Below, one piece after another: positions 1 through 64,000 of a DNA stretch of 64,000 nt. Numbering within the stretch: position 1 is the stretch's first letter; the number at the start of each line of letters is the position of its first letter. Under the pieces are notes generated by a model that saw nothing but the letters and a program-made list of their open reading frames with translations, was not told the origin of the DNA and did not search any database. The position numbers were made by a program, and so were the translations under genes. The stretch comes from Clostridium sp. CAG:510 (GTDB lineage Bacteria; Bacillota; Clostridia; Lachnospirales; Lachnospiraceae), in contig FR880848.1 in assembly GCA_000434615.1 (NCBI GenBank), forward strand, positions 39,429 to 103,428. The letters are read 5' to 3'.

Positions 1-618
1 GTGGTAATCACACGGTCAATGGCACTCATATGCACCAGGGAATACCATACCTTCTGGAAGAAATTGAGGTCGGTCATGGCACTCCAGGGCAGAGGTTCAT
101 CGTCGTCATCATCTTCCTCGTCCTCTTCGTCCGTTTCCTCTTCGTATTCATCCCCGTAGTCCTCGCCGGCTTCGTCCAAATCCACATAGGCGCCGTCCGG
201 TTCGTATTCTTCACCGGGCTCATATTCGGCTGCTGCGGCATTGGCATCATAAAGCTGAACGCCATACTCGCCTTCACCGTCGTAGGATTCCTCATATTCG
301 ACGCCGTCTTCGGCTCCGTCCTCATAAGCTTCTTCGTAATCGACACCATCTTCGGCTCCGTCCTCGTAAGCCTCCTCGTATTCAATGCCGTCTTCGGCTC
401 CGTCCTCATAAGTCTCCTCGTATTCGACGCCGTCTTCGGCTCCGTCCTCATAAGCCTCCTCGTATTCGACGCCGTCTTCATACCCTTCGCCGTCGTAAGC
501 TTCCTCATAGTCGCCCTCTTCGCCGTAGGTTTCTTCCGCATCGAAGTCTGTATCAAAATCTTCCATGTCGAAGTCATCATCTGTATATTGTTTTTTATGT
601 CCAAACAACTTTCTCATG
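1..618 (-). CDS. Acidic tandem-repeat protein. Only the 5' part is in the window; the gene continues past position 1.
   Basis: The minus-strand frame is open from the ATG at 618 (an alternative ATG lies at 626) to the window edge. It is absent from the ORF track because it has no stop in the window. The translation begins MRKLFGHKKQYTDDDFDMEDF, then runs through EYEEAYEDGAEDGV-type 14-aa repeats, then ...DEEDEEDDDDDEPLPWSAMTDLNFF.... A GGAAAGG motif sits 10 nt upstream of the 618 ATG. The track ORFs 30..653 (+) and 74..604 (-) are shadow frames of this repeat region. Confidence 0.5.
291..500. repeat. 42-nt tandem repeat, about 5 copies. It lies inside the coding sequence and encodes the acidic 14-aa repeats.
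   Basis: The unit ctcgtattcgacgccgtcttcggctccgtcctcataagcctc is repeated head-to-tail with a few substitutions per copy. Confidence 0.85.
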
Positions 619-926
619 TATCCCATACCTTTCCATCCATAGATACTGATTAGTATAACATTATTCTGTGGGCCGTTCAAGTTTCAGGCACTCTCTTATC
701 ATTAGAAATTTCTTAATTTTTCGTAAGAAACGGTTTCGTTCCCTTTTCCTTTTCTTATTTTCCTTTAAATTGTATCGGGTTTGTATCATTTCTAAAAAAA
801 TTAGAAACTTTGCAACTTTGCTTTACAGTTTTTCCGAAGAATAGTACAATCAGTTTACATCCCGGGCTTCCGGGCAATACTGAAACAAACGACAAGGCGC
901 ATGCCCCGCAGAAAGGTTGTACGGTC

Positions 927-2165
927 ATGGACAAAAAGCATATGACAGAAAAAAAAGGATATTCCCCCGCAGAAAATTTGGATGACGGCTGGGACGATTT
1001 GGAAATAGAGGATTTGGAGATAGAAGATTTAGACGGCGACAGTGACGGGAACGAAGTCGATGTAGAAGAAGCCGGCATGGATACGGAAGAAACCGGCGAC
1101 GATTACGTGGAATACGACGATGAGGACGAGGAAAATGAAGATGAGGAGGAAAATGACAGCGATGCGGAGGATGCCCTTGGCAGAAAAGAAAAGCGTCTGC
1201 GTGTCAGCATCCACCTTGTTTTAGGCATTCTCATTCTGGGTATCCTGGGGCTTTGTTTCTATAAGTACAAGACCTTCGGCAACCGGATTACCCAGGAAGA
1301 CATTGATGCCATTCCCACACCGGAAAACCCGGAAATCGAAACCTACGACTATTTTACCGCCAATCCCATGCAGGATGACGGCACATTTCCCGAGGATGAC
1401 GGGGTAACTACCGTTGTCTGCTTCGGCAATGCGCCCTTTGCGGATGACAAGGACAGCGACAGCAGCGTCTGCAGCCTGTTTGCCAAAGACTCCCGGGCAG
1501 TTGTTTACAATTATGCCATAGCGGACTCCCTGCTGGCTGCCCATGAAAATCCTTTTACCACCGATTATCCCATGGATGCGTTCAGTTTTTCCTACCTGAT
1601 TTCTTCTTTAGTATCCGGCGACAAAACCCGCCTGGAAGAAGCCTATGCTTCCATGGAAAATGTACCCACAGGCTTACAATCTTCCATGGACGAACTGTTT
1701 TCTCTGGATTTTAGGACCGTGGATATGGTTTACATTATGTACGACGGCAGCGACTATCTGGAAAACAGCATGATTTACCACGACCAGATACCCGATGAGC
1801 CCCGCTACATTGCAGGCTCCCTGACCGCCGGAATCACTGCCCTCCGGAATGCTTATCCCTGGGTCGATATCGTGGTTATGTCCCCCACATTTGCCTATGC
1901 TGTTGATGAAAACGGAAAGTATGTGAGCAGTGATATGCAGAAAAACGAATGGGATGTAGGACTGTCCCTGTATTTTATGAAGGAATACGAAACCGCCTTC
2001 GACAACCGGGTGTCCTTCGTAGACAACTTCTACGGCGCCATCCATGAAGATATCGCTTCCGACTACCTCACCGACAATCTGCATCTCAATGAAGAAGGAC
2101 GGAAGCTGATTGCAAAGCGGATGTACGATTCCCTTACCGCCGTACAGAACTTACAGAAACAGTAA
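927..2165 (+). CDS. Membrane-anchored SGNH/GDSL-hydrolase-like protein with an acidic N-terminal region
   Basis: The ATG at 927 has an aaagg motif 10 nt upstream; the track ORF begins earlier, at 810. The N-terminus is rich in D/E (DDGWDDLEIEDLEIEDLDGDSDGNEVD...EDEENEDEEENDSD). One TM helix follows (IHLVLGILILGILGLCFY). The C-terminus has SGNH-like blocks (VVCFGNAPFADD ... DNLHLNEEGRKLIAKRMYDSL, which reads as DxxH). Confidence 0.55.
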   Translation: MDKKHMTEKKGYSPAENLDDGWDDLEIEDLEIEDLDGDSDGNEVDVEEAGMDTEETGDDYVEYDDEDEENEDEEENDSDAEDALGRKEKRLRVSIHLVLGILILGILGLCFYKYKTFGNRITQEDIDAIPTPENPEIETYDYFTANPMQDDGTFPEDDGVTTVVCFGNAPFADDKDSDSSVCSLFAKDSRAVVYNYAIADSLLAAHENPFTTDYPMDAFSFSYLISSLVSGDKTRLEEAYASMENVPTGLQSSMDELFSLDFRTVDMVYIMYDGSDYLENSMIYHDQIPDEPRYIAGSLTAGITALRNAYPWVDIVVMSPTFAYAVDENGKYVSSDMQKNEWDVGLSLYFMKEYETAFDNRVSFVDNFYGAIHEDIASDYLTDNLHLNEEGRKLIAKRMYDSLTAVQNLQKQ

Positions 2166-3251
2166 TTTTTCAAAAAGAGCCACTGCTGCGGGCAGTATTC
2201 TGTCCGGGAATTCAAAATGCTCCGTATGTAACTGGGCGTGTTCTTCGCCGTCTCCGATGCCGAAGAATGCGCCCTTTGTGTCCTGTAAATAATAGCCGAA
2301 ATCCTCCGACCAGCGCATGGGAACTGCCAGTTCTTCCGTGGCAAGTCCCAGTTCCTTTGCCGCTCTTTCTACCGCTTCCACACATTCCGTATGATTCTCC
2401 GTTGCCGGGAATCGCTCGATTTCCTTCATTTGCAGGGAAAATCCTCCGGCGCCTGCTTTTTCGTCTGCCAGCCTGCGTATTTCTTCCAGATAACGGGAAA
2501 ATACACTTTCTTTCTCTCCTCTTACCGTAAGACGCAGCACCCCGTCGGATGCCGAAACACCATAGCTTTCACTTCCGATTTCCATACCGATAAGGGTCAT
2601 CAGCACAAAGCTCTCCTGTTCCCGTATTTTCTTTGTCAGCGCCTCTATGGAAAGCAGCAGCTCCGCCAGGGCCGTCCCGGGATTTTTGCCGGCTTCGGGG
2701 TAAGCGGCATGGCTGGGAGTCCCAGTCATACGGATTTCCAGACCGGTGGATGCACAGGCAAATGTTCCTTTTTTGAACAGCACCGTTTTTTCGGGATAGC
2801 CCGGAATATTGTGCAGTCCGTATATTCTTTCGATATTCTTCTCCTTAATAAGCTCCCTGCAGACAGCGGCGCCCTCTCCGGTTTCCTCCGCCGGCTGAAA
2901 AATCAGGTATACATCCCGGGAAAGCTTTTCCTTTTCTTTATCCAGGATAAGCGCCAGTCCCGACAGAATACTGCTGTGCCCGTCGTGCCCGCAGAAATGT
3001 CCCGGTTTCCCATCATGTGCGCACACGGCATCCATATCCGCCCGGAATGCCACCGGAGGCATTTTCGCCCCGGGAGCTTTCGCATACGCGAAGAAATAAC
3101 TGCCCCGATCCTCTGTCTGCAAAGAAGTATTCTCCTTAAGAAATGCCATCAGGCAGGCTTTTGTTTTGATTTCCTCCCCTGATTTTTCCGGCATACTGTG
3201 CAGTGTTTTCCTTAAAGCCTTTATTTTTTGTAAATCCTCTTCCGTTATCAT
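2151..3251 (-). CDS. M20-family amidohydrolase / peptidase (aminoacylase or hippurate-hydrolase-like)
   Basis: 366 aa. A histidine-rich metal-binding stretch (HFCGHDGH) fits M20D amidohydrolases. It overlaps the lipoprotein gene upstream by 4 nt. Confidence 0.65.
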   Translation of the reverse strand: MITEEDLQKIKALRKTLHSMPEKSGEEIKTKACLMAFLKENTSLQTEDRGSYFFAYAKAPGAKMPPVAFRADMDAVCAHDGKPGHFCGHDGHSSILSGLALILDKEKEKLSRDVYLIFQPAEETGEGAAVCRELIKEKNIERIYGLHNIPGYPEKTVLFKKGTFACASTGLEIRMTGTPSHAAYPEAGKNPGTALAELLLSIEALTKKIREQESFVLMTLIGMEIGSESYGVSASDGVLRLTVRGEKESVFSRYLEEIRRLADEKAGAGGFSLQMKEIERFPATENHTECVEAVERAAKELGLATEELAVPMRWSEDFGYYLQDTKGAFFGIGDGEEHAQLHTEHFEFPDRILPAAVALFEKLLFL

Positions 3252-3703
3252 TTCTGCACCTCTCCTGTATAAATATTGGCGGTTATGGTTTCCGCCGCAC
3301 CATCGGCATTTTCTTTCGTATACCGTACCAGATTTTTTCCAATGTATTCGGCATCCGCCGGAAATCCCTTAGACCTACGGCAGCTTTCTATATCATAGAA
3401 CCAGCTCTGCCTCGTGCCGTCTTCCCATTCGACCTGAACTCTTAAAAAGCCGTTTTTCGTCTCGTATTCTGCAGCTTCCACCTTCTTTACGATGCTGGTT
3501 TCCAGTACCGTGCCGTCCTTTCCGAACACTCGGATCAGCTCCAGCCCTGTATTCAGTCCGAAAATGCTGTAGTATTCTTCCGGATTTTCCTCTATGGTTT
3601 TTAAGATGACATATTCCTTGTCCTGCGGGACGCGGGTGCAGCCCGCCTGGCAAAGAAGCAGGGCAATGCAGAGCAGCAGCAGTACTTTCTTCATATCTTT
3701 CAT
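3248..3703 (-). CDS. Putative lipoprotein
   Basis: Signal peptide with a lipobox (LLLCQAGC). 151 aa. Translationally coupled to the M20 gene. Confidence 0.55.
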   Translation of the reverse strand: MKDMKKVLLLLCIALLLCQAGCTRVPQDKEYVILKTIEENPEEYYSIFGLNTGLELIRVFGKDGTVLETSIVKKVEAAEYETKNGFLRVQVEWEDGTRQSWFYDIESCRRSKGFPADAEYIGKNLVRYTKENADGAAETITANIYTGEVQK

Positions 3704-3740
3704 ATATCCTCTCTGATTTTATAATTTTTATATTTATAAA

Positions 3741-3769
3741 TTGACATAACTTTACATAAATTTTATAAT
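3741..3769 (+). promoter_or_regulatory. Consensus sigma-70-type promoter upstream of the BlaR1-like gene
   Basis: TTGACA at 3741-3746, an exact 17-nt spacer, and TATAAT at 3764-3769. Confidence 0.6.
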
Positions 3770-3835
3770 TAAAGTGATTTTTACTTTTGGGAAACCGTGC
3801 AGGGCAATTACGAACGGAGAAAGGATGAAACTCTT

Positions 3836-4981
3836 ATGTATATTTACATCACCACATTTTCCATCATACAGGCAATCCTTACCTCCAATCTTCTTATCTG
3901 CCTCTGCGCTTTCATTATGAAACGGAAAAAGCTGTTGTGCCGGATGCCCTACAATTCCATTGTGGTGCTGCTTCTGCTTGCCATGGTGCGGCTCTTCTTT
4001 CCCTTTTATTTCGGTTTTTCCCATGTAATTTCTTTCTCACAGAAATCCATGCAGTTTTTATTATATCCTTCCCGGTGTGTATTTCAATCCCAAGGCTATT
4101 ATTTTTCAGCCTTTGATATCTTCTGTACCGTCTGGGGCATCGGCGTCATTATTATAGCATTCTGCTATCTTAGGAAGGAAGTCATTGTAACCCGTTTCAT
4201 TGCCGGTTTCGGTACCGATATGTCAAAGCAGGAGCCCTATGCTTCCATCCTGGCAGAGCTGGCCGCAGGACACAGACGCGGCAATGTTTTCCGCATTTAC
4301 CGCATTCCCGGTGTTTCCGCACCCTTCATCCGCGGCGTTATCCAGCCCGCTATTCTGATTCCGGAAAATATGGAATTAAACGAACAGGAGCTTTACTATG
4401 TGCTGGCTCACGAGGTGTCCCACTACCGTCATCTGGATACCCTGATTAAGCAGCTCCTGCAGCTTACCTCCATTCTGTTCTGGTGGAATCCCGCCTGCCA
4501 CATCTTAAACAGACAGGCAGACCTTATGTTTGAGCTGCGTGTGGACCATACGGTTACCAGAAACAACAGAGGAACGGTTTTGGAGTATCTCCAGTGCATT
4601 TTAAATATTGCCGAGCAGGCATGCGAGCCCAGCGAGATTCCCGAATACCTGTATATTGGTTTTGCGAAAAAAGAGGATGCCGGCATGCTGACCAAACGTG
4701 TGCATTACCTGATAGAGAAAGCCGAAAAACCCGGAAAAACCGGTGCTTTTGTGGCTTTACTGTCCGCTGCATTCCTTTTTATTGCATCCGTGACATTTGC
4801 TTTTCAGGTACAGGACTATGATATCCACACCGTATACTTCGACCTTACTCCGCAAAATTCCTATATTATCGAAAAAGAAGACGGAACCTACGATATTTAT
4901 CATTTAAATCAGTATACGCAGACCGTAACCTCTTTAATGGGTTATGATACATCCATTCCCGTATACCGGGAAAATGAATAA
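3836..4981 (+). CDS. M56-family (BlaR1/MecR1-like) membrane metalloprotease-domain protein
   Basis: N-terminal TM helices and the zinc motif AHEVSHYRHLD (HExxH) typical of the BlaR1 N-domain. The ATG at 3836 is preceded by GGAGAAAGG; the track ORF starts earlier, at GTG 3797. No BlaI-type repressor gene is nearby. Confidence 0.6.
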   Translation: MYIYITTFSIIQAILTSNLLICLCAFIMKRKKLLCRMPYNSIVVLLLLAMVRLFFPFYFGFSHVISFSQKSMQFLLYPSRCVFQSQGYYFSAFDIFCTVWGIGVIIIAFCYLRKEVIVTRFIAGFGTDMSKQEPYASILAELAAGHRRGNVFRIYRIPGVSAPFIRGVIQPAILIPENMELNEQELYYVLAHEVSHYRHLDTLIKQLLQLTSILFWWNPACHILNRQADLMFELRVDHTVTRNNRGTVLEYLQCILNIAEQACEPSEIPEYLYIGFAKKEDAGMLTKRVHYLIEKAEKPGKTGAFVALLSAAFLFIASVTFAFQVQDYDIHTVYFDLTPQNSYIIEKEDGTYDIYHLNQYTQTVTSLMGYDTSIPVYRENE

Positions 4982-4998
4982 GAAAGGAGGAATTCACC

Positions 4999-5280
4999 AT
5001 GAAAGCAGTTGAAATTTGCAAAAAGGGGATTCGCACGTTTGCTGCCTGCCTGGCTCTGTCCGGTGTCTTGTTCTTCGGAATGAGTGATACCGCATCCGCA
5101 GCCGAGGTTGTGCCTTCCGCAGATGTCTTAATCTCCTCCGAAGAGGTAAGTATTGCCTCACAGCCGGATGTCAATGTCAAATGGTATTACAAGACGGAAA
5201 ACGGCAAGCTCTACAAAAGACTTTGGGACGTAAACGTTCAGATTTGGCTGACTGACTGGATTTATGTACGCGACTTATAG
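4999..5280 (+). CDS. Small secreted protein with one cell-wall-binding-repeat-like motif
   Basis: Strong RBS (aaaggagg, 7 nt before the ATG). Signal peptide. The C-terminus (KWYYKTENGKLYKRLWD) resembles a clostridial CW_binding_1 repeat unit. Confidence 0.5.
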   Translation: MKAVEICKKGIRTFAACLALSGVLFFGMSDTASAAEVVPSADVLISSEEVSIASQPDVNVKWYYKTENGKLYKRLWDVNVQIWLTDWIYVRDL

Positions 5281-5300
5281 TCCTCTTTTTTTTAGCCAAA

Positions 5301-5347
5301 GGAAACACCGCAATAGTGTTATACTGTTGCGGTGTTTCTATTTTATA
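5301..5347. terminator. Bidirectional intrinsic terminator between convergent genes
   Basis: A perfect 11-bp stem (aaacaccgcaa / ttgcggtgttt) with a 13-nt loop, followed by ctattttat. An A-rich run sits on the other side. Confidence 0.7.
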
Positions 5348-5381
5348 CGTTTATGTCCTCTTTGTTCTGTTTCGCAAGATA

Positions 5382-6140
5382 CTATTCCTTTTTCGTGACC
5401 ATATCCATGTAAATAACATATCCGTCTGTTTCTGCGTACTTTTCATAACCGTACTCTTTCAGTGTTCCGTCTATGGGCTTAGTTTCCGCAAGCACAATGT
5501 ACAGACATCCGTCCTGTCTGGCAAGCTCCGCTGCCTTTTCGGGATTTATGATGTCCTCCGTCAGCGCATGGAACAGTTCGCTTCTGTCCGCCCAGTCAAA
5601 TAAAATATATTCCCTGCCGTAGGGCATCTCTATCTTTGCCGAGTACTGTCTGACATATTGGAACATTTCCCAGGGAACCGCCGCCTTTACCTTGCCCTCC
5701 TCCGGCTCCATAATGTCGCAGACATTGATAACCTCCTGCGGAATATGATAGGCATTTTCCGCCCATTCCACATGGGAGCTCCGGTAAATGAGACTGCCCG
5801 ACAAAATCATGATAAGCGCTGCCAGAGTTCCTGCAAAGGGCTGTATTTTCCTGTCCAGCATCTGCACCGCTTTTACGGTGGCATACGCAATCACGGGCAC
5901 CACGGGAAGCAGCCACAAAAAGCGCCAGTATAGATCCTCTCCGATTACCCGGTAAACCACCCAGGCCCACAAAGGGCAGAAATAAATTAACAGTGTAACC
6001 GTCGGCACATATACAAAAAGCAGGCGGTTAGCCTTATTTTTTTCCTTGAAAAACAGATAAATCAGGGATACCAGAAACAATCCCACCATCATGCCCGTCC
6101 CGCAGTACCGTCCGAAGCAGGCAATTATTCGTTCAAACAT
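5382..6140 (-). CDS. Integral membrane protein, function unknown. It is the last gene of the cluster.
   Basis: 252 aa, several TM helices. RBS aaggagg upstream. 13 nt downstream of the previous membrane protein gene. Confidence 0.5.
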   Translation of the reverse strand: MFERIIACFGRYCGTGMMVGLFLVSLIYLFFKEKNKANRLLFVYVPTVTLLIYFCPLWAWVVYRVIGEDLYWRFLWLLPVVPVIAYATVKAVQMLDRKIQPFAGTLAALIMILSGSLIYRSSHVEWAENAYHIPQEVINVCDIMEPEEGKVKAAVPWEMFQYVRQYSAKIEMPYGREYILFDWADRSELFHALTEDIINPEKAAELARQDGCLYIVLAETKPIDGTLKEYGYEKYAETDGYVIYMDMVTKKE

Positions 6141-6153
6141 AGTCCGCTCCTCC

Positions 6154-7212
6154 TTATTTCACCACGGCATACAGTACCATATAGCACAGACCGGGAACCA
6201 TACAGAAAAACAACGGCAGCAGAGGCTTCCATTTTTTCGTCATAAAAAGCAGGCACAGGCCAAATACCCCCAGCAGAAACGGACTTAAAAAATCACCCAT
6301 GGTGCTTCCGAGCCCCGCCGAAAAAACTGCCATCGTAAGCAGCAGCCAGAGGCTTTTTTCCGCCTTTTTGTCGTACAGAAGCCGCTCCGCCAGTATGTGC
6401 AGCAGCAGAAACATGGCAGGGACCACAACGGCGCACAGAAGCGCCTTTCCCTGTCTGGTACGGCTTATTAAAAACGTTTCCGCCGTATATGCCGATACAT
6501 TGCCCCACAAAATAAGCACTTCCGCAAAAATCAGGAATGCCGGCAGTTTTTTCCGGTTTTTCCCAAGCAGCCGGTATCCCAGCAGACCGTAAATGCAGTA
6601 GGCAAGGGGCAAAAGGATAAGCGGCATCAGGGTATGGGAAAAAACAGCAGGATGAATGCCCGACAATTTCGAAAGAAAGGCAATCCAGATAGGAAACGGC
6701 GCCAGACAATGCCGGAAATCCAGTGAGGTGCTGCCGAAGTTATACGGAAGCAGACGGTACATACTGTCCCAGGTAACCGATAAATTTGAGGTCGTGACAT
6801 AAAAAGCATCGTCGCCGTCCTCAAATGCCATCACCACCGCCAGTACAAGCTGTATTAGAATGCCCGCCAGAGCAATCGCCCACAGGCGTTTTTCTCCTTT
6901 GCTGAACGGCTCCCGCACCACCTTGAGAGCAGGCGTTTTCTTTCTGTCCGCTGCCTTTACCGCACTGCCTGCTATAAAGCACAGAACAAGCAGTATACCG
7001 TAAACTATGGAAAGTCCGGTCAGTGTCGCCCCCATTACAATCGCCGGTACGGCAATCAACTGGAACAGCGCCCACTCTGCCAGAAAACCCGCCAGAAAGT
7101 GAAATGCCACGTTTCTCTTGTATTCTTTTATATAGTTACAAATTCCTGCTCCGATTCCCGGCGTAATGACCGCCAGGAAAAGAAGCAGGAGTACAATTCG
7201 CACAACCGGCAT
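6154..7212 (-). CDS. Polytopic integral membrane protein, function unknown
   Basis: 352 aa, about 9-10 predicted TM segments. Its position suggests the membrane part of a polysaccharide modification or glycosylation system. Confidence 0.55.
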   Translation of the reverse strand: MPVVRIVLLLLFLAVITPGIGAGICNYIKEYKRNVAFHFLAGFLAEWALFQLIAVPAIVMGATLTGLSIVYGILLVLCFIAGSAVKAADRKKTPALKVVREPFSKGEKRLWAIALAGILIQLVLAVVMAFEDGDDAFYVTTSNLSVTWDSMYRLLPYNFGSTSLDFRHCLAPFPIWIAFLSKLSGIHPAVFSHTLMPLILLPLAYCIYGLLGYRLLGKNRKKLPAFLIFAEVLILWGNVSAYTAETFLISRTRQGKALLCAVVVPAMFLLLHILAERLLYDKKAEKSLWLLLTMAVFSAGLGSTMGDFLSPFLLGVFGLCLLFMTKKWKPLLPLFFCMVPGLCYMVLYAVVK

Positions 7213-7259
7213 ATTTTTATTCCTTTACCAACCGCAGCGGCATCACCGCCGCATTCTTT

Positions 7260-8399
7260 TTACTGCTCTTTTACTGCATAAAATTCTTTCACCTTGTCGC
7301 AGATGTAGGTCACCTGGTCCTCGGTCAGGGCATAGAACATAGGCAGTCGAAGCAGACGCTCGCTCTCCTTCGTTGTATATTCATCCTCTCCATGGAAACG
7401 GCCGAACCGCATGCCCGCGGGAGCCGTATGCAGCGGAATATAGTGGAACACTGCCATAATGCCGTTTTCTTTCAGGAATGCAATCAGGGCGCTGCGTTCG
7501 TCAATGTCCGCCGTCTTGATGTAGAACATATGGGCATTGTGGACACATCCGTCCGGTACTACGGGAAGAGAAATTCGTCCGGTATCCGCAAGCGGCTTTA
7601 AGCTCTCGTAATAATGGTCCCAGCTGGCACGGCGCTTGTTGTTGATTTCATCCGCCAGCTCCAGCTGCGCATACAGGTAAGCGGCATTCATATCGCTGGG
7701 CAGATAGGAAGAACCGTAATTGACCCAGGTATATTTGTCAATCTGGCCGCGGAAATACTTGGAGCGGTTGGTACCCTTTTCCCGGATAATCTCCGCATCC
7801 TCCACATATTTTTCGTCGCGGATTAGAAGGGCGCCGCCTTCTCCCATGCTGTAGTTCTTCGTTTCATGGAAGGAATAGCAGCCGAAGTCGCCGATGGTGC
7901 CCAGCGCCCTTCCTTTGTAATATGCCATGACTCCTTGCGCAGCATCCTCAATGACCATCAGGTTATGTCTCTTCGCAATGTCCATAATGGTGTCCATTTC
8001 ACATGCCACACCGGCATAGTGCACGGGCACAATGGCTCTTGTCCTGTCCGTAATGGCATCCTCTATTTTCTTTTCATCGATGTTCATGGTGTCGGGACGG
8101 ATGTCCACAAACACGGGAACCGCACCTCTGAGTACAAACGCATCCGCCGTGGATACAAAGGTGTATGCCGGCATGATGACCTCATCGCCCGGTTTTATGT
8201 CCGCCAGCAGGGCGGCAAGCTCTGTGGCATGGGTACAGGAAGTAGTAAGCAGGCATTTCCTTGTGCCCGTTTTTTCCTCTATCCAGGCATTGCACTTTTT
8301 GGTAAATTCGCCATCGCCGCATATTTTCTGGTTTTCCACCGCGATTTTAATATAGTCAAGCTCCTTTCCCGTATAGGGAGGTACATTAAAATTAATCAT
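7260..8399 (-). CDS. DegT/DnrJ/EryC1/StrS-family sugar aminotransferase, WecE/RffA-like (dTDP-4-keto-6-deoxyhexose 4-aminotransferase type)
   Basis: Strong full-length resemblance to E. coli WecE as I recall it: MINFNVPPYTGKELDY...CGDGEFT..., ...EVIMPAYTFVSTADAFVLRGA..., ...IVPVHYAGVACEMD..., ...FHETKNY..., ...REKGTNRS..., ...AVFHYIPLH..., ...LRLPMFY.... The ATG at 8399 is preceded by GGAAAGGTGG; the track ORF begins 8 codons earlier. Confidence 0.75.
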   Translation of the reverse strand: MINFNVPPYTGKELDYIKIAVENQKICGDGEFTKKCNAWIEEKTGTRKCLLTTSCTHATELAALLADIKPGDEVIMPAYTFVSTADAFVLRGAVPVFVDIRPDTMNIDEKKIEDAITDRTRAIVPVHYAGVACEMDTIMDIAKRHNLMVIEDAAQGVMAYYKGRALGTIGDFGCYSFHETKNYSMGEGGALLIRDEKYVEDAEIIREKGTNRSKYFRGQIDKYTWVNYGSSYLPSDMNAAYLYAQLELADEINNKRRASWDHYYESLKPLADTGRISLPVVPDGCVHNAHMFYIKTADIDERSALIAFLKENGIMAVFHYIPLHTAPAGMRFGRFHGEDEYTTKESERLLRLPMFYALTEDQVTYICDKVKEFYAVKEQ

Positions 8400-8422
8400 A
8401 GTTTTGTCCACCTTTCCTTGCA

Positions 8423-10264
8423 CTATTGTACCAAATTACTGCCGGATTGTATACTAAATGTATCATAAACCCCAAATTTCTCATTTTCAAAAATAAGACT
8501 GCAACCGTTATTTTCAAGAAATTCCTCAATGAGCTTAAATTTCTCATCCCGTGCCACATAGGAAATATCACTCTCGGCATAGCCGGCGTTTTGAAGTCCT
8601 TCTTCCCCATCTTTCAGGTAAATGGCATACCGTTTTTCCAGAATTATCACCGGAAGAATTTCCTTCGCCTGCGTTTTTTCCATATCTTTACGCATAACCT
8701 CTATGCCGTAGGATGCCAGGTCGCTCCAGGGATTGAACGCGGAAGGCATACCCAGGTAAAAGCTCACTGCGGGAATATCCCCGTAGAGAATGACCTCCCT
8801 GCCGCTAAGTCCCTTCTCCGTTACAAAATCGGAGAGTTCCTGCATCCAGACCGCCTTGTCATGCTCCATGGTAATACCTGCAAGCGCCCGGCAGCCGGTT
8901 ATTTTCGTATCGGCATTTTCTATTCCGTGGGACTCCGCAAAGACAAATGCCGTGCCGAAGCCCACACCCTGAAACAGGAAAATACCGGTAATAAGCCCTG
9001 CAAACACTTTCACGGGAAATGCCGAAAGAAAAATTCTTCCCTTTCCCACCGTCACTTCCTTCTCCCATGTCTGTCTGCCAGACAGATACAGTCTGGTAAA
9101 CACATAGGGCGCCGCCAGGAACAAATCGTTGATGGCGGGATACAGCTTATTGTTGCTGCCGATGGGCGTAATGAAAATATTAAGCAGCACAAATCCGCCC
9201 AGAAGCTTCCATTTCTTTTGTGTTTTGGGACAGAAAACATCTGTCAGACACACTGCCATGGTCAGCATCAGAAACAGAATGGAGGGACGCAGCATGGCCA
9301 CATACTCCGTAAAGCATAAGGACGCAAACTGACGTCTGTATAAAAACAACAGGCACAGCACAGCAAGCGCCACACTTCCCGCCTGCTTTATCCGCTTCCA
9401 TTTTGCAGGCAGAATTACCCACAGAAGGCAGGCTGCCGCCAGAAAAACACCGATTCGGATTACCCAGTACAGATTTTCTATGTACCAGTCAAAAGCTCCC
9501 AGAACCATAGCGGAGGCTTTGTAATCCGAGGCCGTATCCGTCATGGAAAACAGCCTTTTTATGGCTTCCGGGTATGCCGTCACGCCGTAACGCAGACTGA
9601 TATAGCCCCAAAAGAGCAGGAGCGAACCCACATATCCTGCCAGGCAGTACAGAGTTTCCTGCACCACTTTTCCTATTTTTTTCCGGCAGATAATACCGTA
9701 TGCCCACACGCCCACAATAAGAACCGCCTGTGGCAGATTGGAAAAACGGACAAATACATTTGCGCCCAGGACCAGTCCCGCTGCAATCAGAAAGCCTTTT
9801 TTCTCCTCCGCAAGTCCCACATACAAAAATAGAATGCACAATAGCAGAAACAGATAGGTCAGGTAATTATACAACACCGCCGTAGGGCACCAGCAGAGGC
9901 TGACTGCCGCAAACTCTCCCGCAAATACCGTCCAGAACGGAAGACCGCATTTTTTTACCAGAAAAAAATATGCAATAAGCGCCGTAACACTGACCACAAG
10001 TGTGGTATAGATATTCATGAAAAGCAGGGTATCGCCGCCCGGCAGAAGGCTGAAGAAATGCCCCACTGCGTTGGCAAGATAGGTGGAAAACACCCACATG
10101 GAATCCATATGGGCAAGTCCCATATACCGGAAATTGGCATAGTTATACCCCGTATCCCTTAAGTCAATTCCCATCCACACATGGCGAAGGGGATAAAGCG
10201 CCAGAATAAGCGGCAGAAGGGCATTTTCCGTCCATACCAGCCATTTATTTTTCTTCGTTCCCAT
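8423..10264 (-). CDS. GT-C-fold membrane glycosyltransferase (ArnT/PMT_2-like)
   Basis: 613 aa with at least 12 TM segments. A conserved acidic motif sits in the first extracytoplasmic loop (GIDLRDTGYNY). A soluble domain follows at the C-terminus. Confidence 0.55.
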   Translation of the reverse strand: MGTKKNKWLVWTENALLPLILALYPLRHVWMGIDLRDTGYNYANFRYMGLAHMDSMWVFSTYLANAVGHFFSLLPGGDTLLFMNIYTTLVVSVTALIAYFFLVKKCGLPFWTVFAGEFAAVSLCWCPTAVLYNYLTYLFLLLCILFLYVGLAEEKKGFLIAAGLVLGANVFVRFSNLPQAVLIVGVWAYGIICRKKIGKVVQETLYCLAGYVGSLLLFWGYISLRYGVTAYPEAIKRLFSMTDTASDYKASAMVLGAFDWYIENLYWVIRIGVFLAAACLLWVILPAKWKRIKQAGSVALAVLCLLFLYRRQFASLCFTEYVAMLRPSILFLMLTMAVCLTDVFCPKTQKKWKLLGGFVLLNIFITPIGSNNKLYPAINDLFLAAPYVFTRLYLSGRQTWEKEVTVGKGRIFLSAFPVKVFAGLITGIFLFQGVGFGTAFVFAESHGIENADTKITGCRALAGITMEHDKAVWMQELSDFVTEKGLSGREVILYGDIPAVSFYLGMPSAFNPWSDLASYGIEVMRKDMEKTQAKEILPVIILEKRYAIYLKDGEEGLQNAGYAESDISYVARDEKFKLIEEFLENNGCSLIFENEKFGVYDTFSIQSGSNLVQ

Positions 10265-11414
10265 CTTTATCTCCTCTCAAGACCGCGGATTTACGTTGTC
10301 CGCCTCTTATACCGGAAAAAGCTCTCTCCAGTCCCCAAAACAGCCATGCTCTTACCATGTCAGCGCAGATGCCGGCAGTAAACACGAAAAGTACCGCCAG
10401 TAAAATCCCCAGAAGCAGGCTGCCCGCACTGTCCGGTCTGCCCGTGATGGCAAAAATCCACTGCTGCCAGCGTTCATCCAGCGCCGTATGGCAGTGCAGC
10501 AGATACACTCCCAGCGTATAGGGGGCAATCCGGCATACAAACCGGCTGAAGGCACCCTCTTTCAGGGTTATGTGGGAAAATGCCAAAAAGAGTCCCACCG
10601 AGGCAATCAGCACGAAAATGTGGTTATAGTTGTAGCAGACGGAAAGCATATCCGACAGCTTTCCAGTCTTTAAGTAAATCATCCGAAGTCCCATGCTCGC
10701 CGCAAAAATAACGGCGGTGGAAAGGAAATAGACCGCAAAGCCTCTTTTTTTGTTCTTAAAAAAAGGTATCCCGTAAAGCCGGATATAAGCTGCCACCAGA
10801 AAGACACACAGATACCAGATGACATCATATCCCCGGTTGTCCGTTTCCAGTTTCATGGGCAGCACGGATTTTATCAGGCTGAATGCCGTAAGCAGAGCTA
10901 TGATAATTCTCTGAAGCTGCTTCTTTGAGAGTATTTTCACACCCGCCGCCAGAATGGGTGCAAACAGTATCATATACAGATACGCTGTCATAAACCAGTA
11001 ATGGTTTTTGGAAATGGGGAATAAAAGCCTTGCCAGATAATACAAGTTAAAGCCCCCTTCCGGCCGGTAGCCGCAAAGGTATGTCACCACACCGATTCCC
11101 ACACTGTAAAACCATACCTGGAGCCACAGCCGCAGTACCTTTTTGAAAGAAAAATGGATTTCTGTCAGAAAATAACCGCTAATCAGCATATACACGTTGA
11201 CCGCTACAATGCACAGGCTCTCCACACCCCATGCCAGATATTCATAGCCTGCCAGGGATGTCTGGGAAAGCGGTGCCAGAATTCCGCTTTTTCCTAAGAA
11301 GTGCAGCACAACCACCATCATCATGGCAATGCAGCGGAGCAGTTCAAAATTTGCCAGCCGTTTTGTTTTCCCACCTGCCTTGCAGTTTTCTTGTGTTTGT
11401 TCCATCTGTTTCAT
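10245..11414 (-). CDS. Acyltransferase-3 family membrane O-acyltransferase (OatA/OafA-like)
   Basis: NFELLRCIAMMMVVVLHF... is a typical AT3 N-terminus. About 10 TM segments. Overlaps its neighbours by 20 nt and 4 nt. Confidence 0.75.
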   Translation of the reverse strand: MKQMEQTQENCKAGGKTKRLANFELLRCIAMMMVVVLHFLGKSGILAPLSQTSLAGYEYLAWGVESLCIVAVNVYMLISGYFLTEIHFSFKKVLRLWLQVWFYSVGIGVVTYLCGYRPEGGFNLYYLARLLFPISKNHYWFMTAYLYMILFAPILAAGVKILSKKQLQRIIIALLTAFSLIKSVLPMKLETDNRGYDVIWYLCVFLVAAYIRLYGIPFFKNKKRGFAVYFLSTAVIFAASMGLRMIYLKTGKLSDMLSVCYNYNHIFVLIASVGLFLAFSHITLKEGAFSRFVCRIAPYTLGVYLLHCHTALDERWQQWIFAITGRPDSAGSLLLGILLAVLFVFTAGICADMVRAWLFWGLERAFSGIRGGQRKSAVLRGDKDGNEEK

Positions 11415-11998
11415 GCATTCTCTCCGTTATCCGGCGCCGGCTCATGGTCCGATATCTGCTCATTACCAGGCGCCGGCTCATGATTAAGCACCGCCATCAG
11501 TACAATATCCCGGTACTTTCCGTTAATACACACATCATCCCTTAAATAAGCTTCCCTTACGAAGCCCGCTTTTTCATAGCTGCGGATAGCACGCACGTTG
11601 TCGGCAAACACCCGTAGAAACAGTCTGTGAAGGGAAAGCTCCCGGAATGCATATGCGGTCATCAGTTTTGCCGCTCTCGTACCGATTCCCTTTCCCCGGG
11701 CTTCGGCTTCTCCGATAAAAATACCGTATTCTCCCTTGTGGTGGGTGGTGTCAATATCCCGGATATATACACTGCCCACGGGAACATCTCCGTCTTTTAA
11801 GCAGATAATCATCTGCACCACTTTCCCGGTATTCACCATGGTTTCTATCCATTTCTCATGGGACTGTCTGGTAAACAGCGCCTGATAGATAAAGCGGGAA
11901 CGGACCTCATCGGAATTGCGCCACTTAACAATCAGGTCCGTATCGTCCTTTGTCATGCTTCGCAGATAAATCACATCGTCTTCATATACTGCCGCCAT
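11411..11998 (-). CDS. GNAT-family N-acetyltransferase
   Basis: Acetyl-CoA-binding core (...IGEAEARGKGIGTRA...). The ATG at 11998 has an aaaaggagaaa RBS. The C-terminus holds an internal 36-nt direct duplication encoding HEPAPGNEQISD / HEPAPDNGENA. Confidence 0.7.
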   Translation of the reverse strand: MAAVYEDDVIYLRSMTKDDTDLIVKWRNSDEVRSRFIYQALFTRQSHEKWIETMVNTGKVVQMIICLKDGDVPVGSVYIRDIDTTHHKGEYGIFIGEAEARGKGIGTRAAKLMTAYAFRELSLHRLFLRVFADNVRAIRSYEKAGFVREAYLRDDVCINGKYRDIVLMAVLNHEPAPGNEQISDHEPAPDNGENA

Positions 11999-12085
11999 AG
12001 TTTCTCCTTTTATCCCGCAGACTCCTTGCAAAACGTCTGCACTCTTAAACGCCAAAAAATCTACTCGTTCTCATAAATACAACAT

Positions 12086-12105
12086 AAGCACTCCTAAGAG
12101 TGCTT
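12086..12105 (-). terminator. Hairpin just downstream of the dehydratase gene; a possible weak terminator or attenuator
   Basis: aagcactc-ctaa-gagtgctt forms a perfect 8-bp stem. On the minus-strand RNA it is followed by a U-rich but interrupted tract (auguuguauuuau). Confidence 0.35.
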
Positions 12106-12115
12106 ATTGTATCGT

Positions 12116-13108
12116 TTATTCTTCATCCAGATGTGTCAGCAAGTCTCTGATCTGCTCCACAGTCAGCCATTCGTTGTTGTTGCCGGAGCTGTAAGAAAAT
12201 CCCTCGGGAACCTTCTTGCCGGTAGGAACGGCTTTCTTCTTTTCGCTCCATACCATCTGGGGATAGATAATAAAGTGCTTTTCGTATTCGTAAGTATACG
12301 GTGCATCCTCCACCGTAACCATGATTTCGTGCAGCTTTTCGCCCTCACGGATGCCCACTTCCTTCGTCGGCATGCCGGGTGCCATCGCCTCTGCCAGGTC
12401 GGTAATCTTAAAGGAAGGAATCTTGGAAATAAAGGTTTCGCCGCCCTTTGCTTCCTCCAATGCCTTGATAACCAGCTCCACGCCCTGATGCAGACTAATC
12501 CAGAAACGGGTCATGCGGTAATCGGTAACCGGCAGCTCCGTGCCGCCGTTTTTCAGGATACCGTCAAAGAAAGGAATGACGGAGCCTCTGCTGCCTGCCA
12601 CGTTGCCGTAACGGACAATGGAGAAGCTGATATCCTTTGCGCCCGCATAAGCATTGGCTGCAATAAACAGTTTATCGGAAACAAGCTTGGTGCCGCCGTA
12701 CAGGTTGACAGGGTTTACCGCCTTGTCCGTGGAAAGCGCTACCACCTTTTTCACATTCATGTCCAGACAGGCGTCAATTACGTTCTGTGCACCGTTAATA
12801 TTGGTCTTAATTGCTTCTGCGGGGTTGTATTCACATGCCGGAACCTGCTTTAAGGCTGCCGCATGCACCACATAATCCACACCTTCCAAAGCTCTCTTTA
12901 ATCTTTCCTTATCTCTTACATCGCCGATGAAGAAACGGAGCTTGTCCTTGTATTCCTTGAATTCGTTCTGCATGATAAACTGCTTGAATTCGTCGCGGGA
13001 ATAAATAATAATCTTCTTCGGCTCATAATGTGTCAGAACATATTTTGTAAATGCTTTACCAAAGGAACCGGTTCCTCCGGTAATCAATATTGCTTTATCG
13101 TTTAACAT
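12116..13108 (-). CDS. UDP-GlcNAc 4,6-dehydratase of the PseB/FlaA1 - FnlA/CapE family
   Basis: MLNDKAILITGGTGSFGK...FFIGDVRD...VVHAAALKQVP...YGGTKL...VRYGNVAGSRGSVIPFF...TDYRMTRFWISL...YSSGNNNEWL. This aligns end to end with PseB/FlaA1 from memory. The start at 13108 is preceded by aggagg. Confidence 0.8.
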   Translation of the reverse strand: MLNDKAILITGGTGSFGKAFTKYVLTHYEPKKIIIYSRDEFKQFIMQNEFKEYKDKLRFFIGDVRDKERLKRALEGVDYVVHAAALKQVPACEYNPAEAIKTNINGAQNVIDACLDMNVKKVVALSTDKAVNPVNLYGGTKLVSDKLFIAANAYAGAKDISFSIVRYGNVAGSRGSVIPFFDGILKNGGTELPVTDYRMTRFWISLHQGVELVIKALEEAKGGETFISKIPSFKITDLAEAMAPGMPTKEVGIREGEKLHEIMVTVEDAPYTYEYEKHFIIYPQMVWSEKKKAVPTGKKVPEGFSYSSGNNNEWLTVEQIRDLLTHLDEE

Positions 13109-13173
13109 AAAGACCTCCTGGGGCAATCGTTTGCATTTGGCATAACCCACCTAAGTTACACCATATAAAGTGT

Positions 13174-13202
13174 ATTATACCATTCCCCATGGAAAAAGTC
13201 AC
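13174..13202 (-). promoter_or_regulatory. Putative promoter for the dehydratase/GNAT/AT3 unit
   Basis: Read on the minus strand: a GTGACT -35-like hexamer, a 17-nt spacer, then TGgTATAAT (a perfect -10 with an extended-TG). It lies about 60 nt upstream of the start at 13108. Confidence 0.5.
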
Positions 13203-13231
13203 CTTTTTAGCAAATTTTTTTCACTAAAAGG

Positions 13232-14179
13232 TCACAGGTCATTTTTCAGCCACATTTCTTTGAAAGCCGAACCCTTATCCATATCTATGGTATAAAAACT
13301 GACTCTTTTTTCCTTAGCTCCGATGCCGGTATAAATATCCAGAAGACAGACCGCTCCCACTATTTCCGCACCGGCGGCCCGGGCTCTTCTGGTGATGGCA
13401 TTCTGCTGGCAGGTCATGCGGATAACGTCCCGCACAATAATGTATTTTGCCTCCGCATGCAGGTTCTTTTCCTCATCCGCCACCTCCATATGCAGAAATG
13501 CCGCAAGTTCCATGGCAACGGGAACCGCATCCCCGCAAAGCGGCAGCAGAAAATAATTCCGGTTTTCCTCATAGGTGGCATGGCACATGCCGCTTTCCAC
13601 CATGCGGACAGCCATCCTGTAAAAAAAATAAATCAGGCAGTTTTCTTCCTGTGCCAGCAATCGTACCACGGGAATTTTCTTTCCTGACGGAGTTTCTTCT
13701 CGAAGAAGCATGATATTTTCTTTGTGAATATGATGTACTGTGTTTTTTATCCAGTTTACATTCCGTTCTTCCGGCAGTGTCCCGGTGAACCGAATGATTA
13801 TTTTATTGTACGCATCCTTCTTCACCGTCAGATGCCCTGCTGCCCGCAGGCACTCCAGCTCCGGTTTCAGCCCTTCGTAGAGCTCCGGCTCCGTTTTAAT
13901 CAGATAAACCTCACAATTACAAGAAATCCATTTTTGCATGGCATTTATCAAAAGCTCTGCCACGCCTTCCTCCATAACCTGCAGATAGGATAAATCCAGA
14001 AAAAGCTTTTCGTCCGAAAATTCCTGGTCTACCGTTTCCTCGGTCGTTTCCCGGAATAAAATCCGGTTCTGTAAGCATTGTTCTGCGAATCCTTCCCCTT
14101 TCAGCCGCAAATACATGGCTGTCTCCGCATGCATACAGATATAGTGAGACTCCCCCTCACTAATAAATGAATACCGCAT
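13232..14179 (-). CDS. Hypothetical cytoplasmic protein whose C-terminus looks like a degenerate phosphoribosyltransferase domain
   Basis: 315 aa with no TM helix. The C-terminal segment YIIVRDVIRMTCQQNAI...GAEIVGAVCLLD looks like a degenerate PRTase nucleotide-binding loop. It has its own RBS (aggagagg) and promoter. I recognise no family for the N-terminal 200 aa. Confidence 0.45.
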   Translation of the reverse strand: MRYSFISEGESHYICMHAETAMYLRLKGEGFAEQCLQNRILFRETTEETVDQEFSDEKLFLDLSYLQVMEEGVAELLINAMQKWISCNCEVYLIKTEPELYEGLKPELECLRAAGHLTVKKDAYNKIIIRFTGTLPEERNVNWIKNTVHHIHKENIMLLREETPSGKKIPVVRLLAQEENCLIYFFYRMAVRMVESGMCHATYEENRNYFLLPLCGDAVPVAMELAAFLHMEVADEEKNLHAEAKYIIVRDVIRMTCQQNAITRRARAAGAEIVGAVCLLDIYTGIGAKEKRVSFYTIDMDKGSAFKEMWLKNDL

Positions 14180-14229
14180 ATTCCTCTCCTAAACACATTT
14201 TTATTTCCGAAATTTTCAATTCCATGTCC

Positions 14230-14258
14230 ATTTTATCATTGTTTGTATTGCAATGCAA
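14230..14258 (-). promoter_or_regulatory. Putative promoter for the hypothetical PRTase-like gene, with overlapping palindromes
   Basis: Read on the minus strand: TTGCAT, a 17-nt spacer, then TAAAAT. The -35 region contains the overlapping palindromes ATTGCAAT and CAATATTG. Confidence 0.5.
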
Positions 14259-14284
14259 TATTGAAGGAGCGTTTTATGCGAATT

Positions 14285-15286
14285 TTAACGTTTTTTATAC
14301 ATGTTTCGTCCGGATATACGTAATGTCTTAGCTTTATTCTGCAGATTTTGTACAATAACTGCCAGAATAAGCGTCCCCGGAACGGCTATCAGACAGTACA
14401 CCCATGGCTTCCGGATGTCCGTACAGTTCGTAAGCCCATATAAAATCATGCCCTGCATGGTGTAAATATATAAGGAATATTTGCCTATGAAAGCCGTCAC
14501 CCGGCATCTGACCGGTATTTTCATACACAGCCACATCAGAAAGATCACAAAGCATACCGCCGACACGGCTCTGACTGTCATATAGCATGCTTCCGGCAGC
14601 CGGAAGGTATGGGCAAGCACATAGGTTACGGCAAATAAAATTCCCGAAACCGTTAGCCCCGTCCACCAGTGTCCAATGTTTTTGGCATAAGTATCTATCT
14701 TCTCTTTCCGCATCTGCCAGATAATTCCTGCCGGAAATGCCCATACCGATATGTAAATCCAGTAACTCCATTTGAGGAAAATACCCGCAGCACAATACAG
14801 CGCCGTTCCTGCCAGAATGCCCACTGTCTGCATCCGGGGCGTTTTCGCCAGACGGTAAACAATGTAAAAAATGAGATACATAAGAAGAATGGAAAAGAAA
14901 AACCAGCCGTTTGTGACAAAGGTTGGATACAGAACCGCAGAGCGGAAAATCTCCGCTGCCGTAAACCGCCTGCCGATACATAGGAAAAACAACAGGTACA
15001 GAAGCATGATAAAAAGATATTTCCCATACAGGGACAGTACCCGGTGTCTTAAGAACTGTTTCAGATAATCCTTATTTTTATGGTATTGTAAAGACAATCC
15101 GTAGCCTGAAAAAAAGAAAAACACGGACACGGACAGATACCCCATGCTCTGCACCAGAATGTGCACATAATACGGCAGTTCCACCGGGTTAAACTGTGCA
15201 ATGTGGTGCAATAGTATGGAAACCGCGAATATCCCCTTTACGCAGTTTGTATTTTCTTTCGACAGGTAATCCTTTGTCCGTTCCAT
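14285..15286 (-). CDS. Acyltransferase-3 family membrane O-acyltransferase
   Basis: VKGIFAVSILLHHIAQF is a typical AT3 start. 333 aa, about 10 TM segments. Confidence 0.75.
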   Translation of the reverse strand: MERTKDYLSKENTNCVKGIFAVSILLHHIAQFNPVELPYYVHILVQSMGYLSVSVFFFFSGYGLSLQYHKNKDYLKQFLRHRVLSLYGKYLFIMLLYLLFFLCIGRRFTAAEIFRSAVLYPTFVTNGWFFFSILLMYLIFYIVYRLAKTPRMQTVGILAGTALYCAAGIFLKWSYWIYISVWAFPAGIIWQMRKEKIDTYAKNIGHWWTGLTVSGILFAVTYVLAHTFRLPEACYMTVRAVSAVCFVIFLMWLCMKIPVRCRVTAFIGKYSLYIYTMQGMILYGLTNCTDIRKPWVYCLIAVPGTLILAVIVQNLQNKAKTLRISGRNMYKKR

Positions 15287-15336
15287 GTTTCTATACGCCT
15301 CTTACAATAATTCCTTTTTTATTCCCCTGAACTCCC

Positions 15337-16476
15337 CTACTCTATTCCGAGATAGTACAATAAAATTTCCGCCGCAATATGATCTCCTAAAATCTGGTAA
15401 CCGGTATCATTCGGATGCAGACTGTCGGACAGCAGGTTTGCCGCCACCTGCGGATCGTTGCCGTCCATGAAGCCGATATTGTATAACTCTATCAGATGGA
15501 AACCGTTCCTCTGTGCCAGAATTCTCTGCTGTTCCAGATAATCGTTCAGAGTGGGCTTACCACCTGCAAATCCTACCACCTCCGTCGAACTGTCCACCGC
15601 CGACGTAGGATATGCTGTGACCACAAAGAAATCGGTGGATGTATAATACTCTCCCAGATAATTCATCAGAGTCTGCAACTGACCGCAATATCCGGATGTA
15701 GAACCGGAATCCAATGTACCGAAATCCTTCTTTTCCAGATTCGTCAGATAATCATTAAGTCCCACATACATGACAATAATCTGGCTGTTGATGTTAAAGA
15801 GCTGATCCTGGTCCATTGCAATCGCATATGTACGGTCACCTGTATAATCAGCTATCATCCGCCCACCCTTTCCGTTATTCAGCACGGTTCCGAACCTCAG
15901 GGCATCCTGCACATAATTCACATAGCTGATGTATTTGCCGGAACCGTCCACATTGCCACCGATACCCTCCGTTACACTGTCACCCACAAAGGTAATCTGG
16001 ATATTCGGGAAGCTGCAGTCGGCAGCGCCCAAAATCAGCTTATCCAACTCGTTGATTTTCAAGGTTTTTTCGTAGGAACTACTCCAGCCATACACTTCCT
16101 TCCGCTCTGCCACATATCCTCTTATGGCATCCACTTCCTCCTGTGTCAGGGAATCTGCCTGCCATAAAACGTTACCACTCACATCCGTTATGGCGTGTGA
16201 TCCTGCCAGTACCTCTCCGGGCACTACGGGTGCCGGTGTAACAGCCGGTTCTGTTTCTGCGGGAGTTGTTTCCTGCGGAGTCGTTTCCGGCGGTATGGTG
16301 CCGGTTTCCGGTGTTTCATGGTTTCCGTTATCCTGCTGTTCCTTCTGTGCCATATACTCTTGAAAATCCTTGTAATTCCGACGATAATCAATGTAGTCGC
16401 CGCTAAGCACCACAACGCCTAAAAACAAAAGTACCACAACCAAAAAGGATGCTATATATTTAAAGTCTACTTTCAT
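15337..16476 (-). CDS. Membrane-anchored SGNH/GDSL hydrolase (extracytoplasmic esterase domain)
   Basis: N-terminal TM anchor, a Pro/Thr-rich linker (TPETGTIPPETTPQETTPAETEPAVTPAP), SGNH block I (FVGDSVTEG) and block V (DSLHPN). Together with the upstream AT3 gene it resembles an OatA-like enzyme split into two genes. Confidence 0.75.
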   Translation of the reverse strand: MKVDFKYIASFLVVVLLFLGVVVLSGDYIDYRRNYKDFQEYMAQKEQQDNGNHETPETGTIPPETTPQETTPAETEPAVTPAPVVPGEVLAGSHAITDVSGNVLWQADSLTQEEVDAIRGYVAERKEVYGWSSSYEKTLKINELDKLILGAADCSFPNIQITFVGDSVTEGIGGNVDGSGKYISYVNYVQDALRFGTVLNNGKGGRMIADYTGDRTYAIAMDQDQLFNINSQIIVMYVGLNDYLTNLEKKDFGTLDSGSTSGYCGQLQTLMNYLGEYYTSTDFFVVTAYPTSAVDSSTEVVGFAGGKPTLNDYLEQQRILAQRNGFHLIELYNIGFMDGNDPQVAANLLSDSLHPNDTGYQILGDHIAAEILLYYLGIE

Positions 16477-16561
16477 ACATGTTCTCTCTTTCTTTTCTCC
16501 CTATCTGCTTTTGCATCCCACTCATAGTAACACTTTTTCACGAAAAATACATCTTAATTTT

Positions 16562-18070
16562 TTATTGTGATTTCCGCAAAATCACCTTTTCTTTTCCATA
16601 ATATGCCGCAATATTCTCATTAATCCAATAATTGGGCTCTCCCTCTTCCACAATATCCGTAAAATAAAGTACATGGGGCTTCACGGAAAAAGGCTCCGCT
16701 TCCACCACTGTGATATCGGGATTTTTATAGTCCGCAAGTCGCTCCTGTGCTTCCGTATAATAGGTTTTTGCCTCTCCATTTGCTAAAGAGCGCAGCGCAG
16801 ATACGGAAGAAAACGTATTCTTATCCGGTGTACCTGCAAAGATAAGCAGCACAAGCACAAAAAAGATTCCCTGCAGCACAGCCGTATACTTGCCAAGGAC
16901 AGAAATCACGGTATGAATATCACGGTAAACTTCCTTTTCTCCTTCCTCTGTTTTCCGTGCCAGCCAGCCGAGTCCGTAAAAAATATCAAAGAAAATCAGA
17001 AGATAGAACAGACTCTGGAGCTGATTTTTAATACGTCCCGAATCCACATTACCTACCCCATAGAGAGAGGGCGCAAAGCCGGCGGCAAACAGGCAGAAGG
17101 AAAAGAACCAGACAATGAGCGGATGCGCATATCTGTATTTCTTTTTGCTCTCCCTGATCACTTTTCCCATGACGGGAAGTAAAAAGAGTACAATCACAAC
17201 AAAGAACGGCGATATCCATTCTTTTGTGTATTGTGCTGCCTGTACAAATGACAGCAGAATTGCTTTTACCGGCGCCATTCCCGTTGTACCGGACTGCCGC
17301 ATGCTGTTTCCCGGTGAGCACATACTGATGCCAAATCCTATCATCAGAAAAATCCCCGGGATAATCTGCTGCCATTTTATTTTTCTGTTTACAACAACAA
17401 ATAAAAATACGGTTCCGATTACAGCAAGCAGTCCTGTGGTATACTGGCTGCCCCCAACTATAAGCGCCAGCAGGGAAGTTCCTATTGCATAAGCCGCTTT
17501 ATTCCCGGTTTTTGTAAGCTTTCCGCTCCATATCTGCAAAGCGGTAAACACAAACAGCAGATAATGCAGCGTTGTGTAGGCAATGGCCCCCGCATACCAG
17601 AAGAAAGCTTCCGACGGTGACGGCACGGTCTGTATGACCAGGAAAGAAAGCAATGCCCAGATTTCCAGACATTCCTTCCGATGCACATCTTTTCCGTAAA
17701 AATAACTGATTATGCAGCGGATTGTTACATATAATGCCGCCAGAATGCTTCCCGCCATAATAACCGGTGTTATCCAGGTAAACTGTTCTCCAAATACCCC
17801 CGGGTTAAACACATCTAAAAAGCTTACAGAATAACAGCCTATCCAGGTCCGGTAGGATTTAACCACATAGGAAAGGGCATAAGCAAATACCCCGCCGATT
17901 CCGCCGCCTTCAGTCACAACATGGTGCATTTCCTTACACATGGAAAAGTCATCAGCCGCCATGACATTGTATCTGCCGATATAAAGCAGCGGAAGCAGCG
18001 ATATTCCCAAAAGCAGAAGACATGCAAGACTCTGTTTATTTTTCAATTTAGTTTCCATCCTTGTTTTCAA
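16562..18070 (-). CDS. Large polytopic membrane protein, GT-C-like glycosyltransferase candidate
   Basis: 502 aa, 12 or more TM segments. A DD motif lies in the first external loop (MAADDFSM). A C-terminal soluble domain is present. It overlaps the upstream GtrB-like GT2 by 4 nt, an arrangement like GtrB/GtrC or CsbB/YfhO. Confidence 0.55.
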   Translation of the reverse strand: MKTRMETKLKNKQSLACLLLLGISLLPLLYIGRYNVMAADDFSMCKEMHHVVTEGGGIGGVFAYALSYVVKSYRTWIGCYSVSFLDVFNPGVFGEQFTWITPVIMAGSILAALYVTIRCIISYFYGKDVHRKECLEIWALLSFLVIQTVPSPSEAFFWYAGAIAYTTLHYLLFVFTALQIWSGKLTKTGNKAAYAIGTSLLALIVGGSQYTTGLLAVIGTVFLFVVVNRKIKWQQIIPGIFLMIGFGISMCSPGNSMRQSGTTGMAPVKAILLSFVQAAQYTKEWISPFFVVIVLFLLPVMGKVIRESKKKYRYAHPLIVWFFSFCLFAAGFAPSLYGVGNVDSGRIKNQLQSLFYLLIFFDIFYGLGWLARKTEEGEKEVYRDIHTVISVLGKYTAVLQGIFFVLVLLIFAGTPDKNTFSSVSALRSLANGEAKTYYTEAQERLADYKNPDITVVEAEPFSVKPHVLYFTDIVEEGEPNYWINENIAAYYGKEKVILRKSQ

Positions 18071-19059
18071 TTTACGTTCTCCGTCTTCTGTTCCTGTGAT
18101 AAATTACCGGTTCTCTCACTGATAATGTATCTGGGACGATGTTTTACTTCCATATATATTTTACCTATGTATTCCCCCAGTACTCCCGTACAAATAAGCT
18201 GGATGCCTCCGATAAAACACACCATGCAGACCATACTTGCCCAACCTGCTACCGTCTGTCCGGTCATATGGGCAATCACCGCCCAGATAATGCCTATAAA
18301 TCCCAGCAGGGAAACCAAAATTCCCGCCATGGAAATCATACGGATTGGTTTATTGCTTAAGCTGGTAATACCGTCAAATGCCAGCGCCAGCATCTTACTT
18401 AACGGGTAATGGCTTTTTCCAGCCATTCTCTCATGTCTTTCATAGTAAACGGATGTGCTCTTGAACCCCACCAAAGGAAACATACCCCTTAAAAAAAGGT
18501 TCACTTCTTCAAAATGGGAAAATTCCTGTAATACCCGGTTGGATACCAGTCTGTAATCTGCATGATTATAAACCACATTGCCGCCCAGTGCATTTAAGAA
18601 TTTGTAATAGCTCTGTGCCGTAAACCGTTTCCAGAAAGTATCCGTGCTTCTGTTGCTGCGGACACCGTAGACTATCTCGCAGCCGTCAGCATACGCATCT
18701 ATCATATCCTCCATGGCATGGATATCGTCCTGTCCGTCACAGTCTATGGATATGGTGATATCGCACCTGTCCTTTGCCTCCATAAGCCCTGCCAGCACGG
18801 CATTCTGATGTCCTCTGTTCCGGCTCTGCTGTATCCCGTAAAAATGTTCATTTTCCTTTGCCATCCGGGATATAATCTGCCATGTGGCATCCCTGCTGCC
18901 ATCGTCTATAAGCAGGATTTTACTGTTTTCCGCAATCTTATTTTTTTGTATCAGTTCCTGCAGTTCCCCTAAAAACAACGGCGCCGTAATCGAAAGAACC
19001 TCTTCTTCGTTATAGCATGGAATTACCATCCAAAGACAAGGTTTGCTCACTTCAACCAT
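18067..19059 (-). CDS. GT2 polyprenyl-phosphate sugar synthase (GtrB/CsbB/ArnC-like)
   Basis: ...VIPCYNEEEV..., ...IDDGSRDAT..., ...SIDCDGQDD..., plus two C-terminal TM helices. This is the GtrB architecture. The start is ambiguous among ATG 19059, GTG 19050 and ATG 19029. Confidence 0.75.
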   Translation of the reverse strand: MVEVSKPCLWMVIPCYNEEEVLSITAPLFLGELQELIQKNKIAENSKILLIDDGSRDATWQIISRMAKENEHFYGIQQSRNRGHQNAVLAGLMEAKDRCDITISIDCDGQDDIHAMEDMIDAYADGCEIVYGVRSNRSTDTFWKRFTAQSYYKFLNALGGNVVYNHADYRLVSNRVLQEFSHFEEVNLFLRGMFPLVGFKSTSVYYERHERMAGKSHYPLSKMLALAFDGITSLSNKPIRMISMAGILVSLLGFIGIIWAVIAHMTGQTVAGWASMVCMVCFIGGIQLICTGVLGEYIGKIYMEVKHRPRYIISERTGNLSQEQKTENVN

Positions 19060-20168
19060 CCTTTCTCATACAGAAAACTCTTAACTTTCCCCAGACTGTC
19101 CAGTTCTTTTTGCAGCTTTTCATAATCCACCCGGTAAGGCGGGCAGACATCCGCCTGCTGCCGGAAACCTTCGTTTTGTGTTTCGGGCAGTTTTTCACAC
19201 AGATGAAAACACTTCAGAAATTCCTCGAAATTCCGGAAGTTCTTTTCAAACTGCCGGTTAAATTCCGTATAATCCTGCTCCCTGTAAATCTCGTACAGGG
19301 TTGCTTTTTTTTCATCGGTTACTATCGGCACCGCATAAAATTCGGCCAGTTCCCGCACACGCAAATCATAGTTGCCTTTATGAATATACACACACGCGGG
19401 TTTTCCCGCAAGCAGGGAAATCAGATTTCCGTGAATCCGGGTGCCGAACATAAAATCCACATTCTTCTCTATATACCGGTACCATTCCTGCAGGTTGGCA
19501 AAATATCTGACCCTGCCTTCCGCCAGAAGTTTCACACCGAAGTAACCGTATTTCTGAAGCAGCTCCGGAAATGCCGTCACCGCACCGTACAATGCTTTTC
19601 CATACTGGTCCTGACAAATGTAGTCCGCAGGATACCTTGCAAAAGAATCCCGGTAAAGCTTTTCGGAAAAATCCTGCACTCTTCCGTTCAGTGCCGGGTG
19701 GAAATCCTTTTCTTCCTTTTTGGCATTTCCGATTTTCAGAAGTCCGTTCTGGTACAGTGACGGACATCCCGTGGCATAGGCAATTTTCTCCCTGCCCGCC
19801 TTATCAAAAAGCTCCTTGGTGTAATACCCCCTGCAGGCAATGGCGCCGCCGCTCTCTTCCACCATATCGGCGAAGGTGTTAAGCTCTGCCGCAATCTGCC
19901 CATACAGGCTGTCCATGGTATCCTTTCCCGTTAACGTAAGCCCGATGCCCAGTACAAAAACAGGAATGGTAATCCCCTTAATCAGCTTCATGACATTTTC
20001 AAGATATGCTGTATTGCTCTGCAGTACATTTGCCATGGGATACAGCACACAGTCATAGGTTTCGTTTATCTCATTCTTATAAGCATCCGCATCCCCGTTC
20101 ATTTTGTACCAGTCGTAAAATTCATAGGAATTTCCGGGAAGTCCGGCTATAAATCTTGCGGCATTCAT
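19047..20168 (-). CDS. Polysaccharide pyruvyl transferase family protein (CsaB/WcaK-like). The N-terminus may lie in a separate frame.
   Basis: C-terminal motif FMFGTRIHGNLISLLAGKPACVYIH (the RxHG...GxP signature of PF04230). The usual N-terminal G-x-N-x-GD-EA motif is missing from this ORF. It is instead encoded by a short upstream ORF in another frame (see findings). Confidence 0.55.
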   Translation of the reverse strand: MNAARFIAGLPGNSYEFYDWYKMNGDADAYKNEINETYDCVLYPMANVLQSNTAYLENVMKLIKGITIPVFVLGIGLTLTGKDTMDSLYGQIAAELNTFADMVEESGGAIACRGYYTKELFDKAGREKIAYATGCPSLYQNGLLKIGNAKKEEKDFHPALNGRVQDFSEKLYRDSFARYPADYICQDQYGKALYGAVTAFPELLQKYGYFGVKLLAEGRVRYFANLQEWYRYIEKNVDFMFGTRIHGNLISLLAGKPACVYIHKGNYDLRVRELAEFYAVPIVTDEKKATLYEIYREQDYTEFNRQFEKNFRNFEEFLKCFHLCEKLPETQNEGFRQQADVCPPYRVDYEKLQKELDSLGKVKSFLYEKGWLK

Positions 20169-20260
20169 GAACCGGTATTTCCGATGTAATTGTCAATCCA
20201 TGCAGAAATATCCTGTGCGTTTTTCATGGCTTCGGTATCCGTCCAGTTGCCGGTAAGCAT
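20165..20260 (-). other. Short 31-aa ORF ATGA-coupled to the pyruvyl transferase gene; a possible detached or frameshifted N-terminus
   Basis: MLTGNWTDTEAMKNAQDISAWIDNYIGNTGS. It is 36 aa if a TTG at 20275 (RBS gggagga) is the start. GNWTDTEAM resembles the pyruvyl-transferase N-terminal G-N-x-GDEAI motif. Its TGA stop overlaps the ATG at 20168. Confidence 0.4.
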
Positions 20261-20271
20261 AATCAGACATT

Positions 20272-21336
20272 TCAAAGCTTACATCCTCCCCTCCATTGCT
20301 CGTATTTCCTAAAGCAGTACAGATTAACGGCTGCTCCCATACTGTTTTCCTCCGCCAGTCTTAAAATTCTTTTGGTGCGTGAAGAAGTACGCTCCTGCCA
20401 GCAGTAACTTACGGTTTCCTTACCCACCGGTGTTTCTGCGAAATGATGCAGCTGTTTTTTCAGTTTTCCCGTAACGAAAAGCTCCTTTAAGGATATATGA
20501 GGGGTAATCATATTGTCCAGCATATAGCACAAATAACGGTACAGCTGCGGCATCAGTACTTCTTTTTCCTCTGGGAAATCCGCAAACTCCTGTGAAAGCA
20601 GTCTTCCCAGTGTCAGAATTTCATCCGTATAATAGGTTTTAATGATGGCATGGGAGATAGAGCTCTCCCGCATCCGGTAAAAATAAAAAAAACCTTCTTT
20701 CAGGTAATAGATACTCTCCGCCTCCAGAATACAGCCATAACTGCAGGCGGCATCTTCTCCCAGGCGGATGGAATTGTCCACCCTCATCTGGTGCTTCCGC
20801 AAAAGTTCCCTGCGGAACAACCGGCTGCAGAGGGACGGCTGGAAACCAAAGGAAAAATATTCTCCCCTGCTTAACATTTCCGGGTATACTTTCTTTTTTA
20901 AGTCTTCTTTGTCATAATACCCGCCATCCATATTCTGGGACAGTGGCTCCTCTGTTTTTCCTGCTGCCACAAAATCGGAAATAACTATATCGGCGCCGGT
21001 ATCAGAAGCCTGTCCGCACAACTTTTCCATCATGCATTCCGCAATCCAGTCGTCCCCGTCCACATATGCCACATAGGTGCCCAGAGCTTCGGAAAGTCCT
21101 GCTTTCCGTGCACTGACAAGTCCTCCGTTTTCCTTATGGATGACACGGATGCGCCGGTCTTTTCCGGCATATTCGTCGCACAGCCTTCCGGTGCTGTCCT
21201 TGGAACCGTCGTCTACCAAAAGCAGTTCAAAATCGGTAAAAGTCTGCCTTAAAATACTGTCCACACACTGCGGCAGATACTCTTCCACATTGTAAGCCGG
21301 TACCACAATGCTTAAAAAAGGTGTTCCGTTATTCAT
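20272..21336 (-). CDS. GT2 glycosyltransferase
   Basis: LSIVVPAYNVEEYL...LLLVDDGSKDST...YVDGDDW is a GT-A fold with a DxD motif. 354 aa. Confidence 0.75.
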   Translation of the reverse strand: MNNGTPFLSIVVPAYNVEEYLPQCVDSILRQTFTDFELLLVDDGSKDSTGRLCDEYAGKDRRIRVIHKENGGLVSARKAGLSEALGTYVAYVDGDDWIAECMMEKLCGQASDTGADIVISDFVAAGKTEEPLSQNMDGGYYDKEDLKKKVYPEMLSRGEYFSFGFQPSLCSRLFRRELLRKHQMRVDNSIRLGEDAACSYGCILEAESIYYLKEGFFYFYRMRESSISHAIIKTYYTDEILTLGRLLSQEFADFPEEKEVLMPQLYRYLCYMLDNMITPHISLKELFVTGKLKKQLHHFAETPVGKETVSYCWQERTSSRTKRILRLAEENSMGAAVNLYCFRKYEQWRGGCKL

Positions 21337-22261
21337 CCGCCACCTCTTTCACCCGGGTTTCTTTTTCCAGGAAGGTATATTCATACCCCATTTTAGCAAG
21401 CCATCCCAAAGCCGTCTCCAGTTTATCCGCATTCTCCTGAAAACACCATGCATGGGTAAACACCACCACCAGGCGGTCGCGTTTATGTGCATCCAGAGCA
21501 TTGAAAATGTCATCTGTTTTTTCCAGCCGGATATCCGTTACATAATAACTCAGTTCTCCCGGACGGATACCGTCTCTTGACTTTAAAAGAGTCTCCGCCT
21601 GTTCCTTATTCAGATTGTAGCAGGAGTTGCTTTCATTTCCGCAAAGCAGACCTTCCACGCCTTCTTTTTTCAGTACCTCCGCCATTTCATCCGTGGCATA
21701 CCAATAATGCAGTCTGATGACATGGGCAAGGGACTTTTCTCCTGCGAAATCAAGAATTTCCCTGTTTACTTTCTGAAATCCTTCGGCAAATTCTTTGGTT
21801 GTCATCCCTTCCTCCTCGGGATCTGCCTCTGTCATGCTGTGAAAGCCTATTTTCAGCCAGTCTGCGTTGTCCTCAAATTCCGTCTTGTAGGCATCCGGAA
21901 AATCCGCCAAATCATAGGTATCCAGTTTCCCAAAAACATATAAGGTCGCTTTCAGTCCGTATTCCTCATGAAAATCCCTTAGCTTTCCCAGTACCTCATT
22001 TTCAAAGATGCTCTCATACTCATGAAACGCAATATCCTGAAAAATCTGGGTGGCATCGTCTATGCTGAAATGCGTATATTTGGGAATGGTTCTTACCCTG
22101 TTTAATGGTTCTTCCGGGGTCTTTTCCGCCTGCAGGGCGTAGACGATATAGGTTCCCAGTGCAATTCCCAGAAACAGCAGAAGCACAAGAATAACTATCT
22201 TTATTCGGTTTCGATTTTTATTTCTCCTAACGCTACGTGTCCCCAATATCTGTGACTCCAT
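21329..22261 (-). CDS. Membrane-anchored protein, possibly a divergent polysaccharide deacetylase (CE4-like)
   Basis: N-terminal TM helix. HFSIDDATQIF resembles CE4 motif 1 (TFDDG). The 5' end overlaps the upstream ABC ATPase gene by 61 nt, so the true start may be further downstream. Confidence 0.35.
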   Translation of the reverse strand: MESQILGTRSVRRNKNRNRIKIVILVLLLFLGIALGTYIVYALQAEKTPEEPLNRVRTIPKYTHFSIDDATQIFQDIAFHEYESIFENEVLGKLRDFHEEYGLKATLYVFGKLDTYDLADFPDAYKTEFEDNADWLKIGFHSMTEADPEEEGMTTKEFAEGFQKVNREILDFAGEKSLAHVIRLHYWYATDEMAEVLKKEGVEGLLCGNESNSCYNLNKEQAETLLKSRDGIRPGELSYYVTDIRLEKTDDIFNALDAHKRDRLVVVFTHAWCFQENADKLETALGWLAKMGYEYTFLEKETRVKEVADE

Positions 22262-23502
22262 TCCATTTTGTGGGCAAAATCCTCGCCCGCTTTAATTTCA
22301 AAACAGTAGGCATCCTTAACTCCGTCACAATTCCGGAAGGTGCCAAACTGGTTTACTTCATATAAAATAAGGCTCAGGGTATACTTACCCGGCACAATAT
22401 ACTGCGTATCCAGGCTGAACGTAACTTTCCTGTCTTCTCCGCATTTTGCCTCAAATGCTTCTTTTGAAGTAATCATGGTAACCGGCGTGCCGTCCGCATA
22501 ATGAATAATGGCACGGATATACATGTGCAGATCCTGCTGATTGGCAGTAAGTGTCAGCTTAAAACGCATTTTGCTGTTCTGGACAAAAACACTGCTGTCC
22601 GCATCCAGCACCTCTAATTTTTTCATGAACGCCACATGGCTCTTATGCTCTTCCGCTCTTGGGAAATCCTCCAGATTAAGCTTCAAGGGCGACTCCTTCA
22701 CCGTACCCATGTAAATCCGGATGGCTTCCTCCACATTGCCGTCATAAATGATGCGGCCCTTGTCCAGTACCACGCAGCGGCTGCAAAGCTGCTGGATGGT
22801 GTTCATATTGTGGCTGACATACAAAACGGTACGTCCTTCTTTATCTGCCACATCTCCCATTTTCCCCAGACACTTTTCCTGAAATTTCATATCGCCTACC
22901 GCCAGTACCTCATCCATTACAAGGATTTCGGAGTCTAAGTGTGCTGCCACGGAAAACGCCAGTTTTACATACATACCGGAGGAATATCGTTTAACCGGGG
23001 TATCAATGAATTTCCGGCACTCGGAAAACTCAATGATGTCTTCCATTTTTTTATCCACTTCGTTGCGGTTCATGCCTAAAATGGCACCGTTTAAGTAAAT
23101 GTTCTCCCGTCCCGTCAGTTCTCCGTGAAAGCCGGTACCCACCTCCAGCATACTGGAAATTCGGCCCTTGATTTTCACTTCCCCTTCCGTGGGCGCCGTA
23201 ACGCGGGAAAGAATTTTTAACAGAGTGGATTTACCGGCGCCGTTGGAGCCGATAATACCCAGGGTTTCCCCCGCCTTTACCTCTAAGTTCACACCGTTTA
23301 ACGCCCAGAACTCCGTACCGCTCTCTCTTTTTTCCCCGATTTTCAGATTTGGGTCGTCTTTTCCCGTTTTCTTCGCCCACCAACTCTGTAAATCGGCGCT
23401 TAAGGTCCCGCCTCCGATGCTGCCGAGCTTATATCTTTTCTTTAAGTTTTCTATCTTAATAACCGTATCCTGCATACTGTTTCCATGCCTTTCCGTAACC
23501 AT
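22201..23502 (-). CDS. ABC transporter ATP-binding protein, TagH/Wzt-like, with a C-terminal extension
   Basis: Walker A (GSNGAGKST), the ABC signature (YSSGMYVKLAF) and Walker B (ILVMDEVLAVGD), followed by a C-terminal domain of about 170 aa. The alternative ATG at 23475 gives MQDTVIKIENL. Confidence 0.8.
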   Translation of the reverse strand: MVTERHGNSMQDTVIKIENLKKRYKLGSIGGGTLSADLQSWWAKKTGKDDPNLKIGEKRESGTEFWALNGVNLEVKAGETLGIIGSNGAGKSTLLKILSRVTAPTEGEVKIKGRISSMLEVGTGFHGELTGRENIYLNGAILGMNRNEVDKKMEDIIEFSECRKFIDTPVKRYSSGMYVKLAFSVAAHLDSEILVMDEVLAVGDMKFQEKCLGKMGDVADKEGRTVLYVSHNMNTIQQLCSRCVVLDKGRIIYDGNVEEAIRIYMGTVKESPLKLNLEDFPRAEEHKSHVAFMKKLEVLDADSSVFVQNSKMRFKLTLTANQQDLHMYIRAIIHYADGTPVTMITSKEAFEAKCGEDRKVTFSLDTQYIVPGKYTLSLILYEVNQFGTFRNCDGVKDAYCFEIKAGEDFAHKMEWSHRYWGHVALGEIKIETE

Positions 23503-23519
23503 AAAACCACTTTGGGAAC

Positions 23520-24362
23520 CTACACGGTATCCATGAAGGTTTTCTCAATCTTGCTGAACAAAAGAACGCCGATAACCATAACCACTATCGTGGTAATCCA
23601 GCTGATGCCCCAGGAGGCAAACGGAATGTAACCGGTTCCTAAGAAAGCATAGCGGAAAATCGTCACAATGGGAGACACCGGATTTAAGAGATAAATAAAC
23701 CGGTACCGCTCCGGTATCTGGCTTACGGAATATACAATGGGGCTGGCATACATCCAGAGCTGCACACCGAAGGTCACCAGTATGGTCAAATCCCGGTACT
23801 TGGTGGTGAGGGAGGAAACAATAATGCCCACTCCCATGCCGAGCATGGCAAGCTGGATCACCAGAATGGGGGTTAAAAGTGCCCAGGGAGTAATGCCGAT
23901 GGGCGTACCCGTCAGTGCATAAATCATTAAAATCACCGCGAACAGGCAAAACTGGATACCCAGGTCCAAAAGTCCCGTAAGTACCGTGGAAATGGGAGCT
24001 ACCAATCTGGGGAAATACACCTTGCCGAATACCCCCGCATTGGACACAAAGGTATTGGATGTCTGGTTGACGCAGTAAGCAAAATACGTCCAGATGATAT
24101 TGCCGGACATATAGAATGCCATCTGCGGCGTTCCGTCCGTGGACAGTCCCGCAATATTACCGAATACCAGCACATACATTAGGGTCGTCAGTATCGGGCT
24201 GATAATCAGCCACAATGGCCCTAATATGGTCTGCTTGTATTTGGTAACGAAATTTCTTTTTACAAACAGAAAGATTAAATCCTTATAGGATAATAATTCT
24301 TTCAGGTTGATATCCCATAAATTATGCTTCGGTTTTAATACTGTTGTCCATTTCTCTTCCAT
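23520..24362 (-). CDS. ABC-2 type polysaccharide/teichoic-acid export permease (TagG/Wzm-like)
   Basis: 280 aa, 6 TM helices. ...NFVTKYKQTILGPLWLIISP... is typical of ABC-2 / Wzm. Confidence 0.8.
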   Translation of the reverse strand: MEEKWTTVLKPKHNLWDINLKELLSYKDLIFLFVKRNFVTKYKQTILGPLWLIISPILTTLMYVLVFGNIAGLSTDGTPQMAFYMSGNIIWTYFAYCVNQTSNTFVSNAGVFGKVYFPRLVAPISTVLTGLLDLGIQFCLFAVILMIYALTGTPIGITPWALLTPILVIQLAMLGMGVGIIVSSLTTKYRDLTILVTFGVQLWMYASPIVYSVSQIPERYRFIYLLNPVSPIVTIFRYAFLGTGYIPFASWGISWITTIVVMVIGVLLFSKIEKTFMDTV

Positions 24363-24376
24363 GAAATCTCATCCAT

Positions 24377-25429
24377 TCATCGTTTTATCAATCGTTTTAC
24401 CGGTCTTAAAACATTCTTTACTGCTTCTTTTACCTGCTCTCTGTTCTTAAGACGCTTTACTTTTTTTTCATAGCCCGCCGGATTTTCGGCAAATGCCCGG
24501 TATGTGCTTTTCTGCTCATCCGTCAGCTTTTCCGTAACTTCCGTATCGGTCAAAAATGCTTTCACGGTTTCCTGCATCCGTTTTATGGTATCTGCTGCCT
24601 CCGGCGCCTCCTTCATATACGGATAATTTACCGTTATAAAATGAAGCATCTGTATTCTGGTAAATACGGCTGCTTCCGTGTATCCCCGCTCTGTCAGATA
24701 GGCAAGGCGCTCCTCATACGCCTGAAAGGTATCCGCATAATAGGTCCATTTCCTTTTGGCGGTAATACTGCCTTCTCTCTGCACATAGTAATACAGCTTT
24801 TCATCCACATAGGCAGTCTTTTTACACTGTCCCAAAATATAATGAATCGCCGATTCGTCATCGTGAATACGCCCTTTGATATAACGGGTATGGTCATATA
24901 CGGACTTCCTGTATATTTTATCCCAGGCAACCACGGTACGCAAATTTTTGTACCAGAGCTGGTTCATGATATCCTGTCCCTCGTAGCAGACCGGCTCCTT
25001 CACCTTTTCTATTACCGGGAAAGACTCCACCAGCTTATCCGGTATCATCTCAAAATCAAAAACCGCTATATCCGCTCCCGTGCTGCCGATAACCTCATGC
25101 ATAATCTTAAGGGTGTCTGGATGAATGTAATCGTCCTCATCCACATACATGATGTATTCGCCTTCTGCCACGGCAATGCCCGCATTCCTGGCATCCGACA
25201 GACCACCGTTCTCCTTGTGCACTACTTTGATGCGGGAGTCCGTTTTCTGAAGTTCATCGCAGATTTCTCCCGATTCATCCGGAGAGCCGTCGTCCACTAA
25301 AATAATTTCCGTGTTGGTATAGCTTTGGTTCTGTATGGATGCCACGCATCTTCTCAGCCAGGGTGCTCCCATGTAAATCGGCACGATGACACTAATCTTC
25401 TCTTCTTCCGTCATAATCTGCCCCATCAT
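24377..25429 (-). CDS. GT2 glycosyltransferase
   Basis: ISVIVPIYMGAPWL...ILVDDGSPDES...YVDEDDY. ATGA overlap with the radical-SAM gene upstream. Confidence 0.75.
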   Translation of the reverse strand: MMGQIMTEEEKISVIVPIYMGAPWLRRCVASIQNQSYTNTEIILVDDGSPDESGEICDELQKTDSRIKVVHKENGGLSDARNAGIAVAEGEYIMYVDEDDYIHPDTLKIMHEVIGSTGADIAVFDFEMIPDKLVESFPVIEKVKEPVCYEGQDIMNQLWYKNLRTVVAWDKIYRKSVYDHTRYIKGRIHDDESAIHYILGQCKKTAYVDEKLYYYVQREGSITAKRKWTYYADTFQAYEERLAYLTERGYTEAAVFTRIQMLHFITVNYPYMKEAPEAADTIKRMQETVKAFLTDTEVTEKLTDEQKSTYRAFAENPAGYEKKVKRLKNREQVKEAVKNVLRPVKRLIKR

Positions 25430-26469
25430 ACATTCTTTTTATGGTTAATCAGCCACTTTTTCCATTCGGGATATTCCTTGTTGGAATCCTTTAGCTTACA
25501 GGATAAAAAGGCTTCCACCTCCGGGCTTAACCAGTTGTTTCCCTCTGCATCGGTCCGGTTACGGAGGCTGGCATAGGTCGGCGTATCCAGCTCCGGTATA
25601 TCTCCCAGTGTCAGGAACGAATGTCCGTTATAGCAGTGGGAAATCGGACACCGGCAGCCCATGGCTTCAAAATGAAGCGGCTTGTCCGGGTTTTCGTAAA
25701 TATTATCGATTTTGCTGCCCGCATAGCACCTCGTCATATTTCCGGTGCCGAGATTGACATAAACGCTCCAGTCTCCGGCATAGCAGAACCGGTTCTGGTG
25801 CTCACCGAAAATAGTCTTCTTAAATGTAAACAGATTGGAGTCAAACTGCTCCCAGGTCTTGTAAAATTCCTCTTCCGGTAAGGCGGAATAAATGGGAATA
25901 TCCGGCTTGGCATCGTCTCTGGCAATCGTCACATGGCAATCGGCTCCCACATACTTCTTTGCCTCCGCGCGCAGTTCGTCAATATGCGGAATCAGTTCGT
26001 CATTGGGTGTTACCTCTAAGGTGAAAGAACAGCCCGCCTTACGCATCCGGTTGATGTTGTCAAAAAACAGTTCTGTGATTTTCAATCTGTGCTGCTCTAA
26101 ATAATGATAGGAAAACTTAAAGGAAAGCCGTTTTCTTAATTCTTCCGGGAATTCCTCGATTTCCTTAAATGCCTTAGTAATGGTTCCGTTTGTTACGATA
26201 AAAACATAGTGTCCCTCTTCTAAGAGTGCCTTTGCCACCTTGGGTAAATCCGGGCAGAGCAGAGTCTCCCCGCCGCCGCAAAGATTGATAAGGCAGGTGC
26301 CCCCCAGTCTTTTTTTCGACAATGCCCTGGCAATTTCTTCCGGGGAATGACCGATGGGTCTGATTTCGTCCTTCCATCTGTCCTTCATGGTAATGTAGCA
26401 GTAATGACACCGCAAGTTGCAAGTGGTAATGGGAACATAACATTCTACATATCTTTTTAATTTATCCAT
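25426..26469 (-). CDS. Radical SAM enzyme of unknown specificity, inside the glycan cluster
   Basis: YVPITTCNLRCHYCY carries the CxxxCxxC motif. GGGETLL is the glycine-rich SAM site. Additional Cys residues lie near the C-terminus (GCRCPISHCYNGH). The ATG at 26469 has a gggaga RBS; the track ORF starts 43 codons earlier, which overlaps the upstream gene implausibly. Confidence 0.7.
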   Translation of the reverse strand: MDKLKRYVECYVPITTCNLRCHYCYITMKDRWKDEIRPIGHSPEEIARALSKKRLGGTCLINLCGGGETLLCPDLPKVAKALLEEGHYVFIVTNGTITKAFKEIEEFPEELRKRLSFKFSYHYLEQHRLKITELFFDNINRMRKAGCSFTLEVTPNDELIPHIDELRAEAKKYVGADCHVTIARDDAKPDIPIYSALPEEEFYKTWEQFDSNLFTFKKTIFGEHQNRFCYAGDWSVYVNLGTGNMTRCYAGSKIDNIYENPDKPLHFEAMGCRCPISHCYNGHSFLTLGDIPELDTPTYASLRNRTDAEGNNWLSPEVEAFLSCKLKDSNKEYPEWKKWLINHKKNV

Positions 26470-35317: not shown

Positions 35318-36259
35318 TTACTGTAAGCCAACCACAGATAAATCCTGCGGCTTAATGTAGTCCGTATAAAATCCGTATACTCCCCTGTCCCGATAGGTCT
35401 TCATAAGGTCCAGGCTGTTGAGCGTATTTACATATACCTTAATGTTCATTTCATTAAATACCGAAATGTATTCCGCATCCTGCACCCAGCCGTTTGGCAT
35501 GGTCACCACCGGAATATCGTGGGTCAGGCAGAATTCCGCAATGGCATTCAGATCCCTGTCCGCACTTTCGTACAGCGTGTAAATCCAGTTGGTGAAAGGA
35601 TAGATATTTTTGATATAGTCGTAGTCTTTTTTATAGTATATCTGCACCACAAACCGGTCAAGCACATCCGTGCAGTCTTTCTTTCCGGCAAGCTCCACGA
35701 TTTTCTCAAATACACTTCCGATGTATTCTCTGTCACCCTTGATGTCCGTGACAATATACAGGTCCGGGTACTGCGTCATATAATCCAGTATCTGGGAAGC
35801 ATCCAACGGCTCATACAGGTATTCGATGGGAGTGCTCATAAATTCCTCATAGGTAGGCGCCTGCCCCGCCCAGTTGTGTTTTCCCACCACTTCTCCGTCG
35901 GAAGTAACGGCTAAATCGATTTCCACCACACGGTGTCCCTTCTGCAGGTTTTCTTCCAGGGCGCTCTTACTGTTTGTGTAGGTTTTTCCTTCAATACCGC
36001 CGCAGGCATGAAGCACTAATTCCGATGTGCTGTACCAGGCATCCGGGTCATCCTGCATGGGCTCATACCGGGAAAAATCCACCTGTGTATTTTTCCAATT
36101 GGTGGCAAACAGCTTGGCCTTGAACCTGATAATCACATCGGAAATTTCCTCTATCTTAAAAAATATAAGCGCCATAAAAATAAGAATACCGCAGATGATA
36201 AGTCCAATCTTGATTATCCTTTTTAAAGTTGTCTTTTTATTCTTCATAGAATTCTTCAT
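35318..36259 (-). CDS. Membrane-anchored GDPD-like (glycerophosphodiester phosphodiesterase-fold) protein
   Basis: N-terminal TM helix. ...LVLHACGG...ENLQKGHRVVEIDLAVTSDGEVV... fits the GDPD/PI-PLC-X pattern (H, E-x-D, T-x-DG). Start is at ATG 36259, after ggtggaa. Confidence 0.4.
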   Translation of the reverse strand: MKNSMKNKKTTLKRIIKIGLIICGILIFMALIFFKIEEISDVIIRFKAKLFATNWKNTQVDFSRYEPMQDDPDAWYSTSELVLHACGGIEGKTYTNSKSALEENLQKGHRVVEIDLAVTSDGEVVGKHNWAGQAPTYEEFMSTPIEYLYEPLDASQILDYMTQYPDLYIVTDIKGDREYIGSVFEKIVELAGKKDCTDVLDRFVVQIYYKKDYDYIKNIYPFTNWIYTLYESADRDLNAIAEFCLTHDIPVVTMPNGWVQDAEYISVFNEMNIKVYVNTLNSLDLMKTYRDRGVYGFYTDYIKPQDLSVVGLQ

Positions 36260-38198
36260 GTGCATTTCCACCAAATATATTTTCATACTGCAAGATCCGG
36301 TAATTCTGCAGCCCACCTTCTTTTATGCCGTTTAACTCCGACAGGGGAATGAACTCACCGTTTTTAAGGAATGCCCCCTTGGCATTGATGGCGGGATATT
36401 CCTCGGACAGACTGTCCAAAAACGCCTGATAACCCGAACCGGGAATATGCAGGGTCTGTAAAAGCCTTGTGGACAGATAGTTGATGCTCGTCCGCTCCGC
36501 GGTGTCCACGGCGTCCGTATCAATGTCGTAGTTTGCCCAGATGAGATAGGGAATAGTGTATAAATCTTCCCTTTCCGCTTCCGTACGGCCGTCCATGGAT
36601 TTACCGGAAATGGTTTCCAGGTATTCATTTCCGTGACCGAAATCCACCTGGTGGTCGCCGAACATCATAACCACCCATTTTTCATCCCGTTTTTCCAGCT
36701 CCTCTATCAGATACTGTAAGGCTGCGTCACTCTCATGCATCATGGTCAGATACCCTTCCACATAATTGTACTTGCCTTCCGCATCGCCCAAAAGATGCAC
36801 CTTGTAGCCAAGCTCCGACTCCGCCTCATGATAGCCGCCCGTGTGGTTCTGAATGGTTACGTTAAACAAAAACAGAGGCTTGTCGGTCCTCTTCTCATCC
36901 ACATACTGAAGCATTCTCTGGTAATTGGCTTTGTCCTTTAATTTCAGATTTACAATATCCTCCGGATGGGAAGTGTCAAAATCCTCTATAAAATAGCATT
37001 CTTCAAATCCTAAATGCAGCCATGCCTGTTTTCTGAGCCAGCCGGAACTTTCATAAGGATGAAAAGCAGCCGTTTCATAGCCGTAGCTCCTGAGCAGTCT
37101 GGTCAGGGAGGCTTCGTCCGTATTCAGATACATCTGGTAAGGCACGGTTCCCACGGGCATAAACGCCATGGTATTGCCGGTCAAAAATTCCCACTCGGAG
37201 TTGGCGGTATTGCCGCCGAACACGGAACTTAAGGCAAACCCTTTGACGGTATTTTCGGTGAGGCTGTCGATGAACGGCATGACCTCCATGTCGGTATCCA
37301 TCTCACCGTAGTACCGCAGGTCTGAGAAAGATTCGTTCATAATAACAATGATGTTGGGATATTCCTCCGAGCTTTCCTCCTGCGCACGGTAGCTTTCCGT
37401 AAGGCTCTTCACTTCCTCCTCGCTGTAACCGTCCGGCGGTGCAATCTTACTGCTCCGGTAGCCCTCTATAAACTGCACAATAAAACCGTTTTTTTCCGCC
37501 GCATGGTAAATGGTGGTATCCACTCCGAGCTTCTGCAGAACGCCGAACCCGAATACCGCCGTATACAGTATCACAACAAACACCGCCGCTGCCGCACGGA
37601 TTACAAGCCCTGCCCGTTTGCCGGGTTTCTGCGGTATGTTGCGTAAGCGCCACAGGATAATCCAGTACAGGGCATAGGTAAGCACACCTGCCGCCACTAC
37701 CCAGTCGGTGCGAAGCTCCATGCCGCCGTCCAGCACATTGAACAGTGTCCGGACCGACAGTACATCATACACGGTAAACGGCGCGTCCTTGTAAGTGCGG
37801 ACAAAGTAATTCACCACCGCCAGAATAAACGAAAATACGGAGGCTCCGTACAGTCCCGCAAACAGTCTGCCGCACAGACAGTACAAGACGGCAATAAAGC
37901 TTGCGTAAAACAGTATGTTGAATACAAACGGTACCGGCATGGTGTTCCACGGATAGTGGTAGTTCAGGATCTCCGTTACACAAAAATAGAAAAAGGGGCT
38001 TCCCACCACGAGGAGCAGCCATGTATATTTTCCGTTTTGCAGAAAACGGGGAACCTTAACAAACAGCAGCAGTATACTGAGTACAGCCCCTGCCAGCCCG
38101 ATCATGAGACTGTGTGCCAGCATACCCGACAGTATGCCGATTCCCAATCCTATAATGATTTCCATTCCTGTTTTCATTGCCGTCTGTTTCATTGTCAC
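36237..38198 (-). CDS. LtaS-family (sulfatase-like) membrane phosphotransferase; probably transfers a glycerol-phosphate or similar group
   Basis: 5 N-terminal TM helices, then an extracellular domain with IIVIMNESFSD ... MMFGDHQ (alkaline-phosphatase superfamily / LtaS motifs). 653 aa. Confidence 0.7.
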   Translation of the reverse strand: MTMKQTAMKTGMEIIIGLGIGILSGMLAHSLMIGLAGAVLSILLLFVKVPRFLQNGKYTWLLLVVGSPFFYFCVTEILNYHYPWNTMPVPFVFNILFYASFIAVLYCLCGRLFAGLYGASVFSFILAVVNYFVRTYKDAPFTVYDVLSVRTLFNVLDGGMELRTDWVVAAGVLTYALYWIILWRLRNIPQKPGKRAGLVIRAAAAVFVVILYTAVFGFGVLQKLGVDTTIYHAAEKNGFIVQFIEGYRSSKIAPPDGYSEEEVKSLTESYRAQEESSEEYPNIIVIMNESFSDLRYYGEMDTDMEVMPFIDSLTENTVKGFALSSVFGGNTANSEWEFLTGNTMAFMPVGTVPYQMYLNTDEASLTRLLRSYGYETAAFHPYESSGWLRKQAWLHLGFEECYFIEDFDTSHPEDIVNLKLKDKANYQRMLQYVDEKRTDKPLFLFNVTIQNHTGGYHEAESELGYKVHLLGDAEGKYNYVEGYLTMMHESDAALQYLIEELEKRDEKWVVMMFGDHQVDFGHGNEYLETISGKSMDGRTEAEREDLYTIPYLIWANYDIDTDAVDTAERTSINYLSTRLLQTLHIPGSGYQAFLDSLSEEYPAINAKGAFLKNGEFIPLSELNGIKEGGLQNYRILQYENIFGGNAHEEFYEE

Positions 38199-38234
38199 TT
38201 CTGCCTTTACTTATTCTTACCGTCTTGCTTATTT

Positions 38235-38993
38235 TTACAATACTGCCTTTTCCATAAAGTAGTCCTTATACTCTACGAAATCCTTGCATTCCGCATCAAT
38301 GCTTTCAATCAGTTCCTTTTCCTTTTCCGTAACCAGTGTCTTATAATTGTTGAAATTGTCATAGCCGTTTTTCGTCCAGGCAAAAGGATGTGTTAAAATC
38401 TGTACCTTGTCGTGGGACAGAATGTTCTTTTCATCCGGATAGCCGTAGCGCCAGATGTGGTTGGCATCCGACATGTATTTCACCGCTACGGGAGTATCCT
38501 CGGTTACATTTTCCGCAAACGTAAAGAAATCATCCTGGTACGCATTTAAGATACCGGGAAGCTTGATGTTCTCCCTGAGGATGTCCTTGGAAGGCCTGTG
38601 TACGGAGAAAATATCCACCTTGAAACCGAACATTTCGCTTAACATGCTCATTTCCTTCACAATCTGCTTTCTCACCAGCTCCATATCCGTCATGCCGTTT
38701 AAGGCATAGTGCAGACCGATGACATGTCCTCTTTCATGCATGTCCTTTACCATGTCCATATTGCGCTTGGACAAAATATTGTAGGAGTTGTTTGTCCACT
38801 GGAAGAAATAGGTGGAGGTAAAGTCCATGCTCTCCTCTACTTTGGATAAATGGTACGCTCTCTCCACACTGTACTCCACATCATGCCGCATCAGGATAAA
38901 TTTGTCCTTGTTAATGGCTTCCTTATAGCCTGCCTGCAGACCCGTGGATTTGATAATCTCAATTATTTTCCGGTAATCTTCGTATGAAAACAT
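38235..38993 (-). CDS. Polysaccharide deacetylase-like protein (divergent)
   Basis: ...FILMRHDVEYS...HVIGLHY... resembles CE4/divergent-deacetylase His/Asp motifs. 252 aa, cytoplasmic. Confidence 0.4.
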   Translation of the reverse strand: MFSYEDYRKIIEIIKSTGLQAGYKEAINKDKFILMRHDVEYSVERAYHLSKVEESMDFTSTYFFQWTNNSYNILSKRNMDMVKDMHERGHVIGLHYALNGMTDMELVRKQIVKEMSMLSEMFGFKVDIFSVHRPSKDILRENIKLPGILNAYQDDFFTFAENVTEDTPVAVKYMSDANHIWRYGYPDEKNILSHDKVQILTHPFAWTKNGYDNFNNYKTLVTEKEKELIESIDAECKDFVEYKDYFMEKAVL

Positions 38994-39004
38994 AAGTCCT
39001 CCCT

Positions 39005-40444
39005 TTATTCAATAATATACTGTACATCTTCTTTGTCATAGCAGGCAGCCACGGCTTTATTTACCCAGTCGCCGGTATCCGGAGTTAATGAAATTCCCTG
39101 CAGGATGCTGCTTTCATGTTCCTCCTCTTTTCGTACAACCACCACATGCGTATCCTCTGCAGTTTTAATCTCATGCAGAACCGAATCCCAGTAGGAAAAA
39201 TACTTCTGTGCGGTACCGTCCGCTATTTCTTTTATACATTTCACAGTCAGCATGTTTTCCGTGCCTGCCGCTATGCTTCCCCAAAAGACTCCCCCCCACA
39301 CAAGCATTCCTGCCGTAATAAATCCGCACAGAACGGTTCTTTTATTTCTTCCCACATTCCTGCACCACTGGGCAAAAAGAAGCAGAAACAGAAATGTTCC
39401 TATATATATCAGACAGTCATCAATGAAAAGGCATCTGTCCGGATAGTAGTTCTCACCATGTCCCAGCATAACGGGAAAAGCTACAGCCGTACCACCCGCA
39501 ACAATCAGAACTGCCAGTAGACCCAGATGATACAACCGTATACTCCTGTTCTCCAGCTTCACATACTTTAACATATACAGGAAAACCACCGCTATAACTG
39601 CCAGAAACGGCGTGTATTTCAGCAGATAATAGCCCCTGTGCACAACATGCTCTGCCGATAATGCAATTGCCTGTAAGATCTGGGCTGTACCGGCTGTGCC
39701 GTTATTTCGCACAAAATTTCCCGGTGCACAGGCATTTAGAAGCCCTCCGGCAAGAGAACCCGCAAAATACAGCCACGCCCTTTTTCCTTTTTTTTCAATC
39801 CATTCATATCCTATAAGCAAAAGTGCCATTTCACAATTTAAGGCAACCAGATTCAGTGCTCCGCCGCTTGTCAGGAAACCGGTCAGCACGGTCAGAACCG
39901 CATATCTTTTTTTACCGGTGTTAATATAACGGGCATCCCATATAATTCCCCAGAACATAAATGCCAGAATAAGCACATAGGATACAGCTGTACAGTACCA
40001 GTACATTGTTTCCGTATAATAATATAAGTCAAAAAAGCATACCAGCATAGCGGTTCCCAGAACAAGACCCTTTATCCGGGACTCAACTCCAAATATCTCT
40101 TTCATCATCACACGAACAAAAACAAGAAGTGTCACTATAAAAAAGAGAGTCGTCAGGAAAATCGTAATCTGATGTCCCGGCATTCCCCACCGCATGTACG
40201 GATTTATGGCATAGTTGAGAAAAGAGCCTGTATAAAAGCCACCCCATGTCTTAAAACGCCCCAATGTCAGTAACAGGGCACTGGCTGTAATACCTTTTCC
40301 CGATTTCTCCATTTCCCGGAGCACATCGCCAATTGTGGAAAAATCATCATTATACGGTACTGCGTAGAATGCCATCAATAGCACCGGCACTGTAATAATA
40401 GCAATAATTCCGATTAAAACCATATATTTCAGCTTATTTTTCAT
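39005..40444 (-). CDS. Polytopic membrane protein, GT-C-like glycosyltransferase or polymerase candidate
   Basis: 479 aa with about 12 TM segments. A DD motif lies in the first external loop (VPYNDDFSTIGDV). A C-terminal soluble domain is present. Confidence 0.5.
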   Translation of the reverse strand: MKNKLKYMVLIGIIAIITVPVLLMAFYAVPYNDDFSTIGDVLREMEKSGKGITASALLLTLGRFKTWGGFYTGSFLNYAINPYMRWGMPGHQITIFLTTLFFIVTLLVFVRVMMKEIFGVESRIKGLVLGTAMLVCFFDLYYYTETMYWYCTAVSYVLILAFMFWGIIWDARYINTGKKRYAVLTVLTGFLTSGGALNLVALNCEMALLLIGYEWIEKKGKRAWLYFAGSLAGGLLNACAPGNFVRNNGTAGTAQILQAIALSAEHVVHRGYYLLKYTPFLAVIAVVFLYMLKYVKLENRSIRLYHLGLLAVLIVAGGTAVAFPVMLGHGENYYPDRCLFIDDCLIYIGTFLFLLLFAQWCRNVGRNKRTVLCGFITAGMLVWGGVFWGSIAAGTENMLTVKCIKEIADGTAQKYFSYWDSVLHEIKTAEDTHVVVVRKEEEHESSILQGISLTPDTGDWVNKAVAACYDKEDVQYIIE

Positions 40445-40474
40445 ACTTAAGTTTTCTCCTGCTTAAACTCTCCC

Positions 40475-41575
40475 TTATTTTTTACACAGTTCTTCGATAT
40501 AGTCCCTCCATTGCCGCACCACGGCTTCCGTGTTGGCAATGTCCTTGATTTTACGGGCTTCCCTGCCAAGTTTTTCCGCGAAATCCCTGTCCTCAATCAG
40601 CCGGTTCATGCCTGTAGCCAGGGCATCCGCATCCTTAATAGGCACCAGCAGTCCGTTTTTCTCATTTTCAATAAGTGTCGCAGGTCCGCCGCAGGGGCAG
40701 TCCGTTGCCACAATGGGAAGTCCCAGCGCCATGGCTTCCATCAGCGCATTAGGAAGCCCCTCCCAGTCGGAAGAAAAAGCAAACAACGCCGCATCGTTTA
40801 ATTTCTTTTCCAGCTCATCGCTGGCTCCCATCAGATGCACATACTCTTCTGCATGATTTTTTGCAATGCTCTTTTCCAGAAGCTCCTTCGTACCGTCATG
40901 GGAATCCCCGCCGTAAATTTCCAGCGTATAATCGGGATGCTTTTCATGCACCTTCACAAAGGCATCAATCAGAAGAAGCTGGTTCTTAAAGTCCACCAGT
41001 CTGCCGGACTGCACCACCGTTTTCCGTCTTTCTGCCGGTTCCGGTACCCCGATATACTTGTCATTGATGGGATTCAGGATGATTTTAGATTTTTTTTGTA
41101 TCTTTTTTGTAAAGAATTCCTTCGCTCCCACCGTCTGGAACACATTGCCTGCTGCCGTGGGATACAAAAGAGGAATTAAAATTTTATCCCGCTTTCCTAC
41201 ATAGTGCAGATAGGGGTTGGTCCGTACGGAAACAATCACCGGTAGCCGCATAAAGTAGGTCGCCATCAGCGCCCGGTAGTTGGCTTTCTGGGCAAAGGCA
41301 ATCAGGATATCCGGCTTTTCCTTTTTCAAAAACTTTTTCAGATTGGAAATCCGCATAAAAAACTGCTGCTTTGTGGAAGCCCTTTCCTGTTTTTCCGTCA
41401 GTCCCACATGCACCCTGTGAATTCTTTCGTCTATGGCAAATTCGTTTTCCGCCGTCCATTCCGTGGCGATATAAACATCATACCCTTCCTGTACCAGACG
41501 GTTTGCCAGCGTGGTGACCACCCGCTCCGCTCCGCCCTGTTCCAGGCAATTTAAATGAAATACTATTTTACGCAT
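40475..41575 (-). CDS. GT4 glycosyltransferase
   Basis: MRKIVFHLNCLEQGGAERVV... ...SDWEGLPNALMEAMALGLPIVATDCPCGGPATLI. Confidence 0.75.
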   Translation of the reverse strand: MRKIVFHLNCLEQGGAERVVTTLANRLVQEGYDVYIATEWTAENEFAIDERIHRVHVGLTEKQERASTKQQFFMRISNLKKFLKKEKPDILIAFAQKANYRALMATYFMRLPVIVSVRTNPYLHYVGKRDKILIPLLYPTAAGNVFQTVGAKEFFTKKIQKKSKIILNPINDKYIGVPEPAERRKTVVQSGRLVDFKNQLLLIDAFVKVHEKHPDYTLEIYGGDSHDGTKELLEKSIAKNHAEEYVHLMGASDELEKKLNDAALFAFSSDWEGLPNALMEAMALGLPIVATDCPCGGPATLIENEKNGLLVPIKDADALATGMNRLIEDRDFAEKLGREARKIKDIANTEAVVRQWRDYIEELCKK

Positions 41576-41602
41576 GTGCTCTCCTTTTAGTTATCCCCCG
41601 GC

Positions 41603-42680
41603 TCATGAAAAAGCATTGATGCTTTCAATTACATACTCCTGCTCTTCTTCCGTCATACCGTTGTACAATGGAAGCGAAAGCACTGTTTCCGCATATTTTT
41701 CGGTAATTGGCAGAGAACCCTTTTTAATATTTAAATACCGGTAGGCCTCCGACAAATGCGGTGGTATAGGATAATGAATTATGGTGCCTATTTCTTTATT
41801 ATTAAGGTATTCAATTAGTTTTTCCCTCTCCTCACACCTGATTACAAACTGATGCCAGATATGTGTAGCCCCTTCCCTGATTTTTGGTAGCACTATCTTA
41901 GAATTCTTTAAGTTCTGCAGGTATCGTTCGCAGATATTTCTTTTTTCTTCTTCCAATTCCCGTATATGAGCCAATTTTACCCTGAGGAGTCCTGCCTGTA
42001 TTTCATCCAGTCTGGAATTAGTACCCACTACACGATTATAATATCTTTTTTCACTTCCGTAATTTCGAAATACTCTTACCTGTTCTGCCAGCATGGGATC
42101 GTCAGTCACAATTCCCCCTGCATCACCGAATGCTCCAAGGTTCTTTGATGGATAAAAAGAAAAGCATCCTATATCTCCGAAAGTCCCTGTCATCTTACCC
42201 TTAAAGCTGGCTCCATGTGACTGTGCACAGTCCTCCACGACCTTTAACCCGTATTTTCTTGCAACCTCCATAATCTCGTCCATACAGATGTACCACCAGG
42301 ATTGCCTTTGTTGCCGGTGTTATTTTTTCTTCCAGCTTGGAAGCATCTATATTGTAGTACTCATCCGGCTCCACAAAAACAGGGGTAGCTCCGTTAATGG
42401 TTATTCCCATTACACTGGCAATATAGGTATTGCCTTGTACAAGTACCTCATCTCCGATTCCGATGCCCAATACACGAAACGCAATCCATAAAGCATCTAA
42501 CCCACTGGCAAGACCTACACAATAACCTGCACCCACATATTCTGCAAATTCTCTTTCAAAACTGTCAACTTCTTTTCCCAGTACATACCAGCCTGACCTT
42601 AAAACTTCTAAAGCTTTCTTCTCAAATTCATCCTGATATTTATAGAAACCCAAATCCATTCTGTTTGGCATTATTTTCAT
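41603..42680 (-). pseudogene. DegT-family sugar aminotransferase (FdtB/QdtB-like) interrupted by a frameshift
   Basis: Two ORFs in different frames overlap at 42201-42283. The upstream one ends ...ILVVHLYG followed by out-of-frame junk. The downstream one begins MDEIMEVARKYGL...DCAQSHGA...CFSFYPSKNLGAFGDAGG.... Joined, they give a complete PLP-aminotransferase with the expected VVHLYG-x-x-x-MDEIM junction. Confidence 0.65.
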
Positions 42681-43108
42681 CGTTGTTTCTCCGTTGTATC
42701 ATTTATCAGATTAATAAACTCCTTGTAATCGCGAATATATTCCTGTGAATCGTAATACTCACTTGCAAGACAGAGCAAAACGGAATCTTCGCTAAAATCA
42801 TACATTTCTTTCCAGACCATATTGGGAAGATATATCCCCGTATGCGGTCTGTTCAGGGAAAAAACAGCTTCGTTTCCCTGTCCGTCCTTTATTTTTACCT
42901 TACTGGAACCCTTTACGTTAATCAGCACAAAACGACTTTTCCGGTTTGCATGCTGTCCGCGGACGACATTTTTTTCCGTTCCGTATATATAAAAAATTCG
43001 TTTTATTTCAAACGGAATATCCTTTAACCCTTCTACAATTACTAAATGACCTCTTTCATCACCATGCTGAGGAAATTCAAGCATCTGTACATCTGTATAA
43101 TTTTTCAT
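42677..43108 (-). CDS. fdtA: dTDP-4-keto-6-deoxy-D-glucose 3,4-ketoisomerase (FdtA/QdtA cupin)
   Basis: ...FPQHGDERGHL..IPFEIKRIFYIYG...RGQHANRKS..., ...VWKEMYDFSEDSVLLCLASEYYDSQEYIRDYKEF.... This closely parallels FdtA as I recall it (DSRGSL, PFSIKRVYYI, RGFHAHK, VWHEMHDFSSDCVMMVLASDYYDETDYIR). Confidence 0.75.
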   Translation of the reverse strand: MKNYTDVQMLEFPQHGDERGHLVIVEGLKDIPFEIKRIFYIYGTEKNVVRGQHANRKSRFVLINVKGSSKVKIKDGQGNEAVFSLNRPHTGIYLPNMVWKEMYDFSEDSVLLCLASEYYDSQEYIRDYKEFINLINDTTEKQR

Positions 43109-43123
43109 TCTGACTTCTCCGTT

Positions 43124-43645
43124 TTACTTTTCATATTCTTCATGCAGAAAACTGTACCACTTTAATGTTCGGTATTCACCCTCCATACATATGCAGTCTC
43201 TGAACTCTCCTTCATATGTAAACCCGCTTTTTTCATAAAAACGGATTGCACGTGTATTTTCTTTCAGGACGTTAAGATATATTCTGTGCATCCCCAGCTC
43301 CCGAAATCCCTTTTTTAATAATAATCTGGTGGCCTCAAATGCTGCCCCCGTACCTTGTGCACATCTGCGCATGCTAATGGCATATTCCGCATTTTTGTTT
43401 ATGAGATTTATATTTTTGAGACTGATGGTTCCCAGATACTCATCCTGTTCGTTCACTATCGCATAATGCAGACTCTTTCCGTTTTCTATTTTCTCTTCTG
43501 CATTGTCCGCTGTGCAAAATGCTATTGCCTCTTCCATCGTCACTTCCCCCATCTTCTTCTGAAAGCACTTTTGCAGTTCTTCATCATGCATCCATTCCAG
43601 CATCAGAGAGGCGTCTTTTTTTTGTAAATTTCGAAGTTGTATCAT
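43124..43645 (-). CDS. GNAT-family acetyltransferase, probably an amino-sugar N-acetyltransferase
   Basis: 173 aa. GNAT core RRCAQGTGAAFEATRLLL. Sits directly upstream of fdtA and the FdtB-like pseudogene. Confidence 0.65.
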   Translation of the reverse strand: MIQLRNLQKKDASLMLEWMHDEELQKCFQKKMGEVTMEEAIAFCTADNAEEKIENGKSLHYAIVNEQDEYLGTISLKNINLINKNAEYAISMRRCAQGTGAAFEATRLLLKKGFRELGMHRIYLNVLKENTRAIRFYEKSGFTYEGEFRDCICMEGEYRTLKWYSFLHEEYEK

Positions 43646-44583
43646 TCTTTTCTTTCCTCCGGGGAAATACCATCTTCTTCAATAATGTAGGCAGGACGCT
43701 TTCGGGACGCATCAAACGTTCTCCATAAATATTCCCCTAAAATCCCCAAAGTCATCATGATAATGCCGAAACTGAAAAGATTAAAAATAAACAGAGTGGT
43801 CCATCCTGATACCGCAATATGTCCTGAAATTTTGGCAATCAGAACCACAATTGCCCATATAACAGCCACTGCTATGGAAAAAGTACCTACTCCAAGAACT
43901 GCCGTAATGGGCAGGGAGGAAAAGCTAAATAAAGTATCCATCACCAGACGGATTTTCTTTTTCAATGTCCAACGGCTTTTACCGGCTGTCCTCGCCAGCC
44001 GGGTATAGTATATGACATCTGTCTTAAAACCGCTCCACAATATCTGACCGGTTAGTGCTGAATTTTTTTCATCAAGATTTTGCAAAACTGTGATAACTCT
44101 TTTATCTACCAGATAAACGTCAAATCCCCCTTTGGGCATATTGGGTAATGCACATTTTCGCACCAGTGAATAATAAAGATTGGCAAAAAAGGTCTGTTTT
44201 GGGGACTCCTGCCTTCCTTCTCTGACTGCCAGAACCACATTATTGCCTTTTTTCCAAGATTCAACCATTTCAAGAATAAGTTCCGTAGGTTCCTGTAAAT
44301 CTGCCGCTTTGACAACGGCACAATCACCCGTGCTATTGCATAATCCGCATAATATGGCCGCATGGGAACCAAAATTTCTGGATAAACTGATGATATGAAT
44401 ATGAGAATCCTTTTCTGCAAGCTCCCGCATAATTTCCCAGCTTTGATCCCGGGAGCCGTCATTTACCATGACAATTTCATATTCATAGTTAATCTTATCT
44501 ATAATTTTTTCTTTGATATCTGCATACAGAGAAAATAGATTCTCTTCATTATAGTACACAGGAATCACTATTGATAATTTCAT
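43642..44583 (-). CDS. GT2 polyprenyl-phosphate sugar synthase (GtrB/ArnC-like)
   Basis: LSIVIPVYYNEENL...VMVNDGSRDQS...two C-terminal TM helices. The ArnC/GtrB architecture. Confidence 0.75.
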   Translation of the reverse strand: MKLSIVIPVYYNEENLFSLYADIKEKIIDKINYEYEIVMVNDGSRDQSWEIMRELAEKDSHIHIISLSRNFGSHAAILCGLCNSTGDCAVVKAADLQEPTELILEMVESWKKGNNVVLAVREGRQESPKQTFFANLYYSLVRKCALPNMPKGGFDVYLVDKRVITVLQNLDEKNSALTGQILWSGFKTDVIYYTRLARTAGKSRWTLKKKIRLVMDTLFSFSSLPITAVLGVGTFSIAVAVIWAIVVLIAKISGHIAVSGWTTLFIFNLFSFGIIMMTLGILGEYLWRTFDASRKRPAYIIEEDGISPEERKE

Positions 44584-44634
44584 AATTCTGCCTCATCCCC
44601 AATTTCACTGATGCTATCCTGCATTGCCGGTTAC

Positions 44635-46602
44635 TTATTTGTTCTTTATATATAATCTGTAATTATACTTGCTTCCTTCTTCGTAGTAAAGGTCGGCCGT
44701 ACATGTATAATTTTTCAGAAAATACTCTTCCTTCCACGTATTGTTTCCAAAATAATAGGAAAGCGTATTCAAGGAATCGTCATTTACAAAAATACTGTCC
44801 GATTCTTCTATAAGATTAAAAATATAATCTACACATACCTGATTGGAGTACAGGATATCCGGCATATCCATTCCGAAATAACCCGTATTCCAGCCAAGAT
44901 AACTGTAAATTTCATCTATTCCCTCACCAAAGCCAACGGTATCTGCCGGTACTGCTTTTTTTACCTGCTCCGCAAATTGCTCGATTTTTTCCATATTTCT
45001 CTGTGATACATATGATTTCTGCTGCGCGATAAGTCTGACTGGAAATACAATTGCCATCATCAGCAGAACCGTTGCTATCCACGAAAACAATACACGATAA
45101 ATTCTATCCTTGGATTTTCCGGTTTTTTCCGCAATCCATCCCATTAAAATACCCATAACCGGTATAACTATGTACAGGCAATTTTGAGAAGCACGGTTGA
45201 CATAATACACCATCTGAATAGCAACCAGAATAATAGCCGCCGTCAAAATTTCTGTCTGGGAATCTGCCGTATTCTCAAAAAAACATCTTTTCATAACATA
45301 AGCCGTACATATAAGAATGATTGCAAGACATCCCATCCACGGGCTAAGCTGCACCGGCAGATTTACATACAGCAAATCTATGAAGTCCTGTTCGCTTCCC
45401 ACAAGTGGAAACAAAAAAGTCTTTATTGTCAGAAATTGACCTCCCGTCAAAAGGTTATAGGCTCCTACCATTCCATAGGCTCCCAGAAAAGACACTGGTA
45501 TTATGAAAAGTGCCCCCAAGCTGTGCAGCCACCATGTTTTCTGTATTATTTTCCATTTGCGGCACAATGCTGCAATGTAACCTCCCACAAATGCAAGCGT
45601 TACGGCAATTCCCGTTTCCACGTTCCATACGATGGAAAGAATGCATAATATAGTTCCTATAGCCACATACCAGCTATTATTCTTTTTATGTTTCGTTCCC
45701 CAGACGATATAAGCCAAAATAATTCCGCCAAAAAGAATACGGTGAGGAAACATTTGGCAATATATGGCAGTTCTTTCCCATACTACAAAAGAAGAAAGAC
45801 TGACTGCCGTCACAACCTTTATCCATGTGTGGGAAAAAAGACTGTCTACTACATAAAAACAACATGCTAATGTAACTCCGTCCAAAATTGCAAGCAGGGC
45901 AATAACCTTATCATAAGACACTCCCATGACTCTGGTAAACGGTAGCAAAAGCATACCGTAAAATCCATAAATACCGCTGTTTATCTCACTATAGGGCTGT
46001 AACTGATATATTTTATAAATAGAGTGATAATACGCATCAAAGTGAAACAAGTCTCCGTCAAATACATTGCCCCTGTAAAAAGCCCATACCGAAATGCCAA
46101 TCAGTGCAGCATATAATCCCATCATCAGAATAGACTTTTTATTCTTGTTTTCTCTCTGTCCGGCCTTATAAAAAAGCACTGCCATTGCTATAGCCATTAT
46201 AAGCAGCAATGCCTGAATAACGCGAGTCACTGTGTTTTGCGGAAAATAACCGTTAACGGTTCCCCAGATATACGGTTTTATAAAAATCCAGACAGTTACC
46301 GTTCCCAACATAAGAAACAGAAAACAGGAAACCCATTTTTCATTTATTTTGATGTAGAAATCATCAGGAACCACGTTCTCGTACACAGCATAGCTGATGC
46401 ATGCAATCAGTATGGCAATCACATAATACGCTATGTTTTTGCTTGATTTGTTCAACAGTTCTGTCCCGAGCGCCACTATCCCCCAAATAATTTCCAATAT
46501 CATCAATATGATACCATATACCAAATATCTAAAACTTTTTTTACTCATGTCCATTCCCTCATCATAGCTAAAACCATAAAATATCCTTTTTACTTTTCTC
46601 AT
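44635..46602 (-). CDS. Large polytopic membrane protein, GT-C-like glycosyltransferase candidate
   Basis: 655 aa (about 639 aa if it starts at the internal MDMSKK). A DD motif lies in the first external loop (VVPDDFYIK). A C-terminal soluble domain is present. Confidence 0.5.
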   Translation of the reverse strand: MRKVKRIFYGFSYDEGMDMSKKSFRYLVYGIILMILEIIWGIVALGTELLNKSSKNIAYYVIAILIACISYAVYENVVPDDFYIKINEKWVSCFLFLMLGTVTVWIFIKPYIWGTVNGYFPQNTVTRVIQALLLIMAIAMAVLFYKAGQRENKNKKSILMMGLYAALIGISVWAFYRGNVFDGDLFHFDAYYHSIYKIYQLQPYSEINSGIYGFYGMLLLPFTRVMGVSYDKVIALLAILDGVTLACCFYVVDSLFSHTWIKVVTAVSLSSFVVWERTAIYCQMFPHRILFGGIILAYIVWGTKHKKNNSWYVAIGTILCILSIVWNVETGIAVTLAFVGGYIAALCRKWKIIQKTWWLHSLGALFIIPVSFLGAYGMVGAYNLLTGGQFLTIKTFLFPLVGSEQDFIDLLYVNLPVQLSPWMGCLAIILICTAYVMKRCFFENTADSQTEILTAAIILVAIQMVYYVNRASQNCLYIVIPVMGILMGWIAEKTGKSKDRIYRVLFSWIATVLLMMAIVFPVRLIAQQKSYVSQRNMEKIEQFAEQVKKAVPADTVGFGEGIDEIYSYLGWNTGYFGMDMPDILYSNQVCVDYIFNLIEESDSIFVNDDSLNTLSYYFGNNTWKEEYFLKNYTCTADLYYEEGSKYNYRLYIKNK

Positions 46603-47948
46603 TGTTTATTTTTCAAAATATGATACGTTTCCCTGAGCATCAGGTACATGGCAATGTACACAAAGGGCATATTGTAAATCATGTACCGGGTCTGGGCAAA
46701 AATCAGCACGCCCACCACCGCTACATTGATAAGGGTGGAAAGCAGCACTAAGAATGCAAACCAGAATGCCGTCTGCTTTTTCTGTTTTCCCATTACAACT
46801 AAAAGCCCTATATAAACCGCACCGAATAAAACGTTATACCATACAAGCAGCGGATGTGCCTTAGAAACCGTATTGCACAATCCCACCAGCATATTGTCCC
46901 CCGCTACCTGCAGTACCTTGAACAATCTATGGGACATAAGGGCGGAAATCATGGCGCTGTTTATATCGTCAAAAGCCAGTTCCCTCTCTTCTTTTTCATA
47001 AGAAAAGTTCTCATCGATATACGCATAAAACGAAGGATTTACAATGCCGAATGCCAGTAAATCGTAGTGGTCGGAATAATGGTTGTAACGGGACAGCCAG
47101 TTGCCTTCGGCGGCTTTGTAGGTATAACCCTTCTCCTCCGCCTCCGTCATAATATCGGTAAAGAGCTGTCTTAAGCCCCCGTCTTCCAGATATTCTGCGT
47201 CCTCCATGCCGGAGCTGTAAAAAAGCGTAATAACCATGGCGGAAGAATCCGAAGTATGGCGCATGGCGGTACCCCTCAGGCTGAAATTATACAGTACATC
47301 CAGTCCAAATGCCAGAAAAACAGCAAGAATCACACTGCCCCATGCCAGAAGCATTTTCTTTACCGGTATCTTCTGCGCCGTCCACAGAAAGAAATAAAGG
47401 GCGCCCATAATAAGCACAACAATATACATCTGCTTTCTGGTGCTGATAAGCAGCGCACCGATAAGCATGCTTGTGATAAGTCTGCTGTTTTTATAATCTG
47501 TACTGTAAGCAGACAATTCGGTCAGAAGCAGGGTAAACAGCGGAATGGCAATCCCTTCCGAACAGATTTCATTGCAGTAAGTGGCATGTCTTGCAGCCAC
47601 CACACGGCATAAGAATACCACTGCCGTCTGAAAGAACACCAGCACACATGCCGAAAATACACCGCCCTGTACTTTTTCGCATACCGTTTTTGTCAGTGCA
47701 TACATAGACACCGCCCACAAAAGGCACTGTACAAAAACCACTGCCTTGAAATAAAATCCCGCTCCGAAAAGCAGGCGGAAAAAGGCCAGAAACAGCGGAT
47801 AAAACGGCTCTCTTCCGTAAGTAAAATCAATATAGCTCTGGGAATCCGCCGATAGGTTCACGCCGTCTAAAAAAAACAAAAAAAGATAAAACAGAAGGCA
47901 GAAGGCGGGGAGCAATATCTCGGGTAATACTGTCTTTTTCTTTGTCAT
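46599..47948 (-). CDS. Polytopic membrane protein of unknown function, GT-C-like candidate
   Basis: 449 aa. The N-terminal half has TM helices, then a roughly 130-aa soluble loop, then C-terminal TM helices. 4-nt overlaps on both sides. Confidence 0.5.
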   Translation of the reverse strand: MTKKKTVLPEILLPAFCLLFYLFLFFLDGVNLSADSQSYIDFTYGREPFYPLFLAFFRLLFGAGFYFKAVVFVQCLLWAVSMYALTKTVCEKVQGGVFSACVLVFFQTAVVFLCRVVAARHATYCNEICSEGIAIPLFTLLLTELSAYSTDYKNSRLITSMLIGALLISTRKQMYIVVLIMGALYFFLWTAQKIPVKKMLLAWGSVILAVFLAFGLDVLYNFSLRGTAMRHTSDSSAMVITLFYSSGMEDAEYLEDGGLRQLFTDIMTEAEEKGYTYKAAEGNWLSRYNHYSDHYDLLAFGIVNPSFYAYIDENFSYEKEERELAFDDINSAMISALMSHRLFKVLQVAGDNMLVGLCNTVSKAHPLLVWYNVLFGAVYIGLLVVMGKQKKQTAFWFAFLVLLSTLINVAVVGVLIFAQTRYMIYNMPFVYIAMYLMLRETYHILKNKQ

Positions 47949-48883
47949 ACTCTGTTTTCCTTTTTTTGTCTGTGTACCTGATTTAACTGAAACTCAAAGT
48001 CCCTCCGGTTTTTCTTGGCAAGATCGGAAAGAATCATGCCCGAGAAAAATGCCTGTACCGCCGCCAGTTCAATAAAGCAGGATACAAACAGAGTGGGGAA
48101 ATGATTGACCAGACCGATGCGTAAGAACTCAACGAAAACCGGAATAAACATGGCCACCGCCACTACGGTAAGAATTGCCGCAAGCAGGGTAAAAAAGCCA
48201 AACGGCTTGTAGTTTTTGTATAACTGCACAATGGTTTTCAATACCTTAAAGCCGTCGGAATAGGTGCTCAATTTGGACACGCTTCCCTCCGGTCTGTCAC
48301 GGTAGTCCACCACGATATTTTCCAACTGCATGTTGTTATACACCGCATGGATGGTCATTTCCGTTTCGATTTCAAAGCCCTTTGACAAGACCGGAAATGT
48401 CTTTACAAATTCATAGCTGAATGCCCGGTAGCCGGTCATAATATCCCGGATATTGCAGGCAAAAAGCCGGTTGATAACCCCTCTCACCAGAGAGTTCCCC
48501 AGATTGTGAAAGGGTCTTTTGTTCTCCTGAAAATAAGTGGAAGAAAGCCTGTCCCCCACTACCATGTCTGCATTTTTCTTTAAAACGGCATCCACCATTT
48601 CCCGGGCATTGTTCAGAGGATAGGTATCGTCCCCATCCACCATGATATAGCATTCTGCCTCGATTTCCCTAAACATCCTTCGGATGACATTTCCTTTTCC
48701 CTGCTGGTATTCATAGCGCACCACAGCACCGGCTTCCCTTGCAATTTCATCCGTACCGTCCACGGAATTGTTGTCATATACATAAACAACTGCTTCCGGG
48801 AGTGCCGCTTTCGCATCCTCCACTACCTTTTTAATTGTCTGTGCTTCATTATAACAGGGAATCAGTACCGCTATTTTATCCAT
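47945..48883 (-). CDS. GT2 polyprenyl-phosphate sugar synthase (GtrB-like), the third copy
   Basis: MDKIAVLIPCYNEAQTI...VYDNNSVDGT...MVDGDD... with two C-terminal TM helices. The ATG at 48883 has a gggaga RBS; the track ORF starts 16 codons earlier. Confidence 0.75.
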   Translation of the reverse strand: MDKIAVLIPCYNEAQTIKKVVEDAKAALPEAVVYVYDNNSVDGTDEIAREAGAVVRYEYQQGKGNVIRRMFREIEAECYIMVDGDDTYPLNNAREMVDAVLKKNADMVVGDRLSSTYFQENKRPFHNLGNSLVRGVINRLFACNIRDIMTGYRAFSYEFVKTFPVLSKGFEIETEMTIHAVYNNMQLENIVVDYRDRPEGSVSKLSTYSDGFKVLKTIVQLYKNYKPFGFFTLLAAILTVVAVAMFIPVFVEFLRIGLVNHFPTLFVSCFIELAAVQAFFSGMILSDLAKKNRRDFEFQLNQVHRQKKENRV

Positions 48884-48903
48884 TATAATCTCCCAATCTG
48901 TCT

Positions 48904-49725
48904 TTATTTTCTGAGCACCCATTTCAGCCATATACCGTAGGCGGCGGAGCGGCCTTTCCTGAGTGCCTTGGACAGAAACTGTCCCACCTTTCCGATGGAA
49001 AGCCTGTCTGCATTTTTACGGAGCAGATATACATGCTCCTCAAAGTATGCCTTTTTCTCTTTCGACATGACCTTTCCGGTGTTGGAATCTTCCCGGAGCA
49101 TAAAATAATTCAGCTTCTCCTTTAAGACGTCTACTTTGCCAAAGGGCGCCATGGACATCCAGAGATCAAAATCCAGAATGTAGCGGTATGCCGGATCGAA
49201 ACCACCCGCCTTTTCAAAAACACTCTTGCGGAACATGACCGCACAGGGCATTCCGAAATAGTTGTTGTAAATCATGGACTTCCGCGCCAGTTTTTTTCCG
49301 TCCTGTATGCCTTTTTTCGGATACCTTCCGAAAATACCCAGCTTTTTTCCCTCCCGGTTAATCATGATGCTGTCATTGATTGTCATCACTATGTCCGGAT
49401 CTTTCTGCATAGCTTTGCTTTCCATTTCAATGCTTTCCGGCACCAGTCTGTCGTCTGCACAGATTAACTTGATATATTCGCCTTTTGCCAGTTCCACACA
49501 ACGGTTCCAGTTGCCCGCCATACCAAGATTTTTTTCATTCCGGTAAAGGTGTATTCTGTCGTCCTTTATACTCTCCACAATCGCCGCCGTACTATCCGTG
49601 GATGCATCGTCCACCACGACAATCTCTATATTTTTATAAGTCTGCTCTAACAGACTTTCCAGTGTTCCTTTAATATCCTTTTCGTTGTTATAAGCCGGAA
49701 TACAGATACTTACCAGGTCAGTCAT
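48904..49725 (-). CDS. GT2 glycosyltransferase
   Basis: VSICIPAYNNEKDI...VVVDDASTDST...ICADDR. Confidence 0.7.
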   Translation of the reverse strand: MTDLVSICIPAYNNEKDIKGTLESLLEQTYKNIEIVVVDDASTDSTAAIVESIKDDRIHLYRNEKNLGMAGNWNRCVELAKGEYIKLICADDRLVPESIEMESKAMQKDPDIVMTINDSIMINREGKKLGIFGRYPKKGIQDGKKLARKSMIYNNYFGMPCAVMFRKSVFEKAGGFDPAYRYILDFDLWMSMAPFGKVDVLKEKLNYFMLREDSNTGKVMSKEKKAYFEEHVYLLRKNADRLSIGKVGQFLSKALRKGRSAAYGIWLKWVLRK

Positions 49726-49759
49726 GTTTGCTCCCTTTCTTCTGCTTATATTCCATTAA

Positions 49760-49788
49760 AATATAGCATAATCCCTACCTACCGTCAA
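49760..49788 (-). promoter_or_regulatory. Putative internal promoter ahead of the GT2 gene at 48904-49725
   Basis: Read on the minus strand: TTGACG, a 17-nt spacer, then TATATT. It overlaps the stop of the upstream GT4 gene. Confidence 0.45.
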
Positions 49789-50942
49789 ATCATGCGAAGC
49801 AGGCTGTCCGTATAGGCCTGCACGGAAAAATCTTCCGCTCTTTTTAAGGATGCTGCTTTTCTTTCCGCAAGCTTCTCCGGTTCTGTAAGCACTTTTACCA
49901 TCTGTTCCGCCATAATTTCCTCTTCTTTTTCAATGACAGAGGCATCTAAATTTTTTTCCGGACAAATGACCGGCAGAAGCACGCCGTATTCGCCCTCAAT
50001 AACGGTATGCCCGTCCCCGCCTTTCCGGTAATCGTCTAAGAATATCTCCGCGGGACCGGTTTTGCAGTTTACCGACATAGCAGGAATCCCTACCGCCATG
50101 GCCTCTATCAGGGAATTGGGAAAGCCCTCGCTGACGGATGTCATCACAAAAAGGGAAGCCTGTTTTAAATAGGCAAAGGGATTTTTCTGTACGCCGGTAA
50201 ACCAGACGTCCTGCTCCACCTGCAAATCCTCTGCCAGCTTCCGGTACTCCGCAAAGGTGCCCTCACCCACAATCATGAGCTTCAGCGCCGGAATTTTCTT
50301 TTTTGCCAGGGCAAATGCCTTGAGCAGGTGCCAGAATCCCTTGACATCGTGCTCTCGTCCCATGGCTGCCACAACCGGTGCACCTTCGTCAAAAAACTTC
50401 TGACTGTCCGCCGGCAGAGGCTCTTTTGCCAGCCTCCGGATACTTTCCACATCGCAGGGATTGTATACACAGACCACGTCCTTTGCCCCAAACTGTGTCT
50501 TCACATCATCCGCCATGACCTTGGAGCAGCAGATGACCCGATCCGCTCTCCTGCACAGCCGCTTCATGCTGTTTTTGTCCTGCAGGGCACCGTAGCCGCG
50601 GATACCCACCCAGATTTTATCCTTTACTCCCGTAAGGACATTCGCCAGATTGGCGGTGGGTCCGAAACTGTATGTGATTTCTATGTTCCGTTCTCTTTTT
50701 ATTTTTTTAATGGCACGGATACGTTTGCACAGATTTACGGCTTTTCCGACTTTTCCCGGCGCGCTTCCCAGATTCAGGTCAATCATGTCCACGCCTTCCA
50801 CGTCATAAATCATGCCCTTTGTGCTGAATACCACAAGTGTCAGGTGACAGTGGGGTGTAAGCAGCTTTGCCGTCATGGCGCAGATTCGTTCCAGCCCGCC
50901 CTGGTCTAAAAGCGGTACCATAAGCATCACATTTCTTTCCAC
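49785..50942 (-). CDS. GT4 glycosyltransferase
   Basis: ...VPLLDQGGLERI..., ...TSVSEGFPNSLIEAMAVGIPAMSVNCKTGPAEI.... The start is ambiguous between GTG 50942 and ATG 50927 (which has a ggaaag RBS). Confidence 0.7.
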   Translation of the reverse strand: MERNVMLMVPLLDQGGLERICAMTAKLLTPHCHLTLVVFSTKGMIYDVEGVDMIDLNLGSAPGKVGKAVNLCKRIRAIKKIKRERNIEITYSFGPTANLANVLTGVKDKIWVGIRGYGALQDKNSMKRLCRRADRVICCSKVMADDVKTQFGAKDVVCVYNPCDVESIRRLAKEPLPADSQKFFDEGAPVVAAMGREHDVKGFWHLLKAFALAKKKIPALKLMIVGEGTFAEYRKLAEDLQVEQDVWFTGVQKNPFAYLKQASLFVMTSVSEGFPNSLIEAMAVGIPAMSVNCKTGPAEIFLDDYRKGGDGHTVIEGEYGVLLPVICPEKNLDASVIEKEEEIMAEQMVKVLTEPEKLAERKAASLKRAEDFSVQAYTDSLLRMI

Positions 50943-50944
50943 TT

Positions 50945-51712
50945 CTATGCCTTGCCCTTTCTTTTCTTCAAAACACCGATTGCCAGCTTTCCGATAAGGG
51001 AAATGCCCTCGTATACATTGTAATAGGTCAGCGTCTCTCCGCCGAATTTGAATTTAAAGGCATCTATTCCGTTGGGATTTTCCAGACTGGAAACGCCTCC
51101 CCAGTCGTACTTTTCCTTTCCCTGTGCTTTCCATAAAAGCATGTCGTCCCAGTGAAGTCTTTTATTGGCTCTTGCCACAAAATTTGCATCCGTGTTTTCG
51201 TCCCGGAAAGCGGATACGGAGTGAAGAAGTCTTACCTCATTTTCTCCCACAATGTACGAATGGAACACCACGGGCTTGCCATCCTTGTAAATGCCGGTCA
51301 AAGCAAACGCATCCGCTTTCAGATACGCAGCAAGCTGGGGACGGTTAAAAACTGCTTTCATTCCTTTTTCCTCATACATCAGCTCATACATATGAGCAAA
51401 TTCTTCCTGTACCCGGCTATTCTCCCGCAGTTCTTTGGATGTAAAATGCCGAAACTCCACCTCTTCCTTGTTATTGCGCCGGATTTCATAGCGCACGTTC
51501 TTGTTAATCCGGCTCTGCAGTTCTTCCTCCGGCAGCAAAAGGTCGCTCATGAGCGTATGGAACATGGTTGCCATTCTGTTTTTTCCGTTATCTTCCTTAT
51601 CCACCGCATGGTAAAAAACAAGGTCGGTTCCCGTAAACTTATGGTTTTCCCCGTCCGGATACCAGACCTGGGTAATGCGTATTCCTTTTTTTCTGTAGGT
51701 TGCCTGTATCAT
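50945..51712 (-). CDS. FemAB-like / Acetyltransf_6 (GNAT-fold) domain protein; a possible aminoacyl or acyl transferase acting on a sugar
   Basis: The C-terminal ...GGVSSLENPNGIDAFKFKFGG... matches the hallmark end of the FemABX/MurM family. About 255 aa. The start is uncertain; the track ORF begins at TTG 51760. Confidence 0.45.
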   Translation of the reverse strand: MIQATYRKKGIRITQVWYPDGENHKFTGTDLVFYHAVDKEDNGKNRMATMFHTLMSDLLLPEEELQSRINKNVRYEIRRNNKEEVEFRHFTSKELRENSRVQEEFAHMYELMYEEKGMKAVFNRPQLAAYLKADAFALTGIYKDGKPVVFHSYIVGENEVRLLHSVSAFRDENTDANFVARANKRLHWDDMLLWKAQGKEKYDWGGVSSLENPNGIDAFKFKFGGETLTYYNVYEGISLIGKLAIGVLKKRKGKA

Positions 51713-51798
51713 ACCTGTCCTAATTCCTTTCGTAACCTGCCTGTTTCGGCCAAGGTACAAATCTTCGTATAATCTGCCTGTCTGTACGGTTTTCCCTG

Positions 51799-52905
51799 TT
51801 ATTTACAGCCGTACAGTTCTTCATATCTTTTTGCCTGTTCCCTGATGGAAAAGCCCGCTGCGTTCACTTCCTCTAAATGGGATTTTCTCTCATAGGGAAG
51901 CATCTGCATGGCGGCTATGGTCCATTCTTCCGCCGTGTCGGCAAGGGACATTCTGTGTACCAATTCCGTAATGTCCACTTCCTTCGTAATAGCATCGGAT
52001 ATCAGACACTTCAGTCCCGAAACCTGCGCCTCTACCACCGTACCGGGCAGGCCCTCGTAAAGGGACGGGAAAATCAAGATATCAAAAGTCTGATAATAGT
52101 CGCTTACTTTGGACTGATTGCCGGTAAAAAGAACCACCTCGGAAAGTCCGAGCTGTTTTGCTTTTTCTTTGATTTCCGGCATCAGCGGGCCTTCCCCGAC
52201 CAGAATAAGGCGTGCCGCCGGATTTCTCTTATAAATTTCCGCAAACACATCCAGCAGAAAAACATGGTTTTTCGGGGTGCGGAAGCTTCCCACATGCCCG
52301 ATAACGAGCCTGCCGGCAAGTCCTAAGCTTTCCCGCATATCTTCCCGTGCCTTAATGTCATACACGTATTTTTCCGTTTCAATGGCATTGGGAATGACCT
52401 GTACTTTTCCCTGCTCCACCCATTTTTTCCCAAATACCGCTTCCCCGGCTTCCTTCGAGCAGGCAAGGCAGTAATCAGCTTTGTGTTTTAAGGAGCGGCG
52501 AAGTATTTTCGTTGTCACACCCTTTATGCCGCCGTCCACACCGGCGCTGCGGGAATGGGCAATGGTAATGGGTATGCCTGCCTTTTTTGCAATGGGCAGG
52601 TAAATAGAAGCCGTGCTGGTCATATGACCGTGTACGGCACGAAATTCCTTATGATGTGAAAAAAACTGCTTCAGCGCTTTTTCATAGCTGAACCAGTTGT
52701 ATACCTTAAAACGAGGGACCCGGTAAATCTTCCCTCCAAGTTTTGTGACTTCTTCTTCAAAATGCTGTTTTTCCGTTGTATGAATCAGAAAATCAAACTG
52801 TATTTTCTCCCTGTCCATATTGCGGTATAAATCCATGATGCGGCTTTCCGCACCGCCTATAGAAAGTCCTCCCAGTACGTGGAGCACCCGAATCGGTTCC
52901 GTCAT
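51799..52905 (-). CDS. GT4 glycosyltransferase
   Basis: IRVLHVLGGLSIGGAESRI... ...PSLYEGLPGTVVEAQVSGLKCLISD. Confidence 0.75.
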   Translation of the reverse strand: MTEPIRVLHVLGGLSIGGAESRIMDLYRNMDREKIQFDFLIHTTEKQHFEEEVTKLGGKIYRVPRFKVYNWFSYEKALKQFFSHHKEFRAVHGHMTSTASIYLPIAKKAGIPITIAHSRSAGVDGGIKGVTTKILRRSLKHKADYCLACSKEAGEAVFGKKWVEQGKVQVIPNAIETEKYVYDIKAREDMRESLGLAGRLVIGHVGSFRTPKNHVFLLDVFAEIYKRNPAARLILVGEGPLMPEIKEKAKQLGLSEVVLFTGNQSKVSDYYQTFDILIFPSLYEGLPGTVVEAQVSGLKCLISDAITKEVDITELVHRMSLADTAEEWTIAAMQMLPYERKSHLEEVNAAGFSIREQAKRYEELYGCK

Positions 52906-52939
52906 AGAGTACGCCTTTCTGTCTGTTTCCGTTCTGCCT

Positions 52940-52999
52940 CTGCACTTTTGCAGGGCTTCCGTCTCTGTATCAACCCTGCACTTTTGCAGGGCTTCCGTC
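52940..52999. repeat. Two direct copies, 36 nt apart, of a palindrome-containing motif in an intergenic region
   Basis: ctgcacttttgcagggcttccgtc(t/c)ctgt occurs twice. Each copy holds a hairpin-forming palindrome (c)cctgca-cttt-tgcaggg. Neither copy is followed by a U-tract. Confidence 0.6.
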
Positions 53000-53029
53000 C
53001 CTGTCCCGGTTTTCTTACCTGACCTTGCC

Positions 53030-53779
53030 TCAGCCCTTCATTTTCACGGCATAATGCTTGAAGGATGCCATAATATATTCTTTGATATGTCCGAAAACAT
53101 TCCGCTTTACCGGCGTTTCCTTCATAAACTCTTCATAGGAAAGAAGCTGTTCCTTGTGTTCTTCAAACAGTTCTTCGTAGTGTTTCATTTCTTCGTCACT
53201 GGTTTCATTGATATGCACCACCATGGTCGTGGTTCCTTCTGACGGCTCTAAACTTTTCTGCATAAGAAAAGAAATCGGATAAAAAGTCATGCCCCTCCAG
53301 AGATAAGGGCCCTTGCCGAAACCATCGGTGATTTTCGTAAAGCCGTTTTCCTTTAAGGCTTTCAAGGTCTTTCCGTCATAGGAATGTGCCGGTGCCATGA
53401 AAATGTCGGTTTCAATGCCGTTTTCGTTTAATATCTGCTTTCCCAAAGCAATCATATTGTTCTGTTTTTCATAGGAAAAACCAGCAAATTCGGAAAAATG
53501 GTTCAGTGGAAAAAGTCCGCCGTGCTTTGTCCCGTACAGATGACGGTATCCGTGCATGGCAAGAACACAGCCTTCTTCTTTTAATTTTTTCATTCTGTCG
53601 AAAAAGTCCGGAACATCTTCCGTTTTATGCAGATGGGCATCCCTGCAGTCCGGAACAATGCCAAGAAGGGGCTTTATGTTGTATTTATCCAGAATGGTCT
53701 TGAAAGCTTCAAACTTTTCCCAGTCCATATCGGGTGTGATGTCATCCATACGCACTGCAATTTTCATTCTAACCACCAT
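53030..53779 (-). CDS. DUF2334-like / polysaccharide-deacetylase-fold protein
   Basis: MKIAVRMDDITPDM...HGYRH... resembles DUF2334 (CE4-like fold). Probable start at MKIAV (ATG 53767). Confidence 0.45.
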   Translation of the reverse strand: MVVRMKIAVRMDDITPDMDWEKFEAFKTILDKYNIKPLLGIVPDCRDAHLHKTEDVPDFFDRMKKLKEEGCVLAMHGYRHLYGTKHGGLFPLNHFSEFAGFSYEKQNNMIALGKQILNENGIETDIFMAPAHSYDGKTLKALKENGFTKITDGFGKGPYLWRGMTFYPISFLMQKSLEPSEGTTTMVVHINETSDEEMKHYEELFEEHKEQLLSYEEFMKETPVKRNVFGHIKEYIMASFKHYAVKMKG

Positions 53780-53806
53780 GCCTTTCCGTAACCTGCGTCC
53801 TATGCC

Positions 53807-54727
53807 TTAAGCAAGTACATCTCCCGCCTGCAGTTCCTTTGCCGACTCATATTTCTTTATGAGCAGGGAACCGTCCACCGTCCGGACAATGGGATGTCCG
53901 TCAAATACATCAATAACTTCTCCGGGCGCATAGGCGGAAAAATCTATCATTTCATCAAAGGGCTGTGCTTCCCACACCGTAACCTTTTCTTCTCCTACGT
54001 AAGCAAAAGCTCCCGGGAAAGGCGCTGCCACGCCGCGGATGAGGTTATAAATCTCTCTGGTTCTGCCGTGGAAATCGATTTTTCCGTCCGCCGCCGTACG
54101 CTTGTTGTACCAGGAGTCAAAATCCTTAGAGTCCGTCCTTACGGATATATTTCCCTCTTTATAAGCCGCAAGCAGCTTCTTTATCAGATTTTTGGAGCAA
54201 ATCATGTTCTTGTACTGCGCCGTGCGGATATCGTCCTGAGGGGTTATGGAAAACATCTCCGTGGCAAATACATTAGGGCTGTCCGCCTTTTCGTCGTAGC
54301 AAAACAGGTTTAAGTTAAACCGGGTATCCCCTAAAATAATGGACCAGTTTAGCGGAGATCGTCCCCTGCCGAAGGGCAGATAACCTGCATTGCCGTGAAA
54401 GCCGTAAATGCCATAAGCAAATCTGTCTAACACCGACTTCGGAATAAGGCGCTGCCAGCCCATGGAAATGCCGATGTCAAATTCGTTCTCTGCGAAGAAT
54501 TTCTGCGTTTTTTCATCCGTCAGAAAATAGCTGTCCGCTTCGTGCACCGGGATGCCGTATTTTTCGGTAAGCCCCGACAATCCCTTATAACCGGACACCT
54601 GGTTTTTCTTCGTCACCTCCGGGCTGATGGTCACCACCAGATCTACCGGACAGATGTGCTCCTGTATGAAATTCACGATGTTTTCAGAGGTATCCTTCAC
54701 TCCGAAAACGACTACTTTATACTTCAT
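53807..54727 (-). CDS. Sugar N-formyltransferase (Fmt/ArnA-N-domain family)
   Basis: MKYKVVVFG...GIYGFHGNAGYLPFGRGRSPLNWSIILGDT fits the formyl_trans_N signature (H...SLLP..RG..P.NW). A C-terminal domain follows. The ATG at 54727 has a gggaga RBS. Confidence 0.65.
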   Translation of the reverse strand: MKYKVVVFGVKDTSENIVNFIQEHICPVDLVVTISPEVTKKNQVSGYKGLSGLTEKYGIPVHEADSYFLTDEKTQKFFAENEFDIGISMGWQRLIPKSVLDRFAYGIYGFHGNAGYLPFGRGRSPLNWSIILGDTRFNLNLFCYDEKADSPNVFATEMFSITPQDDIRTAQYKNMICSKNLIKKLLAAYKEGNISVRTDSKDFDSWYNKRTAADGKIDFHGRTREIYNLIRGVAAPFPGAFAYVGEEKVTVWEAQPFDEMIDFSAYAPGEVIDVFDGHPIVRTVDGSLLIKKYESAKELQAGDVLA

Positions 54728-54750
54728 AGTATCTCCCACTTTGCTATTAC

Positions 54751-54912
54751 GCAGCATTCTGCATACTCATTCTGCGTTCCTGATACCATCCACGCAGACG
54801 CGCTTGCGCTTAGAAATCACCGTAGCGGTACATAAGATGCCACAGAACGGCATCTAAGTACCGACGGTGATTAAAAGTCTGCTTTGGATGGTATGCAGAA
54901 TGCAGAATGCAG
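54751..54912. repeat. About 160-nt intergenic region made of nested inverted repeats (a long imperfect hairpin)
   Basis: Outer arms cattctgcatac...accatcc and ggatggtatgcagaatg. Middle arms aatcaccgtagcggtac and gtaccgacggtgatt. Inner stem gatgcc-acagaac-ggcatc. Confidence 0.5.
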
Positions 54913-54921
54913 AGTTACTTC

Positions 54922-55896
54922 CTATAGATTCTCTTTGTACCAGTCAATGGCAAGGTTAATGCCCTTCGCGAAGTCGTATTCCGGGTCATAACCCAGAAGT
55001 TCACGGGCCTTGGTGATGTCCGCATTGGAGTCACGGATATCGCCTGCACGGTTGGGACCGAAGTTCGGCTCCACATCCTTGCCCAGTGCCTTGCACAAAT
55101 CATGGTAAACGTCGATTAAATATTCTCTGCCGCCGGCACCGATATTGAAAGCTTCGCCTGCCGCATCGGAGGATGCCAGACATGCCTTTAAGTTGGCTTC
55201 GATGACATTGTCTACGTAAGTAAAATCACGGGACTGTTTGCCGTCGCCGTTGATGGTAGGCACTTCCCCGTTCATAAGCTGCTTGATAAACTTAGGGATT
55301 ACCGCTGCATACATGCCGTTGGGGTCCTGACGTCTGCCGAATACGTTGAAATAACGCATACCGTAGGTGTCCAGTCCGTACAGTACTTTATACAGTCTGC
55401 CGTACTCTTCGTCCACGCGCTTGGTCAGCGCATAAGGAGAAAGCAGATGTCCTTCGTGTCCTTCCTTCTTGGGCAGTACCGGGTGGTCGCCGTATACAGA
55501 GGAGGAAGAAGCATAAACGAACTTCTTTACCCCGTTCTGACGGGAAGCTTCCATCATGTTTAAGGTGCCGCGGATATTGATTTCCTCATATAAAAGAGGC
55601 ATTTCAATACTTCTGGGAACACTGCCCCATGCAGCCTGGTTCAGCACATAGGTAACACCCTTTGTGGCTTCCATACAGGTGTCCAGATCCCGGATGTCTC
55701 CCTTGATAAAGGTGAATTTCGGGTTCTTGGTGAGAGGTTCGATGTTCTCATATTTACCGGTGGAAAGGTTGTCCAGACATCTTACGGTATAGCCTAACTC
55801 TAAAACGGCTTCACAGATATTGGAGCCGATAAAGCCCGCACCGCCGGTTACTAAAAATACGCTGTCTTCATCAAATTTTAAATTACGAAATCCCAT
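54922..55896 (-). CDS. UDP-HexNAc(A) C4-epimerase (TviC/WbpP-like SDR)
   Basis: FLVTGGAGFIGSN...FIKGDIRD...NQAAWGSVPRS...ASSSSVYGDHP...SPYALTK...RYFNVFGRRQDPNG...INGDGKQSRDF.... Collinear with TviC as I recall it. Confidence 0.8.
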   Translation of the reverse strand: MGFRNLKFDEDSVFLVTGGAGFIGSNICEAVLELGYTVRCLDNLSTGKYENIEPLTKNPKFTFIKGDIRDLDTCMEATKGVTYVLNQAAWGSVPRSIEMPLLYEEINIRGTLNMMEASRQNGVKKFVYASSSSVYGDHPVLPKKEGHEGHLLSPYALTKRVDEEYGRLYKVLYGLDTYGMRYFNVFGRRQDPNGMYAAVIPKFIKQLMNGEVPTINGDGKQSRDFTYVDNVIEANLKACLASSDAAGEAFNIGAGGREYLIDVYHDLCKALGKDVEPNFGPNRAGDIRDSNADITKARELLGYDPEYDFAKGINLAIDWYKENL

Positions 55897-55911
55897 GGTT
55901 TTGTACTCCTT

Positions 55912-57228
55912 TTATAATCTCCAGTAAATGAAATCGCCGGCTTCATATTCTTTTCTGTCGAAAATACCCTTGATATCCAGGAATACCTTCTGCTTGTGCT
56001 CCGGCTTGTAGAAGCCTGCAATATCCTCTTTCTTTAAGGATAAGAACTGAGTATGGGAAACGGCAATCAGCACGGCATCCATATCCTTTACTTCCTCCAT
56101 GGTTCCGAAGGTAATGCCGTAAAGGCGCTTTGCTTCGTCTGCATCGGCAGCCGGGTCTACCACAAGAGGAGTAATGCCGTACTCTGCCAGCTCGTTGTAA
56201 ATATCGATAACCTTGGTGTTTCTGGTATCCGGGCAGTTTTCCTTGAAGGTAAAGCCTAAGATTGCCACTCTGGCGTTCTTTACCGGGATGTCCGCCTTAA
56301 TCAGGTTTTTCACCAGACTTTCTGCCACATACTTGCCCATATCATCGTTGATACGGCGTCCGGAAAGAATAATCTGGGAATGATAACCGAGCTGTTCTGC
56401 CTTGTAGGTCAGGTAATAAGGGTCAACACCGATGCAGTGTCCGCCTACCAGACCGGGATAGAATTTAAGGAAGTTCCACTTGGTTCCCGCTGCCTTTAAT
56501 ACGGACTGGGTATCAATGCCCATTTTATTGAAAATAATGGATAATTCGTTCATGAAAGCGATATTGATATCTCTCTGGCTGTTTTCAATAACCTTGGCAG
56601 CTTCCGCAACCTTGATGGAGTCTGCACGGTAAACACCGGCTTCTACAACCAGTTCATATACGTTGGCAATTTCTTCCAGAGTCTCCGCATCCATACCGGA
56701 TACAATCTTGGTAATGGTTTCCAGACGGTGTACCTTGTCGCCCGGGTTAATTCTTTCGGGAGAGTAACCAATCTTAAAGTCAACGCCGCACTTTAAGCCG
56801 GATTCCTTCTCTAAGATAGGAACGCAGATATCTTCGGTAACGCCGGGATATACGGTGGATTCAAATACGACGATGGAGCCCTTGGTCAGGTTCTGTCCTA
56901 AAATCCGGCTGGCGCCTTCTACCGGAGTAAGGTCCGGAGTATGGTCGGGATTTACCGGTGTGGGTACTGCCACAATATGGAATTTGGCTTCTTTTAACTT
57001 GGAAGGATCTGCTGTAAAATCCACCTTGGTTTCCTTGATGACATCGTTGCCGACTTCGTTGGTCGGGTCCACACCGCTCTTATACAGTTCGATTTTCTTT
57101 GCATTCAGGTCGAAGCCCACTACCTGGATTTTTCTGGCAAAGGCAACCGCAATCGGCATGCCTACATAGCCAAGGCCTACTAATGATAATTTTTCTTCAC
57201 CGCTTAAAAGTTTTTCGTACAAGCTCAT
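55912..57228 (-). CDS. UDP-N-acetylhexosamine 6-dehydrogenase (TviB/WbpO/WecC family)
   Basis: LSLVGLGYVGMPIAV (NAD-binding site), GGHCIGVDP (catalytic Cys). 438 aa. Confidence 0.8.
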   Translation of the reverse strand: MSLYEKLLSGEEKLSLVGLGYVGMPIAVAFARKIQVVGFDLNAKKIELYKSGVDPTNEVGNDVIKETKVDFTADPSKLKEAKFHIVAVPTPVNPDHTPDLTPVEGASRILGQNLTKGSIVVFESTVYPGVTEDICVPILEKESGLKCGVDFKIGYSPERINPGDKVHRLETITKIVSGMDAETLEEIANVYELVVEAGVYRADSIKVAEAAKVIENSQRDINIAFMNELSIIFNKMGIDTQSVLKAAGTKWNFLKFYPGLVGGHCIGVDPYYLTYKAEQLGYHSQIILSGRRINDDMGKYVAESLVKNLIKADIPVKNARVAILGFTFKENCPDTRNTKVIDIYNELAEYGITPLVVDPAADADEAKRLYGITFGTMEEVKDMDAVLIAVSHTQFLSLKKEDIAGFYKPEHKQKVFLDIKGIFDRKEYEAGDFIYWRL

Positions 57229-57258
57229 GTTCGTTTCCTTCCTGTTCTTTATCTTAAT

Positions 57259-58353
57259 TTATTTTATTTCCTGCATATAAGCATCAACTACGGTTTCACG
57301 GGAAAACTCCTGTTCCATTTTCTCTCTTCCCATTTCTCCCATATGCTTCCTCTCATTATAAGGTAAACAGATAAATTTTTCAATTTTTTCTGTTAAATCC
57401 TCTACACTGCCCGGCTGAATCAGATATCCGGTAATGCCATCCGCCACACACTCCCGGCACCCCGGCACATCTGTGGTGATTAAGGCTCTGCCGCAGGCTG
57501 CAGCTTCCAGACAGGCATTTGACATCCCCTCCGCTTCAGAAGGAAGAATCAGGCACTGGCTTTCTTCCAGATCCGGACGCACATCCTGCTGCATGCCCCG
57601 GTAATCAATAATTTTCCGATTTTCGTATTCCCGCATTTTTTCTTTATAGTCTTCTTCAATAAAGCCCAGTACCCGGAACTCTGTCTGCGGGTATTTTGTT
57701 TTCACCCTCTCCGCTGCCTCAAGGAAAATATCGATTCCCTTCATCTTGGCAATGCGGGCTACCCAGATGAAACGTATGGAATCCGTTTTTGGTGGGAATT
57801 CCATCCGGGAAAATTCCTCTAAATTTACTCCGGAACCCTTTACCAGAGCATATCGTTTTCCTCCTATATTTTTGTCTGCAAATACGGCCCTGTTAGCGTC
57901 GTTCTGAAAAAATACCTTTTGTGCCCTCTGTAAGGCCACCTTGTACATAAAGAGAAGAATATTCCTCATGATTCCGCCTTCTTCAATCGCTTTCCCCAGC
58001 CCGGTAACGGTACATACACAGGGAATTTTCAAAAGACGGCAGGCGAAACCTCCGTAAATATTCGGTTTTATGGTATACGTGAAAACTATCCTTGGTTTTA
58101 ATTCTTTTAAGATCTTTCTGTAGCGCAAAAATTGTCCGGCATCCTTTATGGGATTCATGCCTCTTCTGTCCACAGGCACATCCACCACTTCACACCCAAG
58201 CTCTTTAATCCGCTCCGCTTCCTTCGTGCAGGGAAGCACTACTACCACCCGGTAACCTGCTTCTATCAGCCGTTTCACGAATTCCTTACGAAAATTATAA
58301 ATAACAATATGATGATTTCCGATCAGTACGACGGTCTCTTTTTTTTCATTCAT
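57259..58353 (-). CDS. GT4 glycosyltransferase
   Basis: ...PSEAEGMSNACLEAAACGRALITTDVPGCRECV... 364 aa. Confidence 0.75.
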   Translation of the reverse strand: MNEKKETVVLIGNHHIVIYNFRKEFVKRLIEAGYRVVVVLPCTKEAERIKELGCEVVDVPVDRRGMNPIKDAGQFLRYRKILKELKPRIVFTYTIKPNIYGGFACRLLKIPCVCTVTGLGKAIEEGGIMRNILLFMYKVALQRAQKVFFQNDANRAVFADKNIGGKRYALVKGSGVNLEEFSRMEFPPKTDSIRFIWVARIAKMKGIDIFLEAAERVKTKYPQTEFRVLGFIEEDYKEKMREYENRKIIDYRGMQQDVRPDLEESQCLILPSEAEGMSNACLEAAACGRALITTDVPGCRECVADGITGYLIQPGSVEDLTEKIEKFICLPYNERKHMGEMGREKMEQEFSRETVVDAYMQEIK

Positions 58354-58356
58354 ATT

Positions 58357-59223
58357 TCATTCCTCTGTACGTCTGATGGATTCCTTAAAATCAACCACGC
58401 AGTAGGCATAGTTCTGATAATCGGACATTCCTTTTTCATAAGCAAGGCTGCCAAAAACTTTATTTATGATTCCTAAAAATCTTCCCGCCGGATAAATCAA
58501 AAAATTAAATGCCTTTGTTATATGCATCTTTTTGTTGTGACAGGCGGCAATCTCCTTTACCATTTCCGTGGTGGTTACATATTCTTTGTTCTGCGGATAA
58601 AAAGTTCCGCCCTCTCCGCTGTCCACAAGCAGTCTGACAAATTCGCACAGATTATCCACAAACAGCATGCTCCGGGTATTTGGGATATTGGGGAAAATCG
58701 GACACTTTTTTGCCAGTGCCGACAGCTTTCTGTAATTTCCTTTTGAATCCCTGCCATAAATCATAGGAGGACGCAGCACCGCCACTTTGAAATTTTCATC
58801 TGCAAGAGGACAAATTCCCTGTTCCGCTTCAAGCTTGCTCTGCCCGTAAAAATCCGCAGGAGTTTCTCTGGTAGATGCAGTAATCCATCTCTCTTTCCCG
58901 ACTCTGGCGCTGTTGCCGTAAACAATAATACTGCTCATAAAAATAAACTGCTTTGCACCGTCTTCTTTGGCTTTCTTTGCCGCGGCGATTGTCAGATCAC
59001 GGTTGACGGCAAAATACACATCCTTTAATTTGGGGTCTGCCGAAACATGGGCAATTCCCGCCACATGAAAAACGGTATCGTATCCGGCAAAAGACTGTTT
59101 CTGCCAGTCTTTGTTTTTCAAATCCGCCGTATGCACTTCATATTCTCCGTCCCTGCTCTTCAGCCAGTTTTCCACATGACATCCGATATAACTGTTTGCA
59201 CCGGTAATCAATACTTTTTTCAT
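58357..59223 (-). CDS. NAD(P)-dependent SDR reductase; probably a UDP-4-keto-6-deoxy-HexNAc 4-reductase (Cap5N/WbpV-like)
   Basis: MKKVLITGANSYIGCHV (Rossmann fold), YGQSKLEAE (YxxxK). 288 aa. Sits between the CapD-like dehydratase/PGT genes and a GT4 gene, the same order as in S. aureus cap5D-cap5M-cap5N. Confidence 0.6.
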   Translation of the reverse strand: MKKVLITGANSYIGCHVENWLKSRDGEYEVHTADLKNKDWQKQSFAGYDTVFHVAGIAHVSADPKLKDVYFAVNRDLTIAAAKKAKEDGAKQFIFMSSIIVYGNSARVGKERWITASTRETPADFYGQSKLEAEQGICPLADENFKVAVLRPPMIYGRDSKGNYRKLSALAKKCPIFPNIPNTRSMLFVDNLCEFVRLLVDSGEGGTFYPQNKEYVTTTEMVKEIAACHNKKMHITKAFNFLIYPAGRFLGIINKVFGSLAYEKGMSDYQNYAYCVVDFKESIRRTEE

Positions 59224-59846
59224 TCTTTTTCTGTCTCTTTCTTTTCCTTATGAAGGGTACCTGTTCCACCCTCCACGACACCGTCACTCCGAAGCACACT
59301 GAATACCGTGCCGAAAAGGCAGCGCAGATCAAAAAGGAAACTCATTTTTTTCACATATTCTCCGTCTAATTTCGCCTTCACCGGTATTTCCAGTTCATCC
59401 CTGCCGTTAATCTGAGCCCAGCCGGTAAGACCGGGAAGTATATCATTGGCATGATATTTATCTCTTTCCGCAATCAGGTCATACTGGTTCCAGAGCGCCG
59501 GACGGGGTCCCACGATTGCCATATCCCCTTTTACAATATTAATCAGCTGGGGGAGTTCGTCCAGACTGGTTTTTCTTAAAAAATGTCCTACCTTGGTAAT
59601 ATACTGATCCGGATTTTTAAGTAAATGAGTCGGTACATCCTTAGGCGTATCTATTCTCATGGTCCGGAATTTATAAATCATAAAATGACTTTTGTAAATC
59701 CCCACTCTCTTTTGTTTGAAAAAAATGGGACCGCGGGATTCCACCTTAATGGCTATCACTAAAATGAGTAACACAGGAAAAAGAATAATAATAGCCGTCA
59801 ATGACAGGATAAAATCTATCACGCGTTTGATTTTCTGATAAACCAT
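59220..59846 (-). CDS. Initiating polyprenyl-phosphate sugar-phosphate transferase (small 'bacterial sugar transferase' type, PglC/Cap5M/WbaP C-domain)
   Basis: One N-terminal TM helix, then ...GPIFFKQKRVG...FMIYKFRTM...DELPQLINIVKGDMAIVGPRP.... Confidence 0.8.
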   Translation of the reverse strand: MVYQKIKRVIDFILSLTAIIILFPVLLILVIAIKVESRGPIFFKQKRVGIYKSHFMIYKFRTMRIDTPKDVPTHLLKNPDQYITKVGHFLRKTSLDELPQLINIVKGDMAIVGPRPALWNQYDLIAERDKYHANDILPGLTGWAQINGRDELEIPVKAKLDGEYVKKMSFLFDLRCLFGTVFSVLRSDGVVEGGTGTLHKEKKETEKE

Positions 59847-59848
59847 AA

Positions 59849-61702
59849 TTACTCCTCTTTCGGGTTATAGGTCGGTACAATTTCTTTAATCAGGCCCTTG
59901 ATGTCATTGCTTTCGTCCCGGGATGCCACTTCCAGATTGCGAAGCTGTCTGAAAAACAGGGACTCGTCCATCTCGATGGGCTTGCCGATATGAATCAGCT
60001 CGTTGTCCGTATTCTGCAGGCCTTCCTCATCCATCAGCAGTTCTTCGTATAATTTTTCACCGGGTCGGAGCCCTGTAAACTCAATTTTAATATCTTCATC
60101 CACTTTGTAGCCGGAAAGACGGATTAAATTCTTGGCAAGGTCTAAAATCTTTACCGGTTTGCCCATGTCCAGCACGAAAATCTCGCCGCCCTTGGCATAG
60201 GCTCCCGCCTGCAGCACCAGAGAAACCGCTTCCGGAATGGTCATAAAGTAACGGATAATGTCCGGGTGGGTAACCGTTACCGGACCTCCTGCCGCAATCT
60301 GCTTCTTAAACAGAGGAATGACACTGCCGTTGCTGCCTAAAACATTGCCGAACCGCACTGCCACAAATTCCGTATCGTAATGCCGGTTGAATACCTGCAC
60401 AATCATTTCGCAGATACGCTTGGACGCTCCCATAATGTTGGTGGGATTGACGGCTTTGTCCGTGGAAATCAGCACAAATTTCTTGGTGCCGAAAAAGGCT
60501 GCCGCCTGCGCGGTCTTAAACGTACCCATGACATTGTTCTTGACCGCCTCGTTGGGGCTGTCTTCCATGAGCGGCACATGCTTATGGGCTGCCGCATGGT
60601 ACACAATGTCCGGTCTGTATTTTTCAAAAATGGTATACATTCTCTTGGTGTTGCGCACGGAACCGATTAACACCACCAGGTTCAATTCCGGATGGTTTCG
60701 CAACAGTTCCTGCTGGATGTCGTAGGCATTATTTTCGTAAATGTCCACAATAATCAGGCAGGAGGGCTTGTGTCCGGCAATCTGTCTGCAAAGCTCGCTG
60801 CCGATGGAACCGCCGCCGCCCGTTACCAGCACGCATCTTCCCTGTACATAGCCTAAAATGGAATCGATGTCCACCACAATGGGATCCCTTCCCAAAAGAT
60901 CCTCCACGTCCACATCCTTTAACTTGCTTACATTGACCTCGCCGTTCACCAGCTGATACATACCGGGCAGGGTACGGAGTTTACATGTCGTATCCTTGCA
61001 GATATCAATAATCTTGCTGATTTCCGAACGGGAAACGGAAGGCATGGCAATAAAGATTTCATCAATGGCATAGGTATCCACCGCTTCCTTGATTTTGTCC
61101 CTGCCGCCGATGATTTTAATGCCCTGGATGAATTTGCCATGCTTATTCACATCATCATCAATCAGGCATTTTATCTGCATATGGGTGTATCTGCTGTTAA
61201 TAATATCCTTGATAATCAGGTTTGCCGCTTCACCGGCGCCGATAATCATGATATTGGTAAGCCTTTCCTTTTTTCTGCCCTTCTGCCGCAGGCTTCGTAA
61301 AAACCGATAGCTGAAACGGCTGGCAAAGGTAAACGCAATCTGCAGGAATACAAACATAAAATAATAGCTGCGGGGAACCGGTTTGCCGGCAATCATCAGC
61401 CCCAGGCCGTTAAGTGCCGCTGTCACACCGCATGCCGCCACAATATTCTGCAGCTCGTTTACACTGGCAAATGCCCAGAGACTGTTATACAAACGCAGTA
61501 TTTCAAATACCACCACGGTAATCAGCATGGTGATGGGCATAAAAGAATAGACAGAATCCAAAAAAACAGGGTCAATATCCTTGTATACAAACTCGTAACG
61601 CATCCACAAAGCCATAACGGAAGAAGCGAACACGGCCGCAATATCATAAATCAGCAAAAATATTCTTCTGTATAAAAGTGCTGTATTGATTGTTTTTTTC
61701 AT
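59849..61702 (-). CDS. Membrane-bound UDP-GlcNAc 4,6-dehydratase (CapD/WbpM/PglF family)
   Basis: 4 N-terminal TM helices, then two Rossmann domains (...MIIGAGEAANL... and ...VLVTGGGGSIGSELCRQI...) and ...GASKR... (YxxxK equivalent). 617 aa. Confidence 0.8.
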   Translation of the reverse strand: MKKTINTALLYRRIFLLIYDIAAVFASSVMALWMRYEFVYKDIDPVFLDSVYSFMPITMLITVVVFEILRLYNSLWAFASVNELQNIVAACGVTAALNGLGLMIAGKPVPRSYYFMFVFLQIAFTFASRFSYRFLRSLRQKGRKKERLTNIMIIGAGEAANLIIKDIINSRYTHMQIKCLIDDDVNKHGKFIQGIKIIGGRDKIKEAVDTYAIDEIFIAMPSVSRSEISKIIDICKDTTCKLRTLPGMYQLVNGEVNVSKLKDVDVEDLLGRDPIVVDIDSILGYVQGRCVLVTGGGGSIGSELCRQIAGHKPSCLIIVDIYENNAYDIQQELLRNHPELNLVVLIGSVRNTKRMYTIFEKYRPDIVYHAAAHKHVPLMEDSPNEAVKNNVMGTFKTAQAAAFFGTKKFVLISTDKAVNPTNIMGASKRICEMIVQVFNRHYDTEFVAVRFGNVLGSNGSVIPLFKKQIAAGGPVTVTHPDIIRYFMTIPEAVSLVLQAGAYAKGGEIFVLDMGKPVKILDLAKNLIRLSGYKVDEDIKIEFTGLRPGEKLYEELLMDEEGLQNTDNELIHIGKPIEMDESLFFRQLRNLEVASRDESNDIKGLIKEIVPTYNPKEE

Positions 61703-61705
61703 ATT

Positions 61706-63997
61706 TTATAAATCCTTCGTATCCTTTATTTTAGGCATAAGCAGTACCAGTACGAAAAACAGGGCAAAGCCTGTTGGAATATAGGGGAGCATCACCCATT
61801 CCACCAGACCGCAGATACCGAATACCCCGATAACCGCTACCGGCACAATCCCGGCTTTTCCCCCTTTGTGTCTGCTGTAATAATAAATGCTTCTGATTCC
61901 GAATACCACGCAGAACAGAAGAAAATAAATACCCGCTCCGATACCGAAGTCATATGCCACCTGAATGTAGGCATTGTGGGCATGGGCAATCATCTTGCCG
62001 TTATCCCCCTGTACCGCTACGTCCCTGTGTCCCTTCCAGTCAAGAAGCGACAGATACTTTTTATATATATCCATACGGCCGTTGGTATAATCGGCATTGC
62101 CGCCGATACCTTCCTTTTCCTCGGTCAGTTCCGGGGAAGAAAATCCGGTTACGCCCTCCTGTGTTTCGGAGACCGCAGCCTCCTGCGCCGTATGCTCTTT
62201 ATCATAATAGGTCAGCTTGGCATCAAATACTGCAAGAAACTTCCGCACGGTAATATAGCGGAAGGAATTCCAGTCCTCTCCTTCTTTGATGGAATCCTGG
62301 AACCATTCGATTTCAAAGGTCTGCGGCTTGTTGTAAACCGCGGGAATAATACGGCAGGCGGTAAAGGTACCCACAAAAAAGCCCGCCAGTGTCAGAAGCA
62401 ACAGCCCGGTACGAAGCAGTGCCTTTAAGATGCCGTCTTTAAATTCCGTAAAGGAAGTAACCACGATGAGCATCACTGCCAATGCCGCCGCCGCATAGAG
62501 TCCCGTCCGGGACGCGGTCAGCAGCATAAAGCCGCCGGCAAGTCCGAATACCCAGAGTTCCTTTAAGCAAAGAGAAATTTTCTTCGTTCTTGCATATTTA
62601 ACCAAAAAGACAGCCAGCGCCAGCACCAGCACGAAGCAGTCATAGACTGCAGAGGAAGTCACTGTGTGGAACACACCGGGATAACGGGTATGGGTGTAAA
62701 AATGGAACGGTCTGTGCAGCCATGCATAAATGCAGATACCCACAAAGTGTAAAAACACACCGTTTACAAAATTACTAAGATACCGTTCTCTGCCTCCTCT
62801 GTCCAAAAGCCGCAATGCAAATAAAATCCACAGGCACGCCCAGGTAACCGGCCACTGCTTTCCGTTCCGGCTCCGGATAAATTCTGTCAGAAGAAGGAGA
62901 AGCATAATGCTGTATACCGGTGAAATATTCTTAAATATATTTCTTTTTTTTCTGATATTCAGGAACAGATGGTACAGCACATTTACCGCTACCATGCCCC
63001 AGAGTGCGAAAGCAACCGCCGTTCCTCTGGCAAGGATAAGACTTTCTTCATCCGCTCCCCGCTGTACACAGTACCGGATGCTGGCTCCCGCTGCCAGTAC
63101 TATATAAACCGGCTGATATACATTAAAAAGTTCTTCCTTTGCGAAGCCGCAGAGAATTGCCAGAGCAAAGCAGGCTACGGTAATGTTGCCCGCGCTTTTC
63201 TGATCAAAGGTGGACAGGGCATTCAGGTATCTGACACATCCCAGCATCACGCCCGCAAAGGAAACCGTCTGCAGAATGTCCGGCAGTCTGTCCGACAGCT
63301 CTGAAAGACATTCTTTCAGGGAAAGTGTTCTTTCTACCACCAGTTCTTTTTTATGAAACAGACAATACCATGTAAAAAGCAGGAACAACAGAATACCGGT
63401 TTCATAGAAAATAATATCCACGGTTTCCGTTGCCAGTCTCTTTGCCGGAAATACGTTGTATGCGGCAAAAAGCGCTCCCGCTGCCGCCAGCACGCCTGCC
63501 GGCATCCGCCACAGCATGCCGATGCTCACTTTCTTTGCATCTTTTTTACGGAACACAAGCTCCGACGCCAGAAGAAGCAGCACACCGGCAAGCAGAATAC
63601 AGCCTCCTATGAGAAGATACTGCTTCGCCGTAAAATAAACCCGGTAGCCGTAGAGAATGTCCACATTTAAGCCGTCTTCCATGGAAAGCAGAAGCTCCGC
63701 TCCCGGACATTCTATGGAAAAATAGTACACCTCCCCTGCTTTCCATTCCCCGCGCATGGGAATGGTAAACAATCCCGGAATATTTTCTTCCGATAAGGAA
63801 AACACACTGTATTCCAGCTTGTTCAGGTTGGCGTCAAACAGGCGGAAATACAGAGTTTTTCCCTCTATATCCGCTGTGTCTTCGTTGTATACATAAAAAC
63901 TTAACGAGCGCAGGCAGTCATTCACCGGAATGAACTGCTGCAATACCGCTCCTTCGTTTGCGGTAATGGCTTTGGATTCTTTGTCCACGCTGCCCAT
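61706..63997 (-). CDS. Wzy/O-antigen-ligase-domain membrane protein (polymerase or ligase); it may continue beyond the window edge
   Basis: More than 12 TM helices. The Wzy_C-type segment has ...LLTASRTGLYAAAALAV... and a periplasmic loop ...HAHNAYIQVAYDFGIGAGIYF.... An extra C-terminal soluble region is present. The ORF's first ATG is 3 nt from the window end. Confidence 0.55.
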   Translation of the reverse strand: MGSVDKESKAITANEGAVLQQFIPVNDCLRSLSFYVYNEDTADIEGKTLYFRLFDANLNKLEYSVFSLSEENIPGLFTIPMRGEWKAGEVYYFSIECPGAELLLSMEDGLNVDILYGYRVYFTAKQYLLIGGCILLAGVLLLLASELVFRKKDAKKVSIGMLWRMPAGVLAAAGALFAAYNVFPAKRLATETVDIIFYETGILLFLLFTWYCLFHKKELVVERTLSLKECLSELSDRLPDILQTVSFAGVMLGCVRYLNALSTFDQKSAGNITVACFALAILCGFAKEELFNVYQPVYIVLAAGASIRYCVQRGADEESLILARGTAVAFALWGMVAVNVLYHLFLNIRKKRNIFKNISPVYSIMLLLLLTEFIRSRNGKQWPVTWACLWILFALRLLDRGGRERYLSNFVNGVFLHFVGICIYAWLHRPFHFYTHTRYPGVFHTVTSSAVYDCFVLVLALAVFLVKYARTKKISLCLKELWVFGLAGGFMLLTASRTGLYAAAALAVMLIVVTSFTEFKDGILKALLRTGLLLLTLAGFFVGTFTACRIIPAVYNKPQTFEIEWFQDSIKEGEDWNSFRYITVRKFLAVFDAKLTYYDKEHTAQEAAVSETQEGVTGFSSPELTEEKEGIGGNADYTNGRMDIYKKYLSLLDWKGHRDVAVQGDNGKMIAHAHNAYIQVAYDFGIGAGIYFLLFCVVFGIRSIYYYSRHKGGKAGIVPVAVIGVFGICGLVEWVMLPYIPTGFALFFVLVLLMPKIKDTKDL

Positions 63998-64000
63998 ATA

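Follow-up and report, generated by a model that had tools for sequence, protein, structure and literature searches.

What does the amino-sugar cassette of Clostridium sp. CAG:510 build, and has its lineage truly lost the product? The question is raised by a stretch of 64,000 nucleotides from this organism (hereafter the window), in which an earlier note had read an inactivated 3-amino-3,6-dideoxyhexose branch. The explanation that we consider likely is that the genes form a cassette for decoration with a 3-acylamido sugar, and that its aminotransferase was knocked out by a recent 17-nt slippage deletion.

Organization of the locus

When the ORFs of the window were checked, the four genes named in the earlier note were all found in place on the minus strand. 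These are a GtrB/ArnC/PgfS-like GT2 gene (43642-44583, 313 aa; Pfam Glycos_transf_2, E=4.9e-23), a GNAT acyltransferase gene (43124-43645, 173 aa; Acetyltransf_3, E=8.2e-22), an intact gene for an FdtA/QdtA-family 3,4-ketoisomerase-like cupin (42677-43108, 143 aa; FdtA, PF05523, E=9.9e-48) and a QdtB-like aminotransferase gene split in two. On the same strand, a polytopic membrane protein of 655 aa, assigned a GT-C fold from its structural model, is encoded at 44635-46602, and a GT4 glycosyltransferase gene (40475-41575; Glycos_transf_1, E=9.4e-34) lies directly downstream of the aminotransferase in the same gene string. Two genes downstream of the aminotransferase, a DUF6056/GT_STM0557_N membrane protein of 479 aa (39005-40444, minus strand; PF19528, E=6.5e-15) provides a second GT-C candidate, as a GtrC-like alternative. 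A promoter/terminator scan inside the cassette gave nothing exceeding background and no convincing terminator was seen between the aminotransferase and GT4 genes; the early stop codon in the aminotransferase may have a polar effect on the GT4 gene. Pfam and tblastn searches of the window retrieved no rmlA, rmlB or gtrA gene, the latter including any GtrA-like flippase (PF04138).

The isomerase covers positions 2-129 of the 131 of the PF05523 profile and matches PDB entries with E values from 1e-27 to 2.2e-36, among them 7n67 (2.2e-36), QdtA 4zu7 (2.5e-34) and FdtA 2pa7 (6.3e-29), which supports its prediction as an FdtA/QdtA-like 3,4-ketoisomerase. Of the HxH motif, the first histidine is conserved, H53 in RGQHANRK aligning with rgaHaH of 7n67 and rgyHsH of QdtA; this is the residue that we take to be catalytic (reportedly His49 in FdtA; Davis et al. 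2007). The second histidine is replaced by asparagine (N55), as it is in 57 of 57 relatives, and the isomerase would belong to a distinct H-A-N clade. At two positions where the QdtA entries differ (Y and R in 4o9e, R and H in 4zu7), the window protein has Arg and Lys, a pair that points clearly to neither a gluco nor a galacto product.

The split aminotransferase

The aminotransferase is distributed over an N-terminal fragment of 159 aa (42201-42680; DegT_DnrJ_EryC1, E=1.9e-38, profile positions 4-124) and a C-terminal part of 226 aa (41603-42283; E=1.6e-67, positions 128-359 of 360), which share 42201-42283 in different frames. The two overlapping frames described in the earlier note are in fact complementary pieces within a single profile, lacking positions 125-127 alone, and so they are contiguous parts of one protein rather than pieces of different, non-contiguous ones. 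The first fragment comprises native residues 1-134, continues out of frame for 25 more residues up to a stop codon, and is present in databases as CDA68060.1 of Clostridium sp. CAG:510. The second, read in the +1 frame, corresponds to native residues 139-364 and includes the PLP-lysine motif SFYPSKNLG. A full-length fold-type I domain in a single polypeptide is absent from the window and present in intact alleles, whose product has 364 aa.

The best PDB match of the intact protein is QdtB (3frk, E=4.6e-119). The PLP lysine is conserved in this alignment (fsfypsKnlg versus fsfypaKnlg in 3frk), and ArnB, PseC and WecE types score far lower. Judged from these alignments, the intact enzyme can be assigned to the QdtB type, its nearest kin being C3 aminotransferases for dTDP-3-keto-6-deoxyhexoses.

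One other assignment was considered and rejected. An Arn-like L-Ara4N pathway encoded upstream (dehydrogenase, SDR, formyltransferase, DUF2334), which might have needed this aminotransferase, was discarded, the SDR being TviC-like (E=2.4e-83) and the aminotransferase far nearer to QdtB than to ArnB.

A deletion between direct repeats

Comparison with intact relatives shows what happened to the gene. In these the junction region reads VVHLYGQASNMDEIM, and the site consists of CTG-TATGGAC-AGGCATCCAA-TATGGAC-GAG, coding for HLYGQASNMDEIM. In the window the same site is reduced to CTG TATGGAC GAG, with a gap of 17 nt relative to 10 of 10 intact contigs aligned. The gene has thus lost 17 nt between two 7-bp direct repeats (TATGGAC), of which a single copy is left at 42278-42284 on the minus strand, and measures 1078 instead of 1095 nt. 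The deletion takes out Gln135-Asn138 and shifts the frame, thereby separating residues 1-134 from the part with the PLP-binding lysine. The break falls exactly at VVHLYG|MDEIM, the conserved region that had been described as interrupted. The frame break of the earlier note is real, but it arose by a microhomology deletion and not by a single-base event; nor is it a homopolymer slip.

Replication slippage between the TATGGAC copies probably removed the 17 nt in the Clostridium sp. CAG:510 lineage, a human-gut Lachnospiraceae. Slippage cannot restore the gene, since the deletion took 10 nt of unique sequence as well as one copy of the repeat, and reversal would be possible only through recombination with an intact allele. 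This bears directly on the proposal that the split is a reversible phase-variation switch of the decoration. Such a switch would fit the frequent targeting of surface-glycan genes and a deletion bounded by direct repeats, but there is no homopolymer or tandem-repeat tract at the junction, unique sequence was lost along with a repeat copy, and all carriers belong to one near-identical lineage instead of being scattered over backgrounds, with no other truncation allele seen. Phase variation is, on this evidence, extremely improbable.

Reality and recency of the deletion

The window belongs to a MetaHIT metagenome-species assembly, and the intact 364-aa gene was found in 22 of 22 nearly identical gut-metagenome contigs collected without selection for the allele (19 retrieved via neighbouring proteins and three JGI matches). 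Both facts would be expected if the frameshift were a sequencing or assembly artefact and the organism's aminotransferase were intact. Against this, the same deletion and the exact 159-aa product, frameshifted tail included, recur on 21 contigs from several runs and assemblers. Their sources are ERR321096, ERR321097, ERR209091, SAMEA2042363, ERZ501299/308/311 and ERZ1309906/1311355, assembled by SPAdes-type, MEGAHIT-type and Logan procedures, and the contigs are 99.86-100% identical to the window across up to 6.5 kb. Several of them re-assemble MetaHIT runs, so that they may represent fewer independent hosts. Moreover, assembly k-mers are all much longer than 7 bp, so that a repeat of this size cannot be collapsed by them, and a 17-nt deletion is atypical of Illumina error. 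An artefact must be regarded as highly improbable.

The deletion is real, recent and restricted to one lineage. One of the intact contigs, L103, is separated from the window by one SNP (at 48569) and the indel, the sole gap, across 13,968 bp. The remaining ones show 44-238 SNPs, or 6 in the case of L111, a contig of 2.4 kb. The 90% protein cluster of the N-terminal fragment contains no independent truncation allele, its members being the same allele with another start codon and sub-full-length products that are taken to be cut at contig ends. The near-identity of L103 and the absence of other truncations point to a recent, single origin. As to frequency, the exact isomerase protein occurs on 993 contigs, compared with 19 for the aminotransferase fragment. 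Exact-pattern searches of reference genome contigs returned 0 matches for either allele and a protein scan gave no relative above 87% identity, so that the GTDB representative of the species seems to be without the locus. Among the causes offered by the earlier note, recent loss is upheld by the comparison of related strains, whereas phase variation and sequencing or assembly error are not.

Predicted consequences for the sugar pathway

The amination step would be lost, no 3-amino sugar would be formed and the decoration would be missing, the backbone polymer presumably being kept. The sugar could nevertheless still be made if both fragments were translated and reassembled, or if another aminotransferase substituted for the broken one. 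An ATG coincides with the junction and is preceded, at a distance of 9 nt, by GGTGG; the window has a second DegT-family gene (7260-8423), and the deletion lineage persists in human guts. Reassembly, however, would have to tolerate the loss of four residues right after the HLYG strand, in the large PLP domain, together with a 25-residue nonsense tail, and the gene-caller product of the second piece begins 30 residues later, without the VVEDCAQ aspartate. As to the second DegT gene, its distance of only 4-5 kb from genes for a PseB-like dehydratase and a PseH-like GNAT suggests that it encodes a C4 aminotransferase of another pathway. Continued synthesis by either means is thus very unlikely.

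In the favoured explanation, the intact cassette would act on dTDP-4-keto-6-deoxyglucose, supplied by RmlA and RmlB that would be encoded elsewhere, and convert it into a dTDP-3-acylamido-3,6-dideoxyhexose. The QdtB-like and FdtA-like identities sustain the 3-amino-3,6-dideoxyhexose branch proposed in the earlier note, which had also called it inactivated; the choice between Fuc3N and Qui3N is not one that sequence can make.

The acyl group would be added by the GNAT protein, for which the position of its gene suggests a role as N-acyltransferase of the nucleotide-linked 3-amino sugar. The protein falls below the cut-off of NCBIfam PseH (E=8.6e-20, 71 bits against 93), and its PDB matches are SpeG (best, 1.9e-17), PseH 4ri1 (1.5e-8) and FdhC 5kta (about 2e-3). 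Its substrate is not certain, given that SpeG and PseH are the most similar proteins and that a left-handed beta-helix (LbH) acyltransferase accompanies it in five related loci.

Conservation of the cassette in relatives

A neighbourhood comparison centred on the aminotransferase was made for 80 species-level relatives. Beside this gene stand a GtrB-like GT2 in 59 of the 80 loci, FdtA in 57 and a GtrA-like gene (PF04138) in 33, the GtrB-like gene usually sitting between FdtA and the aminotransferase. The acyltransferase is more variable. GNAT homologues are found in 20 of the 80 loci, with QdtC-like or QdtF-like enzymes as the other types, usually located between the GT2 and the aminotransferase; in the loci inspected, this interval held a QdtF-like formyltransferase (4xcz, 5e-95) or a QdtC-like LbH protein (3fs8, 1.9e-25). 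The N-acyl group would be diversified by gene swap in one fixed slot, which could be filled by a GNAT, by a QdtF-like formyltransferase, by a FemAB-like pair or by a QdtC-like LbH protein, the last either alone or accompanied by a MaoC dehydratase. The module as a whole would be widespread and uncharacterised, with gut and rumen Lachnospiraceae as its main carriers and close copies also in Treponema, Succinivibrio and Selenomonadaceae.

The proposed lipid-carrier route

The earlier note had placed a GtrB-like GT2 and a GT-C-like membrane protein upstream of the cassette and proposed that they transfer the sugar through a polyprenyl-phosphate carrier. The first of these is borne out by alignment with GtrB sll0501 (5ekp) over residues 2-302, that is, its full length (E=1.2e-53), and with ArnC in the PDB over residues 2-309 (E about 1e-31). 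In NCBIfam the protein matches PgfS (E=6.4e-70 over 1-305) and ArnC (E=4.6e-41), both under the equivalog cut-offs, and its architecture, a GT2 catalytic domain followed by C-terminal membrane helices, can be aligned to that of GtrB and ArnC. By these likenesses it is a predicted polyprenyl-phosphate glycosyltransferase. The 655-aa protein and a 449-aa membrane protein gave no Pfam or NCBIfam match, even at relaxed thresholds. An AlphaFold2 model of the former, built from a 10-sequence alignment (mean pLDDT 74.7, pTM 0.77), found GT-C enzymes as all of its best 13 Foldseek PDB matches, with TM scores of 0.35-0.43; these included DPY19 (E=3.9e-5), ArnT (E=2.9e-3), AglB, PglB, STT3, AftA, EmbB and ALG3. 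The protein is accordingly a candidate transferase for moving a lipid-linked sugar onto an acceptor, with the medium confidence that its model allows. Its gene adjoins the GtrB-like gene in the window; in one relative (L021), a homologue of 67% identity is placed 1.6 kb upstream. Weak DUF6056 homologues are close to the cassette in 8 of the 80 loci, and in L021, L045, L066 and L091 they immediately precede the GtrB-like gene.

The proposed continuation of the pathway is that the GtrB-like enzyme would load the sugar onto undecaprenyl phosphate, and that the lipid-linked product would be flipped across the membrane and used by a GT-C enzyme, either the 655-aa neighbour or the DUF6056 protein, to add a side decoration to a cell-surface polymer. 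The proposed carrier is strongly supported by the recurrence of GtrB-like and GtrA-like genes at the loci compared. Judged by gene linkage alone (59 of the 80 loci), the donor of the GT2 would be the sugar of the cassette. The characterised GtrB, ArnC and PgfS enzymes use UDP-sugar donors, and we know of no GtrB-family enzyme for which a dTDP-sugar donor has been demonstrated. A literature search that paired Fuc3NAc or Qui3NAc with GtrA or GtrB yielded O-antigen surveys alone.

The UDP-sugar preference of the known enzymes lends some weight to a different use of the sugar, namely by cytoplasmic Leloir glycosyltransferases assembling a repeat unit, with the GtrB-like and GT-C genes serving an unrelated hexose decoration. 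The characterised Fdt and Qdt pathways supply cytoplasmic glycosyltransferases, and the GT4 encoded directly downstream of the aminotransferase would be a candidate user. The GT4 gene, however, is conserved in just 2 of the 80 loci, whereas the GtrB-like gene lies inside the biosynthetic cassette in 59 of them, a GtrA-like gene following in 33. A Leloir route is therefore unlikely, and decoration through the lipid carrier is the reading followed below.

Comparison with known systems

The cassette resembles the QdtA/QdtB/QdtC set of Thermoanaerobacterium thermosaccharolyticum and the FdtA/FdtB/FdtC set of Aneurinibacillus thermoaerophilus in combining an isomerase, a PLP-dependent C3-aminotransferase and an N-acyltransferase; the Qdt route leads to dTDP-Qui3NAc and the Fdt route to dTDP-Fuc3NAc. 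It departs from both in having a GNAT instead of an LbH acyltransferase, an H-A-N instead of an H-x-H isomerase, a GtrB-like gene and, in the window lineage, a broken aminotransferase. Precedent for a GNAT fold acting on a dTDP-3-amino sugar exists in FdhC of Acinetobacter nosocomialis, which N-acylates dTDP-3-amino-3,6-dideoxy-galactose, although the window GNAT is only marginally similar to it (5kta, E=2.1e-3) and nearer to SpeG and PseH.

The pairing of a GT2 polyprenyl-phosphate sugar synthase with a GT-C transferase is shared with ArnC/ArnT, which deliver L-Ara4N to lipid A, with GtrA/GtrB/GtrC, which glucosylate O-antigen, and with the Pgf system of Streptococcus mutans. An N-acylated amino sugar would be the donor here, as it is for ArnC; unlike in these systems, it is predicted to be a dTDP-3-acylamido-3,6-dideoxyhexose and not a UDP-sugar, and the window has no gtrA. 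The acceptor could be a polysaccharide or, as in Pgf, a protein.

By gene content, sequence comparison having covered only WxcM-like PDB entries, a likeness is also seen to wxc region 3 of Xanthomonas campestris, made up of wxcK (aminotransferase), wxcL (GT2), wxcM (isomerase/acetyltransferase), wxcN (small membrane protein) and wxcO. There too, genes for a 3-amino-6-deoxyhexose lie together with those of a GT2 and of membrane proteins, and the side branch that they serve is added independently of the backbone; the proposed lipid-carrier decoration would follow this example. Mutants of strain B100 in wxcK or wxcN lose the FucNAc side branch and keep the rhamnan backbone (PMC4878081), a precedent for the predicted phenotype, and WxcL has been classed as a GT2 (PMC13133917). 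The wxc genes differ in serving a Gram-negative O-antigen and in encoding an LbH-isomerase fusion, whereas the window would serve a Gram-positive-type Lachnospiraceae surface polymer and encodes a GNAT.

Biological significance

Taken by itself, the pseudogene is nothing unusual: it is a natural knock-out of the kind by which strains routinely lose surface-glycan decoration, and this loss may reflect phage or immune pressure. The cassette may be of wider interest. A GtrB-family enzyme loading a dTDP-3-N-acyl-3,6-dideoxyhexose onto undecaprenyl phosphate would represent a donor class new to the family. The larger reading, in which a widespread GtrB module with dTDP donors, a swap of acyl groups in one slot, an H-A-N isomerase clade and an isogenic pair all hold together, seems to us about evenly balanced between right and wrong. 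If it is true, the deletion lineage and its intact sister, separated by one SNP across 14 kb, would be an isogenic pair already at hand, with which the role of the decoration in the human gut could be addressed. The commensal is prevalent but has yet to be cultured, and both lineages are found in human guts, where they could reveal functions in colonisation, phage sensitivity or antibody recognition. The prediction from the linkage of Fdt/Qdt-type genes with GtrB/GtrA-like genes across many Lachnospiraceae is a 3-acylamido-3,6-dideoxyhexose donor carried on undecaprenyl phosphate, in which the acyl group would be exchangeable; if true, this would widen the donor range of three-component glycosylation systems.

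Deletion in the aminotransferase gene

The cassette lies on the minus strand and starts, in transcription order, with a GT2 glycosyltransferase of 313 aa (43642-44583), followed by a GNAT of 173 aa (43124-43645; Pfam E=8.2e-22), an FdtA-family protein of 143 aa (42677-43108; Pfam FdtA E=9.9e-48) and a pair of ORFs that overlap each other (42201-42680, 159 aa; 41603-42283, 226 aa). The first of these ORFs matches DegT_DnrJ_EryC1 over profile positions 4-124 (E=1.9e-38), the second over 128-359 (E=1.6e-67); they hold consecutive parts of one Pfam domain, and so represent one gene and not different proteins. The earlier note, which had placed a DegT aminotransferase in two frames beside fdtA and located the break within the HLYG/MDEIM region, was right on both points: the junction reads CAT CTG TAT GGA CGA G.. 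(HLYGR..) in the first frame and ATG GAC GAG ATT ATG (MDEIM) in the second.

The exact FdtA protein is present in ~2,000 index blocks of public assemblies, and in all ten long human-gut metagenome contigs listed it is directly followed by a single 364-aa aminotransferase. Comparison of the junction with that of near-identical intact contigs (nucleotide alignment A1) revealed that the window lacks 17 nt. The intact sequence, CTG TATGGAC AGGCATCCAA TATGGAC GAG, encodes HLYGQASNMDEIM, whereas the window reads CTG TATGGAC GAG, so that of the two 7-bp direct repeats only one is left and the intervening 10 nt have gone. Losses of this form are the hallmark of slipped-strand or microhomology-mediated deletion, and the lesion is not a homopolymer error. 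Gln135-Asn138 are lost and the reading frame changes, whereby residues 1-134 acquire a 25-residue nonsense tail and the PLP-lysine part (SFYPSKNLG, aligned to QdtB) is left out of frame.

The possibility that the frameshift was a sequencing or assembly error, raised in the earlier note, did not hold. The exact 159-aa product, frameshifted tail included, recurs on 21 contigs that come from several runs and were built by different assemblers, although some of these are re-assemblies of MetaHIT runs and the figure is not a count of independent hosts. Among the matches listed, identity to the window was 99.86-100% across aligned stretches of up to 6.5 kb. An assembly artefact is further excluded because a repeat of only 7 bp cannot be collapsed by assembly k-mers. 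The N-terminal fragment is deposited as CDA68060.1, and since the exact-match proteins stand under Clostridium sp. CAG:510, the window is itself a MetaHIT metagenome-species assembly.

Age and frequency of the deletion

The aminotransferase was intact in all of nine further long contigs retrieved with the exact 655-aa neighbour protein, and in 3/3 JGI hits. In one of the nine, L103 (sample SAMEA1906540), the 17-nt indel and one SNP, at 48569, are the sole differences from the window across 13,968 bp; the remaining intact contigs differ by 44-238 SNPs, or by 6 in the case of the 2.4-kb L111. The contigs with the deletion fall into a single near-identical group, the rest of the fragment's protein cluster consisting of the same allele with another start codon and of products shorter than the intact protein, which we take to be cut at contig ends. 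The deletion therefore arose once and very recently, and is present on roughly 19 contigs versus 993 with the same FdtA protein. Of the two biological explanations offered previously, recent loss thus stands, while phase variation is rejected, there being no repeat tract at the junction and some of the lost sequence being unique. The deletion is irreversible, of the microhomology type and confined to one lineage of a common gut commensal. In the intact-allele contig L006 (1161-4474), two membrane-protein genes are called at 452 and 637 aa versus 449 and 655 aa in the window, which points to a further minor difference between strains at this locus.

Predicted pathway

QdtB is a dTDP-3-keto-6-deoxyglucose 3-aminotransferase, and it is the closest match of the intact aminotransferase (3frk, E=4.6e-119), with ArnB, PseC and WecE types much further. 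For the isomerase, matches to FdtA, QdtA and WlaR structures range from E=1e-27 to 2.2e-36, and the first His of the HxH motif is retained. The second, which the solved FdtA, QdtA and 7n67 proteins have, is replaced by Asn (N55, RGQHANRK) in the window and in 57/57 relatives examined, all linked to a GtrB-like gene (species-level relative loci L021-L100); this substitution may mark a distinct isomerase clade. Two positions differing between QdtA entries 4o9e and 4zu7, which we take to influence product stereochemistry, carry Arg and Lys in this isomerase, and therefore Fuc3N and Qui3N cannot be told apart. The GNAT resembles SpeG and PseH most, and FdhC marginally; its role as amino-sugar acyltransferase rests on gene position.

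Other sugar-modifying genes occur in the window. A separate route to a 4-amino-4,6-dideoxy sugar is suggested by a second DegT aminotransferase (7260-8423; E=1.6e-90) together with a GNAT (11411-12055) and a PseB/CapD-like dehydratase (12116-13150). The stretch 53030-57228 holds a DUF2334 deacetylase-like protein (53030-53779), TviC-like epimerase (54922-55896; E=2.4e-83) and TviB-like dehydrogenase (55912-57228), together with an ArnA-N-like formyltransferase (53807-54757; E=6.2e-37) lacking an obvious amino-sugar partner nearby.

Proposed lipid-carrier route

The proposal that the GT2 and its membrane neighbour move the sugar onto the polymer in the manner of ArnC and ArnT is supported by alignments, structural modelling and synteny. 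The GT2 aligns over its full length, C-terminal membrane helices included, with GtrB sll0501 (1.2e-53) and ArnC (~1e-31), its best NCBIfam match being PgfS (6.4e-70, below cut-off). The upstream 655-aa neighbour (44635-46602, minus strand) had no family hit, but the best 13 PDB matches of its AlphaFold2 model (pLDDT 74.7, pTM 0.77) were all GT-C enzymes (TM scores 0.27-0.43), including DPY19 (3.9e-5), AglB, PglB, STT3, ArnT, AftA, EmbB and ALG3. A DUF6056/GT_STM0557_N protein (39005-40444) is a second GtrC-like candidate. No gtrA, rmlA or rmlB was found within the 64-kb window, and these functions must therefore be encoded elsewhere.

Another polyprenyl-phosphate-type GT2 (AglJ-like, E=6.6e-63; 47945-48931) is followed by the 449-aa membrane protein (46599-47948), which has a weak Wzy_C match, and a further DUF6056 protein is encoded at 16562-18070. 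More than one lipid-carrier decoration system appears to be encoded in this locus.

Polymer context and expected consequence

Wzm/Wzt-type ABC transporter genes stand beside a radical SAM protein and pyruvyl transferases (22201-24362 and 25426-27535), and at least part of the 55-kb gene string is predicted to be an ABC-transporter-dependent glycan pathway. Adjacent GT6 (PF03414; 29560-30378; E=5.2e-25) and GT11 fucosyltransferase-like (PF01531; 30397-31317; E=2e-22) genes were also found; since this enzyme pair builds ABO-type blood-group structures, the polymer may mimic a host glycan.

In Xanthomonas campestris B100, FucNAc side branches of the O-antigen require wxc region 3, composed of aminotransferase wxcK, GT2 wxcL, wxcM, small membrane protein wxcN and wxcO; wxcK and wxcN mutants lose the branch and retain, even lengthen, the rhamnan backbone (PMC4878081; PMC13133917). 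By analogy with these mutants, the deletion lineage would be expected to have lost the decoration but not its backbone polymer. Polar effects on the GT4 and DUF6056 genes downstream may also occur, since the genes follow one another closely and no convincing terminator separates them.

A conserved module with interchangeable acyltransferases

A scan of species-representative genomes yielded 80 loci whose aminotransferases share 73-87% identity with the intact protein, mostly in Lachnospiraceae (Acetatifactor, Roseburia, Butyrivibrio), with some in Treponema, Succinivibrio, Selenomonadaceae and Synergistales. The aminotransferase is accompanied by homologues of the GtrB-like GT2 (59/80), FdtA (57/80) and the window GNAT (20/80), and 33/80 loci contain a GtrA-like gene (PF04138). 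The usual order is FdtA, GtrB-like GT2, a variable slot, aminotransferase and GtrA-like protein. The slot may hold a GNAT, an LbH protein closest to QdtC (3fs8, E=1.9e-25) and often joined by a MaoC dehydratase, a full-length homologue of QdtF (4xcz, E=5e-95), the ankyrin-bearing TDP-3-aminoquinovose N-formyltransferase, or a pair of FemAB-like GNATs. The swap site is illustrated by L022:6695-7972, L024:6846-7990, L026:5790-8029 and L076:7180-7995, with contents of four kinds: a QdtF-like formyltransferase with ankyrin repeats, MaoC and a QdtC-like LbH, two FemAB-like GNATs, or an LbH alone. The GT2-aminotransferase intervals inspected thus encode known kinds of 3-amino-sugar N-acyltransferase, located downstream instead in some loci, which supports the GNAT role and, along with the QdtB and FdtA/QdtA matches, the earlier assignment of the intact cassette to a 3-amino-3,6-dideoxyhexose pathway. 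Counter to the GNAT role, however, GNAT and LbH proteins occur together in 5 loci.

L021, at 87% identity the nearest relative at species level, has an additional membrane protein of 494 aa (6019-7503) between the GNAT and FdtA genes; with its weak Alg9-like GT22 similarity (E=0.001), this protein is another GT-C-like candidate. Aminotransferases 75-79% identical to the Lachnospiraceae protein occur in Treponema, Succinivibrio, Anaerovibrio, Selenomonadaceae and Synergistales MAGs (L039, L055, L059, L062, L065, L068, L073, L074, L078, L081), those examined being of rumen or gut origin and often having the GtrB-like and FdtA genes alongside, a distribution that suggests cross-phylum transfer of the module.

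As a pseudogene the aminotransferase is unremarkable. The more interesting lead is the conserved module of Fdt/Qdt, GtrB and GtrA genes, whose acyltransferase is interchangeable and which adds a new member to the known three-component decoration systems.
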